Part shown: in pieces, positions 1 through 37,133 of the stretch
How the letters are laid out: every line of letters starts with the position of its first letter
Position numbering within the stretch: the first letter of the stretch is position 1
Virus record (IMG/VR): IMGVR_UViG_2740892210_000013
Strand: one strand, 5' to 3'
Source: a virus
Taxonomy: Duplodnaviria > Heunggongvirae > Uroviricota > Caudoviricetes
DNA length: 37,133 nucleotides
Position numbers and translations under genes: made by a program
The notes under the pieces: model-generated
Told to the model about the DNA's origin: nothing
What the model saw: only the letters and a program-made list of their open reading frames with translations
Database searches by the model: none

Positions 1-1008
1 CTAATCGATGGACAGTTTATGGACACTTTCAGCCAGCGGATTAAAGTTGATCGCGTCCAGTAAAAAGTCCGGCGAAAAATGAGCGTACGTCATTGTTTGC
101 TGAATCGTTGCGTGCCCCAGGATTCGTTGCAACGTAACAATATTTCCGCCATTCATCATAAAGTGTGTGGCAAATGTATGACGCATGACATGCGTAGCCT
201 GCCCCTTCGGCAAATCCGGTTTCACCTCCTGAAGAATCTCCCGGAACTTCAGATAATCAACCTGATACAATAACCCCGTTCGACGGGTTTTAATCAGAGG
301 CACGACCGAATCCGCCACAGGAACCGAACGGGATTTTCCGTTTTTGGTGTTAAAGAACGTCACCCGGTTGCCAACGATATGCTCTCCACGTAGTTCCGAT
401 GCTTCACTCCATCGGGCACCAGTAGAAAGACACAGAATGGCAACACGACGCGCATCACCCTCCAGTCGCTCAAGAAGCCGTTCAATCTCATCATCAGAAA
501 GAAAGGCCATCTCTGTGTTCTGAACTTTCAGTTTTCGTATACCGCGTACAGGGTTCGCGTTGTGAAAGACCTCAGCTTCAATCAGCACCGTGAACATGGT
601 AGACAGTACGCATAAGTCACGATTAATACTGGACGGCATTAATCCGGCCTGTAATTTCTCTGACCGATATTCAAGCATAAATTTTCGCGTCATCTGACTG
701 GCGCGAGGATCTCCCATTTCACGAACAACCTTCCCTAGCCTAACCCTGTAGCTATCCCCGTAAGCCTGATTACGCCCATCAAGCATCCACCACGCATCAA
801 GCAGCTCTGATAATCGCCGCTGATCAGCTGGCTTAGCCTGCCATGGCTTGTCATGAAAGTTCTGTAACACATACTTCTCAAACTCCTGAGCCTTTGATTT
901 CAGGGCAAAGATTTTTCGAATCCGCTTTCCTTCCGCCCCCTGCGGTCTGACATCGACCTGATAACGTCCGTCTTTGAGTTGCTTAATCGACATGATTAGC
1001 CCCTCCAA
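1..1008 (-). CDS. int: P2-type tyrosine integrase (site-specific recombinase)
   Basis: 335-aa ORF; C-terminal catalytic region HVMRHTFATHF (H-x-x-R) and TMTYAHF (catalytic Tyr); sits next to the C repressor as in P2-like phages. Confidence 0.9.
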   Translation of the reverse strand: MEGLIMSIKQLKDGRYQVDVRPQGAEGKRIRKIFALKSKAQEFEKYVLQNFHDKPWQAKPADQRRLSELLDAWWMLDGRNQAYGDSYRVRLGKVVREMGDPRASQMTRKFMLEYRSEKLQAGLMPSSINRDLCVLSTMFTVLIEAEVFHNANPVRGIRKLKVQNTEMAFLSDDEIERLLERLEGDARRVAILCLSTGARWSEASELRGEHIVGNRVTFFNTKNGKSRSVPVADSVVPLIKTRRTGLLYQVDYLKFREILQEVKPDLPKGQATHVMRHTFATHFMMNGGNIVTLQRILGHATIQQTMTYAHFSPDFLLDAINFNPLAESVHKLSID

Positions 1009-1062
1009 CGGATAAATTAACTAAACACTCCTTGCGATATGTAATTCGCTCAATGTGTAGAG

Positions 1063-1404
1063 TCAGCCAACATTGCGGCCTGATCGGGGTGATTTTTGGG
1101 TAATACCGATTGAAACCTGATCGCCCTCCGACTGAATAGATCCATCAAGAGAGAGAGCCGGAGCAATCTGCCCGGCGACAGGTAGCGTCTTATCTTTTAT
1201 TAGCCACAGCATGTATTTTTCAAAGCGATCGACTTGCAGAACCGCCTCAACGATTTTTGCTCTAGCGTTCTTTTGCCCCGATTCGTAATTCCTTATGGTT
1301 GCCAAAGACAACCCAGTAATATCCGCAAACTGCTTTTGTGTTAACCCTTCCGCCTTACGTATCTGACGTAACTTTTTTGCGTAGTCTATTGACAAGATAA
1401 CCAT
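1063..1404 (-). CDS. C: P2 C-type immunity repressor (HTH); ORF extends to 1458 but start at 1404 (MVILSIDY...) has a GAGAGG RBS
   Basis: HTH region LTQKQFADITGLSLATIRNYESG and the GQIAPAL motif that I recall from P2 C; divergent from the early operon. Confidence 0.7.
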   Translation of the reverse strand: MVILSIDYAKKLRQIRKAEGLTQKQFADITGLSLATIRNYESGQKNARAKIVEAVLQVDRFEKYMLWLIKDKTLPVAGQIAPALSLDGSIQSEGDQVSIGITQKSPRSGRNVG

Positions 1405-1449
1405 TTGAGTATTAACCTCTCGCACAAAGATAACCTTTTGGTTATCTTT
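1389..1449 (+). promoter_or_regulatory. Early promoter/operator region: TTGACA (1389-1394), 15-bp spacer, TATTAA (1410-1415); perfect palindrome AAAGATAACC-TTTT-GGTTATCTTT (1426-1449) plus extra half-site AAGATAACC (1394-1402)
   Basis: Read directly in the sequence between C and the first rightward ORF; the repeated half-site suggests a repressor operator. Confidence 0.45.
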
Positions 1450-1508
1450 ACAAGCCAAAACAAACCATCACAAGGCGCGACAAGCGCACCAACGCAAGAG
1501 GATAACAA

Positions 1509-2030
1509 ATGCGGGACTTCATTGCCGATAAAGAGTTATCTGACCACCAACCACTTCAGGAAAGTGACGCACTCAGCGGATCCATTGATGCCGCCAACGA
1601 CGACGAGCACGAAGAAAACAAGAAAAAGCGTTCCTACAAAAAAGGAGCGACTTTGCGGCTGGATGGTCCGATCGCCGGGCTTTGCTCTCTGGAAAAAGGC
1701 GCGGCATATATTGGGCTAACAAAATCTGCACTGCGCGTAGCCATTCATCGCGGTCAAATGCCGGGACACAAGACGCGCACAAACCCGGAAGATGAAAACT
1801 CAGACGGAGTATGGTGGTTTAACGCCAAAGAGTGGGACAAGTTGGCTGATGAGCTACCAGAGCACGAGCCCCCAGAATGGCACAACTGGAAAAGTTACTG
1901 GACGTATGACCGCCAGAAAAGGAAGTTCTCTCCAGCTAATAAAGAAGACTGCCAGACCATTAACGGTAAGCGAGTTTATACAGGCAGAAGCTCAAAACTG
2001 GACCAACTCAGAAACAACAGAGGCAACTAA
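1509..2030 (+). CDS. First early-operon protein with HTH (Cox/Apl position); 173 aa, longer than P2 Cox, true start uncertain
   Basis: AAGAGG RBS 8 nt upstream of the ATG; HTH-like segment AAYIGLTKSALRVAIHRGQMP; occupies the cox slot after C. Confidence 0.5.
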   Translation: MRDFIADKELSDHQPLQESDALSGSIDAANDDEHEENKKKRSYKKGATLRLDGPIAGLCSLEKGAAYIGLTKSALRVAIHRGQMPGHKTRTNPEDENSDGVWWFNAKEWDKLADELPEHEPPEWHNWKSYWTYDRQKRKFSPANKEDCQTINGKRVYTGRSSKLDQLRNNRGN

Positions 2031-2034
2031 TCGT

Positions 2035-2457
2035 ATGAAAACAAACACGTCAGATTTCACAATAACTATTTCAAAAAATGACCAAGCATTAATTGATAAC
2101 CTGAAATACCTTGCGGAAAAACATAATAACGGACGAATTGCAATTAATTTACGACACATCACAGGAGTAACAATTGTAACCAGTTACTGGCATCTATATC
2201 TAATCGCTAAATCAGTACTTGAAAACAAAGATTCTGTTGTCAATGGAAGAGATATAGATACTCTTCCTGCACAAATCAAACCGATAGCCTATCAATTGCG
2301 TAATCGTTTTAAAAATGAAGGTGGGATTATATTTGACTTTCCCGCAGCTGTAGCCGTGAGCTTCTCTCGGGAGGATATACTTCACTCATTTCGTTTTGCT
2401 CTATCAGGTGACGAGACATTATGGCAGCTAGAAGATGCCGGGAGCAGCCCGGCATAA
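2035..2457 (+). CDS. Hypothetical protein (140 aa) in AT-rich segment
   Basis: Internal ATG of ORF 1792..2457 immediately after the stop of the preceding gene; local AT-richness; no recognisable motif. Confidence 0.4.
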   Translation: MKTNTSDFTITISKNDQALIDNLKYLAEKHNNGRIAINLRHITGVTIVTSYWHLYLIAKSVLENKDSVVNGRDIDTLPAQIKPIAYQLRNRFKNEGGIIFDFPAAVAVSFSREDILHSFRFALSGDETLWQLEDAGSSPA

Positions 2458-2463
2458 ATCAAA

Positions 2464-2655
2464 TTAAAAATCAACCAGTTGTGTGACAGGTGGGTATTTA
2501 CGCTGAATTTTGTCAGTTACTAACGCCAGTAATATATGAATCTCTGCGTTTAATGCGTCTTTATCACCCGTCGTTTTTACCCTGGGAGGGTTAATGTTAT
2601 CCAGAGCAGCACTAAGTTCACTCAACAAATTAACAACTTTTTTATCTTCTGACAT
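2464..2655 (-). CDS. Hypothetical small protein (63 aa), convergent with the 2035..2457 gene
   Basis: ORF with AAGAGG RBS on the minus strand upstream of the ATG at 2655; AT-rich. Confidence 0.4.
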   Translation of the reverse strand: MSEDKKVVNLLSELSAALDNINPPRVKTTGDKDALNAEIHILLALVTDKIQRKYPPVTQLVDF

Positions 2656-2792
2656 GAAAACCTCTTAACAATTTAATTAAACATAAGCCAGGACCTGAAC
2701 CGGCCAGTCCAAGTCCTAGACACACAAAAAAAATACCACAAATCAATACAAGGTGACACGAGTACACCTTACCGAAGGTACAGAGTTTTAAT

Positions 2793-3143
2793 ATGAAACT
2801 ACAGCGCAATTCTTCACAGCAGCGCTTCCGCAACGGTGCGGAACGCCATGCTAACCGTTTCGCTACCAGTGCATCACGTAGCAACTCTCGCTACAGCCTG
2901 AGCGAAACACACGCAACGCCGGATGGCTACCCAGTAAAACAAATTGGTGAACACACTTGGCTGATTGAAAAAGCAGGAATCGTGGTTCACAGATGCCAGC
3001 GCAACCCATTTACCGGAAACCGCATTTTTGCACTGAGCAACGGCGACAATCAGTTCGGGCAGGATTTCACATTGTACGAAGCACTTCGCACAGTTGATCG
3101 TCTGCTTCGCGGACAAAGTTTTATTAAACAGGCTGATTTATAA
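2793..3143 (+). CDS. Hypothetical early protein (116 aa)
   Basis: ORF in the early operon orientation; no recognisable motif. Confidence 0.45.
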   Translation: MKLQRNSSQQRFRNGAERHANRFATSASRSNSRYSLSETHATPDGYPVKQIGEHTWLIEKAGIVVHRCQRNPFTGNRIFALSNGDNQFGQDFTLYEALRTVDRLLRGQSFIKQADL

Positions 3144-3153
3144 CAGGTGCTTT

Positions 3154-3432
3154 ATGACCAAAGAGCATGCACAAGGTGTATTTATTCGTTTTATTGATTT
3201 TCGCGGTGAACTGTTATTACGCGCATCAGCTATTGATGGAGTCGTTCCATCCGAAAAAAATGCAGCTACTTACGTTTATCTGAACGGCACGCGCCTGACC
3301 GTAGAACTTCCGTACCAGACTGTACACGAAATCATTAGCGAAGCGGAAAAAGCACGTAAGACTAATGGCGATGAACCCTATATCGAAATTATTTGTATGG
3401 ATTCAGAAGCAGAAATTCAGAAAGCAGATTAA
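3154..3432 (+). CDS. Hypothetical early protein (92 aa)
   Basis: Internal ATG (MTKEH...) of ORF 3094..3432, tightly packed with neighbours. Confidence 0.4.
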   Translation: MTKEHAQGVFIRFIDFRGELLLRASAIDGVVPSEKNAATYVYLNGTRLTVELPYQTVHEIISEAEKARKTNGDEPYIEIICMDSEAEIQKAD

Positions 3433-3443
3433 AGGGCGTTGCG

Positions 3444-3686
3444 ATGGGCAAAGAATATAAAACTCTCATTAATAAAGCACTTGAGCGTTTTTATTTTCGC
3501 TTAAGTGCATCAGGCGCTCATGCTGAACGTGCAGCCCGTGACTCATTGACCAGGGCAATCCGGAGTCTGTATGACGTGGCTTTTTACGCTGATGATCTGG
3601 ATGCACTTAACGAACTTTCCGAGCTGATCTGTGCCGCAGAATGCGGGGAACATATTGAACCGTATAAGCTGGGGAATATTGCATGA
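3444..3686 (+). CDS. Hypothetical early protein (80 aa)
   Basis: Internal ATG (MGKEYK...) of ORF 3393..3686; start chosen to avoid overlap with the upstream gene. Confidence 0.4.
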   Translation: MGKEYKTLINKALERFYFRLSASGAHAERAARDSLTRAIRSLYDVAFYADDLDALNELSELICAAECGEHIEPYKLGNIA

Positions 3687-3796
3687 GTATATTTATCTCA
3701 TGGCTTGTTCTGATTATTTCGGTGGTCTGCGCCATTGGGATTATGCGAATTATTAATTCAGTGAAAAAGATCGAGCGTTTTTTCTCTGATGAATAA
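3683..3796 (+). CDS. Possible small hydrophobic membrane peptide (37 aa, MSIFISWLVLIISVVCAIGIMRIINSVKKIERFFSDE)
   Basis: ATG overlaps the upstream stop (ATGA); single predicted transmembrane helix; below the ORF-track length cutoff. Confidence 0.3.
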   Translation: MSIFISWLVLIISVVCAIGIMRIINSVKKIERFFSDE

Positions 3797-3888
3797 CGAT
3801 ACAAATAAAACATCAAATTAAATAAGAAAACGTGAAAACCATCCGTATTAACGGAGGTATTCGCACACGTAAATAATGGAGATATAAA

Positions 3889-4305
3889 ATGAACGCAAAA
3901 GAAGAAGGCATTATCAACACATTAAAAAAAATATCAGAAGCGGAAGATGAAATGGCTAAAGATGCCGTGAAGCGTAGCCAACATATGGCAGCACTTCACG
4001 CACTGACCATCGCAAAAATCACCGCTGACGCAGCCAAAATTATTGAGGAACAGGGCAAAGAAATCGACACTCTTAAAACACAGTCAACAGTTGCAGCCAT
4101 GAATCCGTCCAGCATTGGACGCCGCATTTACATTCTTGGTTCGGCAATAATGACGCAATACACCATTATTGCCGAACTGCACGGCAAATACCTGATAACG
4201 CCTTACCACACAAAGGAGTCAGAGCTTCTGACAAATCTCCGCCTGATAGAACGCTCTCAAGCTGTATTCATTGATGACGCGCAACGTGCCGTATTTAACG
4301 CATAG
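3889..4305 (+). CDS. Hypothetical early protein (138 aa)
   Basis: ORF preceded by a GGAG-type RBS (taaataatGGAGatataaaATG). Confidence 0.5.
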   Translation: MNAKEEGIINTLKKISEAEDEMAKDAVKRSQHMAALHALTIAKITADAAKIIEEQGKEIDTLKTQSTVAAMNPSSIGRRIYILGSAIMTQYTIIAELHGKYLITPYHTKESELLTNLRLIERSQAVFIDDAQRAVFNA

Positions 4306-4328
4306 GGTTACTGGACAAAGGGGGCGCA

Positions 4329-4532
4329 ATGGCAATTAAGCATTTTCCCGTCGTTCGCTTTACCTCCAGAGGGCGCGAATACGAGGTCGACGAACGCCTG
4401 ATTACCACTATCGACAAACATCGTTCGGAAAAGGATGCACACCACATCTACCTCACTGACGGCACTTACTTCTGCGCCACCAACGTGGCGCGGGTGAATC
4501 TTATCCGACAGGTACAGGAGCCACGCAGATGA
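4329..4532 (+). CDS. Hypothetical early protein (67 aa)
   Basis: ORF whose stop overlaps the next gene's start. Confidence 0.45.
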   Translation: MAIKHFPVVRFTSRGREYEVDERLITTIDKHRSEKDAHHIYLTDGTYFCATNVARVNLIRQVQEPRR

Positions 4533-4795
4533 CCATTCTGGACTACATCGCTACTCATCCGGGGTGTAGCGGCGGAGAGATCGCCGCAGCACTGAATACT
4601 CCAACCACAGCCATTAATGCTGAGTTACGCCAACTTTGGCGCGGCGGCTTAGTCATCAGAACAAACCGCAGCACAGGTGGTCGCGCTCGCAAAACTGGAG
4701 GCCAGGCTTCTTACCACGTAAACCCGATGCCGTTCGGGTGTAGCAATCCACTTACTCACATGTTTAACCAGCTACTGAAGGAAGCCAGAGCATGA
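4529..4795 (+). CDS. Hypothetical early protein (88 aa)
   Basis: ORF translationally coupled to both neighbours; no recognisable motif. Confidence 0.45.
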   Translation: MTILDYIATHPGCSGGEIAAALNTPTTAINAELRQLWRGGLVIRTNRSTGGRARKTGGQASYHVNPMPFGCSNPLTHMFNQLLKEARA

Positions 4796-5091
4796 GCACC
4801 ATCAACCACCAGAAGCTACGCGAACTGGCATTTGCCCTGCAACGAATGGCAACGCCTCAAAAATTACTGGCATTTCGCGCAATGCTCTCGCCGTCTGCTG
4901 TGCTGGCATTGCTGGATGAGCTGGAGCACGCCAGAACCACGGCTCCTGCCATTCGCCTGACGCTCCATCATGAAATCGCTGATTTCTGCGCGACATTGGA
5001 GGCGCCAGGCGAACCGGAAACGCCGGAAGCAATACAGCAAGAGCTGCTGCAACGCATTGACAAGGTTTTTGATTTTTTTCTGAACCAGTAA
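4792..5091 (+). CDS. Hypothetical early protein (99 aa)
   Basis: ORF overlapping the upstream stop codon. Confidence 0.45.
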   Translation: MSTINHQKLRELAFALQRMATPQKLLAFRAMLSPSAVLALLDELEHARTTAPAIRLTLHHEIADFCATLEAPGEPETPEAIQQELLQRIDKVFDFFLNQ

Positions 5092-5413
5092 GAAACCAGA
5101 GCATGCACACACAAAAAAACCGCTTGCCATGCCGCAATCGGTCAGGTTACATTTCCGCTGCACCTCATAAAACGGGTGCCGGGATTCTCAACCCGATACA
5201 GAGCAAAGCGCATAACCGCGCCAGCGGTTTTTTTGTGCGTACTGTATTGCCACGTCTTTTTCGCGTCAGAATTATGGCGGGGCGTACGGGGCCGACTTCG
5301 GTCGGGCCGGATTCTTTGCTCTCCGGTGTTGAGAACCCTGTACGTCTCGCCACCCCGAGATTCTCAACTCTGGATGGTGAGTTATTTCTATCACCGAGCA
5401 AAGAGGCCACACC

Positions 5414-5644
5414 ATGGCAAACCGCAAACAGCACCGCGCTATCGCGGAGCGTCGTCACATCCAGACTGAAATCAACCGCAGACTTTCCCGCGCATTCCGC
5501 GTCGCTAAAATCATGCACATCAATATGCTGCATGAGCGTAGCTGCGAACTTTCAAACCTCTACTCATCCGCTGTTTTCAGCTATCTGGCGGATGATCTGC
5601 GCGAGCTTCAACAGCTCATCCAGCAGCAAAACAAACTCCATTAA
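5414..5644 (+). CDS. Hypothetical early protein (76 aa)
   Basis: AAGAGG RBS 7 nt upstream of the ATG. Confidence 0.45.
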   Translation: MANRKQHRAIAERRHIQTEINRRLSRAFRVAKIMHINMLHERSCELSNLYSSAVFSYLADDLRELQQLIQQQNKLH

Positions 5645-5716
5645 TTCCTGTTCCGGGCCTTTCCTGCACCTTGCGGCGGGAGGCCTTCGCACATCTGTAA
5701 CAAGAGGATTGCCGCA

Positions 5717-6082
5717 ATGATTCTCGCCAACGACTTTCTTGAATACCTGCTCAACACAGAGCGTGATCTTGCCGCTCGCGTACGTGATCGTTATGACATG
5801 TATCTGAAATCCCTGCCTGTGCCGCAGCTCGCTGACGGAAAGATTGTTATTGATGGTCGCTACATGATTGACAGCCACGAGGGAAATTACAGGCTTTACC
5901 GCATTGAAGGTGGCACCCCGTCCGTTATTGGCATTTACCAGCGCCCATCCTCTGCAATCGTCGATGTGATTGCCGACAGCATCCGCATCACACATCGCCA
6001 TGCCGACACAGAAGACACCGTGCTGGAAATTCAGCGGCTGGCTGCCGTCTGCCGCGACACCCTGAATGGCATGACGAAGTAA
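5717..6082 (+). CDS. Hypothetical early protein (121 aa) immediately upstream of A
   Basis: ORF ending 6 nt before the A start codon. Confidence 0.45.
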   Translation: MILANDFLEYLLNTERDLAARVRDRYDMYLKSLPVPQLADGKIVIDGRYMIDSHEGNYRLYRIEGGTPSVIGIYQRPSSAIVDVIADSIRITHRHADTEDTVLEIQRLAAVCRDTLNGMTK

Positions 6083-6088
6083 ATCACT

Positions 6089-8911
6089 ATGACGGCAGAG
6101 TACATCAGGGACTGGCAACAACCGCGCCACGCAGTGGGACGTGAAGGAACGGGGATCCCCGTTCCTGAATCCGCGCTTTCCTCCTGGCTGGATGCCTACC
6201 GGGCAGAGAACGAGCGCCGCCAGGAAATGGCTGATGCGGCGTTCTCCGCCACGCCGCTGGGCAACCTGATTAATAAAAGCCTGGATGCACAGGAAAAACA
6301 GGACAAAACCATCACACTGGCAGGAGACGCCAGAAAACAGGTACGCGGTGCGGTGGATGAAGCCATGGCCTCGCTGCGCCTGCTGCCGTCCTATCTGCGC
6401 GATCCGCTTATTCGCCACCTCTCCTTCCTGCGCAAAAAACAGGAAGCCGATCGCCGGAAAGGCAAAAAGAGCTGGCAGGCTGAACGCTACGCGCGCGGAA
6501 CCCTGCGCAAAATATTCGAACGTCTGGACCGCACCGACCACCGCTGGCTGACACCGGGTTATCGCTCCCTTGCCGGACGCGAACGCCTGGATGATTTGCT
6601 TTACCTGCCGCAGCTCAACAAGCACCAGATACAGACGCTGGCCACCATGACGGCGGCGATGTTCAGCAGCACCTTCGAAAAACTCTGCGATGGCTTTGGC
6701 GCGACTGATGGCGAGCTGACCATGGATGTAACGCTGAAGGCGTATCAGATGCTGGCCCGCATGGCGTTACACCTGCACGCCATGCCTCCGCATTATGACG
6801 CACTGACAACAGACAAAGACCGGAGGAACGAACCGGACACGGAGCTGCTGCCGGGCGCAATCCTTCGCCTGACCTGTGCGGAATGGTGGAAACGCAAACT
6901 GTGGCTGTTACGTTGCGAGTGGCGGGAAGAACAACTCCGCGCCGCCTGTCTGGTTTCCAGAAAAACATCGCCCTATCTGAGCCAGGACGCGTTAAGCGAG
7001 TTTCGCGCACAGCGCGAGAAAACACGCGATTTCCTGAAAAGTTTCATGCTGGAAAACGAAGACGGGTTCACGATTGATCTCGAGACGGTGTATTACGCGG
7101 GAGTAAGTAACCCGGTTCACCGTAAGGCAGAAATGATGGCCACCATGAAGGGGCTGGAACTTCTGGCCGAAGCCCGTGGCGACAAAGCGGTGTTTCTGAC
7201 TGTCACCTGCCCGTCAAAATACCACGCCACAACAGAGAACGGTCATCCGAATCCCAAATGGAACGGGGCCACCATGCGCGACTCCAGCGATTACCTGGTT
7301 AACACGTTTTTTGCGGCGGTCCGCAAGAAACTGAACCGCGACGGCCTGCGCTGGTATGGCATCCGCACGGTGGAGCCTCACCATGACGGCACCGTGCACT
7401 GGCATATGATGGTCTTTGCTCATCCGGAAGAAATCGACACCATTGTGTCCCACACCCGCGATATTGCCATTCAGGAAGATCGTCACGAGCTGGGTGATGA
7501 TATTACCCCACGCTTTAAGGCGGAGTACGTCGACGGCTCAAAAGGCACACCGACCAGCTACATCGCCACCTACATCGGGAAAAACCTGGACAGCCGTGCC
7601 GTGGATGGCATCGACCCGAAAACGGGCAAGCCACGCGTTGACCACGAAACCGGAAAATCAATGGCCGAGAGCGTGGAACGCGCCATCGGCTGGGCGCGCC
7701 TTCACCGGGTCCGCCAGTTCCAGTTCTTTGGTATCCCCTCCCGTCAGGTGTGGCGTGAACTGCGCCGCCTTGCCAGCCAGATGGCTCGCAACCCGGAAGG
7801 ACCGCAACGGCTGAAGGATGACGCAATGGACGCGGTTCTTGCTGCCGCTGATGCCGGATGTTTTGCCACCTACATAGAGAAACAGGGCGGCGTACTTGTT
7901 CCACGCAAGGACTACCTGATTCGCACCGCCTACGACCTCGCCGATGAGCTGAACGATTACGGTGAACAGAGCGTACAGATTTACGGGATCTGGTCACCGC
8001 TCATCGGGGAGTCTTCCCGCGTATGCACGCATCCGGACAACTGGAAGCTGGTAAGACGCAAACCGGAAGCGGAAGACAGCGCCCGCGAAAATGGTTTTGA
8101 CCTTCAGGGCGGCCCTGCCGCACCTTGGACTCGTGGCAATAACTGTCCCCGTGTACAGGAAACGGACAACAACGGGACAGAACAGCCGGAAGAACGGCCA
8201 GCACCGTGGCCGCAGCTTCCTGACGGCGTTGACGTGAACGAATGGATGCGCTCACTGAAACGGCACGAACGCCGGGCGCTGATGCGTTCGCTGCGTGACA
8301 AACAGGCAAAAAACAGCAGTGATGAAATGCAGAGCTGGACACAGAGCCGCAAACAGCAGCGGCCTTTGCCTGATAACCACGAATTACTCGCTAAAGAATG
8401 GCGGGAATCTGCCGAATCTCTCGGCCTGCATATCGGTGAACAGCAGATGCAGCACCTGTTACGGGGCGGCAGCCTGTACGTTGACGGCAGCATCATTGCA
8501 CCGCAGGGATTTGAAATTGTACGCAAACCGGATACCCGCCCGGACAGCCGAATCACGCAGCTCTGGCAGCGCCTGAGCCGTAATCACGGCGTAAGCAGCA
8601 CGGAGATCCGCCATAACCCGGTCGCCAGCTATCTGGAACAGCTGGGGGCATCAGACCCCGAAGCCGCCGCACGTCTGGCATCCACACTTCAGCAGGACCA
8701 GAACACCATGAACCCCCCCGTTACCGTGCTTTCTGACATGCTGCGCGCCATCCGCGACGCAGAGCACGCACAGAGAATCAGTGAAACCACTGAACGTGCC
8801 CGCCGCAAAGCAGACCTGCTGCGGGGTGGCCTGACCAGTGGAAACAAAAAACAGACAGAAACGGGATTCACAAATCCCGTAAATGAGCAAAAAACGCGCC
8901 GCGATATATGA
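6089..8911 (+). CDS. A: P2 gpA-family replication initiation endonuclease (rolling-circle), 940 aa with a long C-terminal extension
   Basis: HWHMMVF (H-u-H-type) motif; large size and position after the early operon as in P2; longer than the P2 A size I recall. Confidence 0.8.
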   Translation: MTAEYIRDWQQPRHAVGREGTGIPVPESALSSWLDAYRAENERRQEMADAAFSATPLGNLINKSLDAQEKQDKTITLAGDARKQVRGAVDEAMASLRLLPSYLRDPLIRHLSFLRKKQEADRRKGKKSWQAERYARGTLRKIFERLDRTDHRWLTPGYRSLAGRERLDDLLYLPQLNKHQIQTLATMTAAMFSSTFEKLCDGFGATDGELTMDVTLKAYQMLARMALHLHAMPPHYDALTTDKDRRNEPDTELLPGAILRLTCAEWWKRKLWLLRCEWREEQLRAACLVSRKTSPYLSQDALSEFRAQREKTRDFLKSFMLENEDGFTIDLETVYYAGVSNPVHRKAEMMATMKGLELLAEARGDKAVFLTVTCPSKYHATTENGHPNPKWNGATMRDSSDYLVNTFFAAVRKKLNRDGLRWYGIRTVEPHHDGTVHWHMMVFAHPEEIDTIVSHTRDIAIQEDRHELGDDITPRFKAEYVDGSKGTPTSYIATYIGKNLDSRAVDGIDPKTGKPRVDHETGKSMAESVERAIGWARLHRVRQFQFFGIPSRQVWRELRRLASQMARNPEGPQRLKDDAMDAVLAAADAGCFATYIEKQGGVLVPRKDYLIRTAYDLADELNDYGEQSVQIYGIWSPLIGESSRVCTHPDNWKLVRRKPEAEDSARENGFDLQGGPAAPWTRGNNCPRVQETDNNGTEQPEERPAPWPQLPDGVDVNEWMRSLKRHERRALMRSLRDKQAKNSSDEMQSWTQSRKQQRPLPDNHELLAKEWRESAESLGLHIGEQQMQHLLRGGSLYVDGSIIAPQGFEIVRKPDTRPDSRITQLWQRLSRNHGVSSTEIRHNPVASYLEQLGASDPEAAARLASTLQQDQNTMNPPVTVLSDMLRAIRDAEHAQRISETTERARRKADLLRGGLTSGNKKQTETGFTNPVNEQKTRRDI

Positions 8912-8953
8912 AGCGCACACAAAACAGGCAAAAACGGGATTTCAGAATCCCGT
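8861..8953. repeat. Two 20-bp palindromes ACGGGATT-N4-AATCCCGT (8861-8880 and 8934-8953) within a ~35-bp direct repeat, spanning the A 3' end and the parM upstream region
   Basis: Read directly; candidate operator/centromere (parC-like) for the downstream parMR pair. Confidence 0.5.
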
Positions 8954-8987
8954 AAACGATTAATTAATCAACATAAGGAAAAGCGAC

Positions 8988-9947
8988 ATGAAAATTTGTA
9001 TCGACGACGGCTCCACCAACATCAAGCTGGCATGGACTGAGAATGGCGAACGCCGCAACGCCATCAGCCCGAACAGCTTCAAGTCGGAATGGTCTGCGCC
9101 GTTCGGTGGCATGCAGCCCGCGAACTACATGCTTGATGGCGTGCGCTATGGTTTTGATCCGGTCAGCGATCGCTTTGTCCAGACGACCGACACGCAATAC
9201 CAGTACAGCGATGTGAATGTAATCGCCATTCATCACGCGCTGGTCAAATCAGGCATCACGCCACAGGAGGTGGATGTGGTTGTCACCCTGCCACTGAGCG
9301 AGTATTTCGACACAAACGCACAGCCGGACATGGCCAACATCAACCGCAAAAAAGCGAACGTTATGCGCCCGGTGGAGTACCAGAACGGCGAAGCATTCAC
9401 TATCCGTAACGTGCGGGTTATGCCTGAATCCATTCCGGCTGGCTTTAAAGCACTGGCTGACATGAGTCCGTTTGAATCCCTGCTGATTGTGGATTTAGGC
9501 GGAACCACGCTGGATGTGGCAAAGGTTCAGGGGCAACTGGCAGGTATCAGCCAGGTGTTTTGCGATCCACACGTAGGCGTCTCCCTGATGGCCGGTGCCG
9601 TGCTGTCGGTGATGGCCGCTAACGGTATGCGTACCAGTCACCACATCGCCAATACCATTATCGAACATCGCCATGATGAAGCCTGGTTGCGCCAACACAT
9701 CCACAATGACGCGCATTACGCCAGCCTGATGGCGGTTATTCGTGAAAAGGAAGAAACACTGAAACAACGCGTGATCCGCGCGCTGGCGGGTTTTTCGGGT
9801 TACGGGCGGGTGATGGTTGTCGGTGGCGGGGCGGAGATTGTGGCACCCGCTATCCGCGAAGCCTGCGGAGTTAATGCGACTTTCATCGCGGACGGGGTGC
9901 CACAGTTTGCTCTGGTTAATGGGCTGTACGCAATGGACAAGGAGTAA
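8988..9947 (+). CDS. parM: ParM/StbA-like actin-type segregation ATPase
   Basis: N-terminus MKICIDDGSTNIKLAW, ISPNSFK and QYSDVNVIAIHHALVKSG closely match what I recall of plasmid R1 ParM; 319 aa. Confidence 0.8.
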   Translation: MKICIDDGSTNIKLAWTENGERRNAISPNSFKSEWSAPFGGMQPANYMLDGVRYGFDPVSDRFVQTTDTQYQYSDVNVIAIHHALVKSGITPQEVDVVVTLPLSEYFDTNAQPDMANINRKKANVMRPVEYQNGEAFTIRNVRVMPESIPAGFKALADMSPFESLLIVDLGGTTLDVAKVQGQLAGISQVFCDPHVGVSLMAGAVLSVMAANGMRTSHHIANTIIEHRHDEAWLRQHIHNDAHYASLMAVIREKEETLKQRVIRALAGFSGYGRVMVVGGGAEIVAPAIREACGVNATFIADGVPQFALVNGLYAMDKE

Positions 9948-9951
9948 ACCA

Positions 9952-10266
9952 ATGACGACACCAACCAGACGGATAAGTTTCTATCTGAAGCCAGTCGCCG
10001 TCAATAGTGAACGGGAGGCGTGTAATTACCTCGACAGCCTGCCAGCCTCTGAACGCAGCCGCGCGCAACGCGCGGCCTTTCTGGCCGGGCTGGCACTCAT
10101 AAAACGCGATCCTGCATTTGCCTATTGGTTGGCCGAATGGCCGGAAGAAGGAGCTGCGCCAGCCAAGAATAATATTCAGAGTAAATATGCCAGCACACCT
10201 GCCACCGGAAGCAATCACAGCACTAGCGAGATAAGAAAGAACATTCAGTCATTTTTCCCAGAGTGA
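9952..10266 (+). CDS. parR: ParR/StbB-like centromere-binding adaptor
   Basis: Internal ATG of ORF 9817..10266, 4 nt after the parM stop; RRISFYLKP... and DSLPASERSRAQRAAFLAGLALIKRDP resemble R1 ParR as I recall it. Confidence 0.6.
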   Translation: MTTPTRRISFYLKPVAVNSEREACNYLDSLPASERSRAQRAAFLAGLALIKRDPAFAYWLAEWPEEGAAPAKNNIQSKYASTPATGSNHSTSEIRKNIQSFFPE

Positions 10267-10285
10267 AAACAGGAGAGGAGCATCT

Positions 10286-10747
10286 ATGGCAACTATCCCC
10301 AAAAAATGGTTACAACGCAAAATTGCAGACCTTGAATCGTGTCGTGAAGACATCCCGTTTGGCCTTGATGAAAACGATCACAATATGTTAATCGCACTGA
10401 AAATCGCACTCACATCGCTGGAAGCAGAGGCAGTTATGTTCTGTATATCAGGACAAAATGTAGATTCAGAAGAACATGTATCAACCAGCAAAGCGGTTGT
10501 TGATGCCTGGGTTGAAGAATGGAATCAGGTTGACGGAAGTCCTGGCGAACCACTGTACAAAACTATGCCACTCTACTATCACGCTGCCTTGCCAGCGCCG
10601 GTAGTGCCGGAAGAAGCAACTCCGGAAAACGTAGAAATGCTCTCTGGCTATGTTTCCACATACAAATTAACCGATAGCGAGCGCGATATTGCTGCCGAAA
10701 TATGGAACGCCTGCCGCGCCGCTATGCTTCATGGGAAAGGAGAGTGA
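10286..10747 (+). CDS. Hypothetical, strongly acidic protein (153 aa)
   Basis: ORF with GGAG RBS; high Asp/Glu content; same operon as parMR. Confidence 0.5.
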   Translation: MATIPKKWLQRKIADLESCREDIPFGLDENDHNMLIALKIALTSLEAEAVMFCISGQNVDSEEHVSTSKAVVDAWVEEWNQVDGSPGEPLYKTMPLYYHAALPAPVVPEEATPENVEMLSGYVSTYKLTDSERDIAAEIWNACRAAMLHGKGE

Positions 10748-10748
10748 T

Positions 10749-11012
10749 ATGGCAACTTTAACAAAAAAAGAACGGGCATGGTTGAACGAATTACAGGACG
10801 TTCTTGATCGCTGCCCATCACCGAAAAAAATTGGTTTTTACACCATTGGCGATAAAAGCATTTACCTGTATGACCTGCGCCGCATGGATGAAATCATGGA
10901 GGCTCTTGATAATCGTTCGTCAATGGATTGGTGTGTTGCTGTCCATGATATGAATGCAGGGTTTGATGAAAAGATTTTGTTCCCCTCATCAGTTGAAAGC
11001 ACAGCAGGATAA
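10749..11012 (+). CDS. Hypothetical protein (87 aa)
   Basis: Internal ATG (MATLTKKERAW...) 1 nt after the upstream stop; followed by a terminator. Confidence 0.5.
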   Translation: MATLTKKERAWLNELQDVLDRCPSPKKIGFYTIGDKSIYLYDLRRMDEIMEALDNRSSMDWCVAVHDMNAGFDEKILFPSSVESTAG

Positions 11013-11046
11013 GGACCCAGCCAATATACACAACCTATAAAACACT

Positions 11047-11073
11047 AAAGCGCCTCAGGGGCGCTTTTTGTTT
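11047..11073 (+). terminator. Intrinsic terminator (AAAGCGCC-TCAGG-GGCGC + T-run) ending the parMR operon
   Basis: GC stem-loop followed by TTTTTGTTT, read directly. Confidence 0.6.
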
Positions 11074-11523
11074 GCACAAAAGTGCACAAATTTGCACAAT
11101 TTTTTTGAACGACTTTTTACCCTTCCGGCCCGCATGGCGGCTGGATCCGTCAAGGATCCGTGCGTGCACAAAAAAACGCGCTTTTTCTACGCGCAGGTGA
11201 CGGGGGAACAGCCCGCGTTTCAGGGGGTAAATAGCATTCCCTGAACGATGTCGCAGAGATACAACAGAATGGCTGTATTTCTCACGCTGAGCGTGAAAAA
11301 GACGTGAGGGCTTTTGATTTGATGGGGTGAAAGGTAAGGCCGTCAAAATCGCACTGAGACGGCGAGAACATGCAGTCAACGCGGTGGGATTGCGTAAGAG
11401 TCTGGCTGTCGATGATGGCAATAAGCAGGAAAGCGTCGTGAAATTATCTGATTGATACAGGAGCTGGAGAGTCGGGGCATAAATTTTTTATGCCCCGGCG
11501 AAGCAGCAGACAAGCGAAGCGCG

Positions 11524-12570
11524 TCAGGATGTGGGCTGGGTGTCCAGCAGTGCATAAGGGTTAAAGCGGATCACCTCTTCGCCAAGCCAGTCATTGATGT
11601 GCTTCATGGCCTCCATGACGGGCATCAGCTCGTTAATTGCGTAAACCCGCGCGGCCTTCTCCACATCACCAAACGCACTTTTTTCGCCCGGCATCGCCCC
11701 CATCAGTTGCGGCGGAACGCGGTGCGCAGCCAGCACATCATCACGGGATGCCGCCTTAACATTCATGAACTCATCCTTTGCGGTGATCTGCTGGAACGGC
11801 AAAATTTGCACCCCCTCTTTGCCCCCGTTGGGCGCATGGATGAGCACGTTTTTAAACGCACCACCACCACGCGCACCCTGTAGCGTTTCTTTCAGGGAGT
11901 CCATGCTTTCGCGGTTTACCTGCGCTGCACCGATGTAGATGATGCACCCGGCGTGGGATCCATTGTCGTAATACAGTTTTCTGAACATGTCCGCCGAATG
12001 AGACAGGCTGGCCGAGAGTAATGCGCCAAGATATTCCGGCATGCCGTAAATTTCCTGGTTAATGTCAGGATTCATCAGGTGGCACACTTTGCCAGGGCGA
12101 AACTGAAACGCGTCCTTGCCATCCTGCACATACCACCATGATTCAAGATCGCTTCCGCGTCGCATGTATTTCGCCAGGGCGTGCCGTAATTTAAGCGGTT
12201 CGCCGAGCATATTGCTTCGAAGCTCAAGGAATGCGTTACCGAACACAAACCAGTCCAGCGCCAGCGCCGAGAAATCCTGCCGGGAAAGCAGCGGGTGCGG
12301 AATATAGCAGCCGAGCAATACATTGCGCTTAAAGTAAAGCGCAGACTGATGCCAGGACGTTTGCCGGGCAGCTCTTGCCAGACCGTACCAGTCCACCGGG
12401 GTTTCGTACCACCGCCCGTTATCAGCACAGTACATATTGTCCAGCAGGTCATGCCCGGTCAGGCGATAAGGACCATCAAATGTGAATGCACTGAGCGATG
12501 ATTCTTTCCTGAGCGCATCAGCGAGATCAATGCGTGAACTCATGCGCACTTTTTTATTTTTTCTGCTCAT
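11524..12570 (-). CDS. Q: Portal (capsid) protein gpQ
   Basis: 348 aa, close to P2 Q size; located downstream of the large terminase on the same strand, overlapping its stop by 1 nt. Confidence 0.85.
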   Translation of the reverse strand: MSRKNKKVRMSSRIDLADALRKESSLSAFTFDGPYRLTGHDLLDNMYCADNGRWYETPVDWYGLARAARQTSWHQSALYFKRNVLLGCYIPHPLLSRQDFSALALDWFVFGNAFLELRSNMLGEPLKLRHALAKYMRRGSDLESWWYVQDGKDAFQFRPGKVCHLMNPDINQEIYGMPEYLGALLSASLSHSADMFRKLYYDNGSHAGCIIYIGAAQVNRESMDSLKETLQGARGGGAFKNVLIHAPNGGKEGVQILPFQQITAKDEFMNVKAASRDDVLAAHRVPPQLMGAMPGEKSAFGDVEKAARVYAINELMPVMEAMKHINDWLGEEVIRFNPYALLDTQPTS

Positions 12571-14321
12571 CAGAACTCCATAACCGTGAAACGCTCGTTT
12601 TCTCCTTCGCCGCCAATCGGTTCGTTAATGACAGCAAGCATGGTTGCCCACGCAAGGTCGCCGTGGCTGATCCCCCTCGCTCGGTCCGTTTCGTAAGTGA
12701 TAAAGCCGCCCGGTGTTTTCACCTTACGCACGGCGTTAAAGGCCGCGACCAGCTCGCGTTCGGCGCGATCGTATTCCCACCGCCCGGCACGCATTATTTG
12801 CAGCATTTTCAGTACCAGCGACCGTTTTGATGACAGCGTGAAGGTGTACGGAATAGCAGCAGGGAAAAACCGTTTCACTATCTGATAAACAGCCTCCCCG
12901 TTCCCGCCCGTCACATCAATGCCGATGTGTTCCACGTTGTAGCGATACGTGAACTCTTCAATGACTCTGGCCTGTTCTTCAAACTCCAGCCCCTGAACGC
13001 GTCGCGTCTCCACCGTTCGAAAACGGCCACCAGGAACAGCCGGAGGAACCACCACGGACACAGCGCCGCTGTCGCCGTTGCCACTGCTGCCGTTTGCGTC
13101 ATACCCAATCCATACTGGACGATTCCCCATCGGGCGGGGAGCAAAAGGTTTCCAGTCTTTCCAGTCGTCGTATCCGTCAACACCGCAGCCAATCAGGATA
13201 TTCAGGTTAAATGCCGATTCCCCTTCGCGGACAAACTCACACATATAGAGATTGAGGAACTCGTCTTCGGTGTTTTCATCACGAATTTCGTCGATATCGG
13301 TGTGTTTCCAGCCGTGATTGACCACATCTTCCAGCGTGACAATTTGCCGCCATGTCCGGTCAGGGCAGATAAGCCCGTTATGCAGCGTTTTCCAGTCCAC
13401 AGAAAAACGCTGGCGTTTATGCGAGGCCTTTTTCTCGTTCCAGCGGTCGCCGTTCCAGTAGGCGTATGCCTCGTGCGTTTCGGTGGATGGCGTGGAGAAG
13501 TAGGTGCGCCGCAATCCGCTGAGGGTTGCCATAGCGCCAGCCACCTTGCGCAGTTCAGCAAAGCGACTGACCCAGAAAAATTCATCAAAATAAAAATTGC
13601 CCGTATAGGACTGTGCCGACGCAGCAGAAGTGCCGAGAAAATGCAGCTCTGCGCCGTTGGAGAGGATGATTTTATCGCCCCCTTTCAGCTCCACATCAAC
13701 TTCAGCCGCGGCCTTCTGAATAATGCTTTTAAACTGGAACGCCTGACGACGCGACGCAGACAAAAAAATCTGGTTACGCTGGTAAGGTTGCGCCACATCG
13801 TCACGCAGCGCCATCAGCAGTGCTTCCTGTGCAAAATACCAGGTCGCCCCAATCTGTCGGGATTTCAGGATCATCCTGTTACGTATCCCGGCTTCCCTGC
13901 AAAGAGTCAGGGAGTCAAACCAGCCCCGCTGATGCCACTCCAGCCTGCTGATGATTTTTTCCCGCAGTGCAGCAATCTGTTCCGGCGTGAAATGATTTTT
14001 AAGTTTTTTCGCCCGGCCTTTCTTTCCTGTGGCCGTCGCATCTGGCTGGCCATCATGCAGTTTTTTAAGCTGCCGGGTCAGCAGGTCTATTTCCTTGAAG
14101 TCACCACCTGTTTTATTCTGTTTTTCAGTAAGCTGGATGAGGCGCGCATCGATGGACTGCGTGACACGCTGCACGGGTGGCGTTTCATCCCACTGGTCGC
14201 GTTTTTTCCACGCATAAATCGTGTTCGGGTTTATTCCCATCAGACGTGAGATTTCTGCGGGCGGATAACCCTGCCAGTAAAGTTGCCGCGCACGCTGGCG
14301 CACAAAAGCGTCCTGAATCAT
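12570..14321 (-). CDS. P: Terminase large (ATPase) subunit gpP
   Basis: 583 aa; P2 P-like N-terminus (MIQDAFVRQRARQLYWQGY...); divergent from the O-N-M-L operon as in P2. Confidence 0.9.
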   Translation of the reverse strand: MIQDAFVRQRARQLYWQGYPPAEISRLMGINPNTIYAWKKRDQWDETPPVQRVTQSIDARLIQLTEKQNKTGGDFKEIDLLTRQLKKLHDGQPDATATGKKGRAKKLKNHFTPEQIAALREKIISRLEWHQRGWFDSLTLCREAGIRNRMILKSRQIGATWYFAQEALLMALRDDVAQPYQRNQIFLSASRRQAFQFKSIIQKAAAEVDVELKGGDKIILSNGAELHFLGTSAASAQSYTGNFYFDEFFWVSRFAELRKVAGAMATLSGLRRTYFSTPSTETHEAYAYWNGDRWNEKKASHKRQRFSVDWKTLHNGLICPDRTWRQIVTLEDVVNHGWKHTDIDEIRDENTEDEFLNLYMCEFVREGESAFNLNILIGCGVDGYDDWKDWKPFAPRPMGNRPVWIGYDANGSSGNGDSGAVSVVVPPAVPGGRFRTVETRRVQGLEFEEQARVIEEFTYRYNVEHIGIDVTGGNGEAVYQIVKRFFPAAIPYTFTLSSKRSLVLKMLQIMRAGRWEYDRAERELVAAFNAVRKVKTPGGFITYETDRARGISHGDLAWATMLAVINEPIGGEGENERFTVMEF

Positions 14322-14475
14322 TGCTCCCCCTGAGTAATTACAGGAAGATTACCCGCGCGCGAAACCGTTCTCCTTAACCCCCTGTTCTGGCCGTTTTCTT
14401 ACAACAAAAGCCCTTTGTATCAGCCTGTTACGCTTTGCCATCATGACTGAAGAACCAGTCAGAGGGGCAAAAACT

Positions 14476-15312
14476 ATGGCTAATGAAAAAAAGACATCCC
14501 GCAAAAAGTTTCGCGTGGCTGTCTCCGGATCAACTGTTGATGGCCGCGAAATCAGTCCGGTGCATCTGCGTGAAGCCGCCGAGAACTTCAACCCGGATGT
14601 TTACGCCGCCCGCGTGAACGTTGAGCACTATCTCTCGCCATGCCCGTCAAGCGAATTTTCCGCAATGGGCGATGTCACCGCGCTGAGTACGGAAGACATT
14701 ACGGAAGGTCCGCTGGCCGGACGTACTGCGCTGTATGCAGAAATCGAACCGACCGAGCGCATGAAGCAGCTTGTCGCGGACGGCAAGAAAATCTATTCCA
14801 GTATCGAATTGCACCCGCAGTTCTCCGTTAACGGGCGCGCCTATCTGGTCGGGCTGGCGATGACCGACACCCCGGCAAGCCTGGGCACTGAACGCCTGAA
14901 ATTCACGGCACAGCAACGTCAGGCGGTGATGACGTTCAACAGTGTCCAGGGTGAAGCACCGCTTATCTCCGAAGCCATCGAGTCTGAAATCATCGAAATG
15001 GCAGAACAACGCCAGGAAGAAGGCACCCAGTGGTTTAACCGCGTAATGGGGATTATTGGCCGTGGCCGCAAAGCGGATGACGCCAGTTTCTCCCGTATTC
15101 AGGAAGCGGTGGAAGGCGTCGCAACGTCACAGGCCGACATTATCGACCGTTTTAATGCGCTGGAAACCCGCCATCAGCAGGACAGCCAGAAAATCACTTT
15201 ACTGACCACAGAGCTGACAGCACTGAAGGAAAAACTGCGCACGCAGGACGGCGATCCGCAGAACCGGTTCACCGCAACGGGCGCAGCCTCCGATCAACTG
15301 GCTGACTTCTGA
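14476..15312 (+). CDS. O: Capsid scaffolding protein gpO
   Basis: Start MANEKKTSRKKFRVAVSGSTVDGREI... with GAGGGG RBS; matches the P2 O N-terminal pattern; the ORF track begins 33 nt earlier. Confidence 0.85.
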   Translation: MANEKKTSRKKFRVAVSGSTVDGREISPVHLREAAENFNPDVYAARVNVEHYLSPCPSSEFSAMGDVTALSTEDITEGPLAGRTALYAEIEPTERMKQLVADGKKIYSSIELHPQFSVNGRAYLVGLAMTDTPASLGTERLKFTAQQRQAVMTFNSVQGEAPLISEAIESEIIEMAEQRQEEGTQWFNRVMGIIGRGRKADDASFSRIQEAVEGVATSQADIIDRFNALETRHQQDSQKITLLTTELTALKEKLRTQDGDPQNRFTATGAASDQLADF

Positions 15313-15335
15313 TAAGACAAAGGAGCAAATTTTTT

Positions 15336-16388
15336 ATGAATCTGGTGATGTCAGATATTACCCGCAACAAGCTGGGTTGCTATATGGCGCAGCAGGCGTC
15401 GCTTAACAATATCCCGGTTTCCGCACTGGTATCGCGATTTACCGTGGAACCCGCGGTGCAGCAACGTTTTGAAAACGCCTCAAAGGAAAGTACCGAATTT
15501 ACGAAAAGAATTAACGTGATCGGCGTGACCGACCAGAAAGGCGAAAAAATCCTCCCGGACACCACCGGGCCAATTGCGCGCACGAATAGCAGTTATGACG
15601 GCATCAAACGCCGTAACCCGAATAACGTGATCGATATGAAGTCTCGTCAGTACCAGTGCGAACAGGTGAACTACGATACCTTTATTTCGTACCCACAGCT
15701 TGATACCTGGGCGGCCCACAGCGATTTTCAGTCCCGTATCAGTACACAGATCGCCCGGCAGGTAGCGCTTGATCGCATCATGATTGGCTTTAACGGCACA
15801 TCCCACGCCTACGAGTCTGATTTTCACACCAACAAGCTGCTTCAGGACGTAAACGTGGGCTGGCTGGAGCACATCAGAACCGATGCCAGCGAGCGCGTAA
15901 TGAATGACGTGACGCTGACCTCCCGCAACATGGACAACACTGTGGCGCACGCGGGTAAGTATGCGAATGCCGATGCTCTGGTACAGGATGCGCGCTCATC
16001 CCTGCTGGATGAATGGCACAAGGAAGCTGACGACCTCGTGGTGATTATGGGGCGCAACCTGTTTAACTCGCTGCGTCTGCCCGTGCTGAACAGCATCAGC
16101 GGCCAGAATCCCAATGCGGAATTACTTGCCGGGCAGCTCATCCTGTCATCGCGCACCATTGGCGGGCTGGGCGTGTTCCTTGCGCCGTTCTTCCCGGATG
16201 CAACGATGCTTATCACCTCGTTCAACAACCTGTCGATTTACTGGCAGAAAGGTTCAATGCGTCGCCTGATGAAAGACGAGCCGGAATACAACCGCATCGC
16301 CACCTACCAGTCCATCAATGACGCTTATGTCGTTGAAGACTATGGCAAGTGCGCGATGATCACTGGCCTGAAGTTCGCCGACAGCTAA
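15336..16388 (+). CDS. N: Major capsid protein gpN
   Basis: 350 aa; follows the scaffold gene; P2 N-like size and order. Confidence 0.85.
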   Translation: MNLVMSDITRNKLGCYMAQQASLNNIPVSALVSRFTVEPAVQQRFENASKESTEFTKRINVIGVTDQKGEKILPDTTGPIARTNSSYDGIKRRNPNNVIDMKSRQYQCEQVNYDTFISYPQLDTWAAHSDFQSRISTQIARQVALDRIMIGFNGTSHAYESDFHTNKLLQDVNVGWLEHIRTDASERVMNDVTLTSRNMDNTVAHAGKYANADALVQDARSSLLDEWHKEADDLVVIMGRNLFNSLRLPVLNSISGQNPNAELLAGQLILSSRTIGGLGVFLAPFFPDATMLITSFNNLSIYWQKGSMRRLMKDEPEYNRIATYQSINDAYVVEDYGKCAMITGLKFADS

Positions 16389-16433
16389 TCAACTCACGGC
16401 GGGCATCATGCCCGCCTGTAACGGAGAGAAAAA

Positions 16434-17234
16434 ATGATTACTCCTGCACAACAACACTGGCAGAACGTGATGGCACAGCGCGCAGGCCGGGCGAATGAAG
16501 GTGTGGACCACGCCGCGCGTACCGCGCATGAAGAGGTGCTGTATCGTCTGCGTCTGGCACAGGCCAGGCTAAAGGGCGTACAGGCCAGAAGCGCGAAAGC
16601 CGCCATCAAAAAAGAGTTGTTGCCGGACTTTTCCGGCTGGATTGAGGGAACGCTGGAGACTGACGGCGGGCAACAGGACGAAGTAATTGCCACGCTGATG
16701 GTGTGGGCGATTGACTGCGGCGATCTTCCGCTGGCGCTGCGTATTGGTGCATATGTGGTCCGTCACAACCTCATCATGCCGGATAACTTTGGCCGTACTG
16801 CTGCCACGGTACTGACCGAAGAAATCTGCAACCCGGTACTGACGCAGGCCGGGACGGATGCCGACGCGGATTTATCCGCCTTTATCGAACCACTGGACAC
16901 ACTTTGGGAAATTGTCGCCAACCAGGACATGCCGGACGAAGTGCGCGCCAAATTATGCAAGGCGTGTGCCTTTGCCCGTCGTGGCCTGACCGATGCAGAC
17001 AACATGGCCTCATCACTGAAGCTGCTGCGCGAAGCGATGCACCTGAACCCGAACGCAGGTGTGAAACGCGAGATTGCAACCCTTTCCCGCGCCCTGAAAA
17101 AAGCCGATTCCGCAGCCGCACCAGAAGACGCCAGCGCACAGCAGACGCAGGACGAAAGCAGCAAAAGTAAAAAGACAACGCAGAAGCCTGCAACACGAAA
17201 AACCACCGCGACGCAGAAAGCAAAGCGCGGTTAA
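16434..17234 (+). CDS. M: Terminase small/endonuclease subunit gpM
   Basis: 266 aa, basic Lys/Thr-rich C-terminal tail; P2 M position. Confidence 0.8.
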   Translation: MITPAQQHWQNVMAQRAGRANEGVDHAARTAHEEVLYRLRLAQARLKGVQARSAKAAIKKELLPDFSGWIEGTLETDGGQQDEVIATLMVWAIDCGDLPLALRIGAYVVRHNLIMPDNFGRTAATVLTEEICNPVLTQAGTDADADLSAFIEPLDTLWEIVANQDMPDEVRAKLCKACAFARRGLTDADNMASSLKLLREAMHLNPNAGVKREIATLSRALKKADSAAAPEDASAQQTQDESSKSKKTTQKPATRKTTATQKAKRG

Positions 17235-17326
17235 CGACTGACCCCGTCAGCGGGCGGCGTGCGCGGTGTTCCGGTTTGACTCCGTGACCGTTTACACCGC
17301 GCACCCACCGCCCGATTTTTTCAGGA

Positions 17327-17830
17327 GTGAACCCCATGAGTATGGTTGCCAGAACTAACCCCGGCCCCGCAGAGGACGACATCACCGACACCGATGATGG
17401 CGATACCCGTATTTCAGCGGGTGCATTCTGGCCGGATATTGTGCTGCGCGAGCTGCGTCTGGCGGTACGACTGCCGGGCCGCGTGACCACCTCCCGCCTG
17501 CTGCATACCGCCACCGGGGCCATAGCACACGTTACCCGCGAGCTGGAAGCATGGCAGCAGGAACAACAGGCGGCTGGCTATCAGACGCTGGCCGATGTTC
17601 CGGCCCCTGTAATTAACGGAGAAAGCGTCAATCTCTGGCACTGGCGCAATGCTGTTTATACCGCCACACGCGCCCTGATTCTGGAGCGTTACCGCGATGC
17701 GGACACAACGGACAAGGGCGACCGCCGGGCGGACGCACTGGATATACAGACATCGGATTTGTGGCGCGATGTGAGCTGGGCCATCTCTGACATTCTGGGA
17801 CGACCGCGAATGTTTGCGGAGCTGTGCTGA
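17327..17830 (+). CDS. L: Head completion/stabilisation protein gpL
   Basis: 167 aa; P2 L size and position. Confidence 0.8.
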   Translation: MNPMSMVARTNPGPAEDDITDTDDGDTRISAGAFWPDIVLRELRLAVRLPGRVTTSRLLHTATGAIAHVTRELEAWQQEQQAAGYQTLADVPAPVINGESVNLWHWRNAVYTATRALILERYRDADTTDKGDRRADALDIQTSDLWRDVSWAISDILGRPRMFAELC

Positions 17831-18030
17831 TGAAAGTGAAGGCACTGGAAGGCGACACCGTGGATTCGCTCTGTTTCCGGTACTACGGCACGACACAGGG
17901 CGTCACCGAAAAGGTGCTGGATGCCAACCCCGGACTCTGTCAGCAGGTATTTCTGGACGCCGGGCAGGAAGTGGAGATGCCGGAGCCGGAGAAGAAGAAA
18001 CGAGAAATGATTCAGTTGTGGGGGGAGTAG
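17824..18030 (+). CDS. X: Tail protein X (LysM-like)
   Basis: 68 aa; MKVKALEGDTVDSLCFRYYG... is typical of P2 gpX. Confidence 0.8.
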   Translation: MLMKVKALEGDTVDSLCFRYYGTTQGVTEKVLDANPGLCQQVFLDAGQEVEMPEPEKKKREMIQLWGE

Positions 18031-18032
18031 CA

Positions 18033-18356
18033 GTGAGCACCATTCAAACAGGGATCACAGAGCAGGTTATTGCGTGGCTCTTTGACCACCTGCCAACGGT
18101 GTATGCAGTAGGCGCGGCGGTCAGCATTTCCGCGCTGATGAGTCTTTATGACGGACGAACACTGGTTCAGACCGTAACGGGATCGCTGGCGTGCGGCGTT
18201 CTTGCCATGGCCGTGGCCGGGTCGCTGCGCTTCTTCGGGATCCCTGAGGATGCAGTGACGTTTTTTGGTGCCTCAATCGGTTTTATGGGCGCAGAGAAAG
18301 CACGCGACAAGGTTATTGCAATATTTGATCGCAGGGTGAAGGAGAGGAACGAATGA
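18033..18356 (+). CDS. Y: Putative holin (GTG start)
   Basis: GTG at 18033 preceded by GGGGGGAG RBS; hydrophobic segments AVGAAVSISALM and LACGVLAMAVAGSL; first gene of the lysis cassette. Confidence 0.55.
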   Translation: MSTIQTGITEQVIAWLFDHLPTVYAVGAAVSISALMSLYDGRTLVQTVTGSLACGVLAMAVAGSLRFFGIPEDAVTFFGASIGFMGAEKARDKVIAIFDRRVKERNE

Positions 18357-18745
18357 GCAACACATTTAAATTCAGCAGCCGGAGCGAAAAGAATTTGCAG
18401 GGTGTAAATCCTGATCTGGTGAAAGTGACCCGACGGGCGCTGGAAATCTCGGAAGTGGATTTTGGTATCACCGAAGGATTGCGCAGTCGTTATCGTCAGA
18501 AGCAGCTCGTGACCACAGGCAAGAGCCAGACCATGAACAGTCGCCATCTCACAGGGCATGCCGTGGATGTTGTGGCTTATGTCGGCAACCAGGTGTCATG
18601 GGAATGGCCGCTGTACGAAAAAATCGCAGCAGCATTCAGACAGGCCAGCCAGGAACTGAATATTCCGGTGGAATGGGGCGGCGACTGGAAGACCCTGAAA
18701 GACGGACCGCATTTTCAGTTACCACACGGAGCCTATCCGGCATGA
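18353..18745 (+). CDS. Endolysin, peptidase M15-like (zinc L-Ala-D-Glu / D-Ala-D-Ala peptidase type), not a P2-type lysozyme
   Basis: Motifs SRHLTGHAVDV (S-x-H-x-x-G-x-A-x-D) and DGPHFQL consistent with M15 zinc ligands; 130 aa; ATGA overlap with the holin stop. Confidence 0.7.
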   Translation: MSNTFKFSSRSEKNLQGVNPDLVKVTRRALEISEVDFGITEGLRSRYRQKQLVTTGKSQTMNSRHLTGHAVDVVAYVGNQVSWEWPLYEKIAAAFRQASQELNIPVEWGGDWKTLKDGPHFQLPHGAYPA

Positions 18746-19137
18746 AGCTCTGGCCCACGCTTGGCGTCGCTTTCCTTCTGATTACATCCATGCGTCTGTC
18801 GTGGTCGCTGGGCCGGGAGAACGCCAGAAACGAAGCGCAGGCCAGCACCCTGAAAAGTACCGTCGACACACTGAATATCATCAGCGCCGGGGTACAGGAT
18901 ATGCAGCAGGTGCTGGCTCAGCTCCGCGCGGAAAATCAGCAACGCAATCAGGACGGAGAGGTAAGACGTGAACAGCTACGCAACGATATTGCAAAAGATG
19001 AATGCGCCCACGCTTTGCCTGACGCTCGTTTTACTGACAGGTTGCGCAGGCACGCAGAACGCGCCAGGGCCAGCGCCGTCAGTCCGGCTTATACCGCAGA
19101 CGCTGACCATGCCGGTAACGCCTCCCCCCTTCCCTGA
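18742..19137 (+). CDS. lysB: Rz-like inner-membrane spanin (LysB equivalent)
   Basis: Internal ATG (MKLWPTLGVAFLLITSMRL...) overlapping the endolysin stop; N-terminal transmembrane helix then coiled-coil-like region. Confidence 0.6.
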   Translation: MKLWPTLGVAFLLITSMRLSWSLGRENARNEAQASTLKSTVDTLNIISAGVQDMQQVLAQLRAENQQRNQDGEVRREQLRNDIAKDECAHALPDARFTDRLRRHAERARASAVSPAYTADADHAGNASPLP

Positions 19138-19279
19138 CCCACCCACATGGGGAAACCTCGGAATATGGGGCGACCGCCTTCTGGATGCACTGGAAACCTG
19201 TAACGCGGATAAACGGGCCATTGCTGAACTGGATAAGAGAATAGCCGAACTGACACACCAGACGGGAGTAACACAATGA
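18998..19279 (+). CDS. lysC: Rz1-like outer-membrane lipoprotein spanin (LysC equivalent), embedded in the +1 frame of lysB
   Basis: MNAPTLCLTLVLLTGC lipobox; Pro-rich; overlaps the lysB 3' end. Confidence 0.5.
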   Translation: MNAPTLCLTLVLLTGCAGTQNAPGPAPSVRLIPQTLTMPVTPPPFPDPPTWGNLGIWGDRLLDALETCNADKRAIAELDKRIAELTHQTGVTQ

Positions 19280-21153
19280 CCAGTAAGAACTTTGCACTGA
19301 TTACAGCCATGACACAGGCTGAACTGACTCAAAAGGTGAATGAACATCTTGCGAAAGGGTGGCATCTTCAGGGGGAGACGCGGGTTGCCTACGAACCCGG
19401 CACCCCGTGGTATCTAATGCAGGCAATGGTGGCCGATGGCACTACAGACATCTCACCTGATTCCCCCCAGCACGGCAGCGTGCCGGAGTGGTATTACGTG
19501 GTGGTACTTGCTGGTCAATCCAATGCCATGTCATATGGTGAGGGAATGCCGCTGCCGGATTCTTACGATGCGCCCCACCCACGCATTAAGCAACTGGCCC
19601 GTCGCAACACAGTGACTCCCGGTGGTAAAGCATGCGCATTTAACGACATCATTCCGGCAGACCACTGCCTGCATGATGTTCAGGATATGAGCGCACTGAA
19701 TCACCCGAATGCAGACCTGAGCAAAGGGCAGTATGGCTGTGTCGGACAGGGCTTGCATATTGCCAAACGCCTGTTGCCTTACATTCCACAGAATGCCGGG
19801 ATTTTACTGGTTCCATGCTGTCGTGGTGGTTCGGCATTCACCCAGGGCGCGGAGGGGACATTCAGCGAGTCCACAGGAGCCAGTCAGGATTCGGCTCGCT
19901 GGGGTGTGGGTAAACCTTTATATCAGGACCTGATTTTGCGCACGAAGGCCGCATTGCAGAAAAACCCAAAAAACATGCTGCTGGCCGTATGCTGGATGCA
20001 GGGCGAATTTGACATGAGCGCCGCTACGTACTCACAGCAACCTCCGCTGTTTACGGCCATGCTGAAACAGTTTCGTGCGGACATTACCGAGTTTAACACG
20101 CAGTGTCATGGAGGCAGAGCGGCAAGTGTGCCATGGATTTGTGGTGACACGACGTATTACTGGAAAAACACCTACGGCACGCAGTACGACACCATTTACG
20201 GGGCGTACAAAAACAGGGAGAGCGACAACGTTTTCTTTGTGCCGTTCCTGACCGATGGTAGTGGCAACAATACCTCCACCAACGCACCAACGGAAGATCC
20301 GGATGCTGCAAGTGAGGGATATTACGGTTCGGCATCCCGAACGAACAAAAACTGGGTATCATCAAATCGCCAGACGCATTTCAGCTCATGGGCGCGTCGT
20401 GGCATTATTCCCGATCGTATGGCAACCGCTATTCTGAACGTAGCCGGTCGCACCTTAGCCTTCATCAGTGGTAAGGCACCGGAAATCAAACCCTCGCCCG
20501 GCGGCGACACGCCATCGGGGCCGTCTGAAGATGCATCCGTACGCACAATCTCCCTGTTGCCGACAGCCGGAGATGCTGCTGCGCAGGGCTGGAGCATTAA
20601 GAATGGCGGAATTCAGTTGTCAGAGGGTGTATTTAAGATCACCAAGCAGAGCAATAAAACCTGGTCCCTGACGCGCCCGGTGGATGACGCAGTCTCCCTG
20701 CTGACACGGGGTGGCAGACTGAGCTGTAAGTTTCGACTGTCAGGCGCACTGACCAACAATCAGTTCGGTCTGGGAATTTATCTGTATACCGATGTAGCGT
20801 TACCTGACGTCGTGGCGATGACCGGGACTGGTAACCCGTTCCTGATGTCGTTCTTCACCCAGACCACAGACGGCAAACTGAATCTGATGCATCACAAGAA
20901 AGCAGGAAACACAAAGTTGGGCGAGTTCGGGAATTACAGTAACGACTGGCAGACGCTGGAGCTGGTGTTCACCGCCGGCAGTGCCACGGTTACTCCGAAA
21001 CTGAATGGAGTGGCTGGCCCGGCATTCCAGGTCATAAAAGACAGTCTGACACTGGGGCTGAATGCGCTGACGTTAACTGATATCACTAAAAATGCCGCGT
21101 ACGGCGTCGATATCGGCAGCCTGGTGCTGGAAATCAATAATCCCGCAGCATAA
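19276..21153 (+). CDS. NanS-p-like sialate O-acetylesterase (N-terminal DUF1737-like, SGNH/SASA esterase core, C-terminal beta-rich carbohydrate-binding-like domain)
   Basis: VVVLAGQSNAMSYGEG (GQSN motif of the SASA/SGNH esterase family); N-terminus resembles prophage NanS-p proteins; 625 aa; ATGA-coupled to lysC. Confidence 0.65.
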   Translation: MTSKNFALITAMTQAELTQKVNEHLAKGWHLQGETRVAYEPGTPWYLMQAMVADGTTDISPDSPQHGSVPEWYYVVVLAGQSNAMSYGEGMPLPDSYDAPHPRIKQLARRNTVTPGGKACAFNDIIPADHCLHDVQDMSALNHPNADLSKGQYGCVGQGLHIAKRLLPYIPQNAGILLVPCCRGGSAFTQGAEGTFSESTGASQDSARWGVGKPLYQDLILRTKAALQKNPKNMLLAVCWMQGEFDMSAATYSQQPPLFTAMLKQFRADITEFNTQCHGGRAASVPWICGDTTYYWKNTYGTQYDTIYGAYKNRESDNVFFVPFLTDGSGNNTSTNAPTEDPDAASEGYYGSASRTNKNWVSSNRQTHFSSWARRGIIPDRMATAILNVAGRTLAFISGKAPEIKPSPGGDTPSGPSEDASVRTISLLPTAGDAAAQGWSIKNGGIQLSEGVFKITKQSNKTWSLTRPVDDAVSLLTRGGRLSCKFRLSGALTNNQFGLGIYLYTDVALPDVVAMTGTGNPFLMSFFTQTTDGKLNLMHHKKAGNTKLGEFGNYSNDWQTLELVFTAGSATVTPKLNGVAGPAFQVIKDSLTLGLNALTLTDITKNAAYGVDIGSLVLEINNPAA

Positions 21154-21176
21154 GGAAGAGCAGGAGAGCAAAACAG

Positions 21177-21644
21177 ATGCTTAAGACAAACAGTCTGCGA
21201 GAGTCCATGCTTCATGGGTGTCGGTGGTGCCAGGCTAATCCCGAGAAATTCACCATTTTCGTGGAGAGCGGCAACATTGAAACGACCGGAGAAGCGCCCT
21301 CGTTTGTTTACCGCTATCAGATGGTGATGTTTGTCATGGATTACGCCGGAGAGCTGGACGACCTCACGCTGCCGCTGCTGGCGTGGTTATCCGAAAATCA
21401 GCCACAGTTGTTGCTCAATCCGGAGCGTAATCAGGACATCAAATTTTCTGCCGTTATCAATGACGATGACAGCGCCGATCTCCTGTTTACGCTCCCCCTG
21501 CGGGAACGCGTTCGCATCACGCGCAACAGTCAGGGCACACCGCAGGCAGAACACCTGCCGGAGCCAAAACCCCGTCTGCCTTCTTCCGAAGGCGACTGGT
21601 CGCATGTATTCCAGGATGTGACGTGGGGTGAAAGCGATGGATAA
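21177..21644 (+). CDS. R: Tail completion protein gpR
   Basis: 155 aa; MLKTNSLR... and AWLSENQP resemble P2 R. Confidence 0.75.
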   Translation: MLKTNSLRESMLHGCRWCQANPEKFTIFVESGNIETTGEAPSFVYRYQMVMFVMDYAGELDDLTLPLLAWLSENQPQLLLNPERNQDIKFSAVINDDDSADLLFTLPLRERVRITRNSQGTPQAEHLPEPKPRLPSSEGDWSHVFQDVTWGESDG

Positions 21645-22272
21645 GGCATTCACCCGCGTGGATGAAACCTTTGAGGCTATCCGCGACAGCCTGAATCAGC
21701 AGGCCATCAATAACATCGCCAGAAAGCTGGCACAGGATTTACGTCGCGCCCAGCAGGCACGTATCCGGTCACAAAAAGCGCCGGACGGGACCGAATGGAC
21801 ACCACGCAGACGCCGCGTAACCCGGATACAGGAGCGCATTCGCTTTATCTGGAATAACGAAGCACGCACGCTGAAAAACTGGCATCACGACACAGGGAAA
21901 TACGGGCGAACCATTACCGGGTGGGATGAGGATAAAAACAATATCCGCACGTTTTACCGGGATGACATCGACCGTTTTCTGGAAATACGCACCCGGCGCA
22001 TCAACCAGGACAGCACAAAGCGCGTCCCCATGTTCGTAAAACTGCGCACCGCCCGCTACCTGAAAGCCCGTGCAGATGCCTCCGGTGTGACGGTGGGTTA
22101 CAGCGGCGTGGCCGCACGTATTGCACGCGTTCATCAGTTCGGTGAGCGCGATCAGGTTGCGCCGGGCATTTTCACCGATTACCCGGTACGTGAGCTGTTG
22201 GGTATCAGCCAGGCAGATGAGCGCCTGATTTATAACACGGTGCTGGGCCGGATTGCGGAGGCTGTACGGTGA
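21628..22272 (+). CDS. S: Tail completion/virion morphogenesis protein gpS (longer than P2 S)
   Basis: APDGTEW motif region resembles P2 S; overlaps the R 3' end. Confidence 0.65.
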   Translation: MKAMDKAFTRVDETFEAIRDSLNQQAINNIARKLAQDLRRAQQARIRSQKAPDGTEWTPRRRRVTRIQERIRFIWNNEARTLKNWHHDTGKYGRTITGWDEDKNNIRTFYRDDIDRFLEIRTRRINQDSTKRVPMFVKLRTARYLKARADASGVTVGYSGVAARIARVHQFGERDQVAPGIFTDYPVRELLGISQADERLIYNTVLGRIAEAVR

Positions 22273-22850
22273 GCGCAGAACTCATGCGACTGCTGAGCAA
22301 CATCATCCGCACCGGGATCATCTCTGAAGTTGATGAGAAGTCCTGGCGCGTGCGCGTTCGCAGCGGCGAACTGGAAACAGGCTGGTTGCGCTGGAACACC
22401 ACGCGCGCGGGAGCCTTCAATGTGTGGCTGCCGCCATCACCAGGCGAACAGGTGGTAATTGCCTGCATTGGCGGCAACCCGGAAACCGCCATGATAATTG
22501 GCAGCCTGTGGAGTGATGCCAGTCCGGCCCCCGGCAAAAGCCTGAAAGAAATCGTGGTCAGCGCGCCGGATGGCGCGGTGTTCCGCTACGACGCAGACGC
22601 TGGCGCACTGAGCGCCAGCGGCATGAAAACAGCCACCCTGCAGGCATCCGTCAGCGTGACACTGGATACGCCCGTCGTGGAATGCACAAACCTTCTGAGA
22701 ACGGCGACGCTTGACGTCACAAAAGGGGGAAAGATGAGCGGCAATATCACGCACAGCGGCGGCAATTTCACCTCAAACGGCATTACCGTGCATACGCATA
22801 AGCACGGTGGCGTTAAAGGTGGCAGCGATTCGACAGGAGGCCCGCAGTGA
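22269..22850 (+). CDS. V: Baseplate spike protein gpV
   Basis: 193 aa; Gly-rich C-terminus (HTHKHGGVKGGSDSTGG) typical of gpV spikes. Confidence 0.85.
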   Translation: MSAELMRLLSNIIRTGIISEVDEKSWRVRVRSGELETGWLRWNTTRAGAFNVWLPPSPGEQVVIACIGGNPETAMIIGSLWSDASPAPGKSLKEIVVSAPDGAVFRYDADAGALSASGMKTATLQASVSVTLDTPVVECTNLLRTATLDVTKGGKMSGNITHSGGNFTSNGITVHTHKHGGVKGGSDSTGGPQ

Positions 22851-23197
22851 CAACCCGCTACACAGGAATGAACCCGGACGGGACGGGAAACCTGAACGAT
22901 ATGGAGCACCTGAAACAGTCAGTCAGGGACATCCTGATCACCCCGCTGGCAAGCCGGGTTATGCGACGGGAATATGGCAGCCTTGTGCCTGATTTGATTG
23001 ACGAACCCATGAATAACACCACGCGTCTGCAATGCATGAGTGCTGCCGTGATTGCGCTGACACGATGGGAACCCCGCATTGCCCTGGACGCCATCGACGT
23101 TGTCTGGAAGGCAGGAGGCCGCGCCGGGGTGACGCTGTCGGGCACTGTCATGCAGACCATGCAGAATGTTGAATTAACCATCACGCTAAGGGAGTAA
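22847..23197 (+). CDS. W: Baseplate wedge protein gpW (gp25-like)
   Basis: 116 aa; P2 W size and position. Confidence 0.8.
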   Translation: MTTRYTGMNPDGTGNLNDMEHLKQSVRDILITPLASRVMRREYGSLVPDLIDEPMNNTTRLQCMSAAVIALTRWEPRIALDAIDVVWKAGGRAGVTLSGTVMQTMQNVELTITLRE

Positions 23198-23200
23198 ATC

Positions 23201-24097
23201 ATGCCCGCCGTTGACCTTTCACAGTTACCGGACCCCGCCATCATCGCGGAGCCTGACTTTGAGGCAATTCTGGCTGACACAAAGGCCATGATAATTGCGG
23301 CTTATCCCGCCGAACAGCGTGAAGCCGTTTCCGCCGCGCTGGAGCTGGAATCGGAACCCCTTAACGTTATCGCTCAAACCATGTCTTTTCGTGAAATGCT
23401 GTTACGCCAGCGGGTTAACGAGGGGGCACGCGCCTGCATGTTAAGCCACAGCGCCGGGACAGACCTGGACAACCTCGCGGGCAATATGAACACAAAGCGC
23501 CTGGTTATCACTCCGGCAACGGATACCACCGACGCGGTGATGGAGAGCGACACCTCGCTGAGACTGCGGGCGCAGCGGGCGTATGACGGCCTGAGTGTTG
23601 CTGGCCCGTCAGGTGCATACGAGTATTTTGCACGCAGCGCCAACGGTCTGGTGCGTGATGCGCGGGCCATCAGCCCGTCTCCGGCCTGTGTGACGGTTTC
23701 CATTCTGTCCACTGAAGGCGACGGCACAGCAACGGAGGCGTTGCTTAATACCGTTCGCGCCGTTCTGAATGCAGAGGATACCCGCCCGGTGGCCGACCGC
23801 CTGACGGTACAGAGCGCCAGCATCGTGACATGGCGGCTGAATGCAAAACTGTACTTTTATCCCGGCCCGGAATCCGAACCTATTCTGGCCGCGGCGGAAT
23901 CGTCATTCAGGAAGTGGCTGGCTGAACAGGGGCTTATCGGTCAGGACGTGGCGTTGTCCGCCATTGCTGCCGCACTGCATGTGCACGGTGTGCAACGCGT
24001 GGAGATAACCGAACCCACACAGAATATGGCCATCAGCGACATACAGGCGGCGCGCTGTGAGTCATTCACCATCAGCGAAGGTGGGCGCAATGAGTAA
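23201..24097 (+). CDS. J: Baseplate protein gpJ
   Basis: 298 aa; P2 J size and position. Confidence 0.85.
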   Translation: MPAVDLSQLPDPAIIAEPDFEAILADTKAMIIAAYPAEQREAVSAALELESEPLNVIAQTMSFREMLLRQRVNEGARACMLSHSAGTDLDNLAGNMNTKRLVITPATDTTDAVMESDTSLRLRAQRAYDGLSVAGPSGAYEYFARSANGLVRDARAISPSPACVTVSILSTEGDGTATEALLNTVRAVLNAEDTRPVADRLTVQSASIVTWRLNAKLYFYPGPESEPILAAAESSFRKWLAEQGLIGQDVALSAIAAALHVHGVQRVEITEPTQNMAISDIQAARCESFTISEGGRNE

Positions 24098-24698
24098 TTC
24101 ACTGTTACCACCATCAGCCAGCAATTTCATGCGTTGTGCCGAAGCCGTCGGAACACGCATTACAGACATTCCGGTAGACCTCAACACGCTGTGGTCGCCG
24201 GACACCTGCCCGGTGCATCTGCTGCCTTATCTCGCCTGGGCGTTTTCCGTTGACCGCTGGGATCGCAACTGGCCGGAAGAGACAAAGCGACAGGTGATTC
24301 GTGATGCATGGCTGACACACCGACACAAAGGGACCATCAGCGCACTGCGAAGAGCCGTGGAGCCTCTCGGCTACCTGATTGAAGTAAAGGAGTGGTGGCA
24401 ACTCAACGAGGAGCCAGGAACATTTCGCATTGTTGTCGGAGTACTTGATCAGGGCATCACCGATGAAATGTATCAGGAACTTGAGCGCCTTATTGCGGAT
24501 GCAAAACCAGTAAGTCGCCATCTGACGGGGCTGGCGATCAGCCTGAGTGTGAACGGAAAGATTTTCGTTGGTACGGGATGCTATCACGGCGATGCCCTGA
24601 CGGTTTATCCCTACACCCCGGAGTCTATTATTGTCGAAGGGGATTATTTCCCTGCTCCGGCCATTCATTTAATTGATAATCTGAGAGTAAACGCATGA
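24090..24698 (+). CDS. I: Baseplate protein gpI
   Basis: Internal ATG (MSNSLLPP...) overlapping the J stop; size near P2 I. Confidence 0.75.
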
Positions 24699-26710
24699 CA
24701 GCGAAATACTACGCCATTCTGACTAATCAGGGCGCGGAACGACTGGCTAACGCGACGATGCTCGGCAGTAAGCTGAATTTGACGCAAATGGCCGTTGGTG
24801 ATGCAAATGGTGTGTTACCAACACCAAACCCTGCACAAACAAAACTGATTAACCAGAAACGCATTGCACCGCTGAATCTTCTGAATGTTGACCCTAACAA
24901 TCAGAGCCAGATTATTGCGGAGCAAATCATCCCTGAAGACGAGGGAGGATTCTGGATCCGTGAGATTGGTCTTTATGATGATAAAGGTGTACTCATTGCG
25001 GTGGCAAACTGCCCGGAAACGTACAAACCGCAGTTGCAGGAAGGCAGTGGACGCACCCAGACTATCCGCATGATTCTGGTTGTCACGAACACCAAAGCCA
25101 TCACGCTGAAAATCGACCCGTCTGTGGTTCTGGCAACCCGCAAATATGTGGATGATAAAATCTCAAAGCACGAGCAGTCACGACGTCACCCGGACGCCTC
25201 GCTGACCGCAAAAGGCTTTGTTCAACTCAGTAGCGCCACTAACAGCGATTCTGAAACGCTGGCTGCAACGCCGAAAGCGGTTAAGGCCGCGTATGACCTT
25301 GCTAACGCAAAATATACCGCTCAGGACGCCACGACGGCACGAAAAGGCATTGTCCAGCTCAGTAGCGCCACCAACAGCGATTCAGAAACGCTGGCGGCAA
25401 CACCAAAGGCGGTAAAGGCAGCCTATGACCTTGCTAACGGGAAATATACCGCACAGGACGCCACGACGGCACAAAAAGGAATTGTCCAGCTCAGTAGTGC
25501 AACCAACAGCACATCTGAAACGCTTGCTGCAACACCGAAAGCAGTGAAAGCAGCTAATGACAATGCGAATGGTCGGGTACCTTCTGCCCGTAAGGTGAAT
25601 GGTAAGGCGCTTTCGGCGGATATAACACTGACGCCGAAAGATATTGGTACGCTTAACTCAACAACAATGTCATTCAGCGGTGGTGCTGGTTGGTTCAAAT
25701 TAGCAACGGTAACCATGCCACAGGCGAGTTCTGTTGTTTCAATTACGTTGATTGGTGGCGCTGGATTTAACGTCGGTTCACCTCAACAGGCAGGTATATC
25801 TGAACTTGTTTTGCGTGCAGGTAATGGTAATCCGAAGGGGATTACTGGTGCTTTATGGCAGCGCACATCGACAGGGTTTACAAATTTTGCCTGGGTCAAT
25901 ACATCTGGTGATACTTACGATATTTACGTTGCAATCGGAAATTATGCGACTGGTGTAAATATTCAATGGGATTATACCAGTAATGCCAGCGTGACGATTC
26001 ATACGTCACCAGCATATTCTGCTAATAAGCCGGAAGGGTTAACGGACGGTACAGTTTATTCACTCTATACGCCATCAGAGCAGTTTTATCCGCCTGGCGC
26101 ACCAATCCCGTGGCCATCGGATACCGTTCCGTCTGGTTATGCCCTGATGCAGGGGCAGACTTTTGACAAATCTGCATACCCAAAACTTGCAGCGGCTTAT
26201 CCGTCAGGCGTGATCCCTGATATGCGTGGCTGGACGATTAAGGGCAAACCCGCCAGTGGCCGGGCCGTATTGTCTCAGGAACAGGACGGCATTAAATCGC
26301 ACACCCACAGCGCCAGCGCATCCAGTACGGATTTGGGTACGAAAACCACATCGTCGTTTGATTACGGGACGAAAACAACCTCACTATTTGACTATGGGAC
26401 CAAAACTACCAGTAACGACGGGAGTCACACGCATTCAATACCAACATCAGATGGTGCAAACCAGGGGGGGAAAATTCCACTGACATCTGGGCGTCTGGCA
26501 ACTCAATATACATCAGCAACAACAGGTTCCTCTGGCTCACATTCTCATACTGTAGGTATTGGTTCTCATCAGCACACTGTCGGTATTGGTGCACACACGC
26601 ACTCCGTTGCGATTGGCTCACATGGACACACCATCACCGTTAACGCTGCTGGTAACGCGGAAAACACCGTCAAAAACATCGCATTTAACTATATTGTGAG
26701 GCTTGCATAA
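24695..26710 (+). CDS. H: Tail fiber protein gpH with internal tandem repeats and His-rich C-terminal receptor-binding region
   Basis: N-terminal ~170 aa and the repeated [43 protein letters not shown] unit match P2 H as I recall it; C-terminal [33 protein letters not shown] repeats. Confidence 0.9.
25211..25570 (+). repeat. About 2.8 tandem copies of a 129-bp (43-aa) repeat inside H
   Basis: Amino-acid identical units with synonymous nucleotide differences, read directly. Confidence 0.8.
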
Positions 26711-27288
26711 TGGCATTCAGAATGAGTGAACAATCACGGACCATAAAAATTTATAATCTACTGACCGGAACCAATGAGTTTATTGGTGAAGGTGATGCAT
26801 ACATTCCACCTCATACAGGTCTGCCAGCAAACAGTACCGATATTGCCCCGCCAGATATTCCGGCTGGCTTCGTGGCCGTTTTCAACAGTGATGAGGCATC
26901 GTGGCATCTCGTTGAAGACCATCGGGGTAAAACGGTTTATGACGTGGCATCAGGGGACTCGTTATTTATTTCTGAACTCGGTCCATTACCGGAAAATGTT
27001 ACCTGGTTGTCGCCGTATGGAGAGTATCAGAAGTGGAACGGCACATCCTGGGGGAAAGATGCAGAAGCAGAAAAACTGTTTCGGATAAGGGAGGCGGAAG
27101 AAACAAAAAACAGCCTGATGCAGGTAGCCAGTGAGCATATTGCACCACTTCAGGATGCTATAGATTTAGATATTGCGACGGAGGAAGAGACATCGTTACT
27201 GGCTGCATGGAAGACATATCGAGTATTGTTGCATCGTGTTGATACAACAGTAGCAGCAGATATTGAGTGGCCAGTCGCCCCACAATAA
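26710..27288 (+). CDS. G: Tail fiber assembly chaperone gpG (Tfa)
   Basis: 192 aa directly after H with overlapping stop/start; Tfa-like size and position. Confidence 0.8.
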
Positions 27289-27297
27289 AAAGAAAAA

Positions 27298-27321
27298 GCC
27301 ATCGATAGAAATATCGATGGC
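27298..27321. terminator. Bidirectional stem-loop (GCCATCGATA-GAAA-TATCGATGGC) between G and the convergent acetyltransferase gene
   Basis: Perfect 10-bp inverted repeat followed by TTTATG; preceded by an A-run on the other strand. Confidence 0.55.
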
Positions 27322-27331
27322 TTTATGTACT

Positions 27332-27937
27332 CTATTTATACAATACAGCACCGCTCTTTTTAGTTATATATGTGCAGTTCGATGGTATATCTTTATTTAT
27401 AAAAGACATTGCACCTATTTTTACATTATCCCCAATTTTACGGGATAATCCAATGATGCAACAATTAGCTCCGATATCAACGTTGCTACCAATTTTTACT
27501 CTTGAACCAGGTATGTCACCATCTATCTGTCCAATGGTCGTATTCTGTCGTAACACCAGATTTTCACCAGCATCAACAGCAAAATGAACAACAATTCCAG
27601 CATGATGGGGAATTGTTAACCCTTTTCCAATATTTGCGCCCAATCCAATTTCGCAACCAAATTTGTTAATTATTTTACTGTTTAACTTCTTGGCTGCTTT
27701 CTTATGTAATTTATTACCATTAATATACATTTCGTTAGCCAACCGCCACCAGAAAAGGAAATTCCTGTTACGCTGCTTTTTCTCTCTTAAAAGCCTCCAG
27801 ATATCCATACGTTTCCGCCGAATTACTTCATGTTTCCAGAAGTTTTTTAAATTAGTAGAGTTCCCAAATAAAACAAAGTGAATTGCCATTAGGTAAGACA
27901 GCACGATAATCTCCTTAATTATTATTTCAGACCACAC
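27332..27937 (-). CDS. Hexapeptide-repeat (left-handed beta-helix) O-acetyltransferase, CysE/WcaB/NeuO-like; AT-rich cargo gene
   Basis: 201 aa; hexapeptide-like repeats GLGANIGKGLTIPHHAGIVV...IGSNVDIGANCCIIG...IGDNVKIGAMSFI; much lower GC than flanking phage genes. Confidence 0.7.
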   Translation of the reverse strand: MWSEIIIKEIIVLSYLMAIHFVLFGNSTNLKNFWKHEVIRRKRMDIWRLLREKKQRNRNFLFWWRLANEMYINGNKLHKKAAKKLNSKIINKFGCEIGLGANIGKGLTIPHHAGIVVHFAVDAGENLVLRQNTTIGQIDGDIPGSRVKIGSNVDIGANCCIIGLSRKIGDNVKIGAMSFINKDIPSNCTYITKKSGAVLYK

Positions 27938-27955
27938 ATGTTATAAGGTTAAGAG

Positions 27956-27984
27956 ATTATAAAATCCTGTTGTTTATTATTCAA
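27956..27984 (-). promoter_or_regulatory. Sigma70-like promoter for the acetyltransferase gene (TTGAAT, 17-bp spacer, TATAAT on the minus strand)
   Basis: Read directly; the -10 hexamer lies ~20 nt upstream of the ATG. Confidence 0.45.
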
Positions 27985-28060
27985 AAACAATTTTCTGAGA
28001 AGGACATACAACAGCAAGTCGCCAGTCACCTTCATCAGGAAATTGGCGACATACGTTAAA

Positions 28061-28555
28061 TCAGAGCAGCCCCTTAACTGAGCTGGCCGCGCTATTAAGG
28101 GATGATGTCACCTTATCTTTGAAGCCGGACAACATATCGCTGAACGATGAGGATTGCAGGCGCTCCCGCAAATCCTCATCACAGCGTTCAAGAGTCAGTG
28201 AAAATTCTATCTTTTTCGCCTTACCGTAGCGATCAAACTCGGAACGGGTCGTATTCGTTTCAGTCAGTACATACATGCCGTAAATCTGCCCGACACCATC
28301 AATCAGAGGCCAGGGCCGTCCTGTATATGCCTGCGTGGTCAGCAATGAAAGCGACACTTCGCCACCTGTAATTTCAGGATAAAGCACGCCGGAAAGCACA
28401 ATGCGATCATCACCTGCACCGATATACTGCCAGCTTGCTGAACGGTTAACGCGTTCATTTTTCACATGCCGCCAGCTTTTGTTTTGCTGTAACTGCTGAT
28501 GCGGCAATGTGCGCAGCTCAAAAACAAACATGCCGTAGATCATCATCATGACCAT
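28061..28555 (-). CDS. U: Tail protein gpU
   Basis: 164 aa; FVFELRTLP...YPEITGG...PWPLIDGVGQIYGMYV resembles P2 U. Confidence 0.8.
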   Translation of the reverse strand: MVMMMIYGMFVFELRTLPHQQLQQNKSWRHVKNERVNRSASWQYIGAGDDRIVLSGVLYPEITGGEVSLSLLTTQAYTGRPWPLIDGVGQIYGMYVLTETNTTRSEFDRYGKAKKIEFSLTLERCDEDLRERLQSSSFSDMLSGFKDKVTSSLNSAASSVKGLL

Positions 28556-28561
28556 GACTCC

Positions 28562-31402
28562 TCAATCTTTATCGTAAAAACTGCCACGCCCGGCACGGGC
28601 GCGCCGTTCCATCTCTGCCCTGACCATTTCACCGACCAGTTTCGCCAGTTCGCGGGGATTCTGCGTAACAACGTTATGCAGATGAACATGAATTTCACCG
28701 CAAAATCCGGAGACAGCAGGCTCCCGGTTACGGGAAGTTGCAGGAACTGATGCCACTGGCGATCGTATGGCCTCCGCCACCGGGCGGGAGCTGGCCGCAA
28801 CAACAGGGACCAGCGCCGGAGGCAGCGGAGCCGAGACCACGGGTGTGATATTAATTGCGGGGGGCTTACTGACCTGCGCAATCTTCTGCTCCTGCCACTC
28901 CCCACGAACAGCAAGTGCGCGGGGCAGGTTCTTAAAGACAATATCGCCGGGGCCAATGCGTTTTTTCGTCTCATCAACCAGCTTACCTGTGTTATCAGCA
29001 ATTTTGCTGAGTCTGCGTAGCGTCCCGGTATTGCTGTCTGTGAGCGGTTTGTTGTCTTTGGGTTTATCACCTCCGGTGCCATTGCCATTTTCCACAGGCT
29101 TCGGCGGATTGATTTTCGCCAGGTCCCCCTGAAGCAAGGCAACCTTGTCCTGAAGAATGGCCGCACGCTGTGCGTCTTCGATTTTCTTGCGCGCCCTTTC
29201 AGCTTCATCCGGAAGGACGCCAAGTTTTTCAAGTATCCACGCCAGCGTATCCAGTAGCATTTTTGCAGGTGTCAGAACAAGCTGTAACGCACCGCCAAGA
29301 ACGTTACCGAATATCTCGCCAGCACTGGTACATTTATCCAGCGTTTCCTTACTGGACTCCATCGGTGACAGCAGCGATTTAAACCAGTTAAACACCTGGC
29401 TGATCCCGCTTCCGATTGCGTCAAAAACAGGGCCAAACCGTTCAAAGGTTTCGCGCAACGGAGCCAGCCGTTCCATAATCCCACTGAACACCCCTGCATA
29501 AAACGCCTTGATGGGTTCCCAGTATTTCCAGATGAGAACCGCCGCAGCCACAAACGCAGCAGCAATCAATCCGACCGGACTGAACAGCGCCCCGATAGCG
29601 CCTCCCAGTAACGAAATGGAACCCGTCACCATTCCCCATAATGCAGGCAGAACCCTGACAACATTCAATGATCCGGTCAGGAGGGAAAAACCAAGACGCA
29701 GTTTTGCCAGTGGGCCAGCAAGCACACCAATAGCCAGCGACAACGAGCCTATGGTTGCAGTCATTGCCAGCAGAGCACCGCCTGCAACCAGTAGCTGGCG
29801 CGTCAGTGCCGGATGGGCCTGCGCCAGCGCCGTCACCTTCGATACCACCCGCGTGAGCCACTGCGTGACAGAACGCAGCGGACCGTCAATCAGATCTGCA
29901 ATGCGGATGCGCAACCCTTCCCATGCACTGCCGAGTGATTTCAGATCGCCGTCAAGGTTGTTGGCCATAACCTTTGCTGTGCGTTCAGCCTCACCGCGCG
30001 CGCCTTCAAGTTCTTTTCTCAGTTTGGGTAAGGAGCCGTCACCTGCCGCATCAACGAGGGCCATAAATGATGTGAAAGCCTCTTCTCCGGCAATGTCCTT
30101 AAAGAACGATACCCGGTCAACTTCCCCGTATTTGCGGGTGGCTTTATAAAGGTCAGCCAGCAGATCTTCCATCGGGCGCATTTTGCCGTTCGCGTCAGAG
30201 ACGGACACGCCCAGCTCTTTCAGCGCCTCTGCTGCTGCCTTTGGCGGTGATGCCAGACGAGCCAGGCTGGCACGCATTGCCGTCCCGGCATCACTCCCTC
30301 TGATACCCATATTCGCCAGCACGCCAGCCATCGCTGCGGCCTGCTCCAGCGATATTCCCAGCTTACCCGCCACCGGACCGGCATATTTCATGGTTTCGCC
30401 CAGTGCGCGAAGGTCAGTGTTGGTACGGGTAAACGCTGCAGTGAGTGTGTCACCGACCCGGTCCATCTGGTCAGCAGAAAGGCCGAACTGCGTCAGGATA
30501 TTTGAGCCAATATCCGCCGTCTCGCCGAGATCCATACCGCCAGCCGTTGCCATGCTCAACACGCCGGGAAGCGCAGCCTGAATGGCCTGCGGTGTGAAGC
30601 CAGCCATTGCAAGAAATGCCTGCCCACTGGCGGCATCGCCTGCGGTGAACTGCGTTTCAGAGCCAAGTTTTAACGCCTGCTCACGCAGCGCCTTAAACTG
30701 CGGGCTGTTCTGGTCGATTCGCGTCAGCGCCTGAACGCGGGACATCTCTTTCCCGAACCCGATTGCGGGCTGCAAAAAACGCCCGGCAGCATAGCCGCCC
30801 GCCGCTGCCGCACCAATTGCCAGTACACCACCTGTTTTCAGTTTTCCCGCTGTTTCCTGCGCACGCGAATACCGCTCACGCGCCCGCGTTACACGCGCAA
30901 GCGCCTGCCGTTCGCGTTCAAGCTGGTTGTTGTACTGTTCGGTGCGCCTGATGGCCTGTTGAATGGTGTTATCGCTGCCTGTCAGGGAAATGCCGTGGCG
31001 TTTCAGCTCTCCGCCAAGCTCCCGCATTTTCTGAATTTCCCGTGTGCGCGATTCATTCAGGCGTTCAAGCCGGGTGCTTAACTGCTGCATCAGCTTTTGT
31101 TGCTTTTCGCTGAGCACTGTACCCGTGCGTTGTAACTGATTAAGGGCGTTAAGCTGGCGTCGTGCTTTCACGATACCCGCATCCGCTTTACTGACAGCGT
31201 CGCGGGCGCGCTCAAATGAACGCGCCTGACGCTCGAGATTTTTGATCGCCCCCTGCGTTCGCTGGATGGAGTCACCAAACTGCCCCATCAGGCGGCGGGC
31301 GTTTTCGGCAGGCCGGGTCAGCCTGTCAACGGCGCTGAAAGCGACCCGGATATCAAGAGTCTTCATTGTCTGCATTCCCGCTGCGAAGTGCCGCCCGCTC
31401 AC
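28562..31402 (-). CDS. T: Tail tape measure protein gpT (start may be internal, e.g. MQTMKTLD...)
   Basis: 946 aa, Ala/Gly-rich with coiled-coil and transmembrane-like segments; between E/E' and U. Confidence 0.85.
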   Translation of the reverse strand: MSGRHFAAGMQTMKTLDIRVAFSAVDRLTRPAENARRLMGQFGDSIQRTQGAIKNLERQARSFERARDAVSKADAGIVKARRQLNALNQLQRTGTVLSEKQQKLMQQLSTRLERLNESRTREIQKMRELGGELKRHGISLTGSDNTIQQAIRRTEQYNNQLERERQALARVTRARERYSRAQETAGKLKTGGVLAIGAAAAGGYAAGRFLQPAIGFGKEMSRVQALTRIDQNSPQFKALREQALKLGSETQFTAGDAASGQAFLAMAGFTPQAIQAALPGVLSMATAGGMDLGETADIGSNILTQFGLSADQMDRVGDTLTAAFTRTNTDLRALGETMKYAGPVAGKLGISLEQAAAMAGVLANMGIRGSDAGTAMRASLARLASPPKAAAEALKELGVSVSDANGKMRPMEDLLADLYKATRKYGEVDRVSFFKDIAGEEAFTSFMALVDAAGDGSLPKLRKELEGARGEAERTAKVMANNLDGDLKSLGSAWEGLRIRIADLIDGPLRSVTQWLTRVVSKVTALAQAHPALTRQLLVAGGALLAMTATIGSLSLAIGVLAGPLAKLRLGFSLLTGSLNVVRVLPALWGMVTGSISLLGGAIGALFSPVGLIAAAFVAAAVLIWKYWEPIKAFYAGVFSGIMERLAPLRETFERFGPVFDAIGSGISQVFNWFKSLLSPMESSKETLDKCTSAGEIFGNVLGGALQLVLTPAKMLLDTLAWILEKLGVLPDEAERARKKIEDAQRAAILQDKVALLQGDLAKINPPKPVENGNGTGGDKPKDNKPLTDSNTGTLRRLSKIADNTGKLVDETKKRIGPGDIVFKNLPRALAVRGEWQEQKIAQVSKPPAINITPVVSAPLPPALVPVVAASSRPVAEAIRSPVASVPATSRNREPAVSGFCGEIHVHLHNVVTQNPRELAKLVGEMVRAEMERRARAGRGSFYDKD

Positions 31403-31882
31403 GCCAGCTAACCACTTCGCCGGGCGTCATCATGAAGATTTCGGCGGGCGACCAGTTAAAAATAACGGCAATATCTGCCACAAAGTCTTCTATATGCTCA
31501 AAGCACACAACCGTGATCAGGCTTCCGTCGCCTGTTCGTTCTTCCCGCCAGAGTCCGCACCGCTCAAAAAATTTACGGCAACCACACATAACTGAATAAA
31601 GTCACGGGATGCCATTTTTTTGATCGTCACTTCATCCAGTCGCGGTGATGTCACGCGTGACAGCAGCGTAAACATGGATTCCGCTTTCAGATTCAGCACA
31701 TCAGACAACGACAAATCTCGCAGAGATCCAGCCTGCTCAATAGCTCCGGTGATCTCCACATACGTGATTTTTTCGCCGCCTCGCTCAATTGGTTGGGTAA
31801 GTTTTACGCCACGCTCACTGGTTTCTTTCACAGTGTCAGCAACGACCGTGTTTTCGGTATCGATGTTTTTCGTCTCTTTCAT
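31353..31882 (-). CDS. gpE+E' fusion by programmed -1 frameshift at TTTTTTG (31565..31571, minus strand)
   Basis: Hand translation: E frame ...V N F L S...; the -1 frame after T_TTT_TTG continues FFERCGLWREER... to the stop at 31353, matching the 78-aa ORF. Confidence 0.6.
31517..31882 (-). CDS. E: Tail assembly chaperone gpE
   Basis: 121-aa ORF upstream of T, containing the TTTTTTG slippery site near its 3' end. Confidence 0.7.
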   Translation of the reverse strand: MKETKNIDTENTVVADTVKETSERGVKLTQPIERGGEKITYVEITGAIEQAGSLRDLSLSDVLNLKAESMFTLLSRVTSPRLDEVTIKKMASRDFIQLCVVAVNFLSGADSGGKNEQATEA

Positions 31883-31936
31883 CAGGAAACTCCTTTCAGT
31901 CAGAGGCGACGCACTGCGCCGCCTGCATATTACTTA

Positions 31937-32449
31937 TCAGCCAAGCCCAAGCGCGGAACGGATGCGATCGGGCACAATGTCTTTGCCGTCCTTCCGGTAA
32001 ATGAAATTCAGCAGGTCAATCTCCCACAACGGGCGATCGTTAACACTCAGCTTGTAGTAGGTGTTTTTAATGGCGTAAGTGTGTGATGTGGCTTCGCCCT
32101 GTTTGGCTTCCCCCATATCAATTTCCGTCACACGTCCGCGCATTTCGACTTCATACAGGTCGCTTTCTGCATCGGTGTAGTATTCACCCGCAAAACGCAG
32201 CAGCGTGCCGTCAATCGTGCCGCCATACTTCAGGAACAGCTCACGAACTGCGCCCCCCATGACAAAGCTCGCATCAAGCGCGGAGTCGTCCAGACCGAGA
32301 TCAATACTTACCGCCCCCATCATGCCACCACCACGATAGCTGTCGGTTTTGCGCGTCAGTTTAGGCAAGGTGACGGACGTCACCTTACCCACTTCGTTTT
32401 CACCATCCACAAACAGCGTAAAAAAGCGAAGATGTTTTGGTACAGCCAT
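31937..32449 (-). CDS. FII: Tail tube protein gpFII
   Basis: 170 aa; directly downstream of the sheath gene on the same strand. Confidence 0.85.
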   Translation of the reverse strand: MAVPKHLRFFTLFVDGENEVGKVTSVTLPKLTRKTDSYRGGGMMGAVSIDLGLDDSALDASFVMGGAVRELFLKYGGTIDGTLLRFAGEYYTDAESDLYEVEMRGRVTEIDMGEAKQGEATSHTYAIKNTYYKLSVNDRPLWEIDLLNFIYRKDGKDIVPDRIRSALGLG

Positions 32450-33633
32450 CAGGCACCTCCCAGCACCGCAAATGCGGGACCAAAGAATTCATCAGTAAAC
32501 GACTGGTAAAGCTCCATGTCTTCCAGCGGAGGAACGGGCGTATATTTGTAGCGAATACGCACACGCCCCTGACGTAAATCCGTGGTGCTGTTATCCACCA
32601 CGTCATACCAGCACGACGCCCCAATCAGTTTCCCGGCAGTAACCAGTGAATCCAGTTTTGCCCTGATGGCACTGATAACATCCTTCACGTTCGCAGGCGT
32701 CAGTGGACTGTCGATGGTTTCAAACTGCGCTTCCGCAATTGAATCAGCCAGCACCTGTGCGGTTCGGGTATACACCTCAAAGATGTAGGCGTTCGTTTCC
32801 GGTGTGCGGTTGCCCCAGAAGCGGAACCCGTTGCGACGAATAATGGTCGTGATTTCTTTGTTGTTGAGGCTGTTGGCATCACTGTCTTCGGCCTGCAACG
32901 ACCAGAACACATGCCTGGACATCCCCAGCACATTTTTAACCGGAACGTTGGACAGCGATTTGTGCCAGCCCTGCTCATGGTCAATGTACGCACGAAGGCC
33001 GCACGCATAGGCAGGCGCGGGGAACGTTTCGTTTTTGCCACTTTTCGGGTTGTAGGCGATGAAGTCCGGCCATAAGAGCATCACCTCACGTTCGTTGAAT
33101 TTCTGGCGGTAGGTAATCGCCTCAGCCATCGTGTTACAGCCGTGACATGAGGCATACACAAACGCGCGCAGTTTACCCGCAATCACGCACAGGGATTTTG
33201 TTACCGCCTCCGTGTCCAGCTCCGGCGCGGCCAGAATACGCGGACGGTATCCGATGCTTTCATCCTGCTCTGCAACAAGCAGCGCATACATCCCCGTATA
33301 GCTGCCGTCAGATTCAGAACCACCGATAACCAGTTGATCCTGCGTTTTTCCGTCTTCTTCTTTGTGTTCAGCCACGCGAACGACGATCACCTTTGTGCTC
33401 ACCTGGTCTGCGATGGCCTTAAGCGCACGATAAAGCGTCCCCGTTGTCCCGCATTTTCCCAGCACGTCATTGACGCGGGTCAGCAGTGTGGGCTTGTTCA
33501 GCGGGAACAGCTTCGCGTCCGCATCATCCGCCGTTGCCACGATACCGATAACGCTGGAATCAACATCGTTAATCGCTGTTACCAGGTCGGTATTTTCCGT
33601 AACACGGGCACCATGAAAACGAGTTTCACTCAT
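32449..33633 (-). CDS. FI: Contractile tail sheath protein gpFI
   Basis: 394 aa; FPLNKP, GWHKSLSNV, RRNGFRFWGNRT, YTRTAQVLADS and YTPVPPLE match the P2 FI pattern I recall. Confidence 0.9.
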   Translation of the reverse strand: MSETRFHGARVTENTDLVTAINDVDSSVIGIVATADDADAKLFPLNKPTLLTRVNDVLGKCGTTGTLYRALKAIADQVSTKVIVVRVAEHKEEDGKTQDQLVIGGSESDGSYTGMYALLVAEQDESIGYRPRILAAPELDTEAVTKSLCVIAGKLRAFVYASCHGCNTMAEAITYRQKFNEREVMLLWPDFIAYNPKSGKNETFPAPAYACGLRAYIDHEQGWHKSLSNVPVKNVLGMSRHVFWSLQAEDSDANSLNNKEITTIIRRNGFRFWGNRTPETNAYIFEVYTRTAQVLADSIAEAQFETIDSPLTPANVKDVISAIRAKLDSLVTAGKLIGASCWYDVVDNSTTDLRQGRVRIRYKYTPVPPLEDMELYQSFTDEFFGPAFAVLGGA

Positions 33634-33790
33634 AGCTTCAGCCCCTTGTATCCGTTAAATGATTCGGCAACAATCATCACCCACCACGCGCGTAATCTCA
33701 CCCCTGCGCCGTTCTCCCGCCACGGCGACAACAAAAAGCAGTAACCCCCTCCGCACGCACATGCGACCATGCCGCACAGGGAGGGAGCAG

Positions 33791-34900
33791 ATGACCGACA
33801 CCACCATGCAATTGCTCAGTCAGGGCACAGACCCCGTAAAAATGCCGGATTTTGATATTCTCGCGGAGGGTAAAACGCTGTCAGGCGTGGCAGAGCGCCT
33901 GATGAGCCTGTCACTGACCGACAACCGGGGATTTGAGGCGGACCAGCTCACCATCACGCTGGATGATGCGGATGGTCAGTTGCAGCTACCGCCACGGGGC
34001 GCGCGCCTGACGGTTCTCATTGGCTGGAAGGGAGAACCGCTGACAGAAAAAGGCACTTACATTGTTGATGAAATCGCTCACGAAGGACCGCCGGACAGGC
34101 TGACTGTTTCAGCCAGAAGCGCAGATTTTCGGGATGAATTTAACGTTAAACATGAGGTGTCCTGGCATGATGTGACCGTTGAGCGTGTGGTATCCGCCAT
34201 CGCTCATCGGTATGGTCTGAAACCGCAAATCAGCGAAATGCTGATGGATATCGAAATCGACCACGCCGACCAGACCGAAGAAAGCGACATGTCCTTCCTT
34301 ACGCGCATGGCGGAAATGCTGGGCGCAATCACCACGGTAAAAAGCGGCAATCTGTTATTCATCATGCCAGGTGGTGGCGTGAACGCACAGGGCCAGCCGT
34401 TGCCCTCGTTCGCCATTACACGCAGCAGCGGCGATCGCCATCAGTTCCGCATTGCTGACCGCGAGGCGTATACGGGGGTACGCGCCTACTGGCTTGATCT
34501 TAATTACGGGAAAAAGAAAAAAGTCAGCGTGAAACGCCGTAAACCGCCAAAACCCAAAAAGGAGAAAAGCAGCAGCCGTGAAGGTGATTATATGGAAGGC
34601 GCGGAAGGCAATGTGTTTGTGTTACGCAAGACTTATCAGAACGAGCAGGCAGCAAGACGCGCAGCGGCGGCAAAGTGGCAGCAACTACAACGCGGAGCCG
34701 CATCATTCTCCATCACGCTGGCGCGTGGACGTGCAGAACTCTACCCCGAAATGCATGGCACGGTAACAGGATTTAAAAGCGAGATTGATAATCAGGACTG
34801 GATTATTGCAAAAGCCGAGCACACCATTGATAACAGCGGCTTTACCACGCAGCTTGAGCTTGAGGCAAAAATCCCGGAATGGATAGCGGAAACAGAGTGA
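33791..34900 (+). CDS. D: Tail protein gpD
   Basis: Start MTDTTMQLLS... with GGGAGG RBS; the ORF track starts 132 nt earlier; size and position before ogr fit P2 D. Confidence 0.8.
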   Translation: MTDTTMQLLSQGTDPVKMPDFDILAEGKTLSGVAERLMSLSLTDNRGFEADQLTITLDDADGQLQLPPRGARLTVLIGWKGEPLTEKGTYIVDEIAHEGPPDRLTVSARSADFRDEFNVKHEVSWHDVTVERVVSAIAHRYGLKPQISEMLMDIEIDHADQTEESDMSFLTRMAEMLGAITTVKSGNLLFIMPGGGVNAQGQPLPSFAITRSSGDRHQFRIADREAYTGVRAYWLDLNYGKKKKVSVKRRKPPKPKKEKSSSREGDYMEGAEGNVFVLRKTYQNEQAARRAAAAKWQQLQRGAASFSITLARGRAELYPEMHGTVTGFKSEIDNQDWIIAKAEHTIDNSGFTTQLELEAKIPEWIAETE

Positions 34901-34942
34901 GCAACTTAGAATAGCGACAGCACCACGTTAAGGGAGGTCGCT

Positions 34943-35203
34943 ATGTTCCGTTGTCCGCTTTGTGGCGCATCTGCCCGTATCCGCACCAGTCGTCCGGAAA
35001 ATGATTCAAACACCGTGCGGCAAAAGTATTACCAGTGTAACAACCTGGAATGCGGCGTATGCTTCTCAACACTGGAAGCTTTCCATAAATTCACATCGAA
35101 ACACGCCTCCGGCGTTCACTCATCAGAAGGTATCCCGTGGCATGAGCTGCCAGCTTCACACAGGGGAAACAATCAGATGAGTTTGCCTTTACCTCAGAAT
35201 TAA
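34943..35203 (+). CDS. ogr: Ogr/Delta-family zinc-finger late transcription activator
   Basis: MFRCPLCGASARIRTSR...YYQCNNLECGVCFSTLEAF with four Cys, resembling P2 Ogr (MFHCPLC...). Confidence 0.8.
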   Translation: MFRCPLCGASARIRTSRPENDSNTVRQKYYQCNNLECGVCFSTLEAFHKFTSKHASGVHSSEGIPWHELPASHRGNNQMSLPLPQN

Positions 35204-35291
35204 CAGGCAGAATTGCCGGAGTAACAAAAAAGCGATAGATTACGCGCGGGTGCCTTTCGGCTGATGGTCGGAGGGAATACCCGAAGGCCAG

Positions 35292-35477
35292 ATGTGGAAA
35301 GGCCCCGAGTCAACTTTAACGTTAACCCGAGGCCCTAACCATCTACCCTCAGCAAGTGATAGGTTAGCGCCTCCCCGAAAAAGGAGCAAGCGCTATGTCG
35401 CAAAAATCGCTTACGGCCATCACATTCTGCGTGACGGCAATCCTCATCATCTGGATGCTGCACGGTTCGCTGTGTGA
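35292..35477 (+). CDS. Possible mok-like overlapping reading frame of the hok locus
   Basis: 61-aa ORF overlapping the hok start in another frame, as in hok/mok/sok loci. Confidence 0.3.
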   Translation: MWKGPESTLTLTRGPNHLPSASDRLAPPRKRSKRYVAKIAYGHHILRDGNPHHLDAARFAV

Positions 35478-35535
35478 AATACGGATGAGTTTCTGGGGAG
35501 CGGAGTTTGCGGCGTTCTTACAGTGTAAGCAGTAA
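35395..35535 (+). CDS. Hok/Gef-family type I toxin (46 aa)
   Basis: MSQKSLTAITFCVTAILIIWMLHGSLCEIRMSFWGAEFAAFLQCKQ: N-terminal transmembrane helix plus the SLCEIR...E.AAF signature; AAGGAG RBS. Confidence 0.6.
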   Translation: MSQKSLTAITFCVTAILIIWMLHGSLCEIRMSFWGAEFAAFLQCKQ

Positions 35536-35629
35536 GGAAACCGCGACGGGGAAGGCAACTTCCCCGTCAATCGGTTGCCAGGGTAAAGGTCGAAAAGGCA
35601 CCCTATTTCCAGTTGACGTGAACAACAAG

Positions 35630-35661
35630 CCCGCAGCGTAAAAACTGCGGGTTTTCTTTTT
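35630..35661 (+). terminator. Intrinsic terminator at the hok mRNA 3' end (CCCGCAG-loop-CTGCGGG + T-run)
   Basis: Read directly. Confidence 0.55.
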
Positions 35662-35694
35662 GGTTCCCTCACTCATGAGGACACCAAAAAACAA

Positions 35695-35724
35695 AGCCCA
35701 CAGCATAGAAGCTGTGGGCTTTTT
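35695..35724. terminator. Bidirectional stem-loop (AGCCCACAGC-ATAGAA-GCTGTGGGCT) flanked by A/T runs
   Basis: Perfect 10-bp inverted repeat with T-runs on both strands. Confidence 0.55.
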
Positions 35725-35796
35725 GCATTCAAAGATGGACGTTATATGGACACTTAAAAATAAAATCCATTTATTTTCAAATGATTAAACCTCTAC

Positions 35797-35820
35797 TTAA
35801 AGCGCCCGCAGGCGCTTTTT
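35797..35820. terminator. Stem-loop (AAAGCGCC-CGCA-GGCGCTTTTT) just downstream of serS
   Basis: Read directly; lies ~20 nt beyond the serS stop. Confidence 0.45.
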
Positions 35821-35840
35821 AGATTCAGAAAAATTGGGTA

Positions 35841-37133
<1,293 letters not shown>

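Follow-up and report, generated by a model that had tools for sequence, protein, structure and literature searches.

Analysis of a 37,133-nucleotide (nt) stretch of DNA (the window), which holds a complete P2-family prophage of Escherichia coli of the P88 type (genus Xuanwuvirus), identified positions 2031 to 2775 as an accessory, moron-type cassette (745 bp; GC content, 38.3%) by comparison with related prophages. The cassette occupies a variable slot, with cox to its left and the first conserved early gene to its right, and carries two convergent open reading frames (ORFs), ORF140 and ORF63, which on comparative sequence evidence are genuine genes; each belongs to a very small family that has no annotation and is confined to P2-like prophages of E. 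coli and Salmonella. In general type the element is familiar, being a moron at a variable site, but its protein families are new. The explanation that we favor, with moderate confidence, is that the two genes form one accessory block, that their expression is split by life cycle phase, and that ORF63 has a role in prophage fitness or competition.

The left end of the prophage is occupied by an integrase gene (positions 1 to 1008, minus strand), followed by the gene for an HTH repressor, C (1063 to 1458, minus strand), and by cox (1509 to 2030, plus strand), which is the left neighbor of the cassette and the final gene before it. The product of cox (173 amino acids [aa]) matched Pfam Phage_Cox (E = 1.9e-7) and phrog_23196 (1e-116), and the TAA at 2028 to 2030 is the native stop of the gene. 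The right neighbor, and the first conserved early gene past the slot, is the DUF4761 gene (2793 to 3143, plus strand; Pfam DUF4761, 8.5e-69); it is followed by DUF4754 among the conserved early genes, and the replication gene lies at 6089 to 8911. The window is 99.6 to 100% identical to a prophage adjoining dmsA in E. coli ST131 up to approximately position 3700. A mosaic breakpoint lies between 3700 and 5100, where identity to the ST131 prophage drops to 76% and then to 46%, and the early region to the right of approximately 3700 is, as judged from this alignment, exchanged. A perfect palindrome, AAAGATAACC-TTTT-GGTTATCTTT, was observed at 1426 to 1449 in the interval from the repressor gene to cox, with an extra AAGATAACC half-site nearby at 1394 (within 1393 to 1449); the palindrome probably serves the HTH repressor as its operator at the Pe/Pc switch.

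ORF140 (140 codons; 2035 to 2457) runs on the plus strand from an ATG at 2035 to a TAA at 2455 to 2457, and ORF63 (63 codons; 2464 to 2655) runs on the minus strand from an ATG at 2655 to a stop at 2464 to 2466. The original prediction had described a convergent pair encoding 140 and 63 aa, an AAGAGG ribosome-binding site for the minus-strand ORF, and a 137-bp gap after the pair, in a locally AT-rich segment, and each of these features was recovered. The stops of the two convergent genes are separated by 6 bp, the Shine-Dalgarno sequence AAGAGG, read from the sequence, lies at 2666 to 2661 (minus strand), 5 nt ahead of the ATG, and the coordinates place 137 bp between the ORF63 start and the DUF4761 ATG (2793, plus strand). 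The GC content of the segment is approximately 38% (ORF140, 38.3%; ORF63, 37.5%; gap, 38.7%) versus 50% for cox, 49% for the DUF4761 gene, and 52.8% for the whole window, and just 1.2% of 745-nt windows across the 37 kb are equally AT-rich. GC skew showed nothing special.

The limits of the cassette were set from a comparison of UTI89, which carries it, with ETEC1734, which carries other cargo. These two prophages have identical integrase and repressor alleles and left flanks that are 97.8% identical; their homology stops directly after the cox stop and returns 17 nt ahead of the DUF4761 ATG, so that most of the 137-bp gap is part of the cassette. Similarity to phages P88, Shae_phiSM, and Chuche begins at 2776 to 2786, in agreement with the right limit. 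The presence of alternative cargo in the same int/C background, the empty slots of other relatives, and the low GC content uphold the view that the pair is acquired cargo, and the two ORFs are not core early genes with normal GC content. The cassette had also been described as interrupting the early operon, which is inaccurate: it sits between genes and breaks none, and Cox is 173 aa long with either cargo (in the window, UTI89, and ETEC1734), the 173-aa form ending in GN and the stop codon being present also in ETEC1734, whose cargo differs. Neither target-site duplications nor terminal inverted repeats of a mobile element were found at the cassette.

A natural deletion was found in E. coli PRO_A-1504-6M-A, the only E. 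coli genome without the pair on this cox allele (1 of 5,426). The deletion removes 688 bp (2028 to 2715 in window coordinates, with 1-nt microhomology), taking both ORFs and the cox TAA, so that Cox is 185 aa long in that strain. The pair is therefore dispensable for prophage maintenance. The alternative order of events, in which insertion of the cassette truncated cox from 185 to 173 aa, was considered and rejected, since the "empty" junction occurs in that single genome and since ETEC1734, with other cargo, has a 173-aa Cox with the TAA at the same codon; because ETEC1734 and UTI89 both retain the cox TAA, the deletion is regarded as secondary.

The slot was inspected in twelve relatives. 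It was empty in five (P88, O104:H4, two O157:H7 prophages, and the PRO_A-1504 deletion variant), held a gene for a 68-aa membrane protein in six (Shae_phiSM, Chuche, P884B11, ETEC1734, E89, and M11), and contained an unannotated gap in one, phage 520873. Among 5,426 complete E. coli genomes, the backbone gene (DUF4761) was present in 1,380, the pair in 272, and the 68-aa cargo in 95. The interval between cox and DUF4761 was seen in three states in E. coli (empty, the 68-aa membrane protein, or the pair), with alternative cargo that is unrelated. In 271 of the 272 carrier genomes the cassette was at least 99% identical, and both ORFs were annotated in every one of the records listed.

The 68-aa alternative cargo has two hydrophobic helices (MTSNIISAILNLVFLEVGVIAIYLL...) and is encoded at 2636 to 2842 in locus L017, at 2025 to 2231 in L004, and also in L018, L019, L035, and L036; it was found in several Xuanwuvirus phages as well as in the 95 E. 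coli genomes, and no family match was found for it. In the two O157:H7-type prophages (L038 and L039), in which the slot is empty, extra genes encoding a DUF2511 protein and a 216-aa hypothetical protein lie at 182 to 1209, between the integrase and repressor genes, and this interval is a separate cargo site.

Word-indexed searches with the two proteins returned only near-identical E. coli copies, and no functional annotation was found anywhere, as would be expected of spurious ORFs or of decaying remnants in AT-rich junk. Such an origin has been largely refuted and is considered extremely improbable, given the purifying selection on the small gene, the persistence of protein conservation beyond the range in which the DNA can be aligned, and the near identity of the cassette across carrier genomes that have both ORFs annotated. 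The chance of a 140-codon ORF is near 7e-5 per start (approximately 0.066 stops per codon at the local composition); a 63-codon ORF is not significant against chance by length alone, and ORF63 is taken as real because it has homologues at approximately 40% identity and because dN/dS of the small gene is 0.15 to 0.21. For the large gene, only one pair could be compared, and its dN/dS was 0.51.

When 1.84 billion representatives were scanned exhaustively with phmmer, ORF140 yielded two distant relatives, and a profile search extended the ORF140 family to 19 proteins, of which all with a source name come from Salmonella enterica or E. coli and none contains a Pfam domain. The ORF140 homologues (131 to 147 aa; 20 to 36% identity), found in Salmonella and in IMG/VR P2-like prophages, always follow cox, and the contigs that carry them, all P2-like prophages, represent six or more distinct integrases and integration sites. 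No relatives were found in species-representative genomes; the only matches in the phage database were three E. coli records that have the same cassette, metagenomes contained the E. coli allele only, and a literature search under the protein accessions returned nothing.

The original prediction treated the two genes as linked, and the wider comparison agrees, with the convergent pair recurring in at least six other P2-like prophage backgrounds at 20 to 40% protein identity. A convergent ORF of 60 to 63 aa follows the large gene in seven of nine distinct backgrounds (the window's own counted), with stops that overlap by 4 nt or lie 4 to 6 nt apart. The small ORFs belong to a single family, characterized by the motif MNEDEKVI.LL...AL...KYP, the homologues being 60 to 62 aa long and 24 to 41% identical to ORF63. 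All 18 loci retrieved through the small gene have the large gene adjoining it, and the large gene occurs without the small gene in two arrangements: in L007, a 17-nt remnant of the small gene persists, and in L008, a different convergent gene (168 aa) replaces it. This asymmetry, in which the large gene may stand alone and the small gene never does, is weak evidence that the small gene relies on the large gene.

Two unrelated accessory genes could also travel together through physical interlock only, with no functional partnership, which we regard as possible though somewhat unlikely. The stops abut, and the small-gene terminator appears to fall within the final coding portion of the large gene; an identical small-gene allele (ORF60) adjoins large genes that are just 52% identical to each other (L009 versus L015), the hairpin-bearing C-terminal tail being conserved; and the large gene persists without the small gene in L007 and L008. 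Mere interlock is harder to reconcile with the retention of the pair at 20 to 40% protein identity through many backbone exchanges, with the small gene being found alone in none of the 18 loci, and with the correlated divergences of the two genes (r = 0.84, for pairs that are not independent).

The layout of ORF63 resembles that of a complete leftward unit. On the minus strand, a putative extended −10 element for ORF63, TGGTATTTT (2730 to 2738), matches the motif TGnTAnnnT and has a predicted start near 2723; it is followed by a 14-bp stem-loop (2688 to 2719), proposed to form the 5' end of the ORF63 mRNA and stable, by virtue of G-U pairs, in minus-strand RNA only. The 145-nt minus-strand leader with the stem-loop folds at −37.8 kcal/mol (z = −3.3), and a 51-nt plus-strand segment across the stem folds at −7.8 kcal/mol (z = −0.9). 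Exactly one TGnTAnnnT motif lies upstream of the small gene in nine of nine loci, 66 to 74 nt from the ATG, and in all nine the motif is followed directly by a stable hairpin and then by the ribosome-binding site. The motif and hairpin layout spans three upstream sequence groups without obvious mutual similarity. A consensus promoter scan found no promoter for ORF63, TGGTATTTT included, and the promoter, read from a short motif only, is putative. The A-run at 2726 to 2733, between the putative −10 element and the stem-loop, was A8 in the window and ST131 and A6 in UTI89 and the deletion strain; its length, at the presumed transcript start, could alter ORF63 expression.

Downstream of ORF63, a GC-rich 8-bp hairpin (2435 to 2455, minus strand; −15 kcal/mol) within the ORF140 3' end is proposed as the terminator. 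A GC-rich hairpin was found downstream of the small-gene stop, within the 3' coding end of the large gene, in every locus. In the Salmonella locus L015 it is followed by TTTTTCTTT and was called terminator-like by the scan; the hairpin in the window has a weak tail, AUCUUCU, with a poor U-tract, and on the plus strand all of these hairpins lack a U-tract. ORF63 would therewith constitute an autonomous leftward transcription unit of approximately 290 nt. The gap beside ORF63 had been called promoter-like; the likely promoter in it is leftward, belonging with a 5' stem-loop to ORF63, and not rightward.

ORF140 has no signals of its own. Because it starts 4 nt past the cox stop, it would be read with cox from the early promoter, and without a promoter of its own it would be made only when Pe fires, on infection or induction. 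The ORF63 unit would lie antisense within the early operon, in the order −10 element, stem-loop, AAGAGG, ORF, and hairpin in the ORF140 3' end, and since this leftward unit appears self-contained, ORF63 is probably expressed in the lysogen, while Pe is repressed. During lytic growth, firing of Pe would silence ORF63, both through head-on transcription and through the early mRNA, which is antisense to it, and early transcription would be expected to read through the hairpins to the replication genes because these lack U-tracts on the plus strand. We infer that ORF63 most likely has a dispensable role in the fitness or competitiveness of the prophage state and that ORF140 acts as its lytic-phase partner or counterpart.

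The same position in the operon could accommodate a lysis-lysogeny module that acts through convergent transcription, with the leftward ORF63 promoter hindering the early operon past cox in the style of 186 CII/pE. In 186, cII directly follows apl/cox and a leftward promoter lies there, and linkage of the cassette to cox is tight with either of two repressor alleles. ORF140 was considered as a 186 CII relative and rejected: the family is unrelated to 186 CII (hhalign probability, 0.1%) and matched no HTH family. The leftward unit, moreover, seems to end approximately 30 nt past ORF63, short of C or int, most relatives function without any cassette, and a search for a copy of the repressor operator near the ORF63 promoter found only a chance-level 7-mer. 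A regulatory module of this type is accordingly judged very unlikely.

The AlphaFold single-sequence model of ORF63 (pLDDT, 69) contains helices at residues 3 to 21 and 31 to 53, and the protein (pI 5.6; GRAVY, −0.16) is predicted to be small and soluble with a two-helix hairpin; the corresponding model of ORF140 (pLDDT, 37) was unusable. Foldseek comparison of the ORF63 model with PDB and BFVD found no significant neighbor. Searches of both proteins and of the family alignments against Pfam, NCBIfam, PADLOC, and PDB sequences gave no match, nor did the PADLOC-DB v2 defense models at E values up to 1, and no Rfam family matched the cassette region. The sole recurring PHROGs match was weak, to phrog_6479, which has no assigned function (E = 5.6e-4; 5 of 15 members), and a match to DUF1408 was set aside (E = 0.02, below threshold, in one member only). 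The profile and structure searches, all negative, agree with the earlier statement that neither protein was recognizable; the exclusion or regulatory function proposed with it received no support, there being no family, defense-model, or structure match.

The proposed division of expression by phase would also suit a toxin/immunity-like pair, or a defense gene with self-immunity, in which the product made in the lysogen blocks phages or is harmful and the early product from Pe neutralizes it, or with these roles reversed. The slot falls within the integrase-primase interval, reported to be a minor defense hotspot of P2-like phages (PMC13586616), the occurrence of orphan large genes and of no orphan small genes would make the small gene the component that needs a partner, and other convergent pairs adjoin the cassette in Salmonella. 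This reading is nonetheless doubtful and, in our judgment, quite improbable: no PADLOC, Pfam, or PDB match was obtained, a convergent pair that forms no operon misfits type II systems, ORF63 is not hydrophobic as a type I toxin would be, and allele-specific covariation of the two genes is weak.

The Salmonella post-cox slot holds richer gene arrays than that of E. coli, and the cassette versions there have a GC content of 40 to 42% versus 49%. One or two hydrophobic peptides of approximately 37 to 40 aa (e.g., MYNLKSLFIDIIAVIAIACLGMVLIAATVKFIASYIF), which are unannotated and absent from the E. coli cassette, are encoded between cox and the ORF140 homologue in L010 (4118 to 4244) and L011 (4738 to 5000) and at the equivalent sites of L013 and L015. 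In L033, a 131-aa protein is encoded between the long Cox and the pair (4685 to 5080, minus strand); it shows a weak likeness to the N terminus of gpO, the P2 capsid scaffold protease (Pfam Phage_GPO, E = 0.008, below threshold), and its own N terminus, on visual inspection only, looks like those of several further proteins encoded after cox. More convergent pairs with 3' overlaps adjoin the ORF140/ORF63-type pair in L005 (6766 to 7804), L010 (5001 to 5937), L013 (6389 to 7006), and L008 (6001 to 7237). In a recurring one, a plus-strand gene whose product has the C-terminal pattern ...IRVISSFIPA...GRIIAV.G.SPNCR... overlaps by 53 nt a convergent gene for a 103-aa protein; in L010, the IRVISSFIPA domain is fused to an ORF140-like N terminus.

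A more far-reaching version of the favored explanation, which we offer as speculation and consider unlikely, is that the pair represents a two-protein system of a new type, partitioned by phase, in P2-family prophages. The small soluble protein would be made exclusively in the lysogen, from its antisense-embedded unit, and would target incoming phages, satellites, or some host process. The product of the early operon would inactivate or oppose it at the onset of lytic growth of the prophage itself, and the neighboring convergent pairs of Salmonella, such as the IRVISSFIPA-domain protein with its 103-aa partner, would belong to the same class.

The cassette is carried by approximately 5% of complete E. 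coli genomes, mostly those of pandemic ST131, and other carriers include UTI89 and isolates from livestock, a cat, and a dolphin. Its anatomy suggests that one gene is expressed during dormancy of the prophage and its partner during lytic growth. If functional, the two genes would be a compact new entry, as a protein pair, among the competition or regulation functions that prophages encode and would flag the post-cox slot of P2-family phages as a site for searches; if they are not a functional pair, the cassette would be an ordinary moron.

Compared with known systems, the cassette lacks defining features of type I and type II toxin-antitoxin systems, of known defense systems, and of the 186 CII/pE module. 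Type II toxin-antitoxin genes differ from the pair in forming one operon, and no toxin or antitoxin fold was matched in Pfam, NCBIfam, PADLOC, or PDB. With respect to type I systems, ORF63, with its pI, GRAVY value, and predicted solubility, is not a small hydrophobic membrane toxin; the early mRNA would by geometry be antisense to the ORF63 mRNA, with no match in Rfam. The 186 apl-cII-pE region is similar in having a gene directly after a cox/apl homologue and a leftward promoter (putative in the cassette) within the rightward early operon. It differs in that the cassette is without CII homology and in that the leftward transcript encodes its own protein and seems to stop before cox, C, and int. 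The 186 CII/pE transcript runs leftward into repressor and integrase; in all of the present loci a hairpin or putative terminator directly follows the small gene.

The self-immunity of BstA is provided by a DNA element and not by a protein. The BstA/aba system of prophage defense with cognate self-immunity (bioRxiv 10.1101/2020.07.13.199331) offers a conceptual analogy only, that of a prophage-state function neutralized by the phage's own lytic program, and no homology between it and the cassette was found. The main cargo hotspots of P2-like phages are the gpA-gpQ old/tin locus and the tail-gene locus (PMC9122126), and the integrase-primase interval was a minor hotspot with 8% of P2 defense systems in a 2026 survey (PMC13586616). 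The cassette slot resembles these hotspots in being a small site with alternative cargo between two conserved genes, within the integrase-primase interval, in both E. coli and Salmonella. It differs in lying outside the two main hotspots, in holding cargo that fits no known defense model, and in having only the three E. coli states, that is, low turnover.

At the main hotspots of the window itself, the gpA-gpQ locus was found to contain a gene for a ParM/StbA-type actin-like ATPase (8988 to 9947, plus strand; StbA_N, 2.7e-82; ParM_N, 1.6e-67) and a 153-aa ORF (10286 to 10747, plus strand) without a family match. The second and lowest GC trough of the window (26875 to 28416; minimum, 34%), past the tail-fiber assembly gene, holds a minus-strand 201-aa ORF with a weak hexapeptide-transferase match and is probably cargo in the tail-gene hotspot.

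Phage morons, a concept that arose from lambdoid phages, are autonomous promoter-gene-terminator units located between conserved genes of related phages. The cassette departs from this scheme in having two genes, of which only ORF63 has moron anatomy, in the antisense orientation of the ORF63 unit within an operon of early lytic genes, the proposed terminator of that unit being embedded in the coding sequence of the partner, and in that its expression in the prophage is a prediction from the DNA sequence. It conforms to the scheme in being present or absent between syntenic relatives, AT-rich, and dispensable, and in that ORF63 is equipped with a putative promoter and a putative terminator.

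Follow-up and report, generated by a model that had tools for sequence, protein, structure and literature searches.

The DNA analysed here (the window, 37,133 nt) carries a P88-like prophage (Xuanwuvirus, P2-family). In the early operon of this prophage, the stretch from 5092 to 5413 forms a gap whose neighbouring genes are an Ead/Ea22-like gene, an epsilon-like gene, orf121 and gpA. The conserved portion of the gap begins at about position 5110, even in relatives that carry a different upstream gene. An earlier note on this DNA had described the gap as a small structured RNA or clustered regulator sites, pointing to repeated motifs, their inverted copies, a hairpin with a T-run and a hairpin with a UUCG loop. 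All of these features are present at the positions given, and both halves of the description are borne out: the gap contains two small structured RNAs, whose RNA–RNA recognition sites are the repeated words. What the note missed was the P1 immI / P4 architecture, the overlap of one word (b2) with a ribosome binding site, and the epsilon-type nature of the next gene.

The 10-mer GATTCTCAAC occurs exactly at 5183 and 5359, and an inverted copy with one mismatch (GTTGAGAAcC) is located at 5328-5337. Similarly, GAGCAAAG occurs exactly at 5201 and 5396 and is inverted at 5314. The window contains six copies of GAGCAAAG versus 1.5 expected, a number reached in none of 100 shuffles, and three of these copies are packed inside 200 nt. 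For the 10-mer, three of the four copies fall inside 186 nt; its window-wide count is not significant, as 22 of 100 shuffles reach four. A repeat search lengthens the motif matches to arms of 9-14 nt. Better evidence than these counts is provided by matches to covariance models (E = 6e-14 and 3e-11). In an Rfam covariance-model search of the whole window, of the kind the earlier note had proposed, an IsrK/seqA-like RNA and a C4/CI-like RNA scored above their gathering scores, and both are confined to the + strand (Table 1). Good folding is also seen for the minus strand (z = -3.7), as would be the case with any structured region, but none of the Rfam matches above gathering score is on that strand.

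Table 1. Positions of the features discussed in the text, with the matches or pairings that identify them.
Feature	Position	Strand	Basis or remark
P2 C-type immunity repressor	1063..1458	-	36% identity to P2 C over the whole length, E = 2e-23
21-nt inverted repeat, 5′ arm	5107..5127	+	Partner at 5220-5240; 19 of 21 positions pair
Candidate sigma-70 promoter-like site	5124..5153	+	TTGCCA, 18 nt, TACATT; consensus scan
IsrK / P4 seqA-type sRNA	5160..5234	+	Rfam RF01394, 62.8 bits vs cutoff 50, E = 2.7e-11
a1, GATTCTCAAC	5183..5192	+	Loop of IsrK hairpin 2; complementary to C4 a′
b1, AGAGCAAAG	5200..5208	+	Single-stranded linker of IsrK; complementary to C4 b′
IsrK intrinsic terminator	5214..5234 (hairpin 5214-5229 plus T7)	+	AACCGC-GCCA-GCGGTT then T7; within the Rfam isrK model
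C4 / P4 CI-type antisense RNA	5270..5357	+	Rfam RF01695, 78.5 bits vs cutoff 45, E = 6.4e-14
b′, UCUUUGCUC	5313..5321	+	Loop of C4 hairpin 2
a′, GUUGAGAACC	5328..5337	+	Unpaired junction of C4
a2, GATTCTCAAC	5359..5368	+	Directly 3′ of C4
b2, GAGCAAAGA	5396-5404 (site 5396..5406)	+	Overlaps Shine-Dalgarno AAGAGG, 5401-5406
Putative regulated gene, 76-aa homologue of P4 epsilon (E) derepression/anti-repressor protein	5414..5644	+	Pfam PF25738 Derepression, E = 6e-7, above cutoff
orf121, downstream in the same transcription unit	5717-6082	+	ORF list; synteny with annotated relatives
gpA-type replication initiator (gene A)	6089-8911	+	Pfam Phage_GPA, E = 2e-131; synteny with annotated relatives

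The IsrK-like RNA is composed of two 5′ hairpins, a single-stranded linker and an intrinsic terminator (fold z = -2.5), and it ends in the terminator U-run typical of Hfq-bound sRNAs. The candidate promoter, which like the terminator was called by consensus matching, ends 6 nt ahead of the start of the IsrK model, and transcription is predicted to begin near 5160. This site is conserved in 47 unique relatives, and hexamers resembling -35 and -10 elements lie equally far from the 5′ hairpin of IsrK in P4 and in three lambdoid loci. By position, the candidate promoter is the equivalent of P4 PLE and of Gifsy-1 PisrK, for which promoter activity has been demonstrated (PMC4825925). The c4-a1b1 motif (RF03163) matches at 5147-5199 with 15.9 bits, below its cutoff of 46.7; the upstream part of the module is of the isrK variety rather than the c4-a1b1 variety. 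A minus-strand match to the CRISPR repeat RF01343 (5201-5237, 21.7 bits vs cutoff 39) was rejected, as it represents the IsrK terminator read backwards.

A 21-nt inverted repeat is placed around IsrK. Its 3′ arm is formed by the 3′ half of the IsrK terminator plus the U-run, and its 5′ arm sits at the extreme start of the conserved module. The minimum free energy (MFE) structure of 5095-5245 uses the long helix between these arms. The repeat is nearly invariant among relatives, and the few length and base changes found in a search for covariation are equivocal: run lengths agree (A6/T6) in one relative, T5 stands against A7 in another, and a G-to-A change breaks one pair in a further relative. 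A comparable repeat around isrK is absent from P4 and two lambdoid loci, and the lambdoid phage ASU11 has only a 10-nt one. The 5′ arm may act as an anti-terminator arm limited to transcripts arriving from upstream, or may be half of a minus-strand terminator.

The C4-like RNA begins 35 nt 3′ of IsrK, which bears copies of the C4 target words, and its match to the Rfam model is full-length (model positions 1-87). A 17-bp closing stem surrounds two hairpins, the first of which is the GC hairpin CCGAC-UUCG-GUCGG (5292-5305) and the second of which presents b′ in its loop. The a′ word lies unpaired in the 3′ junction, and the RNA ends in ...GCCACC. The MFE structure (-47.6 kcal/mol, z = -5.6) is identical to the consensus fold. 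Among 16 sequences from P88-like phages, lambdoid phages and P4, 15 of the 27 pairs in this fold have compensatory changes on both sides, and there is one broken cell. The sequence context for excision by RNase P (a 5′ GG at the base of the stem and an ACC-like 3′ tail) is seen at both flanks, with AAUUAU preceding GGCG... on the 5′ side and ...CGCCACC on the 3′ side. A second promoter for C4 (TTGCCA-17-AATTAT, 5247-5275) was considered and rejected, as transcription would start within the C4 stem. We regard this site as a chance match because many relatives have TCGCCA at the -35 position, and because what looks like a -10 element is the conserved sequence that flanks the C4 model on its 5′ side.

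Each of the two recognition words is present three times in the module: in IsrK, as its complement in C4, and in the leader of the epsilon-like gene. The duplex of b′ with b2 has nine of nine Watson-Crick pairs plus one G·U pair and spans the AAGAGG sequence, which is 7 nt ahead of the ATG at 5414. In the region of a′, nucleotides 5322-5335 pair with 5361-5374 at 12 of 14 positions. The earlier note had called for a comparison with homologous phages and for an alignment examined for compensatory changes. Across 87 such loci, which comprise 47 unique sequences, the repeats keep their positions and the scaffold hardly varies. Almost all differences are found within the six recognition sites, and the changes in the words compensate each other. 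The three a copies covary, as do the three b copies, giving five a-types, 13 b-types and 17 combinations of a′ and b′, always with the change made at all three copies. Cognate duplexes of C4 with its targets have a mean of -31.6 kcal/mol versus -20.1 kcal/mol for non-cognate ones. In two types (L054 and L067) some cognate pairs are kept solely by G·U wobble, which argues for pairing between RNAs rather than for a site in DNA. One a-type, TTCGCAG/CTGCGAA, is common to P88-like phages and ASU11, and none of the five a-types matches the P4 words. The exact C4 loop type of the window was found in 39 IMG/VR contigs, all 39 of which carry an epsilon-like gene downstream. Cross-talk with other types of element was also considered and was rejected, as the exact C4 loop type is confined to epsilon-like contexts in the IMG/VR search.

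The gene whose ribosome binding site is overlapped by b2 encodes a protein with 29% identity to P4 epsilon (BLASTP, E = 1e-8), and its frame spans 75-76 codons in every relative checked. P4 E works by binding P2 C (PMC2995052), and by analogy the P2 C-type repressor (131 aa) encoded elsewhere in the prophage is the likely target of the epsilon-like protein. The residue equivalent to Thr67 of P2 C (the sos site) is Lys in the prophage repressor, and this substitution and the low identity to P4 epsilon (29%) count against the model.

Three studied systems share much of this organization. In P4, whose IsrK-like/C4-like pair is seqA/CI (PMC3632133), the order is PLE, seqA, CI RNA (seqB), seqC and, further downstream, epsilon and alpha. 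Both Rfam models match P4, with order and strand as here (isrK at 8615-8692, C4/CI at 8420-8507), followed by epsilon, and a promoter is present at the equivalent position. P4 likewise has one copy of the a and b words in IsrK/seqA, their complement in CI/C4 and a further copy downstream, where the b word lies on a Shine-Dalgarno sequence (TTCACAGGAGG ... ATG), and a homologous epsilon 'derepression' gene and then a replication gene follow. In contrast to P4, which is a satellite, the present element is carried by a complete P2-family phage with capsid genes, tail genes and a gpA rolling-circle initiator. The epsilon homologue directly follows seqC/b2, whereas other coding sequence intervenes in P4; IsrK and C4 are 35 nt apart here and 107 nt apart in P4; and the recognition words are different. 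By analogy, the epsilon-like protein here would target the phage's own C-type repressor, whereas that of P4 targets the repressor of its helper. No homology was found between orf121 and P4 ORF151.

The immI region of P1 and P7 (c4 - icd - ant) has the same RNA family (RF01695), upstream a1/b1 copies, a b2 copy at the ribosome binding site of the first downstream gene, and an anti-repressor as the final target. P1/P7 C4 is processed by RNase P, with b′ occluding the ribosome binding site and a′ conferring specificity (summarised in PMC5320573), and small differences in the a and b words result in heteroimmunity (PMC5320573, PMC8546580). The present module differs from immI in that its upstream a1/b1 part fits the isrK model rather than c4-a1b1, it lacks an icd-like leader gene, its anti-repressor belongs to the epsilon type instead of Ant1/Ant2, and its primary repressor is P2 C-type instead of P1 C1. 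The Salmonella prophage Gifsy-1 (isrK - orf45/STnc1160 - anrP) likewise has an IsrK sRNA that is made from a promoter of its own and ends at a leaky terminator, with a processed RNA close behind it and then an anti-repressor gene. PisrK drives both IsrK and a read-through anti-repressor mRNA, the processed STnc1160 lies downstream of IsrK, and translation of the anti-repressor is silent by default (PMC4825925). Related lambdoid loci have isrK and C4 matches followed by a gene with a Rha domain. Gifsy-1 differs from the present case in having an anti-repressor of the Rha/AnrP type and a lambdoid rather than P2-family phage. Its published model also puts the emphasis on IsrK as an activator and on translation of orf45, a gene without equivalent in the present module.

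Given these observations, we propose that the gap is an antisense-RNA immunity module of the P1 immI / P4 seqA-CI-seqC type that works as set out below, and we assign this reading a probability of about 85%. Membership in the RNA families, structure, complementarity, overlap with the ribosome binding site, three-way covariation and homology of the regulated gene are all observed directly. The module is an ordinary member of an already described family, and the understanding of the mechanism is unchanged by its addition.

The proposed scheme takes transcription, processing, repression, polarity and inactivation of the phage's own C-type repressor by the epsilon-like protein from P1, P4 and Gifsy-1. 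The constitutive promoter would initiate transcription near 5160, and most transcripts would end at the IsrK terminator to yield an IsrK/seqA-like sRNA of about 75 nt. The C4/CI-like RNA (about 5275-5355) would be contained in read-through transcripts and in those coming from the upstream early promoter, from which it would be excised, with RNase P acting on the 5′ side by analogy with P1 and P4. Its hairpin loop (b′) and junction (a′) would then pair with b2 and a2 in the epsilon-like leader. Given the overlap of b2 with the Shine-Dalgarno sequence, C4 would mask the ribosome binding site and leave the epsilon-like anti-repressor untranslated, and the loss of translation would probably lead to premature end of transcription before orf121 and gene A, which by analogy would thus come under polarity control. 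As IsrK holds a second copy of both target words (a1 and b1), it would be able to compete for C4, or might pair in cis within an unprocessed transcript, and in this way may set the threshold of the switch. A match to a1/b1 is not strictly required, given that one natural recombinant (L119) has a non-cognate IsrK ahead of a cognate set of C4, a2 and b2. The a and b words would serve as a specificity code, and its variation among otherwise near-identical phages suggests that silencing is type-specific, such that each type would silence only its own kind (heteroimmunity). The module model does not account for lytic expression of the essential gene A beyond an intrinsic terminator and C4.

Two other explanations deny that the conserved element is RNA. 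A 205-codon ORF (5103..5720) that crosses the gap is called 'ash family protein', 'transcriptional regulator' or 'hypothetical protein' elsewhere, and a protein-coding region would agree with a frame that stays open for 204-206 codons in most relatives and with matches, weak to moderate in strength, to several PHROG 'transcriptional regulator' families. Its match to Pfam Phage_ASH (PF10554) reaches E = 9e-6 in P88_4B11; here it is E = 0.0025 and 18.7 bits against a cutoff of 26, which places the ORF outside the Ash family. However, the start codon is missing (CCG or TCG) in about one-third of the relatives, early stops occur in two, and the matched residues (about 13-122) cover both RNAs as well as the beginning of the epsilon-like gene. 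In P4, the ORF with a Phage_ASH match (8168-8584) likewise overlaps the CI RNA (8420-8507). P4 immunity is attributed to the CI RNA and not to the old 'cI' ORF. The 'Ash' part of the ASU11 protein is an N-terminal over-extension of a gene with a Rha domain, and coding would leave the three-way complementary covariation unexplained. The earlier note had dismissed 5103..5720 as the only ORF across the gap, low-complexity and implausible. Its implausibility stands because the ORF wholly overlaps the real gene 5414..5644 in another frame; it is not notably low in complexity, and other ORFs also cross the gap (5176..5469 on the + strand; 5165..5533 and 5272..5427 on the minus strand). We consider a coding function highly improbable, and the same is true of the proposal that the repeats are DNA operators bound by a protein such as the MarR-like product of 4529..4795. 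Direct and inverted short words do also resemble a set of protein-binding sites, and a winged-helix gene lies two genes upstream. Against this, the words are placed in the loops and junctions of RNAs that two curated covariance models recognise, several cognate sets owe their complementarity to G·U alone and hence are not identical as DNA, and the a and b words reassort independently. Moreover, the gene for the candidate protein is outside the conserved module, and the upstream genes differ in P88 and Shae_phiSM. A retron was rejected, in agreement with the earlier note: none of the genes next to the element encodes a reverse transcriptase, and the Rfam matches of the whole window include no retron family.

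Other alternatives accept the RNAs and differ in how these would act. The three studied systems read the same architecture differently, as translational block with Rho polarity in P1, as premature termination in P4 and as activation in trans by IsrK in Gifsy-1, and sequence alone cannot select the mode here. It is possible, though we do not favour it, that pairing of C4/CI with a1/b1 and a2/b2 mainly causes premature termination, at the IsrK terminator, at Rho sites or at both, with occlusion of the ribosome binding site secondary. P4 is the closest studied system, having the same two Rfam matches, their order and the downstream epsilon homologue; its mechanism is summarised as CI-dependent termination through seqA and seqC (PMC4825925), and an intrinsic terminator is present here between a1/b1 and C4. 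The position of b2 directly on the Shine-Dalgarno sequence is, however, the P1-type arrangement, and no intrinsic terminator was found from b2 to gene A. With P4-like termination, the epsilon-like gene, orf121 and gene A would stay untranscribed in the lysogen. A translational block and termination are not mutually exclusive, as the former can cause Rho termination. A positive switch of the Gifsy-1 type is about as probable as P4-like termination: the read-through leader would hide the ribosome binding site in cis, excess IsrK would open it in trans, and the C4-like segment would be mainly leader structure. Such a switch would turn on the anti-repressor and lead to induction. The order of PisrK, IsrK, processed RNA (STnc1160/orf45) and anti-repressor is matched here, IsrK supplied in trans raised anrP translation more than 100-fold in Gifsy-1 (PMC4825925), and the MFE structure of 5160-5430 lacks the C4 cloverleaf, b′ and a′ being paired in cis to b2 and a2. 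Yet the segment scores as a full C4 whose covariation maintains a free-standing cloverleaf, no translated equivalent of orf45 is present, and the epsilon-like ATG comes directly after b2. Furthermore, IsrK holds the target words and not their complement, so its direct partner would be C4 rather than the leader. Finally, the module might act in conflict between mobile elements, with C4 silencing P4-like satellites or phages that share its a/b code, or the epsilon-like protein derepressing other P2-type prophages. Barquist et al. suggested that IsrK-C4 in non-P4 prophages might guard against satellites (PMC3632133), the module is common to satellites, lambdoid phages and P2-family phages, and one of its a-types recurs in lambdoid ASU11. 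This role is unlikely in view of the downstream epsilon-like gene in every IMG/VR contig with the exact loop type, the absence of P4 words from the a-types, and cognate targets that lie within the phage's own leader.

Returning to the immunity module as we favour it, a broader and rather speculative joint reading can be formulated. A complete P2-family phage, of the kind exploited by P4-like satellites, would have a P4-type RNA cassette ahead of its own epsilon-type anti-repressor, so that an RNA switch and not SOS cleavage would decide induction by inactivation of its own C repressor. The two-word code, with at least 17 natural combinations, would reassort by recombination. The 21-nt repeat (5107-5127 / 5220-5240) would tie termination to the promoter of origin: in transcripts from the early promoter, the upstream arm would be present and would tie up the IsrK terminator, giving read-through to gene A, and those from the internal promoter would end as IsrK.

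The element is present in 1178 of 5426 complete E. coli genomes, O157:H7 strains among them, and in many E. coli strains, again with O157:H7 isolates, the copy is 99% or more identical. It is routinely annotated as a protein under the same names as the ORF discussed above. Recognition of the element as RNA would correct many database records, and the data suggest that PF10554, like several of the PHROG 'regulator' families, consists at least partly of translated conserved RNA. An invariant scaffold with 5 × 13 words in 17 combinations offers a handy natural set for studying RNA–RNA immunity codes. As the immunity and epsilon cassette is common to P2-family phages and P4-type satellites, it bears on the origin of the derepression machinery of satellites and on possible non-SOS induction of P2-type prophages.

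When the whole window was scanned against Rfam, with the curated gathering scores as thresholds, two adjacent plus-strand matches above these scores were found in the gap between the Ead/Ea22-like gene and the gene that follows it: isrK (RF01394; 62.8 bits against 50, E = 2.7e-11) and C4 antisense RNA (RF01695; 78.5 bits against 45, E = 6.4e-14). For the upstream part, the c4-a1b1 model gives no more than a weak match (15.9 bits, cutoff 46.7). The isolated C4 segment folds in the family shape, with a 17-bp closing stem around two hairpins, the first of which has the UUCG loop (-47.6 kcal/mol, z = -5.6), and 15 of its 27 base pairs show pair-keeping changes on both sides among P88-like, lambdoid and P4 sequences, with one broken cell in that comparison. 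IsrK folds as two 5′ hairpins and a terminator (z = -2.5). The element belongs clearly to two curated RNA families and shares its layout with the well-studied P4, P1/P7 and Gifsy-1 loci; it is therefore not a new kind of system. What is new, and well supported, is its occurrence in P88-like phages, of which we found no account in the literature searched. The earlier note had proposed a small structured RNA or clustered regulator sites; this general idea was right, its motifs being the recognition words of the two RNAs, and the terminator-like and UUCG hairpins that it described are both present.

Features of the early region and of compared loci (window coordinates unless another locus is named)
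Feature	Position	Strand	Remark
Integrase gene	1..1008	-	Early region
HTH repressor gene	1063..1458	-	P2 C type, by sequence
cox	1509..2030	+	Precedes rightward early operon
Ead/Ea22-like gene	4792..5091		5′ neighbour of element
Long ORF	5103..5720		Translation over RNA region matches Phage_ASH/PHROG
Inverted repeat arms	5107-5127 / 5220-5240		21 nt, 19/21 pairs
Promoter-like site	5124-5153		TTGCCA-18-TACATT
isrK match	5160-5234	+
a word, GATTCTCAAC	5183 (a1), 5328 (a′, inverted, one mismatch), 5359 (a2)		a1 in IsrK hairpin 2 loop; a′ in unpaired C4 junction; a2 directly 3′ of C4
b word, GAGCAAAG	5201 (b1), 5314 (b′, inverted), 5396-5404 (b2)		b1 in single-stranded IsrK linker; b′ in C4 hairpin 2 loop
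Terminator hairpin	5214-5229		Followed by T7
Second promoter-like match	5247-5275		TTGCCA-17-AATTAT
C4 match	5270-5357	+
UUCG hairpin	5292-5305
Shine-Dalgarno AAGAGG	5401-5406		7 nt 5′ of ATG 5414
76-codon gene	5414..5644		3′ neighbour of element
gpA-type replication gene	6089..8911		End of rightward early operon
ParM-like segregation gene	8988-9947		3′ of replication gene
IS009 match (RF02111)	27053-27251		Within ORF 26710..27288
RNA region with Phage_ASH/PHROG-matching conceptual translation, locus L003	402-1019
RNA region with Phage_ASH/PHROG-matching conceptual translation, phage ASU11 (L006)	1458-2120
RNA region with Phage_ASH/PHROG-matching conceptual translation, P4 (L009)	8168-8584
P4 isrK match	8615-8692
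P4 C4 match	8420-8507

The prophage that makes up the window belongs to the P2 family and is of the P88/Xuanwuvirus type. The region 4792-5720 is matched over its full length at 91-94% identity in vB_EcoM-569R5, P88_4B11 and PhiR44_2, and from 5110 onward only, at 90.9%, in P88. The repressor aligns with the full length of P2 C (36% identity, E = 2e-23) and, judged by sequence, is of that type. In this integrative prophage the ParM-like gene and a partition/stability gene come after the replication gene, both annotations coming from the 94%-identical relative PV468777. Amid plus-strand late-gene ORFs, a full-length IS009 match (175.7 bits) lies entirely inside a 192-aa ORF, so that this 'sRNA' family here coincides with coding sequence.

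The closest parallel is P4, which carries matches to the same two models in the same order and strand; Barquist et al. equated seqA and CI RNA with the IsrK-like and C4-like RNAs in prophages of the P4 type (PMC3632133). The early regions of P2 and 186 contain no isrK or C4 match. The distance between promoter-like hexamers and the 5′ hairpin of IsrK is equal in the window, in P4 (at the PLE position) and in three lambdoid loci. The a words (GTGAGAA / TTCTCAC / GTGAGAA) and b words (TTCACAGG / CCTGTGAA / TTCACAGGAGG, then ATG) of P4 are arranged alike. The 76-aa product encoded downstream matches the Pfam family 'Derepression' (PF25738, E = 6e-7, over cutoff) and P4 epsilon (29% identity, E = 1e-8), an anti-repressor that binds P2 C (PMC2995052).

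Both motifs picked out by the earlier note occur where it placed them and map exactly onto the predicted RNA structure, b2 overlapping the Shine-Dalgarno sequence. In a repeat search the matches extend to 9-14 nt per arm. The b motif is over-represented in the window (six copies against 1.5 expected; at least six in 0 of 100 shuffles); the window-wide count of the 10-mer a motif is not significant by itself, and three of its four copies lie inside 186 nt. Loci were collected by their gene for the epsilon-like protein (3 genomic and 80 viral), and in every one the element precedes that gene; addition of GenBank relatives gave 87 usable loci with 47 unique sequences. The earlier note would have been refuted by a lack of conservation of the repeats among homologous phages; instead, across the 87, repeat positions are kept and the words covary: the scaffold is near-invariant, differences cluster in six short blocks (a1, b1, b′, a′, a2 and b2), and the three copies of each word fit one another at every locus, with 5 a-types, 13 b-types and 17 combinations. 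Several word sets, such as the types of loci L054 and L067, are complementary only by way of G·U pairs, as expected of RNA pairing and not of a common DNA-binding site. Predicted duplexes between C4 loops and downstream leaders average -31.6 kcal/mol for cognate and -20.1 kcal/mol for non-cognate combinations, and cognate pairing is also the stronger when the four interactions are taken singly. Conservation of the gap (86%) is lower than that of its flanking genes (about 94% over 4792-5720), which fits diversifying selection on the a/b code.

One natural recombinant (IMGVR_UViG_3300029738_000139; L119) has C4, a2 and b2 of the window's type, but its IsrK part, some 375 nt 5′ of the match to the C4 loop, differs in its words (TTTCCAC / ACAAACGAAG), in having a shorter A-run and in the stem of the terminator; a cognate upstream copy is therefore not strictly required. 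The commonest a-type of P88-like phages, TTCGCAG / CTGCGAA (e.g. L039), recurs in the IsrK-C4 module of the lambdoid phage ASU11 (1669-1681 / 1708-1720), before a Rha-type anti-repressor. Unrelated groups of phages may exchange words or entire modules.

Databases annotate the element as protein. GenBank and PGAP label the region 'ash family protein', 'transcriptional regulator' or 'hypothetical protein', or fuse it N-terminally to a Rha anti-repressor. The long ORF matches Pfam Phage_ASH (PF10554) weakly (18.7 bits, cutoff 26) and PHROG 'transcriptional regulator/repressor' families (995, 821, 6928 and 3960) better, all within residues ~4-122, a stretch lying over both RNAs and the beginning of the epsilon-like gene. 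Phage_ASH also matches (E = 4e-16) the old 'cI' ORF of P4, whose span includes the CI RNA, and the 'Ash' part of ASU11 is an N-terminal extension of its Rha-domain gene running through the RNA region; these protein families look like translations of conserved RNA. Taken as a gene, the ORF would cover all of the epsilon-like gene, read in a different frame. Roughly one third of the unique relatives have CCG or TCG in place of its ATG, and in two others or the same the frame stops early. The earlier view of it as an implausible gene stands, but two details of that view are corrected: other ORFs also cross the gap, and its translation is not notably of low complexity.

The arms of a 21-nt inverted repeat enclose the promoter and IsrK. 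The conserved module starts with the upstream arm, which is 5′ of the internal promoter, and the minimum free energy fold of 5095-5245 contains the repeat helix. In early-promoter transcripts only, this arm could pair with the terminator of IsrK and so sequester its 3′ half, which could explain how lytic transcription passes to gene A. Alternatively, the repeat could be a minus-strand intrinsic terminator (CCGATTGC-GGCATG-GCAAGCGG-T7). The few natural variants are equivocal on the anti-terminator role, and the P4 and lambdoid loci checked showed no repeat of similar length. The second promoter-like match, between the IsrK terminator and C4, is probably due to chance, since transcription from it would begin within the C4 stem and its -35 varies between relatives.

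In P1/P7, RNase P cuts C4 from a longer transcript, the b′ loop occludes a ribosome-binding site, specificity is increased by a′, and a difference of as little as 4 nt gives heteroimmunity (summarised in PMC5320573); synthesis of the anti-repressor Ant is repressed by C4 (PMC8546580). In P4, CI RNA pairs with seqA and seqC, leading to premature termination (as summarised in PMC4825925). The isrK promoter of Gifsy-1 yields short IsrK and a translationally silent read-through mRNA for the anti-repressor AnrP, which IsrK activates in trans, and the processed RNA STnc1160 lies just 3′ of IsrK (PMC4825925). The anatomy of our element is compatible with all of these modes. Beyond sequence complementarity, we infer that constitutive transcription from about 5160 most likely gives mainly IsrK, with C4 supplied by read-through. 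C4 would most likely pair with a2/b2 and block translation of the epsilon-like gene, the untranslated RNA then probably being terminated before orf121 and gene A, and IsrK, bearing the same words as the leader, would most likely be a competitor for C4. In the long transcript, b′/a′ are predicted to pair with b2/a2 in cis, so repression may start before processing.

Of 5426 complete E. coli genomes, 1178 contain a match to the 321-bp region 5100-5420, usually as one copy. The distribution of match identities has two modes, at least 99% (480 records) and 80-90% (653), which fits discrete code types. The window's exact C4 loop type occurs in 39 IMG/VR contigs, all with an epsilon-like gene and with no sign of sharing with other element kinds. 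Some E. coli genomes hold up to four copies of the element, which prompts the question whether copies sharing a genome cross-talk. Three aspects of the system are noteworthy: the diversity of its code, the presence of an epsilon-type anti-repressor and a C-type repressor in one helper-type phage, and the putative anti-terminator repeat.

Follow-up and report, generated by a model that had tools for sequence, protein, structure and literature searches.

Two palindromic sites upstream of parMR in a P88-like prophage, a probable inverted-repeat variant of parC

Partition sites of described systems

In every type II (ParMRC) system characterised, parC lies directly 5' of parM and overlaps the parM promoter (PMC5016525, PMC9426499), and all ParR proteins characterised up to 2022 bind direct repeats (PMC9426499). 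The parC of plasmid R1 has ten 11-bp direct iterons, and tandem iterons underlie the ring and solenoid models of the segrosome. In pSK41 from Staphylococcus aureus, ParR binds 20-bp repeats (PMC9426499), with ParR dimer pairs along a contiguous array (PMC5016525). A palindromic parC is not unprecedented, since the cparC of a chromosomal ParMR cassette in C. botulinum (Cb-cparC) has three palindromic repeats that are bound by cParR in EMSA (PMC12270681). In that 2025 account the text places cparC immediately 5' of the ParMR genes, whereas the legend of its Figure 5 places it after cParR.

The type Ib ribbon-helix-helix proteins omega of pSM19035 and ParG of TP228 bind both direct and inverted short repeats with comparable contacts (PMC5016525), which shows that an adaptor of this fold is able to read half-sites in inverted orientation. 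These proteins work with a ParA Walker ATPase instead of ParM, their heptad or tetramer boxes stand in long arrays, and they show no sequence-level homology to ParR. Finally, in prophage CGP3 of Corynebacterium glutamicum, AlpA, AlpC and alpS combine an actin-like filament, a DNA-binding adaptor and cis sites (PMC5539076). AlpAC has been linked to the transport and replication of viral DNA and not to plasmid inheritance (PMC5539076), and this makes it a functional model for a prophage ParMRC such as the one studied here. No homology of AlpA to ParR (PF10784) is reported, and the two systems come from different host phyla and different types of phage.

The prophage cassette and its paired palindromes

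Our locus lies in a 37,133-nt stretch of DNA, here called the window, which is an integrated P88-like prophage (Xuanwuvirus, P2-like) of E. coli, and whose features are collected in Table 1. We found no paper on this P88-like parMR system in the literature. The parM gene and ParR-like protein named in a preliminary description of the sequence are borne out by Pfam, which identifies the two genes downstream of A as real ParM and ParR genes. ParM matches StbA_N (E 2.7e-82) and the ParM C-terminal domain (E 1.6e-67) over its full length and is 47-48% identical to R1-type and D6 ParM. ParR matches pB171 ParR (PDB 2jd3) over residues 6-61 (E 0.004) and is laid out as a beta-strand (TRRISFYLKP), a hypervariable linker and a conserved C-terminal tail (KNIQxFFPE) that is kept in all ParR alleles, with N97 invariant as far as R1 and D6. 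A sharp mosaic junction lies in parR directly after the beta-strand codons. The AlphaFold2 monomer of ParR (pLDDT 70) has an extended N-terminus and helices at 14-29, 32-52, 54-61 and 90-101, while residues 62-89 carry no secondary structure and pLDDT drops below 50 at 76-88. A Foldseek comparison of this monomer with the PDB gave no significant match, as might be expected for half an intertwined dimer.

Table 1. Positions in the window of the cassette, the paired sites and neighbouring features.
Feature	Position	Strand	Description
Gene A (replication)	6089-8911		Pfam Phage_GPA
P2 ori nick homologue	~8112-8147		GCCGCACCTTGGACTCGTGGCAATAACTGT
Direct-repeat copy 1	8844-8886	+	43 nt, embeds site 1; left flank A-rich
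Palindrome site 1	8861-8880		20 bp, ACGGGATTcacaAATCCCGT; arms 8861-8868/8873-8880, spacer CACA; core CGGGA-N8-TCCCG
A-parM gap	8912-8987		76 bp
Direct-repeat copy 2	8917-8959	+	43 nt, embeds site 2; left flank AACAGGCAAAAACGGGA
Palindrome site 2	8934-8953		20 bp, ACGGGATTtcagAATCCCGT; arms 8934-8941/8946-8953, spacer TCAG
ATTAATTAAT block	8959-8968	+	contains ATTAAT, invariant in E. coli, Salmonella, Hafnia, Plesiomonas
parM	8988-9947	+	actin-like segregation ATPase, 319 aa; Pfam
parR	9952-10266	+	ribbon-helix-helix adaptor, 104 aa; Pfam PF10784, E 3.8e-25
Strong terminator	11047-11067		bidirectional
Second terminator	11194-11176		

Of 5426 complete E. coli genomes, 1304 (~24%) carry the locus intact, at 1441 chromosomal places versus 2 on plasmids, and A-parM-parR synteny spans Escherichia, Salmonella, Citrobacter, Hafnia, Plesiomonas, Serratia and Enterobacter. 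Both this synteny across seven genera and the prevalence in E. coli speak against reading the palindromes as functionless remains of a plasmid cassette that the phage captured and that is now decaying. Such a reading could appeal to the variability of ParR (50-100% identity among relatives), and to a plasmid-type partition system having no obvious job in an integrated prophage. We nevertheless regard it as extremely unlikely, because the dN/dS of parM against its relatives is 0.07-0.14, purifying selection that points to a cassette being maintained and not decaying, and because ParR shows no variation in its beta-strand or C-terminal tail.

The only significant repeats directly upstream of parM are the two 20-bp palindromes, which we found at the coordinates first reported for them, one within the final 17 codons of gene A and the other in the A-parM gap, its end 34 bp 5' of the parM ATG. 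Each has inverted half-sites, CGGGA and TCCCG, with centres 13 bp apart, a spacing without precedent in a characterised ParR. They are embedded in a direct repeat that the preliminary description had recognised but put at ~35 bp; its two copies are in fact 43 nt long, are 81% identical and start 73 bp apart. The left flank of copy 2 is found in Serratia (L068) too. When up to two mismatches are allowed, the pattern ACGGGATT-N4-AATCCCGT has exactly two matches in the window, a number reached in 0 of 100 dinucleotide-preserving shuffles (mean 0.02). The sole significant autocorrelation peak of the region is at a shift of 73 bp (z 5.8-7.1), and Tandem Repeats Finder returned no iteron array in or near the palindrome region or elsewhere in the window.

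Compared with R1/R100, the locus shares the order cis site-parM-parR and a cis site that lies directly 5' of parM in two blocks; its ParM is 47% identical to the R1 homologue and its ParR 43% over the N-terminal 63 residues, and the R1-type region has a secondary autocorrelation peak at 72-73 bp alongside the 73-bp peak of the window. It differs in its replicon, an integrated phage rather than a plasmid, and in having two 20-bp palindromes where R1 parC has its iterons. This contrast, already drawn in the preliminary description, is upheld by the autocorrelation at an 11-bp shift, which is z 4.3 for R1-type, 4.2 for D6 and 3.9 for Klebsiella sequences versus 0.0 for the window, where we saw no 10-11-bp periodicity (z -1.6 and 0.0). 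For this reason we dropped cryptic R1-like iterons (AAAC[AG]G at ~10 bp) that had been picked out by eye. Kinship of the half-sites with the R1 iteron AAACCCAAAAAC was likewise rejected, as matches in the window are at the level of an A-rich background (fraction 0.79; Plesiomonas 0.47). In Hafnia there is an exact 12-mer match to the R1 iteron, and the count of 11-mers matching at 9/11 or better is above simulations (fraction 0.04). With pSK41 parC the window would share a 20-bp binding unit, but there the units are contiguous tandem direct repeats and here they are two, separated and internally palindromic, with no detectable sequence relationship between them. Cb-cparC belongs to a distant Firmicute system with three repeats versus two here, and the available part of its description does not mention a prophage context (PMC12270681). 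Most likely, then, the inverted half-sites of the window, as opposed to the tandem direct repeats of textbook plasmid systems, represent a variant of a known system.

Conservation of the sites and what it implies

Close relatives of the window are ~97% identical with the entire region conserved, so that they were set aside as a discriminating test and only distant loci are informative. A profile search of genome contigs with the ParR alignment gave seven loci and a ParR protein search gave the same clade only; intermediate relatives were found via ParM. Prophages in Hafnia (L065) and Plesiomonas (L067) have the order A-parM-parR, with ParM 62% and ParR 43-46% identical to those of the window, and near-complete divergence from it in the DNA upstream of parM. 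Despite these unrelated flanks a GGG-N10-CCC pair is kept at -125/-52 from the parM ATG in the window, -128/-55 in Hafnia and -131/-59 in Plesiomonas, a spacing of 72-73 bp in all three lineages, which arose in 0-1 of 20,000 first-order Markov simulations of each 160-nt upstream region. In a four-lineage alignment (E. coli, Salmonella, Hafnia and Plesiomonas) the sole invariant multi-base blocks are GGG(A), CCC, CGGG, CCC, the ATTAAT box and the ATG; CGGG-N10-CCC of site 2 is invariant, and the core of site 1 is GGGA-N8-ACCC in both Hafnia (-128) and Plesiomonas (-131). Neither the spacers nor the upstream coding context is conserved between the lineages. The preliminary description had proposed a centromere or operator, and had suggested comparing the palindromes across related prophages; the cores, their spacing and their distance to parM, kept in three lineages, favour that idea.

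Within the P88-like group the core of site 1 is present in 47 distinct sequences, and across 47 distinct close relatives the half-site cores have the lowest variation, with a mean minor-allele count of 0.8 versus 3.75 in the spacers and 1.6-2.4 at third codon positions. Conservation of the sites is not strict, since roughly one in four of the distinct E. coli sequences has TCCTG as the right half of site 2. When IMG/VR was scanned for the exact pattern, at least 120 loci were found; in 77 of those listed a match lies 53 and/or 125-126 bp 5' of parM, and among the matches listed paired ones occur only upstream of parM.

The sites are preceded by a different ORF in each lineage: E. coli has an extension of A, Hafnia a separate ORF of 167 aa and Plesiomonas a shorter A, and the tails of the three are unrelated. 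In one relative (L045) the stop codon of A precedes site 1, and site 1 is retained. We conclude that the sites follow parM and not the upstream protein, and this bears on whether they might serve the A protein (as an accessory origin), C, Cox, Ogr or a host factor. The location of site 1 within gene A is in keeping with such a role, as P2-family origins are also inside A. However, the homologue of the P2 ori nick site lies ~720 bp upstream of the palindromes, the distance to parM is fixed while the upstream ORF changes identity, and the closest A homologues without parMR (SEN8, a Klebsiella phage; ~42% identical) end without the palindrome region. The palindrome motif is also unlike the P2 Ogr sites (TGT-N12-ACA) or Cox boxes. 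A site for one of these proteins, a replication-protein site being the alternative raised in the preliminary description, is thus weakened and in our view quite unlikely.

A second alternative is that the palindromes act as hairpins, either as minus-strand terminators against antisense transcription into A or as plus-strand stem-loops for mRNA stability or processing. Both are terminator-like on the minus strand, where an 8-bp stem and T-rich tail fit the intrinsic terminator consensus, and both fold at -11 to -12 kcal/mol (plus-strand z -3.2 and -4.5). The stems are, however, not maintained by compensatory changes: relatives have uncompensated breaks in pairing (GGGACT/AATCCC, GGGATT/AACCCC, TCCTG on one arm), Plesiomonas retains just a 4-bp CGGG/CCCG complement around a 10-nt spacer, and Hafnia has no T-tail, yet motif, spacing and position are kept in both. 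The plus strand has no T-run, and an Rfam search gave no relevant match. Moreover, the much stronger bidirectional terminator beyond parR and the second one near it (Table 1) set the convergent late operon apart, which makes an antisense-terminator role unnecessary for the palindromes. We therefore find a hairpin function very unlikely. Conservation of the cores where spacers, coding context and, in Plesiomonas, the hairpin are lost instead fits a double-stranded protein site that is tied to parMR.

A putative ParR-bound parC and its role in a prophage

Taken together, these comparisons suggest that the two palindromes are probably the cis-acting parC/operator of a type II cassette and are bound by ParR. 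The element of ParR that reads the DNA is presumably its beta-strand, TRR[IV]SFYL, which is common to E. coli, Hafnia and Plesiomonas. Lineages with other ParR beta-strands (NRKISFYL in Serratia and Enterobacter, R[KR]KV[ML]IYL in D6 and Klebsiella, RRKILFYI in a Pantoea plasmid, RRTIAFKL in R1) carry different upstream repeats, and between R1 and the window it is the residues alternating with the hydrophobic I, F and L of the strand that differ. Across the E. coli loci we saw no consistent covariation of ParR allele type with palindrome variants, and none is expected there, since the beta-strand is invariant in these loci.

By this reading a pair of ParR ribbon-helix-helix dimers would sit on each palindrome via the beta-strand, and, as 73 bp is about seven helical turns, both sites would lie on the same face of the DNA. 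ParR at the two sites may then bridge the A-rich stretch between them, or wrap it, to form a small segrosome, whose clustered C-terminal tails would capture the ends of ParM filaments. Occupancy of site 2, which is directly 5' of the ATTAAT box, would also repress parMR as in R1. This box is tentatively a candidate -10 of the parM promoter; a scan of positions 8400-10400 gave no sigma-70 consensus promoter, and the -35 candidates we considered manually 5' of the box were poor and not conserved, so that the promoter assignment stays tentative. An operator role is therefore weakly anchored, and parMR may simply share the A transcript.

Could the palindromes be ParR operators only, autoregulating parMR without centromere function? 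The cassette would then have another role, such as ParM filaments placing replicating phage DNA via a different site, or none in segregation. There are only two sites, or four half-sites, compared with ten iterons in R1, the element resides integrated in the chromosome, and the conserved ATTAAT box adjoins site 2. Against this, every type II system characterised uses a single piece of DNA as operator and centromere (PMC5016525), in other systems one repeat unit can be enough for ParR to bind (PMC9426499), the window has no other repeat array, and the conserved C-terminal tail speaks for a ParR that still joins DNA to ParM. We consider an operator-only function unlikely. Our preferred reading, a combined parC and operator, faces the same arithmetic, in that four specific half-sites, versus ten R1 iterons, give no obvious support for a full ParR ring. 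It is possible, although we would put it forward with some doubt, that four inverted half-sites on two palindromes make a minimal centromere sufficient for ParM-driven movement, for use by a prophage and not for plasmid maintenance.

A ParMRC cis site of two palindromes would reveal the smallest number of ParR contacts, and their orientation, with which a segrosome or operator can function. A further question is what use an integrating phage makes of an actin-type partition machine, and here the only comparable case we found is AlpAC of the Corynebacterium prophage; the present system is small (~1.45 kb), has a tractable host and is directly testable. If the minimal-centromere reading is correct, the mosaic junction would link the DNA-reading element of ParR to its site, while the remainder of ParR diversifies between co-resident prophages, and a widespread P2-like prophage would use the cassette to position or separate its excised and replicating genomes, or to stabilise a transient plasmid-like state at establishment or on induction.

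The partition cassette and its paired palindromes

The prophage is P88-like and belongs to the P2-like genus Xuanwuvirus (Peduoviridae), the window being 95-98% identical in nucleotide sequence to phages P88, 520873, P884B11 and Citrobacter phage Shae_phiSM. The domain matches of ParM and ParR (see table) indicate that both partition genes of a type II system are present at the locus. ParR residues 6-61 align with pB171 ParR (PDB ID 2jd3), and its AlphaFold2 monomer model has an extended N-terminus, helices at 14-29, 32-52 and 54-61 and a C-terminal helix at 90-101, with no secondary structure over 62-89 and pLDDT below 50 at 76-88; Foldseek found no significant match to this model. Upstream, the replication protein A carries a 144-aa C-terminal extension (8477-8911) that has no Pfam match and is missing from the closest A homologues without parMR (SEN8 and a Klebsiella phage, ~42% identical), where the alignment ends at residue 796. 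A 132-bp tandem repeat (2.7 copies, 85% identity) lies among the late genes, at 25210-25561.

Features of the partition locus and motif pairs upstream of parM
Feature	Position	Sequence or match	Remarks
Replication protein A	6089-8911	Pfam Phage_GPA, E 2e-131	
ParM	8988-9947	StbA_N, E 2.7e-82; ParM C-terminal domain, E 1.6e-67	
ParR	9952-10266	PF10784, E 3.8e-25	104 aa
Site 1 palindrome	8861-8880	ACGGGATTcacaAATCCCGT	last 17 codons of A
Site 2 palindrome	8934-8953	ACGGGATTtcagAATCCCGT	76-bp A-parM gap
Direct repeat, two copies of 43 nt	8844-8886, 8917-8959		81% identical; start-to-start 73 bp; one palindrome in each
GGG-N10-CCC pair, window (E. coli)	-125 / -52 from parM ATG		spacing 73 bp
GGG-N10-CCC pair, Hafnia (L065)	-128 / -55 from parM ATG		spacing 73 bp
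GGG-N10-CCC pair, Plesiomonas (L067)	-131 / -59 from parM ATG		spacing 72 bp

Both palindromes are present exactly where the preliminary description had placed them, and allowing up to two mismatches their pattern occurs nowhere else in the 37,133 nt, two matches being found in 0 of 100 dinucleotide-preserving shuffles. The direct repeat around each is also real, although longer than the ~35 bp first described, and the sole significant autocorrelation peak of 8840-8987 is at a 73-bp shift (z 5.8-7.1), which places the two sites on the same face of the helix. Site 1 does lie in the A 3′ end; site 2 does lie in the gap before parM, but the promoter assigned to that gap is tentative, as a consensus scan found none and no conserved -35 element was seen. 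A third CGGG-N10-CCCG match (CGGGACATCTCTTTCCCG, 30738-30755), distant from parM, is probably fortuitous, since chance alone predicts ~0.9 such matches over the window.

Conservation among close relatives

The same cassette is found in 49 IMG/VR loci and several GenBank phages, every locus keeping both palindromes. Their ParM is ~98% identical throughout while ParR ranges from 50 to 100%, with the N-terminal β-strand TRRISFYLKP and the C-terminal KNIQxFFPE invariant and the linker hypervariable. Minor-allele counts per column, taken over 47 distinct upstream sequences, averaged 0.8 in the half-site cores (CGGGA, TCCCG), 3.75 in the spacers inside the palindromes and 1.6-2.4 at the third positions of parM and A codons. 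In one close relative (L045, IMGVR_UViG_2630968558_000012) A stops 18 codons earlier than usual, so that site 1 is intergenic and yet is kept; its palindromes, ACGGGATTTGCAAACCCCGT and CCGGGGTTTCTGAATCCCGA, are the most divergent of the set.

An exact-pattern scan of IMG/VR (CGGGATT-N4-AATCCCG) returned at least 120 loci. Among the matches listed, 77 lie 53 and/or 125-126 bp upstream of a parM start and paired matches occur solely upstream of parM; 43 more are single, in stored loci without parM and some at contig ends, and we judged these, without a formal estimate, consistent with chance. When 5426 complete E. coli genomes were searched with the parC-parM junction (8780-9080), 1304 carried it, O104:H4 and O157:H7 strains included, at 1441 chromosomal places and 2 on plasmids, with no more than three copies per genome. 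That the palindromes are a relic is contradicted by this abundance of intact loci, by the strong purifying selection on parM (dN/dS 0.07-0.14) and by synteny kept across seven genera. A P88-like locus whose ParM is 97% identical to that of the window was also seen on a contig labelled as the Gram-positive Vagococcus sp. WN89Y (L056), probably through assembly contamination or mislabelling.

The window also has a sharp mosaic junction (9990-11000) that takes in parR from codon ~16 onward and the downstream genes. Identity to P88 and a Salmonella relative is 87-100% per 100-nt bin over parC, parM and the first ~15 parR codons, β-strand included, and from ~10,000 onward drops to 67-71% and ~49%; A is 88-100% identical to P88 but far more divergent from the Salmonella relative, with less than 50% identity at the 5′ end. 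Combined with dS of 0.75-0.82 in the N-terminal 62 codons of parR versus 0.06-0.19 in parM, the junction position indicates that exchange affects the remainder of ParR and the accessory genes beyond it, the presumed DNA-reading strand remaining coupled to parC.

Distant lineages and other readings of the sites

Searching with ParM recovered P2-like prophages with the order A-parM-parR-portal in Hafnia (L065), Plesiomonas (L067), Serratia (L068, L070) and Enterobacter (L069, L074), whose ParM is 54-62% identical to that of the window. The upstream DNA of Hafnia and Plesiomonas is nearly unalignable with E. coli, and each holds two GGG-N10-CCC motifs; when every 160-nt region was simulated 20,000 times with a first-order Markov model, such a pair arose 0-1 times. 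When the E. coli and Salmonella sequences were aligned with those of Hafnia and Plesiomonas, no multi-base block was invariant apart from GGGA and CCC in site 1, CGGG and CCC in site 2, an ATTAAT box and the ATG; the eight bases between half-site cores show no conservation. Comparison across related prophages, as first proposed, found the cores, the 72-73-bp spacing and the distance to parM all kept in Hafnia and Plesiomonas.

A consensus scan did score both palindromes as terminator-like on the minus strand. However, palindrome variants among close relatives (GGGACT/AATCCC, GGGATT/AACCCC, one-arm TCCTG) lose hairpin pairing without compensation, and Hafnia and Plesiomonas do not maintain the hairpin and T-tail, the latter having just 4 bp of complementarity on either side of a 10-nt spacer, so that hairpin potential is lost and the motif kept. 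The convergent portal operon is, moreover, already separated from the rightward parMR/accessory block by a far stronger bidirectional intrinsic terminator (11047-11067, AAAGCGCCtcaGGGGCGCTTT between T-runs) and a second, minus-strand one (11194-11176). For a known RNA, Rfam gave no relevant match.

It is less likely that the palindromes are a replication-protein site, which the preliminary description had allowed. The annotated ori of the P2-group phage fiAA91-ss lies inside A, and its homologue in the window at ~8112-8147 (GCCGCACCTTGGACTCGTGGCAATAACTGT versus GCCGCGCCTCGGAGTCCTGTCAATAACTGT) explains the A nick site at a distance of ~720 bp from the palindromes. Accessory binding by A may occur but would leave unexplained that the sites go with parM although the ORFs upstream are unrelated: E. 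coli has the lineage-specific A extension, Hafnia has a separate ORF of 167 aa in its place and Plesiomonas has a shorter A, with no mutual protein similarity. Since the motifs are kept while this coding context differs, the sites track parM and the ParR β-strand TRR[IV]SFYL, common to the window, Hafnia and Plesiomonas, rather than the protein encoded upstream, and we regard these distant sequences as the decisive evidence tying them to parM.

A probable palindromic parC and its proposed mode of action

By its proteins and cis-site position the cassette belongs to the ParMRC family, but its cis site lacks the tandem direct iterons of R1-type systems. Direct iterons of 11 bp in two blocks give z ~4 at an 11-bp shift in the R1/R100-type locus L053, phage-plasmid D6 (L054) and Klebsiella loci (L059-61), with the same arrangement by inspection in a Pantoea plasmid (L071); in the window this periodicity is absent (z 0.0) and no tandem iteron array was found elsewhere, bearing out the different architecture first suspected. 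The parC regions of L053 (1360-1530), L054 (2290-2500) and L059 (3835-4034) have further, secondary peaks at shifts of 72-74 bp (z 2.3-2.8), which match the 73-bp spacing of the window and hint at a shared geometric constraint between two parC blocks. Upstream of parM (3870-3990 in L068), the Serratia/Enterobacter prophages (ParR β-strand NRKISFYL) have a different architecture, with a long inverted repeat, CGGGAACGAAATAGAAAAAT / ATTTTTCTATTTCGTTCCC, of 19-20 bp with arms ~26-28 bp apart, an extra palindrome GCCGnTTAAACGGC and a left flank, GCAAAAACGGGA, in common with site 2.

According to a 2022 paper, every ParR characterised by then binds direct repeats (PMC9426499). A 2025 report describes a chromosomal Clostridium botulinum ParCMR whose cparC has three palindromic repeats bound by its own ParR in EMSA (PMC12270681), which gives a palindromic parC one distant precedent, and type Ib ribbon-helix-helix centromere binders recognise direct and inverted repeats alike (PMC5016525). 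As an actin-type system carried by an integrated prophage, the cassette has its closest functional counterpart in AlpAC/alpS of CGP3 (PMC5539076); we found no paper on parMRC of P88-like phages.

Going by what is established for type II systems (PMC5016525, PMC9426499), each 20-bp palindrome would take up two ParR ribbon-helix-helix dimers, one at each half-site, with the β-ribbon inserted into the major groove. The occupied palindromes, ~seven helical turns apart, would cooperate over the A-rich DNA between them, and the clustered ParR C-terminal helices would then bind ParM filament ends. Occupancy of site 2 by ParR would also repress parMR, as this site directly adjoins the conserved ATTAAT box, which is a candidate -10 element. 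The centromere or operator first proposed is the best-supported reading, and we consider it a likely one, predicted from the conservation of cores, spacing and parM distance across lineages. Judged by sequence, this putative parC would be a new architectural variant of the known ParMRC system.

Follow-up and report, generated by a model that had tools for sequence, protein, structure and literature searches.

Why would a phage that integrates into its host chromosome carry a plasmid-type partition system? The question is raised by a viral sequence of 37,133 nt (IMGVR_UViG_2740892210_000013), the whole of which is referred to here as the window. By gene content it is a P2-type integrated prophage, and the window spans int to the host serS gene. 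In the region in question (8912-11073), ORF calling identified four closely packed genes on the + strand (8988-11012), with replication gene A on one side and a strong terminator on the other. A preliminary description had proposed a four-gene operon between A and Q that ends in such a terminator, and the coordinates, the gaps and a 9-pair stem followed by a T-run all agree with this layout. The genes and the terminator are as follows:

1-1008, − strand: integrase (prophage context)
1063-1458, − strand: C-like HTH repressor (prophage context)
1509-2030: cox (prophage context)
6089-8911, + strand: gpA, rolling-circle replication endonuclease (PF05840, 2.1e-131; context, with parMR next)
8988-9947, + strand: parM, actin-like partition ATPase of 319 aa, N-terminal start MKICIDDGSTNIKLAW (PF06406, PF21523, 1mwk)
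9952-10266, + strand: parR, predicted ribbon-helix-helix-type centromere-binding adaptor, 104 aa from the ATG, includes DSLPASERSRAQRAAFLAGLALIKRDP (PF10784)
10286-10747, + strand: orf153, mosaic Ead/Ea22/DUF551-associated small protein of 153 aa, variable cargo (phrog_5117, 660 and 60; shared modules)
10749-11012, + strand: orf87, conserved stand-alone protein of 87 aa from an orphan mobile-element family, variable cargo (phrog_1714)
11047-11067, either strand: bidirectional intrinsic terminator at the operon end, a 9-pair stem (5 G-C) then a T-run, which scores on the − strand too
11524-12570, − strand: portal (prophage context)
33659-34900: gpD (prophage context)
35841-37133, − strand: host serS (prophage boundary)

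The gpA stop codon is separated from parM by 76 nt, parM from parR by 4 nt, parR from orf153 by 19 nt and orf153 from orf87 by 1 nt; these gaps therefore indicate a one-operon layout of parM, parR, orf153 and orf87. A signal scan predicted no + strand terminator or promoter from gpA to the final terminator, and from this absence of predicted signals we infer that parMR and the cargo genes would be expressed with the early operon. An Rfam scan of 8600-11600 returned no match.

The first two products had been described as close homologues of R1 ParM and ParR. Homology is confirmed by HMM and structure searches, in which both proteins were matched: ParM to StbA_N (PF06406, 2.7e-82), the ParM C-terminal domain (PF21523, 1.6e-67) and the R1 ParM structure 1mwk (E 8e-93, residues 2-316), and ParR to Plasmid_stab_B (PF10784, 8.7e-25) and, weakly, to the pB171 ParR structure 2jd3 (E 0.004). 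"Close", however, overstates a relationship of ~50% identity (~40-52% to the listed plasmid ParMs, with the closest plasmid ParM at ~52%). The DDGSTN, DLGGTTLD and GGGAE nucleotide-binding motifs of ParM align with those of R1 ParM, and at the sequence level the ParR C-terminus has an RxNIxxFFPE motif in common with the ParRs of IncI/K plasmids. In R1 ParR, the C-terminal tail is the part that binds ParM. With an actin-fold ParM that has both subdomains and the motifs, and a small ParR encoded directly downstream, the pair are, as judged from sequence, genuine type II (actin-type, R1-like) partition proteins. Purifying selection on parM is strong: the gene is intact in 87/87 copies, which represent 70 alleles, and the median dN/dS is 0.05. 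ParR occurs as 44 alleles that form two helix-region groups; across related loci, its N-terminus (MTTPTRRISFYLKP) is nearly invariant and its linker is variable.

Plasmid parMRC loci (stbAB; R1, IncI/IncL/IncF) share with the phage locus the parM-parR order, the 4-nt gap between the two genes, the ParM fold family with its nucleotide-binding motifs, a Plasmid_stab_B ParR with the RxNIxxFFPE tail, and repeats directly upstream of parM. The phage ParM nevertheless falls into a separate, phage-specific clade, and ParR is 104 aa long compared with ~140 aa in plasmids. The space upstream of parM is the 76-nt gap to gpA rather than 340-410 nt, and the putative centromere is a pair of 20-bp palindromes rather than a parC of approximately ten direct iterons. 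Unlike plasmid parMRC, the module is found in an integrated prophage, straight behind a rolling-circle initiator. Among plasmid records, none has a ParM between 60% and 95% identity, which, together with the ~52% identity of the closest plasmid protein, argues against recent pickup from a plasmid.

The presence of a partition system in such a phage had been considered unexpected, and R1-type ParM is indeed rare: among 50,697 phage records it occurs only in 14 that are P88-like and in two of the phage-plasmid D6. Within the P88-like phages (Xuanwuvirus, Peduoviridae) the picture is uniform. parMR directly follows gpA in all those examined, including P88, PhiR44_2 and 569R5, and it also follows gpA in a phage-sized circular record and in 80 analysed IMG/VR loci. 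P88, P884B11, 520873, 503458, phiSM and PhiR44_2 have the same module at 94-98% DNA identity (ParM is 97.5-99% identical in most of the listed phages and 95% in 503458), at the same place after gpA and with the same upstream repeats; it is the parR allele and the cargo that differ. An IMG/VR scan for more distant phage parMR recovered only 98-99% identical ParM, and a scan of species-representative genomes recovered three parMR loci, from E. albertii, Salmonella and a 'Vagococcus' contig, the last of which is probably contamination. parMR DNA is found in 1303 of 5426 complete E. coli genomes, in up to 3 copies in some, and the carriers include O157:H7, O104:H4 and ETEC strains. RefSeq annotates the genes as ParM or partitioning protein. 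parMR is a fixed, routine and already annotated core part of the P88-like (Xuanwuvirus) lineage, and the earlier suggestion of an undescribed system has to be dropped. The idea of combined episomal and integrative states was also already in print: Pfeifer et al. (2021, PMC7969092) remarked that P88 has partition genes yet integrates, suggested both states, and scored P88 as having 'plasmid-like replication genes'. We found no functional study of P88/Xuanwuvirus ParM in the literature.

So, what does ParMR do in these phages? We think it rather probable that parMR is a type II segregation module that moves the phage's own extrachromosomal circles, with orf153 and orf87 as separate cargo. ParR dimers would bind palindromes 5' of parM, the ParR-DNA complexes would cap ParM-ATP filaments, and the filaments would push phage circles apart. 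The module would act during an extrachromosomal phase: in a newly infected cell until the phage integrates, or during the rolling-circle replication that follows derepression and excision. The outcome would be that phage copies reach both daughter cells, or that they are spread for replication and packaging. orf153 and orf87 would apparently be co-transcribed with the early operon.

The proposed role is in keeping with results for two systems of integrated elements, SrpMRC (ICE R391) and AlpAC (prophage CGP3). SrpMRC of the SXT/R391 ICEs is a ParMRC-like locus that was shown to lower element loss (PMC4489591). Its host element, like the prophage with gpA, is an integrating one, and the excised circle is replicated by a rolling-circle relaxase-type enzyme. 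In contrast to the prophage, that element is conjugative, SrpM is distant from R1 ParM, and function has been demonstrated for SrpMRC, whereas that of ParMR is predicted from its sequence. In AlpAC/alpS of the Corynebacterium glutamicum prophage CGP3, an actin-like ATPase is co-transcribed with a DNA-binding adaptor that binds 5' of its own operon, and the system is induced early and is required for efficient replication of circular phage DNA (PMC4446434). Likened by gene roles, both CGP3 and the present locus are integrated prophages with an actin-like ATPase and an adaptor; AlpAC differs in its actinobacterial host and in that the adaptor gene comes first. As in these two systems, the window has an actin-like ATPase gene and an adaptor gene in an operon layout beside a replication gene.

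Might the circles instead be heritable plasmids? Plasmid-like maintenance, raised in the preliminary description, was a reasonable idea, and in its strong form ParMRC would enable P88-like phages to forgo integration and be inherited over many generations as low-copy plasmid prophages. The suggestion that Pfeifer et al. (PMC7969092) made for P88 speaks for it. Apart from the P88-like phages, only D6 in the collection has an R1-type ParM, and D6 is a plasmid prophage. Six PLSDB records have a ParM that is at least 95% identical; one of them is circular, 34,461 bp long, and contains an entire P88-like genome (int, C, cox, gpA, parMR and the structural genes). The other five, however, are replicons of 228 kb to 1.4 Mb and not phage-sized. 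A near-identical phage, the best match to the circular record in the E. coli collection, is integrated in the chromosome of a sister isolate, and the lone circular record may stem from a phage copy that had excised, was replicating and was assembled on its own. gpA is the sole replication initiator found in the part of the window's ORFs that was scanned, a rolling-circle one encoded in the early operon with cox, and no theta-type plasmid replicon was seen among these ORFs. An autonomous plasmid state of the kind that defines the phage-plasmids (P1, N15, SSU5 and D6) is not what we observe: the window runs from int to serS, complete E. coli genomes contain 1443 parMR copies with 1441 of them on the chromosome, and there is a single phage-sized circular record. 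As a stable prophage, the phage is integrated and not a plasmid, and we regard long-term plasmid persistence as quite improbable.

Another reading is that ParMR is repurposed, for exclusion of or incompatibility with plasmids or P88-like phages, or for defence, with the two small genes as partners. parMR does border the A-Q hotspot of P2, where other P2-like phages carry defence-like cargo (an AAA ATPase and an S8 peptidase in phiT5282H, for example), and the allelic diversification of ParR into two groups and the multiple parMR copies of some genomes also speak for this reading. Yet no motif of a polymerising ATPase is missing from ParM, whose gene is strongly constrained by purifying selection, ParR retains its putative ParM-binding tail, and parMR is invariant, unlike true hotspot cargo. 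None of the four proteins matches a PADLOC model at E values up to 1. The four genes had been taken for one system, but parMR is fixed and the downstream genes vary among related prophages; since the partners change from phage to phage, they are not obligate parts of one system with parMR. We consider repurposing very unlikely, and continue with segregation of phage circles as the preferred reading.

Segregation would require a site to which ParR binds. Type II centromere/operators normally lie directly upstream of parM, and repeat and inverted-repeat searches found two direct repeats there, as well as a shorter array beyond the terminator:

8844-8886, no strand: direct repeat 1, 43 nt, in the last gpA codons; candidate ParR-binding (parC-like) site
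8917-8959, no strand: direct repeat 2, 81% identical to repeat 1; candidate ParR operator/centromere
11073-11099, no strand: three TGCACAA copies in a 10-bp register, at the right edge of the variable slot, in the Q-side backbone (context)

Repeat 1 holds a perfect 8-4-8 palindrome, ACGGGATTcacaAATCCCGT (8861-8880), and repeat 2 holds the palindrome ACGGGATTtcagAATCCCGT (8934-8953), 35 nt 5' of the parM ATG. The two palindromes are 73 bp apart, and the whole repeat pair spans 116 bp (8844-8959). A weak promoter-like TTCAGA-16-ATTAAT, seen by eye, overlaps repeat 2, where the scan gave no + strand promoter. A canonical multi-iteron array is not seen upstream of parM; the plasmid homologues have upstream regions of 340-410 nt with several repeats, some of them ~10 nt apart.

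The two palindromes are a probable candidate centromere. They are directly upstream of parM, the usual place for a type II centromere/operator, and the pattern has two copies only (8861 and 8934) in 37 kb, compared with 0.08 expected by chance. Their spacing of 73 bp, ~7 helical turns, would put both sites on the same face of the DNA. The 148-nt stretch upstream of parM is confined to the 14 parM-bearing phage records, and repeat 2 is found upstream of parM in related loci, with minor variants. In one mosaic locus (L047), homology to the window restarts at 8847, the left edge of repeat 1; therefore, the repeat travels with parMR. All of this has to be set against another explanation, which we take seriously without thinking it probable: that the palindrome pair is a by-product of a duplicated gene A 3' end, or the site of another protein, and that the true ParR site is elsewhere or lost. 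The in-frame translation of repeat 2, KQAKTGFQNPVND, resembles the gpA tail encoded by repeat 1, KQTETGFTNPVNE, so the pair could have arisen by such a duplication. There are just two sites where plasmid parC has many iterons, the per-column profile shows the palindromes to be no more conserved than their flanks, and, among related loci, changes in the palindrome arms are uncompensated and do not co-vary with ParR alleles. The conservation profile and covariation are uninformative, however, because the entire region is >94% conserved. In favour of the centromere reading, the palindromes stay constant and the ParR N-terminal segment is itself nearly invariant.

The TGCACAA array was considered as a downstream centromere and rejected, which removes the nearby alternative for a ParR site. 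It belongs to the conserved Q-side backbone, and Enterobacter phage phiT5282H has it too, although that phage lacks parMR. The array is probably cos-related and is outside the par module; homology of L047 to the window restarts at 11073, and a comparison with the P2 cos sequence gave no match in the window. Phage 500465-2 was tried as a phage that would have the cos-side element without parMR and proved uninformative, as its record is a truncated prophage extraction with host genes.

The contents of the operon downstream of parR are of a different kind. This stretch is hypervariable, with 35 architectures and 49 protein families in 57 loci. DNA homology of the window to other P88-like phages ends within parR, at 10004-10148, and at least 80% of the cargo DNA is held by only 21 of the 5426 E. 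coli genomes. The preliminary description had asked whether the cassette recurs at this position in other prophages: parMR does so in all the P88-like phages examined, but the pairing of orf153 and orf87 occurs once in the 57 compared loci, in the window itself, and PhiR44_2 has orf87 beside different neighbours. The A-Q hotspot is where P2 carries tin and old. orf153 and orf87 lie in the same slot, which is located between A and cos/Q and is filled differently in closely related prophages; they are the current occupants of a parR-to-cos/Q slot equivalent to the P2 tin/old hotspot. They are unrelated, swappable cargo and not a functional unit with parMR. Neither resembles Tin, Old or any PADLOC model, and, in contrast to prophage-expressed exclusion genes, neither gene is predicted to have its own promoter.

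Both proteins had been said to match nothing recognised, but PHROG families are matched by each, phrog_5117, 660 and 60 by orf153 and phrog_1714 by orf87; phrog_5117, 660 and 1714 have no assigned function. The middle and C-terminal modules of orf153 are 78-98% identical to proteins that carry PF13935 or PF04448, and its module junctions (LEAEAV, PAPVVPE and ACRAAML) are conserved. Lambdoid Ead/Ea22-like and DUF551 proteins share modules with it, and by this pattern orf153 is clearly recognisable as a module-shuffled Ead/Ea22/DUF551-type mosaic. Its description as strongly acidic holds as to acidic and not as to strongly, as a pI of 4.56 and a net charge of -14 over 153 aa are moderate. The related proposal of a DNA-mimic anti-restriction factor, of the kind of Ocr and ArdA, is unsupported: orf153 has no match in Pfam, NCBIfam or PADLOC, its make-up is mosaic, and instead of a confident, elongated, highly acidic fold, its AF2 model (pLDDT 62.5, pTM 0.33) is helical with disordered stretches and too poor for structure search. 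orf87, in comparison, has a compact fold that is predicted confidently and no solved relative. Its family is widespread and orphan; the rare longer members contain no fused domains in a Pfam scan, and a literature search with its accession found nothing.

orf87 also occurs outside P2-like phages. In lambdoid phages, where it lies between the replication genes and Q, it again follows orf153, of which the C-terminal two-thirds are present. In IncI2 plasmids, which have two copies of orf87, it also follows this part of orf153, in a + strand block that extends from mobC/relaxase to near hicAB and that we infer to be on the leading-region side. These contexts suggest that orf153 and/or orf87 could be anti-defence or host-takeover factors that are made early on cell entry, rather than prophage defence proteins or DNA mimics. 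Placement within the early operon with no predicted promoter of their own would suit such a role, as would the acidity of both proteins and, possibly, the compact predicted fold of orf87. The argument is one of context, however, and the leading-region placement that it uses is our reading of an unannotated block. In the libraries searched, no known family of defence or anti-defence proteins resembles either of them, the orf153 model does not permit mimicry to be judged, and genes of this kind in the nin/ea region of phages are often dispensable. We offer this as a tentative suggestion that is, on balance, unlikely.

Could there be more to these loci? Conceivably, P88-like phages are facultative phage-plasmids, with a heritable extrachromosomal phase, an actin-like spindle and a compact two-palindrome centromere, or they depend on a cytoskeleton in lysogenisation or lytic replication; separately, orf87 might be a new early-entry factor, for anti-defence or host takeover, that P2-like and lambdoid phages have in common with IncI2 plasmids. 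These possibilities are worth stating, but we hold them to be doubtful. The finding is not a new discovery, as annotations for the genes exist, a published paper has commented on the oddity, and SrpMRC and AlpAC are working precedents. orf153 and orf87 are common orphan cargo, and orf87 would be a reasonable choice for functional screening, with nothing that singles it out. Regardless, approximately a quarter of complete E. coli genomes carry a prophage-borne ParMR under strong purifying selection, and its presence in an integrating phage is relevant to the way in which temperate phages and ICEs link plasmid and integrated lifestyles.

The window is an integrated P2-family prophage, and its features are laid out as follows.

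Features of the window (coordinates, strand where assigned, feature)
1-1008, minus strand, integrase
1063-1458, minus strand, C-like HTH repressor
1509-2030, cox
6089-8911, gpA, rolling-circle initiator
8844-8886, direct repeat 1 (43 nt), directly upstream of parM
8917-8959, direct repeat 2 (43 nt), directly upstream of parM
8988-9947, plus strand, parM
9952-10266, plus strand, parR
10286-10747, plus strand, orf153 (153-aa protein)
10749-11012, plus strand, orf87 (87-aa protein)
11047-11067, strong bidirectional terminator
11073, 11083 and 11093 (span 11073-11099), three TGCACAA copies in exact 10-bp register
11524-12570, minus strand, portal Q
33659-34900, gpD
35841-37133, minus strand, serS, a host gene

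In one related phage record, the same phage family is inserted beside dmsABC. The coordinates, lengths and quoted peptides in the preliminary description of parM, parR, orf153 and orf87 are all correct. These genes are preceded by gaps of 76, 4, 19 and 1 nt, respectively, and they appear to form the end of the early replication operon because a signal scan found no plus-strand terminator or promoter-like site between gpA and the terminator at 11047-11067. Two patches of low GC content, compared to ~0.55 for the backbone, are likely additional accessory cargo. One (2000-4000, GC 0.38-0.44) lies between cox and gpA, where small early genes are located, and the other (27000-28000, GC 0.35-0.41) contains a minus-strand ORF (27332-27937) near the tail-fibre genes.

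The proposed ParM/ParR homology is genuine. Both Pfam ParM domains are recognised in ParM (2.7e-82 and 1.6e-67), which aligns end to end with R1 ParM structures (E 8e-93) and retains the phosphate-binding and adenosine motifs; ParR matches Plasmid_stab_B (8.7e-25). The match to pB171 ParR is weak. Alignment with ParRs of IncI/K plasmids reveals a common N-terminal segment and C-terminal RxNIxxFFPE tail, but the window protein is ~35 residues shorter mid-protein. All 87 parM copies are intact (70 alleles) with a median dN/dS of 0.05, so the gene is retained for a function. ParR has 44 protein alleles in 84 loci, with two helix-region groups and a hypervariable linker, whereas ParM is 98-99% identical throughout the loci in which ParR varies. 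In several public sources, the identical ParR protein goes under the name ‘peptide transporter’, and in P88 records ParM or ParR is labelled ‘recombinase’; these names are propagated misannotations.

The parMR DNA is 94-98% identical to that of Escherichia phage P88, Xuanwuvirus P884B11, 520873, 503458, Citrobacter phiSM, PhiR44_2 and others. It comes after gpA in the phage records examined, most of which label it ParM or partition protein. The module is carried by 1303 of the 5426 complete E. coli genomes, some of which have two or three copies; 1441 of the 1443 copies are chromosomal, and they are annotated by RefSeq. Among 50,697 phage records, R1-type ParM is confined to 14 P88-like (Xuanwuvirus) records and to two of D6, a plasmid prophage. 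Given that the closest plasmid ParM is only ~52% identical, with no plasmid ParM at 60-95% identity to that of the window, sequence divergence identifies P88-like ParM as an old phage-specific clade rather than a recent capture. A ParM 97% identical to that of E. coli prophages also occurs on a 226-kb contig filed under the Gram-positive genus Vagococcus (NZ_JBQPOM010000071.1, ‘Vagococcus sp.’), most likely through assembly contamination or mislabelling.

Beyond parMR, the locus is variable. Homology breakpoints between phages fall in the interior of parR; DNA homology of the window to other P88-like phages stops at 10004-10148 and, in the related locus L047, restarts at 11073. Across 57 loci, this stretch shows 35 gene arrangements, built from 49 families; among these loci, only the window combines orf153 and orf87. 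In E. coli, at least 80% of the cargo DNA is present in just 21 of 5426 genomes. The exact ParR, orf153 and orf87 proteins each occur on hundreds to more than 1000 public contigs. Judged from these comparisons, the four genes do not form one system, and the slot after the fixed parMR corresponds to the P2 tin/old hotspot. The homology and the oddity noted in the preliminary description are real, but its proposed undescribed four-gene system is a lineage trait that was already annotated, with ordinary variable cargo behind it. In the P2-like Enterobacter phage phiT5282H, the A-to-cos slot (1165-4448 of the compared record) encodes an AAA-family ATPase and an S8 peptidase, which look like a two-gene defence-type cargo.

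The suggestion that orf153 is a DNA mimic finds no support. The protein has no Pfam, NCBIfam or PADLOC match, only matches to PHROGs of unknown function, its acidity is moderate (pI 4.56, net charge -14), and its AF2 model is poor (pLDDT 62.5). It is a patchwork with conserved junction motifs at the joins, and proteins with Ead/Ea22 or DUF551 domains share its middle and C-terminal modules at high identity. The orf87 protein (phrog_1714) belongs to a stand-alone family well conserved across Enterobacterales, with a confidently predicted alpha/beta fold (pLDDT 90.8). Its gene has two other settings, in which it usually follows the C-terminal part of an orf153-like gene: in a lambdoid phage it lies between the replication genes and Q, and in IncI2 plasmids it occurs as two copies between mobC/traL and hicAB. 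As all three settings are plausibly expressed soon after DNA entry, an anti-defence or takeover factor is a fair guess, though only a guess. In the IncI2 plasmid p75-02_2, the traL-to-hicAB interval (4083-6152 of the compared record) carries a tandemly duplicated two-gene unit of an orf87 homologue (WP_000224227.1) and a 171-aa hypothetical protein.

The variable cargo stops exactly at the first TGCACAA copy. A fourth copy lies at 11165, and the array is followed by T7 and GCGCAGGTGACGGGGGAACAGCCC (window 11073-11230). We excluded the triplet as a second centromere candidate, since it starts the conserved Q-side backbone and is also kept in phiT5282H, which has other cargo and lacks parMR. The element probably belongs to the cos/terminase recognition region, and it may be a recombination boundary in cargo exchange.

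Each 43-nt repeat upstream of parM contains a perfect 8-4-8 palindrome, ACGGGATTnnnnAATCCCGT, at a spacing of 73 bp; the motif is absent elsewhere in the window (0.08 expected by chance). The surrounding 148-nt stretch occurs only in parM-bearing phage records. The gpA C-terminal region is mosaic, with window 8326-8846 replaced in L047 (3082-3859) by an unrelated ~780-nt segment, and homology restarts at the left edge of repeat 1 (8847). The L047 gpA frame runs into repeat 1 and ends in the same tail, ...KTGFTNPVNEQKTR.DI. One frame of repeat 2 would encode KQAKTGFQNPVND and then a stop, close to the gpA tail from repeat 1, so the two repeats may stem from duplication of the gene A 3' end. The palindromes are constant, and the ParR N-terminus barely varies among the 44 alleles; the palindromes show neither conservation above their flanks nor covariation with ParR alleles, and the candidate site is much more compact than the parC regions of plasmids. 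We give the palindrome pair a roughly even chance of being parC.

Most likely, ParMR separates phage circles while the genome is extrachromosomal, either post-infection before integration or after derepression, in gpA-driven rolling-circle replication. ParR would bind the upstream palindromes and ParM filaments would push the bound circles apart. Demonstrated precedents fit this mechanism: in ICE R391, SrpMRC stabilises the excised circle, which is replicated by a relaxase (PMC4489591), and efficient phage-circle replication of the integrated prophage CGP3 needs AlpAC (PMC4446434). P88-like phages are unlikely to live as stable plasmids as a rule, because essentially all parMR copies are chromosomal, but one whole P88-like genome is on record as a 34.4-kb circle. 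This ‘plasmid’ from an E. coli cat isolate (NZ_CP148288.1; 34,461 bp) encodes int, C, cox, gpA, parMR, structural genes, hok and a Com/methyltransferase pair, and may represent either a true episome or an excised copy. P88 was previously noted to integrate yet carry partition genes, and episomal and integrative states were proposed (Pfeifer et al. 2021, PMC7969092); we found no functional study of P88-type ParMR in the literature. The functional question on ParMR is real and easily tested and, being already flagged in the literature, is of modest interest.

Follow-up and report, generated by a model that had tools for sequence, protein, structure and literature searches.

A predicted sialate O-acetylesterase with a P2-specific N-terminal domain in the late operon of P88-like prophages of Escherichia coli

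We found that a P88-like prophage (Xuanwuvirus, P2-family) carries, between its lysis and tail-completion genes, a gene whose product is almost certainly, as judged from its domains, a sialate O-acetylesterase of the NanS-p family. In our best overall account, which we hold with moderate confidence, this enzyme would be made late, released by lysis and tethered to the capsid. NanS-p has so far been studied as a trait of EHEC and Stx phages; the family and the annotated arrangement are known, while the P2 variant and its context are new. Within the window, by which we mean the whole 37,133-nucleotide stretch analysed here, the gene and the parts of its product are as follows.

19276..21153, + strand: nanS-p, 625-aa prophage sialate O-acetylesterase (ORF; Pfam, PHROG and PDB matches; DNA 100% identical in many ST131 genomes)
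19285..19434, + strand: DUF1737 N-terminal domain, aa 4–53, P2-specific subtype and candidate capsid-binding adaptor (Pfam, AF2, BFVD)
19438..19482, + strand: linker 1, aa 55–69 (GTTDISPDSPQHGSV), probably flexible (pLDDT <50 at aa 56–68)
19480..20439, + strand: NanS/SASA SGNH-type esterase core, aa 69–388, with GQSN Ser82 and His368 (3PT5; Foldseek)
20470..20538, + strand: linker 2, aa 399–421, Pro/Ser/Gly-rich (pLDDT <50)
20542..21141, + strand: C-terminal lectin-like jelly-roll domain (DUF6645), aa 423–622 (PF20350, 6YP6, Foldseek)

The 625-aa ORF proposed in the original prediction is real, running from ATG to stop over exactly 19276..21153 on the + strand, and its length together with the Pfam, PHROG and PDB matches rules out a chance ORF. 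A NanS-p-like N-terminus followed by an SGNH/SASA core had been proposed, and both domains scored above their Pfam gathering thresholds (DUF1737, PF08410, aa 4–53, E=1.1e-6, 28.8 bits versus a cut-off of 24; SASA, PF03629, aa 75–271, E=2e-11), as did DUF6645 (PF20350, aa 476–586, E=2.1e-19). The full length of the protein matched phrog_143 (1069 bits), and the PDB matches were E. coli NanS (3PT5, E=1.7e-125, aa 69–388) and a NanS-p C-terminal domain (6YP6, E=1.6e-29, aa 430–622). Identical DNA in EC958 codes for WP_000202148.1, which is annotated as 'DUF6645 domain-containing protein', the label that PGAP gives to the esterase gene between lysC and R.

The esterase core is ~57–70% identical to the crystallised E. 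coli NanS and was matched to 3pt5 by Foldseek (E=5e-28, TMt 0.75). The GQSN motif of the prediction was located at aa 80–83, and S82 and H368 are invariant across 25 homologues; catalytic roles for the GQSN serine and the conserved histidine were reportedly described by Rangarajan et al. in 2011. For the C-terminal domain, the leading Foldseek match was 6yp6 (TMt 0.85, rmsd 2.1 Å), and legume-type lectins ranked next, along with the sialic-acid-binding domain of V. cholerae sialidase. The AF2 model of the N-terminal domain has a beta-alpha-beta-beta arrangement (strands 4–11, 30–38 and 46–54; helix 14–26; pLDDT ~80–87) and resembles DUF1737 proteins in BFVD at TM 0.7–0.86. A profile search of DUF1737 against a PDB copy that lacked the phi24B capsid model gave no match, and Foldseek against the PDB, where that model was likewise absent, gave nothing significant (best match dodecin, E=0.15). 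By eye, the N-terminus MTSKNFALITAMTQAELTQK lacks the hydrophobic core that typifies Sec signals, and the S-P motifs of linker 1 resemble SISSP, a putative processing motif of phi24B gp84. DNA similarity to lambdoid nanS-p begins at 19482.

The gene lies within a P_O-type late operon, preceded by X and the lysis genes and followed by those for gpR and gpS.

18033..18356, + strand: holin (PF05106; annotation of the orthologous EC958 gene)
18353..18745, + strand: M15 endolysin (PF13539; phrog_465)
18742..19137, + strand: LysB, Rz-like spanin (DUF2570; phrog_214; EC958 annotation)
19019..19279, + strand: LysC, Rz1-like spanin, its stop overlapping the nanS-p ATG (PF23793; sequence)
21177..21644, + strand: gpR tail completion protein (PF06891, E=1.4e-38)
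21637..22272, + strand: gpS tail completion / virion morphogenesis protein (PF05069)

The claimed overlap between the lysC stop and the nanS-p start is present as ATGA (…ACACAATGACCAGT…), with a GGGAG Shine-Dalgarno sequence 7 nt 5' of the ATG. The esterase had been described as 'fused into' the late operon: its embedding between lysC and R holds, but nanS-p is a separate, translationally coupled gene and there is no protein fusion. We rejected the idea of a self-contained moron that brings a promoter and a terminator of its own and differs in base composition, on the grounds of the ATGA overlap, the lack of a + strand terminator-like site in the lysC–R interval, a chance-level number of promoter-like sites there (2 versus 2.9±1.9 expected from shuffles) and a GC content (0.54–0.56) similar to that of the flanks. 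In the window, nanS-p is not followed by the small DUF1378 gene that is its usual neighbour downstream. A defective prophage with a truncated gpD was also considered and discarded: the truncation is found only in the EC958 annotation, the window differs from EC958 itself, and the gpD of the window (33791–34897) is intact and 98.9% identical to that of P88, with the other late genes intact too. The same prophage has a hexapeptide-family O-acetyltransferase moron at 27332–27937.

The arrangement lysC–nanS-p–R occurs in about 373–376 of 5,426 complete E. coli genomes (~7%), including ST131 and O104:H4; the 373 that hold it whole rule out a rare or unique insertion, and the nanS-p sequence is 100% conserved in many genomes from different lineages. 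The window-type N-terminus adjoins lysC in 36 of 40 sampled E. coli rows, the other four giving the esterase gene alone. That P2-type phages normally go directly from lysC to R, as the original prediction held for P2, is confirmed by phage P88 (NC_026014), in which lysC overlaps the start of R, and by ~686 E. coli genomes with an empty junction. Comparison with such empty sites delimits the segment replaced.

19224..21215, + strand: segment replaced relative to empty-site P88-like phages, comprising the last ~55 nt of lysC, nanS-p, a 23-nt spacer and the first ~40 nt of R (P88 alignment; sliding identity versus three empty-site prophages)

NanS-p sits directly between the spanin genes and R in 11 P2-like loci with about 8 N-terminal variants, drawn from E. 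coli and Salmonella and carrying either an M15 endolysin or a lysozyme. That at least eight diverged P2-like lineages have NanS-p at the same position is a new observation. When genome contigs were scanned with the whole protein, all relatives that came up were lambdoid-type or chromosomal, and the 72-aa N-terminus retrieved only fragments in a word-indexed protein search; a full HMMER scan with the N-terminus gave just 11 matches at E<1e-3. In the accessible literature, neither DUF1737 nor a sialate esterase is mentioned in connection with P2-like phages. The core of nanS-p recurs among prophages, and for this reason the gene is a frequent break point in assemblies and in deposited phage genomes.

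By sequence comparison, the NanS-p described here is a mosaic that, as a new finding, joins a lambdoid-like core and C-terminus to a P2-specific type of DUF1737. For DUF1737, core and C-terminus in turn, identity is 37%, 86% and 88% to the lambdoid JLK-2012 protein and 47–58%, 67–70% and 37–43% to other P2-type copies. P2-type DUF1737 domains are 47–67% identical among themselves and 22–43% identical to lambdoid copies, and the P2-type N-terminus was found in none of ~350 lambdoid phage records and in 3 of 3 P2-like records. Other N-termini also occur: NanS-p of a Mu-like prophage has a ~105-aa module that is not DUF1737, and in P0202 the esterase is joined to a tail-fibre N-terminal domain. 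An O104:H4 orthologue is 91% identical overall, with aa 1–143 and aa 480–625 identical and a diverged core. Five O104:H4 nanS-p alleles were reportedly assayed by Saile et al. in 2018, and the P2-borne orthologue may be among them. The beta2–beta3 loop of the DUF1737 domain reads YEPGTPW (Y39 and W45, then Y46) and has the form EPGxP[WF]Y in all P2-type copies. It has no residue-for-residue alignment with the phi24B loop STAGYGAEF, which holds the Tyr42 anchor, and presents other aromatics.

A second gene of the window follows the same division between phage types, and its product is a candidate binding partner of the esterase.

15336..16388, + strand: P2-family major capsid protein, gpN homologue, candidate binding partner (7JW1 gpN, E=3.3e-81)
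15600..15999, + strand: diverged patch of the capsid gene, aa ~85–164, distal E-loop and spine-helix region (identity drop; fixed differences)

Across the patch (~400 bp), identity to three empty-site prophages falls to 83–86% in sliding comparison, versus 95–100% elsewhere, and 45 differences are fixed. Its allele is present in 376 genomes (383 places), the same counts as for the NanS-p N-terminus, an association that is an equality of total counts and not a per-genome pairing, taken from a clonally biased genome sample (many ST131) and between loci just 3.3 kb apart. The alternative P88-type allele is present in 737 genomes (empty junction in ~686), and gpL, used as a control, forms a continuum of 90–100% identity over 1,049 genomes. 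Fixed differences are grouped into islands, which fall on the capsid patch and on the NanS-p module; in 16000–18399 just 4 differences are fixed and 28 polymorphisms are shared, and on this sequence evidence the interval between patch and nanS-p is mixed by recombination. Two capsid positions, 90 (I/V versus T) and 159 (Y/I/L versus D/E), split NanS-p(+) from NanS-p(-) phages throughout the P2-family capsids that we examined, P2 gpN among them. P2-type capsids are T=7, and the sir loop (gpN aa 183–224) is where Sid and Psu bind (PMC7552001); by the gpN domain boundaries given there, the patch lies neither in the sir loop nor in the centre of the hexon. The capsid protein of P88 is 94% identical to that of the window, and P88 lacks nanS-p; because P88 is viable in this state, any capsid role of the esterase would be accessory.

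Two published observations bear on how the protein might act. NanS-p relatives have esterase activity, shown for EDL933 and O104:H4 alleles, and confer a growth benefit on Neu5,9Ac2 and mucin (PMC8065619), and NanS-p of phi24B (gp84) sits on the capsid, held by its DUF1737 domain (bioRxiv 10.64898/2026.04.10.717836, an unreviewed 2026 preprint). The original suggestion of a virion- or lysis-associated activity agrees with that preprint and with the findings given above. In the account that we favour, the three-domain esterase would be made in the cytoplasm, having no obvious signal peptide, and nanS-p would be transcribed and translationally coupled with the late head, lysis and tail-completion operon, so that the enzyme would appear only after induction. 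It would leave the cell through holin–endolysin–spanin lysis, encoded directly upstream; we infer both late co-expression and lysis release. Outside the cell, the core (Ser82 in GQSN, His368) would strip O-acetyl groups from 9-O-acetylated sialic acids, both free sugars and those of mucin glycans, assisted by the lectin-like C-terminal domain. DUF1737 would serve as a phage-type-specific adaptor tethering the esterase to the exterior of a P2-type capsid, and the flexible linkers would permit display and perhaps later proteolytic release. That the DUF1737 domain and the capsid patch both track phage type suggests that the esterase rides on the virus particle, and because DUF1737 anchors phi24B NanS-p to its capsid in the preprint, we infer that the enzyme here is probably displayed likewise. 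For DUF1737-mediated attachment in this phage, which is argued by analogy, we see the chances as evenly balanced. Against it weigh the low identity of the window DUF1737 to lambdoid versions (22–37%), a phi24B Tyr42 anchor with no alignable counterpart, a T=7 capsid in place of the T=9 one of phi24B and a co-varying patch away from the hexon centre and the sir loop, as well as the viability of P88 without nanS-p. A broader and more tentative proposal, to which we lean slightly less, is that NanS-p is modular virion cargo: an esterase-plus-lectin cassette carried on interchangeable N-terminal adaptors, of which the P2 one would have co-evolved with the capsid patch. The adaptors would then be lambdoid-type DUF1737, P2-type DUF1737, the ~105-aa Mu-like module and the tail-fibre N-terminus, and the patch would be the E-loop and spine-helix region in which positions 90 and 159 are hydrophobic.

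It is a serious possibility, if somewhat short of an even one, that the gene instead benefits the lysogen purely as a public good, the esterase being freed by the lysing fraction of lysogens and forming no part of the virion. Neu5Ac freed from O-acetylated mucin sialic acids would then feed surviving kin, DUF1737 would have another role such as oligomerisation or solubility, and the phage-type specificity and capsid-patch association would be by-products of recombination breakpoints and linkage. This function is experimentally backed for lambdoid NanS-p, as growth on Neu5,9Ac2 follows nanS-p copy number (PMC8065619). The core recombines among co-resident prophages, as seen in the O104:H4 allele with the same ends and a diverged core, and a breakpoint inside the conserved core automatically leaves the 5' end with its backbone; P88, moreover, manages without the gene. 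What such a benefit leaves unexplained is that a lambdoid-type N-terminus was found in none of the ~8 P2-like lineages despite whole-module exchange, which is evident from DUF1378 travelling with nanS-p. It also does not account for the other N-terminal modules of the Mu-like prophage and the tail-fibre fusion, or for a capsid patch and nanS-p that stay paired although the interval between them holds 28 shared polymorphisms, and the phi24B protein is physically on its capsid.

It is improbable that the esterase is a virion-borne entry enzyme that deacetylates a bacterial surface polysaccharide to expose a receptor, as tailspike deacetylases of other phages do. Candidate targets would be O-acetylated polysialic acid (K1-type) capsule, O-antigen or colanic acid. 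A review raises this possibility (PMC8065619), the O-acetyltransferase moron could in principle acetylate a surface polymer, and the esterase of P0202 is joined to a tail-fibre domain; yet the core shares 57–70% identity with NanS, which acts on 9-O-acetyl sialic acid, either free or in glycans, the host lineages (ST131, O104:H4, O26) are mostly not K1, an enzyme on the capsid is in a poor position to process a receptor when set beside one on the tail, and P88-type phages infect without nanS-p. Finally, although decay is frequent among prophage accessory genes and the EC958 copy has a gpD annotated as truncated, we consider it highly implausible that nanS-p is an inactive remnant in a defective prophage, given its intact ORF with all three domains and invariant catalytic residues, its 100% conservation over many genomes of different lineages, the intact gpD and other late genes of the window and the closely related phages vB_EcoM-569R5 and vB_EcoM-705R2, which were obtained as induced particles.

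A P2-family copy in ~7% of complete E. coli genomes, among them pandemic ST131 and the outbreak lineage O104:H4, implies that the capacity for mucin sialic-acid deacetylation is more widely phage-borne than the searchable literature suggests. Taken together, the mosaic structure of NanS-p and its pairing with the capsid patch make it testable that DUF1737 is a portable capsid adaptor with a specificity readable from sequence. If NanS-p is modular virion cargo, a common ST131/O104:H4 prophage would yield myovirus particles bearing a mucin-sialate O-acetylesterase, bound at a site that differs from the hexon-centre site of phi24B. If DUF1737 is a portable adaptor, this would be the first enzymatic decoration protein of the long-studied P2 capsid, would extend the concept of phage adherence to mucus to temperate coliphages of major pathogens and would supply a natural scaffold by which P2-type capsids could display cargo.

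Among known systems, the closest are the NanS-p proteins of lambdoid and Stx phages (933W z1466/L0105; phi24B gp84, also vb_24B_21; 'yjhS' of JLK-2012, 434 and YYZ-2008), which share with the window esterase the DUF1737 domain, SASA core and DUF6645 lectin-like domain. Core and C-terminus are 86–88% identical to the JLK-2012 type, and overall identity to the 933W/phi24B type is ~48–50%. In both groups nanS-p is a late-operon gene beside the lysis cassette, lacks an obvious signal peptide and exists as multiple recombining copies per genome. Unlike the lambdoid cases, the window virus is a P2-family myovirus, its DUF1737 is a distinct subtype, no DUF1378 gene follows and nanS-p comes after the spanins and before R rather than between Q/stx and holin S.

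Chromosomal NanS is exported, whereas the window esterase has no obvious signal sequence. The two have homologous SGNH/SASA cores in which the GQSN serine and C-terminal histidine are kept, but NanS (YjhS, 3PT5) is a single domain encoded in the nanCMS operon and the window esterase has additional N- and C-terminal domains and belongs to a prophage late operon.

As in phi24B gp84, the predicted DUF1737 fold has one helix and three strands, followed after residue ~55 by a low-confidence S-P linker with the enzyme cargo behind it. In phi24B, a T=9 podovirus, a DUF1737 hexamer plugs the flat facet-centre hexons via Tyr42, and only flat central hexons are bound; the phage described here differs in its P2-type T=7 capsid, its anchor loop and its co-varying residues in the E-loop and spine-helix region. 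Psu of P4 is unrelated to the window esterase in sequence and fold, being an all-helical, satellite-encoded dimer without enzymatic cargo that bridges the hexamer via the sir loop (gpN 183–224). Together with Sid, it nevertheless provides a precedent on P2 gpN for a non-essential accessory protein outside the hexamers (PMC7552001).

We found a 625-aa reading frame running without interruption from ATG to stop at 19276-21153 (+), exactly where the original prediction had placed a NanS-p-like sialate O-acetylesterase. The proposed overlap with lysC is visible in the sequence: the TGA of lysC, which encodes an Rz1-like spanin, shares bases with the nanS-p ATG (…CAATGACC…). A ribosome-binding site (GGGAG) lies 7 nt before that ATG, and the gpR ATG follows 23 nt past the nanS-p stop. 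Both of the anticipated domains, DUF1737 at the NanS-p-like N-terminus and SASA in the core, were recovered above Pfam gathering thresholds, as was DUF6645:

aa 4-53, DUF1737
aa 75-271, SASA
aa 476-586, DUF6645

The protein matched phrog_143 end to end in PHROG. Among solved structures, E. coli NanS/YjhS (3PT5) matched aa 69-388 (E=1.7e-125) and the C-terminal domain of phi24B NanS-p (6YP6) matched aa 430-622 (E=1.6e-29). The serine of the predicted GQSN motif (S82) and the histidine of THFSS (H368) were invariant among 25 homologues. The original description is right wherever it can be checked; the protein belongs to the NanS-p family by every criterion of sequence and fold and, judged from its sequence, almost certainly represents a functional esterase.

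An AlphaFold2 model built with 25 homologues contained three folded modules, with low-confidence linkers between them at aa 56-68 and aa 399-421. The N-domain was predicted as a strand (4-11), a helix (14-26) and two further strands (30-38 and 46-54) with pLDDT of ~80-87, the same one helix and three strands as the capsid-binding DUF1737 of gp84, the phi24B NanS-p (cryo-EM preprint). Its β2-β3 loop, YEPGTPW, is conserved in P2-type copies and lies at the place of the gp84 Tyr42 anchor loop, a correspondence of position and not a residue-by-residue alignment with phi24B. In isolation, the N-domain model resembled DUF1737 proteins of many viruses (TM up to 0.86, BFVD) and had no significant match in the PDB, a searched set that excludes the phi24B capsid model. 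The C-domain model superposed on 6YP6 (TMt 0.85, rmsd 2.1 Å), with lectins as the next matches, among them the domain of V. cholerae sialidase that binds sialic acid.

The window is a whole P2-family prophage adjoining serS and a member of the P88 group (Xuanwuvirus), with portal and terminase genes on the - strand and the following landmarks:

1-1008, - strand, integrase
6089-8911, GPA replication protein
15336-16388, capsid protein
33791-34897, gpD, intact

The late genes run gpO, capsid, M, L, X, holin, M15 endolysin, LysB, LysC and NanS-p, followed by R, S, V, W, J, I, tail-fibre genes and the intact gpD. Many ST131 genomes, EC958 and JJ1887 among them, carry the 2.8 kb surrounding nanS-p at 100% identity, and PGAP there names the product 'DUF6645 domain-containing protein'. 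The entire lysC-nanS-p-R arrangement occurs in 373 of 5,426 complete E. coli genomes; relatives that pass directly from lysC to R, as had been expected, are represented by ~686 E. coli genomes and phage P88. Compared with P88, the replaced segment extends from ~19224 (final ~55 nt of lysC) to ~21215 (initial ~40 nt of R). Because the module brought a lysC tail and an R head of its own, this indicates acquisition by exchange among P2-like phages and disfavours naked insertion. The GC content of nanS-p equals that of its flanks. Between lysC and R we found no terminator-like sites on the + strand, and promoter-like sites were not above shuffle level, from which we infer that nanS-p shares a transcript with the late operon.

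Several other features of these prophages were observed. The EC958 annotation gives gpD as a protein of 266 aa and a separate pseudogene fragment (L003, 36443-37296), compared with 366 aa in P88, and this prophage copy may be tail-defective. A ParM-type actin-like segregation protein (8988-9947, +; PF06406/PF21523) is encoded inside the integrated prophage, with a partition/stability gene next after it in EC958, and is a possible hint that plasmid-like maintenance is an option. A 201-aa hexapeptide-repeat O-acetyltransferase (27332-27937, -; EpsC/CysE/WcaB-like, PGAP 'serine acetyltransferase') of low GC (~0.38-0.42) lies between a tail-fibre assembly gene and gpU, in place of the invertible tail-fibre segment and invertase of EC958 and P88. 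An O-acetyltransferase moron thus shares one prophage with an O-acetylesterase, and a functional tie between them is speculative.

The esterase gene is a mosaic. DNA similarity of ~85% to lambdoid nanS-p begins at 19482 (aa 70) and stops exactly at the stop codon. Against the lambdoid phage JLK-2012, the protein showed identities of 37% in DUF1737, 86% in the core and 88% in the C-terminus, compared with 47-58%, 67-70% and 37-43%, respectively, against other P2-type copies. The motif L[IV]TAxT…GW…[EA]PGxP[WF]YLMQ is common to all P2-context copies, and KHYDVVRAASPSDL…KEGWQP to lambdoid copies. Using tblastn on 50,697 phage records, the P2-type N-terminus was found at 100% identity in three P2-like records, and the best lambdoid match was at most ~36%. 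Its DNA is present in 376 E. coli genomes and lies beside lysC in 36 of 40 sampled rows, the remaining four naming the esterase gene alone. The orthologue from the O104:H4 outbreak lineage (L013 4001-5881, 91% aa identity) matches the window protein exactly over aa 1-143 and 480-625 and has a diverged core, so the core undergoes recombination with other copies and the two protein ends stay with the backbone; this points to gene conversion of the O104:H4 core. Megablast located three nanS-p places in C227-11.

N-terminal modules differ with particle type. The copy in a Mu-like prophage (L022, 9001-11070), at the end of the tail-fibre/invertase region, carries a ~105-aa non-DUF1737 module, and P0202 (917 aa) has a PF08400 prophage tail-fibre N-terminal domain ahead of the esterase. 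The esterase and DUF6645 cassette with N-terminal modules other than DUF1737 is represented also by P0228/P0177/P0136 and by P0117, the last (752 aa) with an extra tail-collar domain and itself a possible assembly artefact. An adaptor domain specific to phage type appears to be new.

Relatives were sought by sensitive search with the N-terminal domain first and the full protein second, after which genomic context was checked. At least eight diverged P2-like lineages proved to have nanS-p immediately behind the spanin genes (loci L013 from O104:H4, L014, L015, L016, L017, L018 from Salmonella enterica, L019, L020, L021 and L024), with endolysins of M15 or lysozyme type and capsids only 61-62% identical to that of the window. 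Contigs of four P2-like lineages extend to the downstream gene, and in three of these (L019, L020 and L021), as also in Stx phages and the Mu-like prophage, nanS-p is followed by a small DUF1378 gene; this gene is absent after nanS-p in the window and L024. Its positions include:

L019 11036-11200, DUF1378 gene
L020 11105-11257, DUF1378 gene
L021 11046-11213, DUF1378 gene
L005 5073-5252, DUF1378 gene
L022 11235-11417, DUF1378 gene

Given its recurrence in P2-like, Stx and Mu-like contexts, this gene apparently moves together with the esterase. P2-like phages account for only 3 of the 353 phage records that have a NanS-p homologue, and the three closest phage records (L001 = ON470599, ON470623 and L002 = PV468777) terminate within the esterase core, as do many draft contigs, including L014-L018. 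Because the core is a repeat common to co-resident (lambdoid) prophages, these ends are probably assembly breaks, with the records then probably labelled partial or mis-bounded. In the literature searched, no paper connected DUF1737 or sialate esterases to P2-like phages, and the recurrent P2-family placement of NanS-p appears to be new.

Across ~10 kb of late genes, the window was 95-100% identical to three independent empty-site prophages outside three places: a capsid-gene patch at ~15600-15999 (83-86% identity), the NanS-p module and 18200-18600, where identity dips mildly.

Occurrence of late-gene markers (genomes; places; identity)
Capsid patch, window-type allele: 376; 383; ≥99%
NanS-p P2-type N-terminus: 376; 383; 367 at ≥99%, 9 at 90-95%
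Capsid patch, P88-type allele: 737; 827; mostly 95-100%
gpL control, between both loci: 1,049; 1,171; 90-100% continuum, including empty-site prophages

The equality of the first two rows is one of matching totals and not a per-genome table, in a clonal sample with few independent contrasts. Aligning three occupied with four empty prophages revealed 45 fixed differences in 15600-15999 and 49 in the bins beside the NanS-p module (18800-19279 and 20200-21599; mostly the lysC end and R start), with only 4, alongside 28 shared polymorphisms, in 16000-18399. The L, X and holin proteins have identical versions in both classes, which together with these counts shows that the interval was mixed by recombination, with the pairing of capsid patch and NanS-p kept. 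An island at 18400-18599, within the M15 endolysin gene (18353-18745), holds 12 fixed differences; ~400 bp nearly free of them lie between it and the module.

Eleven fixed capsid changes (occupied→empty) fall within aa 85-164: S85T, I90T, I99V, M101L, S103N, Q105K, T124A, S129P, Y159D, D162N and H164S. Across deep lineages, position 90 is I/V in all NanS-p(+) capsids and T in P88-type capsids and P2 gpN, while position 159 is Y/I/L in all NanS-p(+) and D/E in NanS-p(-). Comparison with P2 gpN, the major capsid protein (7JW1; PMC7552001), assigns the patch to the distal E-loop and spine-helix region on the outer surface; the A-domain sir loop (183-224) and the hexon centre were ruled out. A capsid patch co-varying with NanS-p appears to be new.

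Prophage NanS-p proteins of EDL933 and O104:H4 are active Neu5,9Ac2 esterases that remove O-acetyl groups from mucin sialic acids and sustain growth on Neu5,9Ac2, and nanS-p is among the late genes most strongly induced by norfloxacin (PMC8065619, PMC5923452). Very probably, the window NanS-p would be produced with the late genes and freed by the adjacent lysis cassette. In phi24B, gp84 is abundant in virions and trimmed once released, and its DUF1737 forms a hexamer on capsid hexons (bioRxiv 10.64898/2026.04.10.717836). The domain mosaic, adaptor diversity and capsid-patch association give roughly even chances that the lineage-specific DUF1737 is a tether to the P2-type capsid. The main rival, in which the enzyme is purely a public good set free by lysis and recombination geometry would account for its N-terminal specificity, is quite possible. 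Both a role in receptor processing, which is unlikely, and decay of the gene, which is hardly credible, rank below that public-good enzyme.

Neither the NanS-p family nor its biochemistry is new, and hundreds of genomes carry an annotation of the gene; one of its orthologues may have been assayed previously, with its P2 context unremarked. Compared with described members, the window NanS-p differs in its host virus family (P2-family), in its operon position, behind the spanins and ahead of R, and in its distinct DUF1737 subtype.

Follow-up and report, generated by a model that had tools for sequence, protein, structure and literature searches.

An AT-rich single-gene island beside the tail-fiber chaperone gene of a P88-like Escherichia coli prophage encodes a predicted acetyltransferase, a candidate modifier of envelope glycans

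Between the tail-fiber chaperone gene and the tail block of an E. coli prophage of the P88-like type (Xuanwuvirus, P2 family), we identified a segment of strongly deviant composition that carries one gene, for a left-handed beta-helix acetyltransferase. The segment occupies positions 27289–28060 of the window, by which we mean the whole 37,133-nucleotide stretch of DNA analyzed. Its sequence organization is that predicted for a classical moron, in which one AT-rich gene acquired by horizontal transfer forms a transcription unit of its own. We tentatively favor an explanation in which this moron is expressed by the lysogen and its product adds O-acetyl groups to a precursor of an envelope glycan on the cytoplasmic side of the inner membrane.

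Results

A low-GC, single-gene unit separates G from the tail block

The GC content of 27289–28060 is 34.8% (0.348), against a window mean of 52.8% (0.528; sd 0.05 in 772-bp windows). As the initial annotation had claimed, the island is of low GC; it is in fact the 772-bp stretch with the lowest GC content anywhere in the window, a value reached by only 0.03% of windows. The deviation extends to third codon positions, at which GC is 0.325 in the acetyltransferase gene and 0.54–0.69 in U, T, and the capsid gene.

A single minus-strand open reading frame fills the island and faces gene G (26710..27288, plus strand; Pfam Caudo_TAP), which encodes the tail-fiber assembly chaperone Tfa; the proposal of one gene convergent with G is thus correct. 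The length of the product required revision. The mechanical open reading frame call (27332..27937, minus strand) gives the 201 amino acids originally reported, but translation likely begins at a GTG at 27904, yielding a coding sequence (27332..27904, minus strand) for 190 amino acids. This start agrees with RefSeq WP_000954200, for which the CDS coordinates are identical, and with homologues of 190 amino acids. It is preceded at 6 nt by the Shine-Dalgarno sequence AAGGAG (27911..27916, minus strand), which is kept in two further loci (L014 and L017).

The neighbor on the far side of the island, 28061..28555, had been taken for D and is instead gpU (Pfam Phage_P2_GpU). The FI..U tail block is inverted relative to P2, and the acetyltransferase gene and the tail block are therefore codirectional. 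We considered whether the inverted FI..U order reflects a rearrangement that broke gpD and rejected this idea, as the inversion is normal in P88-like phages and gpD is intact here.

The near-consensus promoter ascribed to the island can be located at 27956..27984 (minus strand), where TTGAAT-17-TATAAT forms a putative sigma-70-type site matching 10 of 12 consensus positions. Consensus scanning did not exceed chance in the region overall (5 sites versus 4.0 expected from shuffles), so the promoter call rests on conservation and position: a second P2-like lineage retains the site without a single base change, although its gpU is only 72% identical and its gpU terminator differs. From such a promoter, the cargo gene would presumably be expressed in the lysogen. 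A hairpin with a T-rich tract (28018..28050, minus strand; RNA fold dG −22 kcal/mol, z −3.6) is the likely terminator of gpU and the tail operon, and it likely insulates the cargo gene from late transcription; homology to P88-like phages picks up again at 28055. At the opposite end, terminator scanning and folding predict a bidirectional terminator, a hairpin with a 13-bp stem (27295..27324, both strands) common to G on the plus strand and the acetyltransferase gene on the minus strand. On the two strands it folds with a dG of −19.3 and −19.5 kcal/mol and z-scores of −7.45 and −7.24, respectively. The island contains no tandem repeats permitting phase variation, and the only Rfam match in or overlapping it above the gathering score is IS009, which lies inside tfa. 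The features expected of a moron are thus found together here: a predicted promoter and terminators of its own, deviant composition, and absence from collinear relatives.

The product belongs to the left-handed beta-helix superfamily

Sequence and structure comparisons bear out the earlier description of the product as a left-handed beta-helix acetyltransferase. It matches PHROG 2154 (E = 3.9e-86), has hexapeptide and left-handed beta-helix matches, and scores 23.6 bits on Pfam Hexapep, slightly below the cut-off of 27; its homologues carry precomputed Hexapep matches. An AlphaFold2 model (pLDDT 83.9, pTM 0.82) was used to search the PDB with Foldseek, and the best 50 matches are all serine acetyltransferases, with TM scores of 0.6–0.69. 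The modeled fold, together with the Hexapep matches of the homologues, places the protein in the left-handed beta-helix (hexapeptide) acyltransferase superfamily. No significant match was obtained in the BFVD viral structure search.

Within the superfamily, the best PDB sequence matches are likewise serine acetyltransferases, and NeuO does not appear among those at E <= 0.01. Galactoside and maltose O-acetyltransferases are matched weakly. The best NCBIfam matches are EpsC, CysE, and WcaB, every one of them below its cut-off. On the WcaB models TIGR04016 and NF007564, whose cut-offs are 194.65 and 196, the product of this prophage-borne gene reaches 51.6 and 52.3 bits; on the NeuD subfamily model, with a cut-off of 160.8, it reaches 30.2 bits. 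By sequence and fold, the product falls in the short, CysE/WcaB-like branch of the superfamily. Its family is marked by the motifs FWWRLAN, RQNTTIG, and GAMSFINKDIP and by an N-domain with a net charge of +9 to +18, compared with +4 in WcaB and −3 in CysE. Variability within the family peaks in a loop at residues 126–136 (2.9–3.2 bits), directly beside the segment where conservation is highest (0.40 bits). Two homologue lengths above the usual size, 269 and 278 amino acids, were examined as candidate domain fusions, a reading we rejected, as the extra residues are only upstream extensions of the open reading frame.

Distant homologues in LPS and O-antigen loci suggest a sugar acceptor

Homologues with 42%–45% identity that retain every family motif occur in LPS and O-antigen loci of Pseudomonas and Halopseudomonas. 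In one arrangement, hldE, msbA, and an LPS-kinase-like gene are followed by the homologue and then by pseudaminic-acid genes (encoding NeuB, a GNAT, a GT28-C family protein, a cytidylyltransferase, and DegT). In another, a GT2 glycosyltransferase gene precedes the homologue, with genes for a UDP-sugar dehydrogenase, an oxidoreductase, and DegT behind it. NeuB is the nearest neighbor in 5 of 80 species loci. Because homologues at ~43% identity from another bacterial order lie in LPS and O-antigen loci, we infer that the acceptor is a sugar. The same allele is found across strains with different O-antigens, among them O157 (O157:H7), O104 (O104:H4), O26, O111, and O103 pathogens, ruling out an O-type-specific acceptor.

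The mechanism that we tentatively favor is as follows. The product would act in the cytoplasm with acetyl-CoA as its donor and, like other members of its enzyme family, would most likely be a trimer. Candidate acceptors are the lipid A-core, an undecaprenyl-linked unit of O-antigen, ECA, or colanic acid, or a nucleotide sugar; to our knowledge, O-acetylation of the E. coli LPS core has not been described. The strongly cationic, helical N-domain may hold the enzyme on an anionic, lipid-linked substrate, and the hypervariable loop, which occupies the position of the CysE substrate loop, may set acceptor specificity. The cell surface would thereby undergo lysogenic conversion, with consequences for how phages, and possibly the host, recognize it.

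PMC9603915 is the only paper we found that discusses the gene, and it assigns no role; a cargo table in PMC6456863 lists a “serine acetyltransferase” in a C. rodentium prophage, a match by name. Searches for the family and its accession in the contexts of defense, P2 hotspots, tail fibers, O157, and anti-phage activity returned nothing functional.

The phage also encodes the O-acetylesterase noted in the initial annotation: 19276..21153 carries DUF1737, SASA acetylesterase, and DUF6645 domains. We read this protein as a NanS-p-like sialate esterase situated in another hotspot, and we found no evidence of a functional pairing between esterase and transferase.

The island occupies a cargo hotspot equivalent in position to P2 fun(Z)

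The island had been assigned to the Z/fun position of P2, described as a cargo hotspot. The assignment holds for place and orientation, since the gene lies directly downstream of G and converges on it as fun(Z) does. It does not extend to homology with Fun(Z), which BLASTP failed to detect (E = 6.4), nor to the backbone, which is P88-like with an inverted tail operon. The hotspot claim agrees with a report that the Z/fun slot of P2-like phages is a mixed-purpose hotspot with defense-like cargo (bioRxiv 10.1101/2024.10.15.618418). Comparison of the locus among related prophages, suggested at the outset as a check, finds it empty or differently filled: nothing occupies the slot in PhiR44_2, and an invertible alternative tail-fiber cassette with its invertase, the usual occupant in this genus, does so in P88, Shae_phiSM, and 500465-2.

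This setting raises the question of whether the product is instead an intracellular phage-exclusion or counter-defense enzyme. Its target inside the cell would be tied to phage or defense, for example a protein, a nucleic acid or nucleotide, or a small-molecule signal, and the enzyme would be the functional counterpart of P2 Fun(Z) at the slot. The gene shares the position and orientation of fun(Z), which blocks T5, and the defense-like cargo of this slot in P2-like phages fits such a role. Of unknown genes tested from P4 defense loci, 6/8 were defensive, and some of the uncharacterized P2 cargo is predicted to be antiviral by machine-learning tools (PMC13586616). The homologues, moreover, are orphan cargo, one of them ~3.5 kb from a JetD (Wadjet) gene, and a highly cationic N-domain could bind nucleic acid. 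We nevertheless consider an exclusion function unlikely. PADLOC 2.0 returned 0 families at E <= 1, Fun(Z) homology is lacking, no paper that we found ties the family to anti-phage activity, and the distant homologues in LPS and O-antigen loci point to sugars. Counting further against it, we know of no left-handed beta-helix acetyltransferase that acts as a defense effector.

The gene travels with tfa across unrelated phage backbones

At least 80% of the island is present in 510 of 5426 complete E. coli genomes, and any match is present in 530 (~10%). The gene is found in two P2-like lineages, in P1-like phage-plasmids, and in another myovirus. A contiguous block spanning the C-terminal part of H, G, and the acetyltransferase gene (25642..27896) is 88% identical by blastn to the P1-like phage-plasmid JL22 (locus L002), in which the acetyltransferase is a full-length, 190-aa open reading frame; in the P1-like C-segment, it sits between two convergent tfa genes. 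Among 80 viral-contig homologues, 68 are arranged tail-to-tail with tfa at a distance of <400 bp, and this linkage persists in diverged pairs in which the acetyltransferases are 44%–65% and the Tfa proteins 38%–48% identical. The same allele (97%–99% identity) stands beside fiber tips of 67%–100% identity. Locus L014 bears a scar, an 87-aa 3′ fragment of tfa with the same C-terminus that adjoins the acetyltransferase gene. In Enterobacterales loci, every copy is an orphan carried by a prophage, plasmid, or island and none is part of a polysaccharide cluster, which counts against a sugar acceptor. Its plasmid carriers include IncF/colicin plasmids, an EAF-like plasmid, and P1-like plasmids, and the family also occurs on plasmids and islands without tfa.

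The 3′ end of tfa, the bidirectional terminator, and the acetyltransferase gene form a mobile cassette. We propose that homologous recombination within the widely shared tfa, with its 3′ part as the recombination anchor, moves this cassette between unrelated phage backbones. The cassette illustrates how a ubiquitous tfa gene can supply the shared sequence through which cargo passes from one phage family to another, unrelated one.

The linkage might alternatively reflect function, with the acetyltransferase as a receptor-editing partner of the tail-fiber module: acting on the cytoplasmic face, it would O-acetylate the LPS core or another conserved glycolipid and so mask the receptor of Stf/Tfa-type fibers, and it would be co-inherited with tfa, as a portable pairing of adsorption device and receptor masking, across Peduoviridae, P1-like phages, and other myoviruses. 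The depth of the tfa linkage would then be selected and not accidental, and the pairing would resemble that of pb5 and llp in T5, except that masking would be enzymatic. We find this doubtful. We weighed receptor-matched masking as the leading explanation but demoted it for three reasons: the fiber/tfa type found here, which is the Stf/Tfa type known from Rac/Qin-like prophages, occurs in 4447/5426 genomes, mostly without the acetyltransferase gene; one allele accompanies many tips; and members of the family reside on fiber-less plasmids and islands.

The wide distribution of a single-gene orphan on IncF/colicin, EAF-like, and P1-like plasmids and on prophages would also suit an enzyme that benefits any carrier element by O-acetylating an antibiotic, a bacteriocin-like compound, or a toxic metabolite, in the manner of CatB, Vat, or LacA/Maa. 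The weak galactoside and maltose O-acetyltransferase matches and the hypervariable acceptor loop are compatible with such detoxification. It is improbable, however, given that sequence and fold are nearest to the CysE/WcaB branch and not to the xenobiotic acetyltransferase branch, that none of the loci examined has a resistance-gene context, and that homologues exist in LPS loci.

Residue patterns contradict the serine acetyltransferase label

RefSeq names the product a serine (O-)acetyltransferase, which would make it a means of raising the supply of O-acetylserine and cysteine, or of inducing the CysB regulon, in the lysogen through a feedback-insensitive enzyme. The name is in keeping with the best NCBIfam and PDB matches and with the catalytic pair. 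In alignments to validated CysE and WcaB reference sequences, H100 corresponds to CysE H158 and E85 to D143; both residues are invariant in one family alignment, and H100 is at least 90% conserved in another.

Other features argue against the name. The protein scores 60.9 bits on TIGR01172 (cut-off 210.65) and 36 on NF008349 (cut-off 397), whereas bona fide CysE reaches 250 and 580 bits, respectively. Even WcaB, a known sugar acetyltransferase, reaches 101 bits on the cysE model, above the window protein. The serine ligands are missing: the protein has no counterpart of the segment around D92, P99 stands in place of D157, and the R192/H193 loop is unconserved, falling in the most variable segment of the family. 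No SATase_N domain was found by Pfam. In CysE, an Ile-ending C-terminal tail binds CysK to form the cysteine synthase complex; the window protein ends in ...SGAVLYK. Because the serine-binding residues are absent, the product is not a cysteine-pathway enzyme, and the concern that the gene might be a housekeeping cysE paralogue is set aside. A genuine serine acetyltransferase is therefore very improbable, and the database label is contradicted by the residue pattern.

Finally, that the gene is a passive hitch-hiker of no current function, retained by its proximity to a recombination-prone tfa, is barely credible: its single allele does follow tfa more than receptor specificity and some homologue clusters are shortened (141, 148, and 158 amino acids), yet the gene is under purifying selection (dN/dS 0.12–0.17, also between lineages with saturated synonymous sites), 190-aa open reading frames are intact in several backbones, the promoter and ribosome-binding site are conserved, and the family persists on plasmids and islands lacking tfa.

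Discussion

Should an envelope glycan such as LPS prove to be the substrate, the gene would represent a widespread and overlooked lysogenic-conversion factor. Acetylation of this kind would bear on phage susceptibility, and so on phage therapy and typing, and possibly on serology and immune recognition; it would also provide, after NeuO, a second soluble beta-helix enzyme acting in this way from a prophage. If the function instead turns out to be trivial, our results still correct an annotation and explain a compositional anomaly.

With P2 Fun(Z), the acetyltransferase gene shares a slot right after G, the opposite strand, and, presumably, the character of a non-essential lysogenic-conversion gene. 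The proteins differ in size (528 amino acids in Fun(Z) and 190 here), and the slot is bordered at its far end by the pF promoter and FI in P2 but by gpU in the P88-like backbone. The same slot houses invertible fiber cassettes of the Cin/Gin/Pin type, known from P88, P1, and Mu; here, the acetyltransferase gene replaces the alternative fiber and invertase. Its product is neither a recombinase nor a fiber part, and no invertase is present in the slot of this prophage.

The fold, shared by all of the best 50 Foldseek matches, the equivalents of His158 and Asp143, and the RefSeq name connect the window protein to CysE, from which it differs in lacking SATase_N, the serine ligands, and the CysK-binding tail; identity is 23%. 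Identity to WcaB is 28%–30%. At 162 amino acids compared with 190, WcaB is similarly built, its left-handed beta-helix carrying an HH motif at the catalytic position and being preceded by a short helical N-domain, and both proteins are cytoplasmic and without the N- and C-terminal extensions of CysE. The placement of the window protein's homologues in LPS and O-antigen loci resembles that of the WcaB gene in the colanic-acid cluster. The window gene itself, in contrast, is a mobile-element orphan outside any biosynthetic cluster, and its product has an N-domain charge of +16 compared with +4 and carries the family-specific motifs.

Among enzymes carried by prophages, NeuO exemplifies the kind of lysogenic conversion we propose, though it belongs to another left-handed beta-helix subfamily. 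NeuO is phase-variable through tandem repeats, which the window gene lacks, and its substrate is restricted to K1 strains, whereas the window gene is present across many serotypes. PMC3046976 describes NeuO, from prophage CUS-3, as a cytoplasmic left-handed beta-helix O-acetyltransferase that modifies the surface polysaccharide of the lysogen. The classical serotype-converting O-acetylases Oac, OafA, and GtrC are integral-membrane acyltransferase-3 proteins of the periplasmic side, with another fold, which counts against the reading we favor. As cited in PMC13123978, these prophage morons (of Sf6, P22-like, and BTP1 phages) acetylate surface glycans and alter phage susceptibility. The window protein differs from them in being soluble and in having the serine-acetyltransferase fold.

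A convergent, low-GC transcription unit occupies a variable slot in a P2-family prophage

The window represents an E. coli prophage of the P2 family, bounded by an integrase gene on the left and serS on the right. Over the region studied it shares 99.9% identity with a prophage in strain 55989. Its right end (35204-37133) carries hok/gef followed by serS, and 305 complete genomes have a serS-flanked end of this kind. Since the near-identical prophage of 55989 adjoins a tRNA Leu-Cys-Gly cluster and pgsA (comparison locus L001, 28709-30160), this phage occupies two or more chromosomal sites. The tail genes match those of Escherichia phage P88 and its relatives (Xuanwuvirus, Gemsvirus; Peduoviridae) at 95-96%. 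In all these P88-like phages the FI-FII-E-E'-T-U block (28061-33633, minus strand, in the window) is inverted relative to P2, whereas D and ogr (33659-35203, plus strand) retain the P2 orientation, so that FI and D diverge. Because P88, PhiR44_2, Shae_phiSM, and 500465-2 have it in common, the inversion is a lineage trait and not a local rearrangement.

The contents of the slot between G (tfa, the tail-fiber assembly chaperone gene) and gpU vary among these phages: a second tfa, a second fiber tip, and a DNA invertase in P88 and 500465-2, a second tfa and invertase in Shae_phiSM, and only 253 bp in PhiR44_2, where it is empty. Homology of the window to P88-like phages ends within H, the tail-fiber gene upstream of G, and restarts at 28055. 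The slot has been reported as a mixed hotspot for fiber swaps, invertases, and defense-like cargo (bioRxiv 10.1101/2024.10.15.618418). P2 itself carries fun(Z) directly after G on the opposite strand, so the positional analogy to Z/fun drawn in the initial annotation is correct; the Fun(Z) protein (528 aa) is unrelated to the cargo protein (E = 6.4).

The cargo unit (27289-28060) is the exact gap between the stop codon of G (26710..27288, plus strand; Pfam Caudo_TAP) and that of the next gene, which had been taken for D and is instead gpU (28061..28555, minus strand; Pfam Phage_P2_GpU). At 34.8% GC, versus 52.8% for the window, it is the minimum among all 772-bp windows, about 3.6 sd under the mean, and computation thus bears out the low-GC, self-contained unit originally proposed. 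Its sole gene lies on the minus strand. The mechanical ORF call (27332..27937) gives the 201 aa first reported; a GTG start at 27904, 6 nt after AAGGAG, gives 190 aa (27332..27904), the length in RefSeq and among homologues, and we adopt this shorter product. A predicted promoter, TTGAAT-17-TATAAT (27984..27956, minus strand), precedes the gene. Still farther upstream, the tail operon ends at a hairpin trailed by a T-rich stretch (28018-28050; dG -22 kcal/mol, z -3.6). On the downstream side, G and the cargo gene share a hairpin whose stem is 13 bp long (27295-27324, both strands, z about -7). A second P2-like lineage keeps the promoter, 5' leader, ribosome-binding site, and GTG nearly base for base, although its gpU is only 72% identical and its gpU terminator is a different hairpin; the predicted promoter therefore belongs to the cargo cassette. 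With a dN/dS of 0.12-0.17, the gene is under purifying selection. The island is thus an autonomous, conserved, and selected transcription unit.

The cargo gene is mobilized together with the 3' end of tfa

Of 5426 complete E. coli genomes, 530 carry the island (510 of these have at least 80% of its length), among them O157:H7, O104:H4, O26:H11, O111:H8, and O103:H2 strains, and it matches 66 places on plasmids of roughly 92-102 kb. The three of these plasmid-size elements that we examined are all P1-like, each with a full-length 190-aa ORF. In the phage-plasmid JL22 the gene, annotated "sacF", is flanked by the convergent pair of tfa genes in the invertible C-segment, and one paper remarks on it there and calls its presence unexplained (PMC9603915). 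The other two elements, pTX376-2 and Ro157c2YLVW, have it next to the remnant of a second tfa. Window positions 25642-27896, comprising the C-terminal part of H, G, and the acetyltransferase gene, align to JL22 as one contiguous block with 88% identity. The second P2-like lineage fills this slot with an allele of 70% identity, next to a tfa of 85% identity, and in a myovirus that has a baseplate-J/DUF2612 module the gene follows tfa at one end of the prophage. Across IMG/VR, tfa lies within 400 bp in 68 of 80 homologous loci, always tail-to-tail, in pairs that include acetyltransferases only 44-65% and tfa genes only 38-48% identical to those of the window.

Locus L014, of the second P2-like lineage, preserves a scar. 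Its resident tfa is followed by a methyltransferase moron, then by an 87-aa tfa 3' fragment whose C-terminus is the one found in the window's G, and finally by the acetyltransferase gene. This scar defines the transferred unit as the tfa 3' part, terminator, and acetyltransferase gene, and these sequence comparisons point to recombination within tfa as the probable vehicle. In L014-L016, the intervening segment (5617-6605) encodes the moron, a 222-aa class-I SAM methyltransferase, together with the fragment, an arrangement that suggests serial insertion of convergent cargo genes, each with a piece of tfa. A full-length match to Rfam RF02111 'IS009' (27053-27251, plus strand; 175.7 bits against a gathering score of 117, E = 1.4e-43) falls entirely inside the tfa coding sequence, at the 3' end of G. 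Since this is the same tfa piece that travels with the cargo gene, and fragments of it occur elsewhere, RF02111 may be a tfa remnant rather than an sRNA.

Alleles 97-99% identical are paired with fiber tips of 67 to 100% identity, and the Stf/Tfa-type tip and chaperone are present in 4447 of 5426 genomes, mostly without the cargo gene; the linkage therefore tracks tfa, not receptor specificity. This unusually tight coupling to the chaperone gene explains how the cargo gene spreads.

The cargo protein is a serine acetyltransferase-like enzyme lacking the serine site

Pfam returned only weak hexapeptide matches for the cargo protein. The profile search against hexapeptide transferase families that had been suggested ranked EpsC (74.6 bits, cut-off 150), CysE (60.9, cut-off 210.65), and WcaB (52, cut-off 196) as the best NCBIfam matches, every one far under threshold. 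PHROGs assigned phrog_2154, of unknown function, and PADLOC gave no match. A confident AlphaFold2 model (42 homologues; pLDDT 83.9, pTM 0.82) has five N-terminal helices followed by a beta-helix, and its top 50 Foldseek matches in the PDB are serine acetyltransferases throughout (TM 0.6-0.69 on the query), in keeping with the beta-helix acetyltransferase anticipated at the outset.

For active-site comparison we aligned the protein with E. coli CysE and WcaB sequences, which we verified against their own equivalog models. The catalytic H100 (CysE H158) and its acidic partner E85 (CysE D143) are conserved. In this alignment the CysE serine ligands are not kept: the protein has no counterpart of the D92 region, proline stands in for D157, and the R192/H193 loop is unconserved. 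The SATase_N domain is absent, the C-terminus reads ...VLYK, and WcaB, a sugar acetyltransferase, reaches 101 bits on the cysE model, above the cargo protein. From these sequence features, the protein is probably an active acetyltransferase of a short CysE/WcaB-like branch and not a serine acetyltransferase, nor is the gene a housekeeping cysE paralogue.

The family's most variable segment is loop 126-136 (about 3 bits entropy), immediately after its most conserved one, RQNTTIG (0.4 bits). In the helical N-domain, net charge ranges from +9 to +18 across the family and is +16 here, versus +4 in WcaB and -3 in CysE. The 70%-identical allele (P0008; L014 5001-5573) nearly matches window 27332-27904 at both termini, while the middle of the protein, with the catalytic-loop region, resembles the clade of a 57%-identical homologue (P0029); the pattern indicates probable intragenic recombination around the putative acceptor-binding region.

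Chromosomal homologues lie in envelope-glycan loci

Pseudomonas and Halopseudomonas have chromosomal homologues (42-45% identity) with all family motifs, embedded in envelope-glycan loci. One (L070) reads hldE, msbA, an LPS-kinase-like gene, the homologue at 5-bp spacing, and pseudaminic-acid genes (NeuB/PseI, GNAT, a GT28-C family protein, cytidylyltransferase, DegT); in another (L101) a GT2 glycosyltransferase gene abuts the homologue, followed by genes for a UDP-sugar 6-dehydrogenase, a WbpB-like oxidoreductase, and a DegT aminotransferase. NeuB is the nearest neighbor in 5 of 80 species loci. These loci, the only non-mobile context we found, point to sugar O-acetylation in cytoplasmic assembly of LPS or O-antigen. 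As one allele occurs across many O-serotypes, the acceptor would be a conserved structure, not an O-type-specific sugar; LPS core, the first sugar shared by O-units and ECA, or colanic acid are candidates.

Family members of 50-62% identity, more distant than the phage alleles described above, are orphans in other settings: beside hok where a prophage ends, next to integrases, after the bfp genes of an EAF-like plasmid, beside a ProQ/FinO-family gene on IncFII/colicin plasmids, and about 3.5 kb from a JetD gene in a Pantoea island. Eight Rahnella species (L051, L056, L059, L061, L063, L066, L078, L080) carry a homologue at one fixed chromosomal site, between genes for a POT-family peptide transporter and a PAS-GAF-GGDEF protein, a pattern suggestive of an ancient insertion passed down vertically and not of a mobile element that is still active. 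In 80 species-representative genomes, gene GC averages 7.7 points below the surrounding 16 kb. The family in its tight sense is small, with only 66 clusters (50% identity) at E <= 1e-30 among 1.84 billion representatives, beyond which it merges into a broad short-SAT-like group.

Other cargo in the prophage

A second cargo gene, inserted at a different hotspot with the lysis genes (lysC) on one side and the tail-completion genes on the other, encodes a 625-aa protein (19276-21153, plus strand) with DUF1737, SASA sialate O-acetylesterase, and DUF6645 domains, an architecture that we take to be that of the NanS-p esterases of Stx prophages. The esterase domain noted initially is present; no functional link to the acetyltransferase was found. 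The gpA-to-portal gap is the classical old/tin defense hotspot of P2-like phages. Here (8988-11500, plus strand) it encodes a ParM actin-like segregation ATPase, a partition/stability protein, and two hypothetical proteins, with no recognizable defense system. Low GC also marks two stretches of the early region close to cox (1751-2900 and 3051-4200, with minima of 0.38 and 0.40); they include a DUF4761 protein gene (2793-3143) and a 221-aa ORF (1792-2457) without a Pfam match.

Proposed function and alternatives

The cargo gene encodes an acetyltransferase of serine-acetyltransferase fold that retains the catalytic pair and lacks the serine site, and distant homologues lie in LPS loci. We tentatively favor, at somewhat less than even chances, a model in which the lysogen O-acetylates a conserved envelope-glycan acceptor. 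The predicted sigma-70 promoter would drive expression in the lysogen, and the enzyme would use acetyl-CoA to O-acetylate a sugar of an envelope precursor, either lipid-linked or nucleotide-activated, on the inner face of the membrane. The cationic N-domain may dock on anionic substrate or membrane, and the variable loop may pick the acceptor; the changed surface would then alter recognition by phages and possibly by the host.

The slot suggests an intracellular exclusion or counter-defense enzyme, which we regard as unlikely. It is rather less likely still that the coupling to tfa is functional, with receptor editing matched to the fiber module; were it so, the interest of the system would be much higher. 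Detoxification of a xenobiotic or bacteriocin-like compound seems improbable, and a genuine serine acetyltransferase, a reading at odds with the absent serine ligands, very improbable. Functionless hitch-hiking, contradicted by dN/dS, is barely credible.

Comparison with known systems

The cargo gene is real and well delimited. As a prophage moron for a transferase it is of an ordinary kind; databases give it the wrong name, and it is common among pathogenic E. coli. Our literature search found no functional study of its family. With Fun(Z) of P2 it has only its address in common. WcaB and CysE are the closest enzymes, and the protein falls outside both families by their membership models. The classical serotype-converting acetylases Oac, OafA, and GtrC have a membrane fold; they do the same kind of job as we propose here with an unrelated fold. 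NeuO of prophage CUS-3 is phase-variable and specific to the K1 capsule. Although of a different subfamily, it is the closest biological precedent: it too is a soluble O-acetyltransferase of beta-helix fold and converts a surface polymer.

Follow-up and report, generated by a model that had tools for sequence, protein, structure and literature searches.

A tail-gene block inverted relative to phage P2, and a spacer resembling a bidirectional late promoter, in P88-type prophages

Gene map of the prophage

The DNA analyzed here, referred to as the window, is a single stretch of 37,133 nucleotides. It is filled by a complete P2-like prophage, with an integrase gene (1..1008, minus strand) at one end and the host seryl-tRNA synthetase gene (35841..37133) at the other. 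The tail genes were placed by tblastn of the P2 proteins against the window, which returned E-values from 1e-111 (FI) to 2e-9 (E), and both PHROGs and Pfam concur on the sheath, tube, tape measure, GpE, GpU, GPD, and Ogr_Delta assignments. Reading from 33633 down to 28061, the minus strand carries the homologs of P2 FI, FII, E/E', T, and U. The first gene of this operon, FI (32449..33633), encodes the tail sheath and is matched by the P2 protein from 33615 to 32482 (45% identity, E = 1e-111; phrog_23). Next come the tail tube gene FII (31937..32449; P2 match from 32449 to 31943, 42% identity, E = 8e-38; phrog_55) and E (31517..31882; P2 match from 31816 to 31562, E = 2e-9), with the E' frame, recognized by the Pfam model Phage_P2_GpE, at 31353..31589. 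The slippery heptamer TTTTTTG of P2 (the T6G −1 frameshift site) can be read in E/E' at 31571..31565. The tape measure gene T (28562..31366) is matched by P2 T from 31357 to 29198 (E = 5e-102) and by the PHROG tape measure families; its ORF reaches a GTG at 31402, and the ATG at 31366 is the likely start. The block ends with the tail protein gene U (28061..28555; P2 match from 28549 to 28169, 46% identity, E = 5e-39; Pfam Phage_P2_GpU, 5.5e-39).

The plus strand carries D and ogr. D (33791..34900) encodes the gpD homolog, the baseplate hub or late control protein D, and stands detached from the FI operon (P2 match from 33845 to 34897, 48% identity, E = 2e-101; Pfam Phage_GPD). Downstream of it, the ogr homolog (34943..35203) encodes an 86-aa C4 zinc-finger late activator of the Ogr/Delta family (Pfam Ogr_Delta, 5.1e-14; P2 Ogr match from 34943 to 35101, 41.5% identity). 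The start of D at 33791 agrees with the P2 gpD alignment and is preceded by a Shine-Dalgarno sequence, GGGAGGGA. A longer ORF for D, opening at the ATG at 33659, was rejected: it runs 44 codons past the P2 alignment and would cover the Ogr-type box described below together with the −10 elements predicted on its two sides.

These placements bear out the preliminary description of this DNA, which had assigned FI through U to the minus strand and D and ogr to the plus strand; the ORF coordinates confirm that FI and D diverge across 157 bp (33634..33790). Its account of P2 was likewise right: in the RefSeq record a single operon, read from pF, comprises FI, FII, E, E', T, U, and D and shares its strand with ogr. 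The further statement that the block opposes all the remaining late genes held for D and ogr; it is too broad as a generalization because P and Q (11524..14321) also lie on the minus strand, as they do in P2.

The claim that a cargo island sits beside the 3' end of U was correct as well. The cargo unit (27289..28060, minus strand) comprises a hexapeptide-repeat acetyltransferase gene (27332..27937, minus strand), which directly adjoins U, together with a promoter-like site (27984..27956) and a strong terminator (27324..27295), both from the promoter and terminator scan. The gene has a GC content of 38%, matches the Pfam Hexapep model below the curated cut-off, and bears the RefSeq name "serine acetyltransferase." Homology to phage P88 begins at about 28055, so that it ends 6 nt past the U stop codon. 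The cargo occupies the same place as Z/fun of P2, after G; it borders on the 3' end of U as a consequence of the inversion of the block. The cargo unit is found in 510 complete Escherichia coli genomes; 66 of the matching places are plasmid-borne.

Distribution of the divergent layout

From 28055 to about 35660 the window is 94 to 97% identical in DNA sequence to the P88-type phages, including P88, PhiR44_2, Chuche, Shae_phiSM, P88_4B11, and others. P88 itself is 96.5% identical over 7.6 kb and 99.0% identical across the FI/D junction, for which the P88-type records as a group range from 94.4 to 99%. In the RefSeq annotations of P88 and P88_4B11, the genes U, T, E', E, FII, and FI share a strand, and D and ogr lie opposite them. 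P88 shares with the window the gene order, the strands, and an FI/D spacer of 157 to 158 bp. It differs in having an alternative fiber segment and a DNA invertase gene between the tail-fiber genes and U, where the window has the low-GC acetyltransferase gene; the window also has, between its lysis genes and R, a gene for a SASA-esterase. The window is thus an ordinary P88-type prophage (Xuanwuvirus, Peduoviridae).

The same layout is annotated in phiT5282H (Novemvirus), ST16-OXA48phi5.4 (Reipivirus), 3LV2017 (Reginaelenavirus), and SEN5 (Senquatrovirus); at least five Peduoviridae genera accordingly show it in their RefSeq annotations. The match to Serratia phage KSP20, known from a 6-kb fragment, also spans the FI/D junction. 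A 1157-bp junction query is covered on one strand by the more distant phages, and it is present at 80% or greater query coverage in 1109 of 5426 complete E. coli genomes (~20%). Scanning IMG/VR with an FI alignment recovered 80 loci whose FI identity ranges between 55 and 100%. In every one of the 79 with both genes, FI and D are divergent. The distance between the aligned 5' ends of FI and D is 157 to 258 bp in 77 of these, the other two having a shortened FI match. At the opposite end of the block, U converges on the baseplate gene I in 38 of 38 loci holding both.

The divergent layout is, in short, the ordinary and long-deposited arrangement of a very common phage clade. The preliminary description had implied that it was unusual, and had itself named a standard orientation within the lineage as the finding that would tell against it; this orientation is indeed the standard one, seen in P88, in four more genera, in every informative IMG/VR locus, and in a fifth or so of the E. 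coli genomes. An assembly artifact, or a recent rearrangement private to one strain, is scarcely credible given an identical junction in independent phage isolates and in so many complete host genomes. Keyword searches of the literature found no paper discussing the inversion or the layout. The P88 paper and the SEN4/5 paper contain no words for inversion, orientation, or gene order, and the passages of the Serratia PP4 paper found by phage name do not discuss the layout.

Conserved elements in the FI/D spacer

An exact search for TGT-N12-ACA yielded four matches in the window, fewer than expected by chance, and none in the FI/D spacer. This pattern missed the spacer site because the box there reads TCT-N12-ACA; it was the comparison of relatives that revealed it. 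We stacked 19 diverse FI/D spacers without gaps on their best box, which brought out conserved features at fixed offsets. In the window, the central feature is a predicted Ogr-type activator dyad, GTTCT-N12-ACAAC (33711..33732), with its core TCT-N12-ACA at 33713..33730 and its center at 33721.5, which would be common to both divergent promoters. The box T(G/C)T-N12-ACAAC is kept in all 74 unique FI/D spacers, as TGT in 20 and as TCT in 54, and several relatives have the full dyad GTTGT-N12-ACAAC. The preliminary description had suggested that this spacer be searched for a divergent pair of late promoters carrying Ogr-type TGT-N12-ACA sites. The spacer does hold a candidate site of this type, one mismatch from the consensus; it is a single shared site and not a pair.

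On either side of the box lie candidate −10 elements at mirror-image distances. Toward FI, the predicted −10 of pFI, GATGAT (33673..33678, minus strand), lies 43.5 to 48.5 nt from the dyad center. At that distance the relatives show the consensus GA(T/A)(T/G)AT, with A2, A5, and T6 each present in 18 of the 19 stacked spacers. Toward D, the predicted extended −10 of pD, TG-c-GACCAT (33762..33770, plus strand), has its hexamer 43.5 to 48.5 nt from the same center, and in relatives a hexamer of the form (A/G)AnCAT, mostly following TG-n, occurs at the mirror-image distance to within 1 nt. Taken from these −10 positions, the predicted starts fall at about 33666 for pFI and about 33777 for pD, some 111 bp apart, each with the dyad center about 55 nt upstream; the predicted D leader would be just ~13 nt long.

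A weight matrix built with no P88-group spacers, only those of other relatives, detects exactly two sites in the whole window, at 33713 (49.4 bits) and at 14386 (15.9 to 27.1 bits), against a maximum of 2.1 bits in shuffled sequence. The looser pattern TST-N12-ACAAC is not enriched across the window (3 found versus 2.1 expected), and the case for a shared box therefore rests on position and conservation and not on counts. A sigma-70 consensus scan of 33634..33790 returned no site, a result that is expected of activator-dependent promoters yet is not positive evidence for them. Taken together, these features make the FI/D spacer look like a bidirectional late promoter, with its starts and its Ogr dependence predicted from the motifs and their spacing.

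Comparison with the late promoters of P2

The second weight-matrix site lies in the spacer between P and O and affords an internal comparison. Here a TCT-N12-ACA box (14386..14403) has a candidate −10 for leftward transcription, TAATCT (minus strand, read from 14351 to 14346), and one for rightward transcription, TG-c-CATCAT (14435..14444, plus strand), at the same offsets as in the FI/D spacer; the corresponding starts would fall near 14339 and 14450. The P2 late-promoter consensus is TGT-N12-ACA, and in phage Smp131 one site is reported to serve both PP' and PO' (PMC3931495). The P2 RefSeq record gives mapped starts at 17626 for pF, 3016 for pP, and 3127 for pO, and labels 3057-3087 "activator binding site; pO, pP promoters." The P2 pP/pO box occupies 3063..3080; its center is 55.5 nt from either mapped start, and the starts are separated by 111 bp.

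The FI/D unit of the window thus resembles the P2 pP/pO unit in having one dyad midway between divergent promoters, with starts ~111 bp apart as predicted in the window and 111 bp apart as mapped in P2. It differs in that it would drive FI and D instead of P and O, and in that its starts are predicted from −10 elements whereas those of P2 are mapped.

Relative to the P2 F operon, the window retains seven orthologous genes, the same order within FI to U, and the slippery E/E' site. The box lies 88.5 nt from the FI start in the window and 82.5 nt from it in P2, and the strong GTTGT half of the box is FI-distal in both. Because both the FI distance and the placement of the strong half agree, the FI/D box is probably the ortholog of the pF box. 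What sets the window apart is that D is cut off on the other strand and that the block is inverted with respect to D, ogr, and the O-to-G genes. The weight-matrix scan found no pV-type late promoter in the window, its two sites being those described above, and S and V overlap.

Origin of the inverted block

FI to D are colinear in P2, 186, and phiCTX. Burkholderia phage KS5 is colinear too, as are all of the Burkholderia P2-like phages described with it (PMC3091744). Simple neighbor-joining trees, drawn without support values and with phiCTX as root, were made for FI and for D; in both, the phages with divergent FI and D group together as a single clade whose sister group is P2 plus 186. We consider it likely that a single old inversion became fixed in the ancestor of this clade and that the FI/D spacer now acts as a bidirectional late promoter. 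By this account the FI-FII-E/E'-T-U segment would have inverted once, in the ancestor of a large enterobacterial P2-like clade that includes Xuanwuvirus/P88, Novemvirus, Reipivirus, Reginaelenavirus, Senquatrovirus, and Serratia KSP20. The event would have split the P2 F operon between U and D and would have moved the pF promoter, with its Ogr site, beside D.

The polarity of this change we infer from the outgroups, and the converse deserves consideration, namely that divergent FI and D are ancestral and that P2 and 186 acquired their colinear F operon later. The enterobacterial phages alone form just two sister groups in the trees, and the polarity hangs on the outgroups. These place the colinear order outside both enterobacterial groups, in phiCTX of Pseudomonas and in Burkholderia KS5 (PMC3091744). 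Parsimony therefore favors the colinear order as ancestral, and the converse polarity appears distinctly improbable.

A different mechanism is called to mind by P88 and P88_4B11, in which a DNA invertase gene lies directly beside the 3' end of U: the block might be an actively invertible segment, flipped by a serine invertase of the Hin/Gin/Cin type such as the one adjoining U in P88. Like the segments controlled by those enzymes, the block spans several kilobases, lies opposite to its orientation in a reference phage, and has an invertase gene as neighbor in some relatives. It departs from them in having no flanking recombination sites and a fixed orientation, and in that most of the relatives, as well as the window, lack an invertase. 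No pair of inverted repeats links 27.9-28.1 kb with 33.6-33.8 kb, and it is on this absence of repeats at the block boundaries that we reject an invertible segment. In addition, all of the more than 80 relatives, among them all of the informative IMG/VR loci, have a single orientation. A homolog of the P88 invertase is present in only 6 of 39 loci, a count that also disposes of the P88 enzyme as a requirement for the layout. Active inversion of the block thus has almost no probability, and a single ancient inversion remains the preferred account of its origin.

Expression of D and ogr

The preliminary description had held that D would need a promoter of its own once it was separated from FI. 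The divergence of the two genes and the conserved promoter-like elements between them support this, with the promoter itself predicted: a shared bidirectional promoter would furnish D with a promoter despite the break in the operon. D would use the free side of the symmetric Ogr site that moved with pF. A leftward transcript, FI to U, would begin at about 33666, and a rightward one, D to ogr, at about 33777. With moderate confidence, and on the strength of sequence comparison, we propose that a single Ogr box drives both pFI and pD, that the late program issues from the P/O and FI/D spacers only, with no pV, and that D and ogr are carried on a short, Ogr-activated transcript.

It is also conceivable that D has a promoter independent of the shared box, either a weak constitutive sigma-70 promoter or one served by a second activator site, with the box acting for pFI alone. 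The rightward −10, GACCAT, is a poor sigma-70 hexamer, and the left half of the window box is degenerate (TCT); both points lend this alternative some credence. On the other hand, there is only one conserved box across the 74 unique spacers, and the consensus scan detects no sigma-70-like promoter in the spacer. The rightward TGn and −10 stay within 1 nt of the mirror-image distance among relatives whose FI proteins are 55 to 100% identical. Moreover, the two-sided geometry recurs in the P/O spacer and fits the mapped pP and pO starts of P2. An independent D promoter is on these grounds unlikely, and the single shared box is preferred. No paper describing an FI/D promoter or a single-box late program was found by keyword search of the literature, and for that reason the bidirectional-promoter reading may be undescribed; it would be a small variation on the known pP/pO design of P2.

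At the other end of the FI transcript, a hairpin, GUCGCCA...UGGCGAC, followed by a U-rich stretch lies just past the U stop codon (28018..28050, minus strand; RNA fold z = −3.1 over 27945..28095). As a terminator for the FI operon it is a weak candidate because the consensus terminator scan missed it. We infer from these elements that the transcript would either end here or continue through the cargo gene to the strong terminator (27295..27324). The terminator scan also reported a weak hairpin overlapping the U stop codon.

Implications for operon structure and annotation

As a discovery the inverted block matters little; its modest value lies in being an example of a tolerated operon break. 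If the shared-box reading is correct, D acquired its late promoter when it came to lie on the free side of an activator site with dyad symmetry. Lying on the unused side of such a site, it would therefore have needed only a correctly spaced −10 for late expression. If so, too, the placement of D and ogr on a short Ogr-activated transcript would amount to a tighter positive feedback than that afforded in P2 by read-through from pF. For genome annotation, P2 is an unsuitable operon template for the P88-type prophages. In the window, the starts to annotate are 33791 for D and 14476 for O. Some records show small ORFs within the spacer; these coincide in part with the predicted promoter elements and are probably spurious.

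A possible mobile cassette and a SASA-domain ORF among the late genes

Within 26000..28060 of the window, the tail fibre gene H in its C-terminal part, gene G (assembly) and the acetyltransferase gene are 90-93% identical to side-tail-fibre/tfa/"sacF" modules found elsewhere, in the unrelated phages JL22 and vB_EcoM-Ro157c2YLVW. Lambda-type phages match the tail-fibre and tfa part of this stretch at ~87%, with the acetyltransferase gene not included in the match, and the acetyltransferase unit by itself is found in 510 complete E. coli genomes, where 66 of its places are on plasmids. Judged from these sequence matches, the stretch looks like a mobile fibre-plus-acetyltransferase cassette. At the place of the acetyltransferase gene, P88 and some of its relatives carry an alternative segment of tail-fibre sequence, encoded on the opposite strand, together with a DNA invertase gene (9823..11971 of the P88 record), an arrangement listed for six of the 39 related loci. 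In these phages, a fibre switch like those of Mu and P1 directly adjoins the 3' end of U.

A 625-aa ORF on the plus strand (19276..21153), whose product has DUF1737, SASA (sialate O-acetylesterase) and DUF6645 domains, occupies a place where P88 has only a 137-bp gap. It lies with the lysis genes on one side and R on the other. Stx1a-converting phages and phage 434 carry a gene ~85% identical to it at the DNA level. In three further E. coli phage records, of which one is labeled P88-like, the matching part of the ORF is 99.9-100% identical, and each match ends at an end of the record.

Transcription and gene starts

The window has an S/V overlap at 22269..22272 (within the region 21628..22850), and no third Ogr-type site turned up over its entire length. 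It seems to lack the pV promoter of P2, and the genes from O to G may form a single transcript of ~12.8 kb. The longest ORF for O starts at the ATG at 14443, which falls within the predicted -10 element of pO, upstream of the predicted transcription start (~14450). The ATG at 14476 is preceded by GAGGGG and agrees with the alignment to P2 gpO; it is the likelier start of O.

Some records annotate small "hypothetical protein" ORFs within or across the FI/D spacer, such as gp50 of P88 (17562..17693 of its record) and SEN5_27 of SEN5 (8749..8901). A similar case in the window is an upstream in-frame ATG of D at 33659, which would extend that gene across 33659..33790. Such ORFs overlap the predicted promoter elements of the spacer, either a part of them or the whole set, and are probably not genes.

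On the other side of D, the region 3' of ogr carries an annotated killer gene of the hok/gef family (MokW-like) in P88 records, and the window has a stretch matching this region at 35290..35730, likewise 3' of ogr. Inside it, at 35544..35722, both strands contribute to a group of several hairpins that resemble strong terminators, and the stretch is followed by the host serS gene at 35841.
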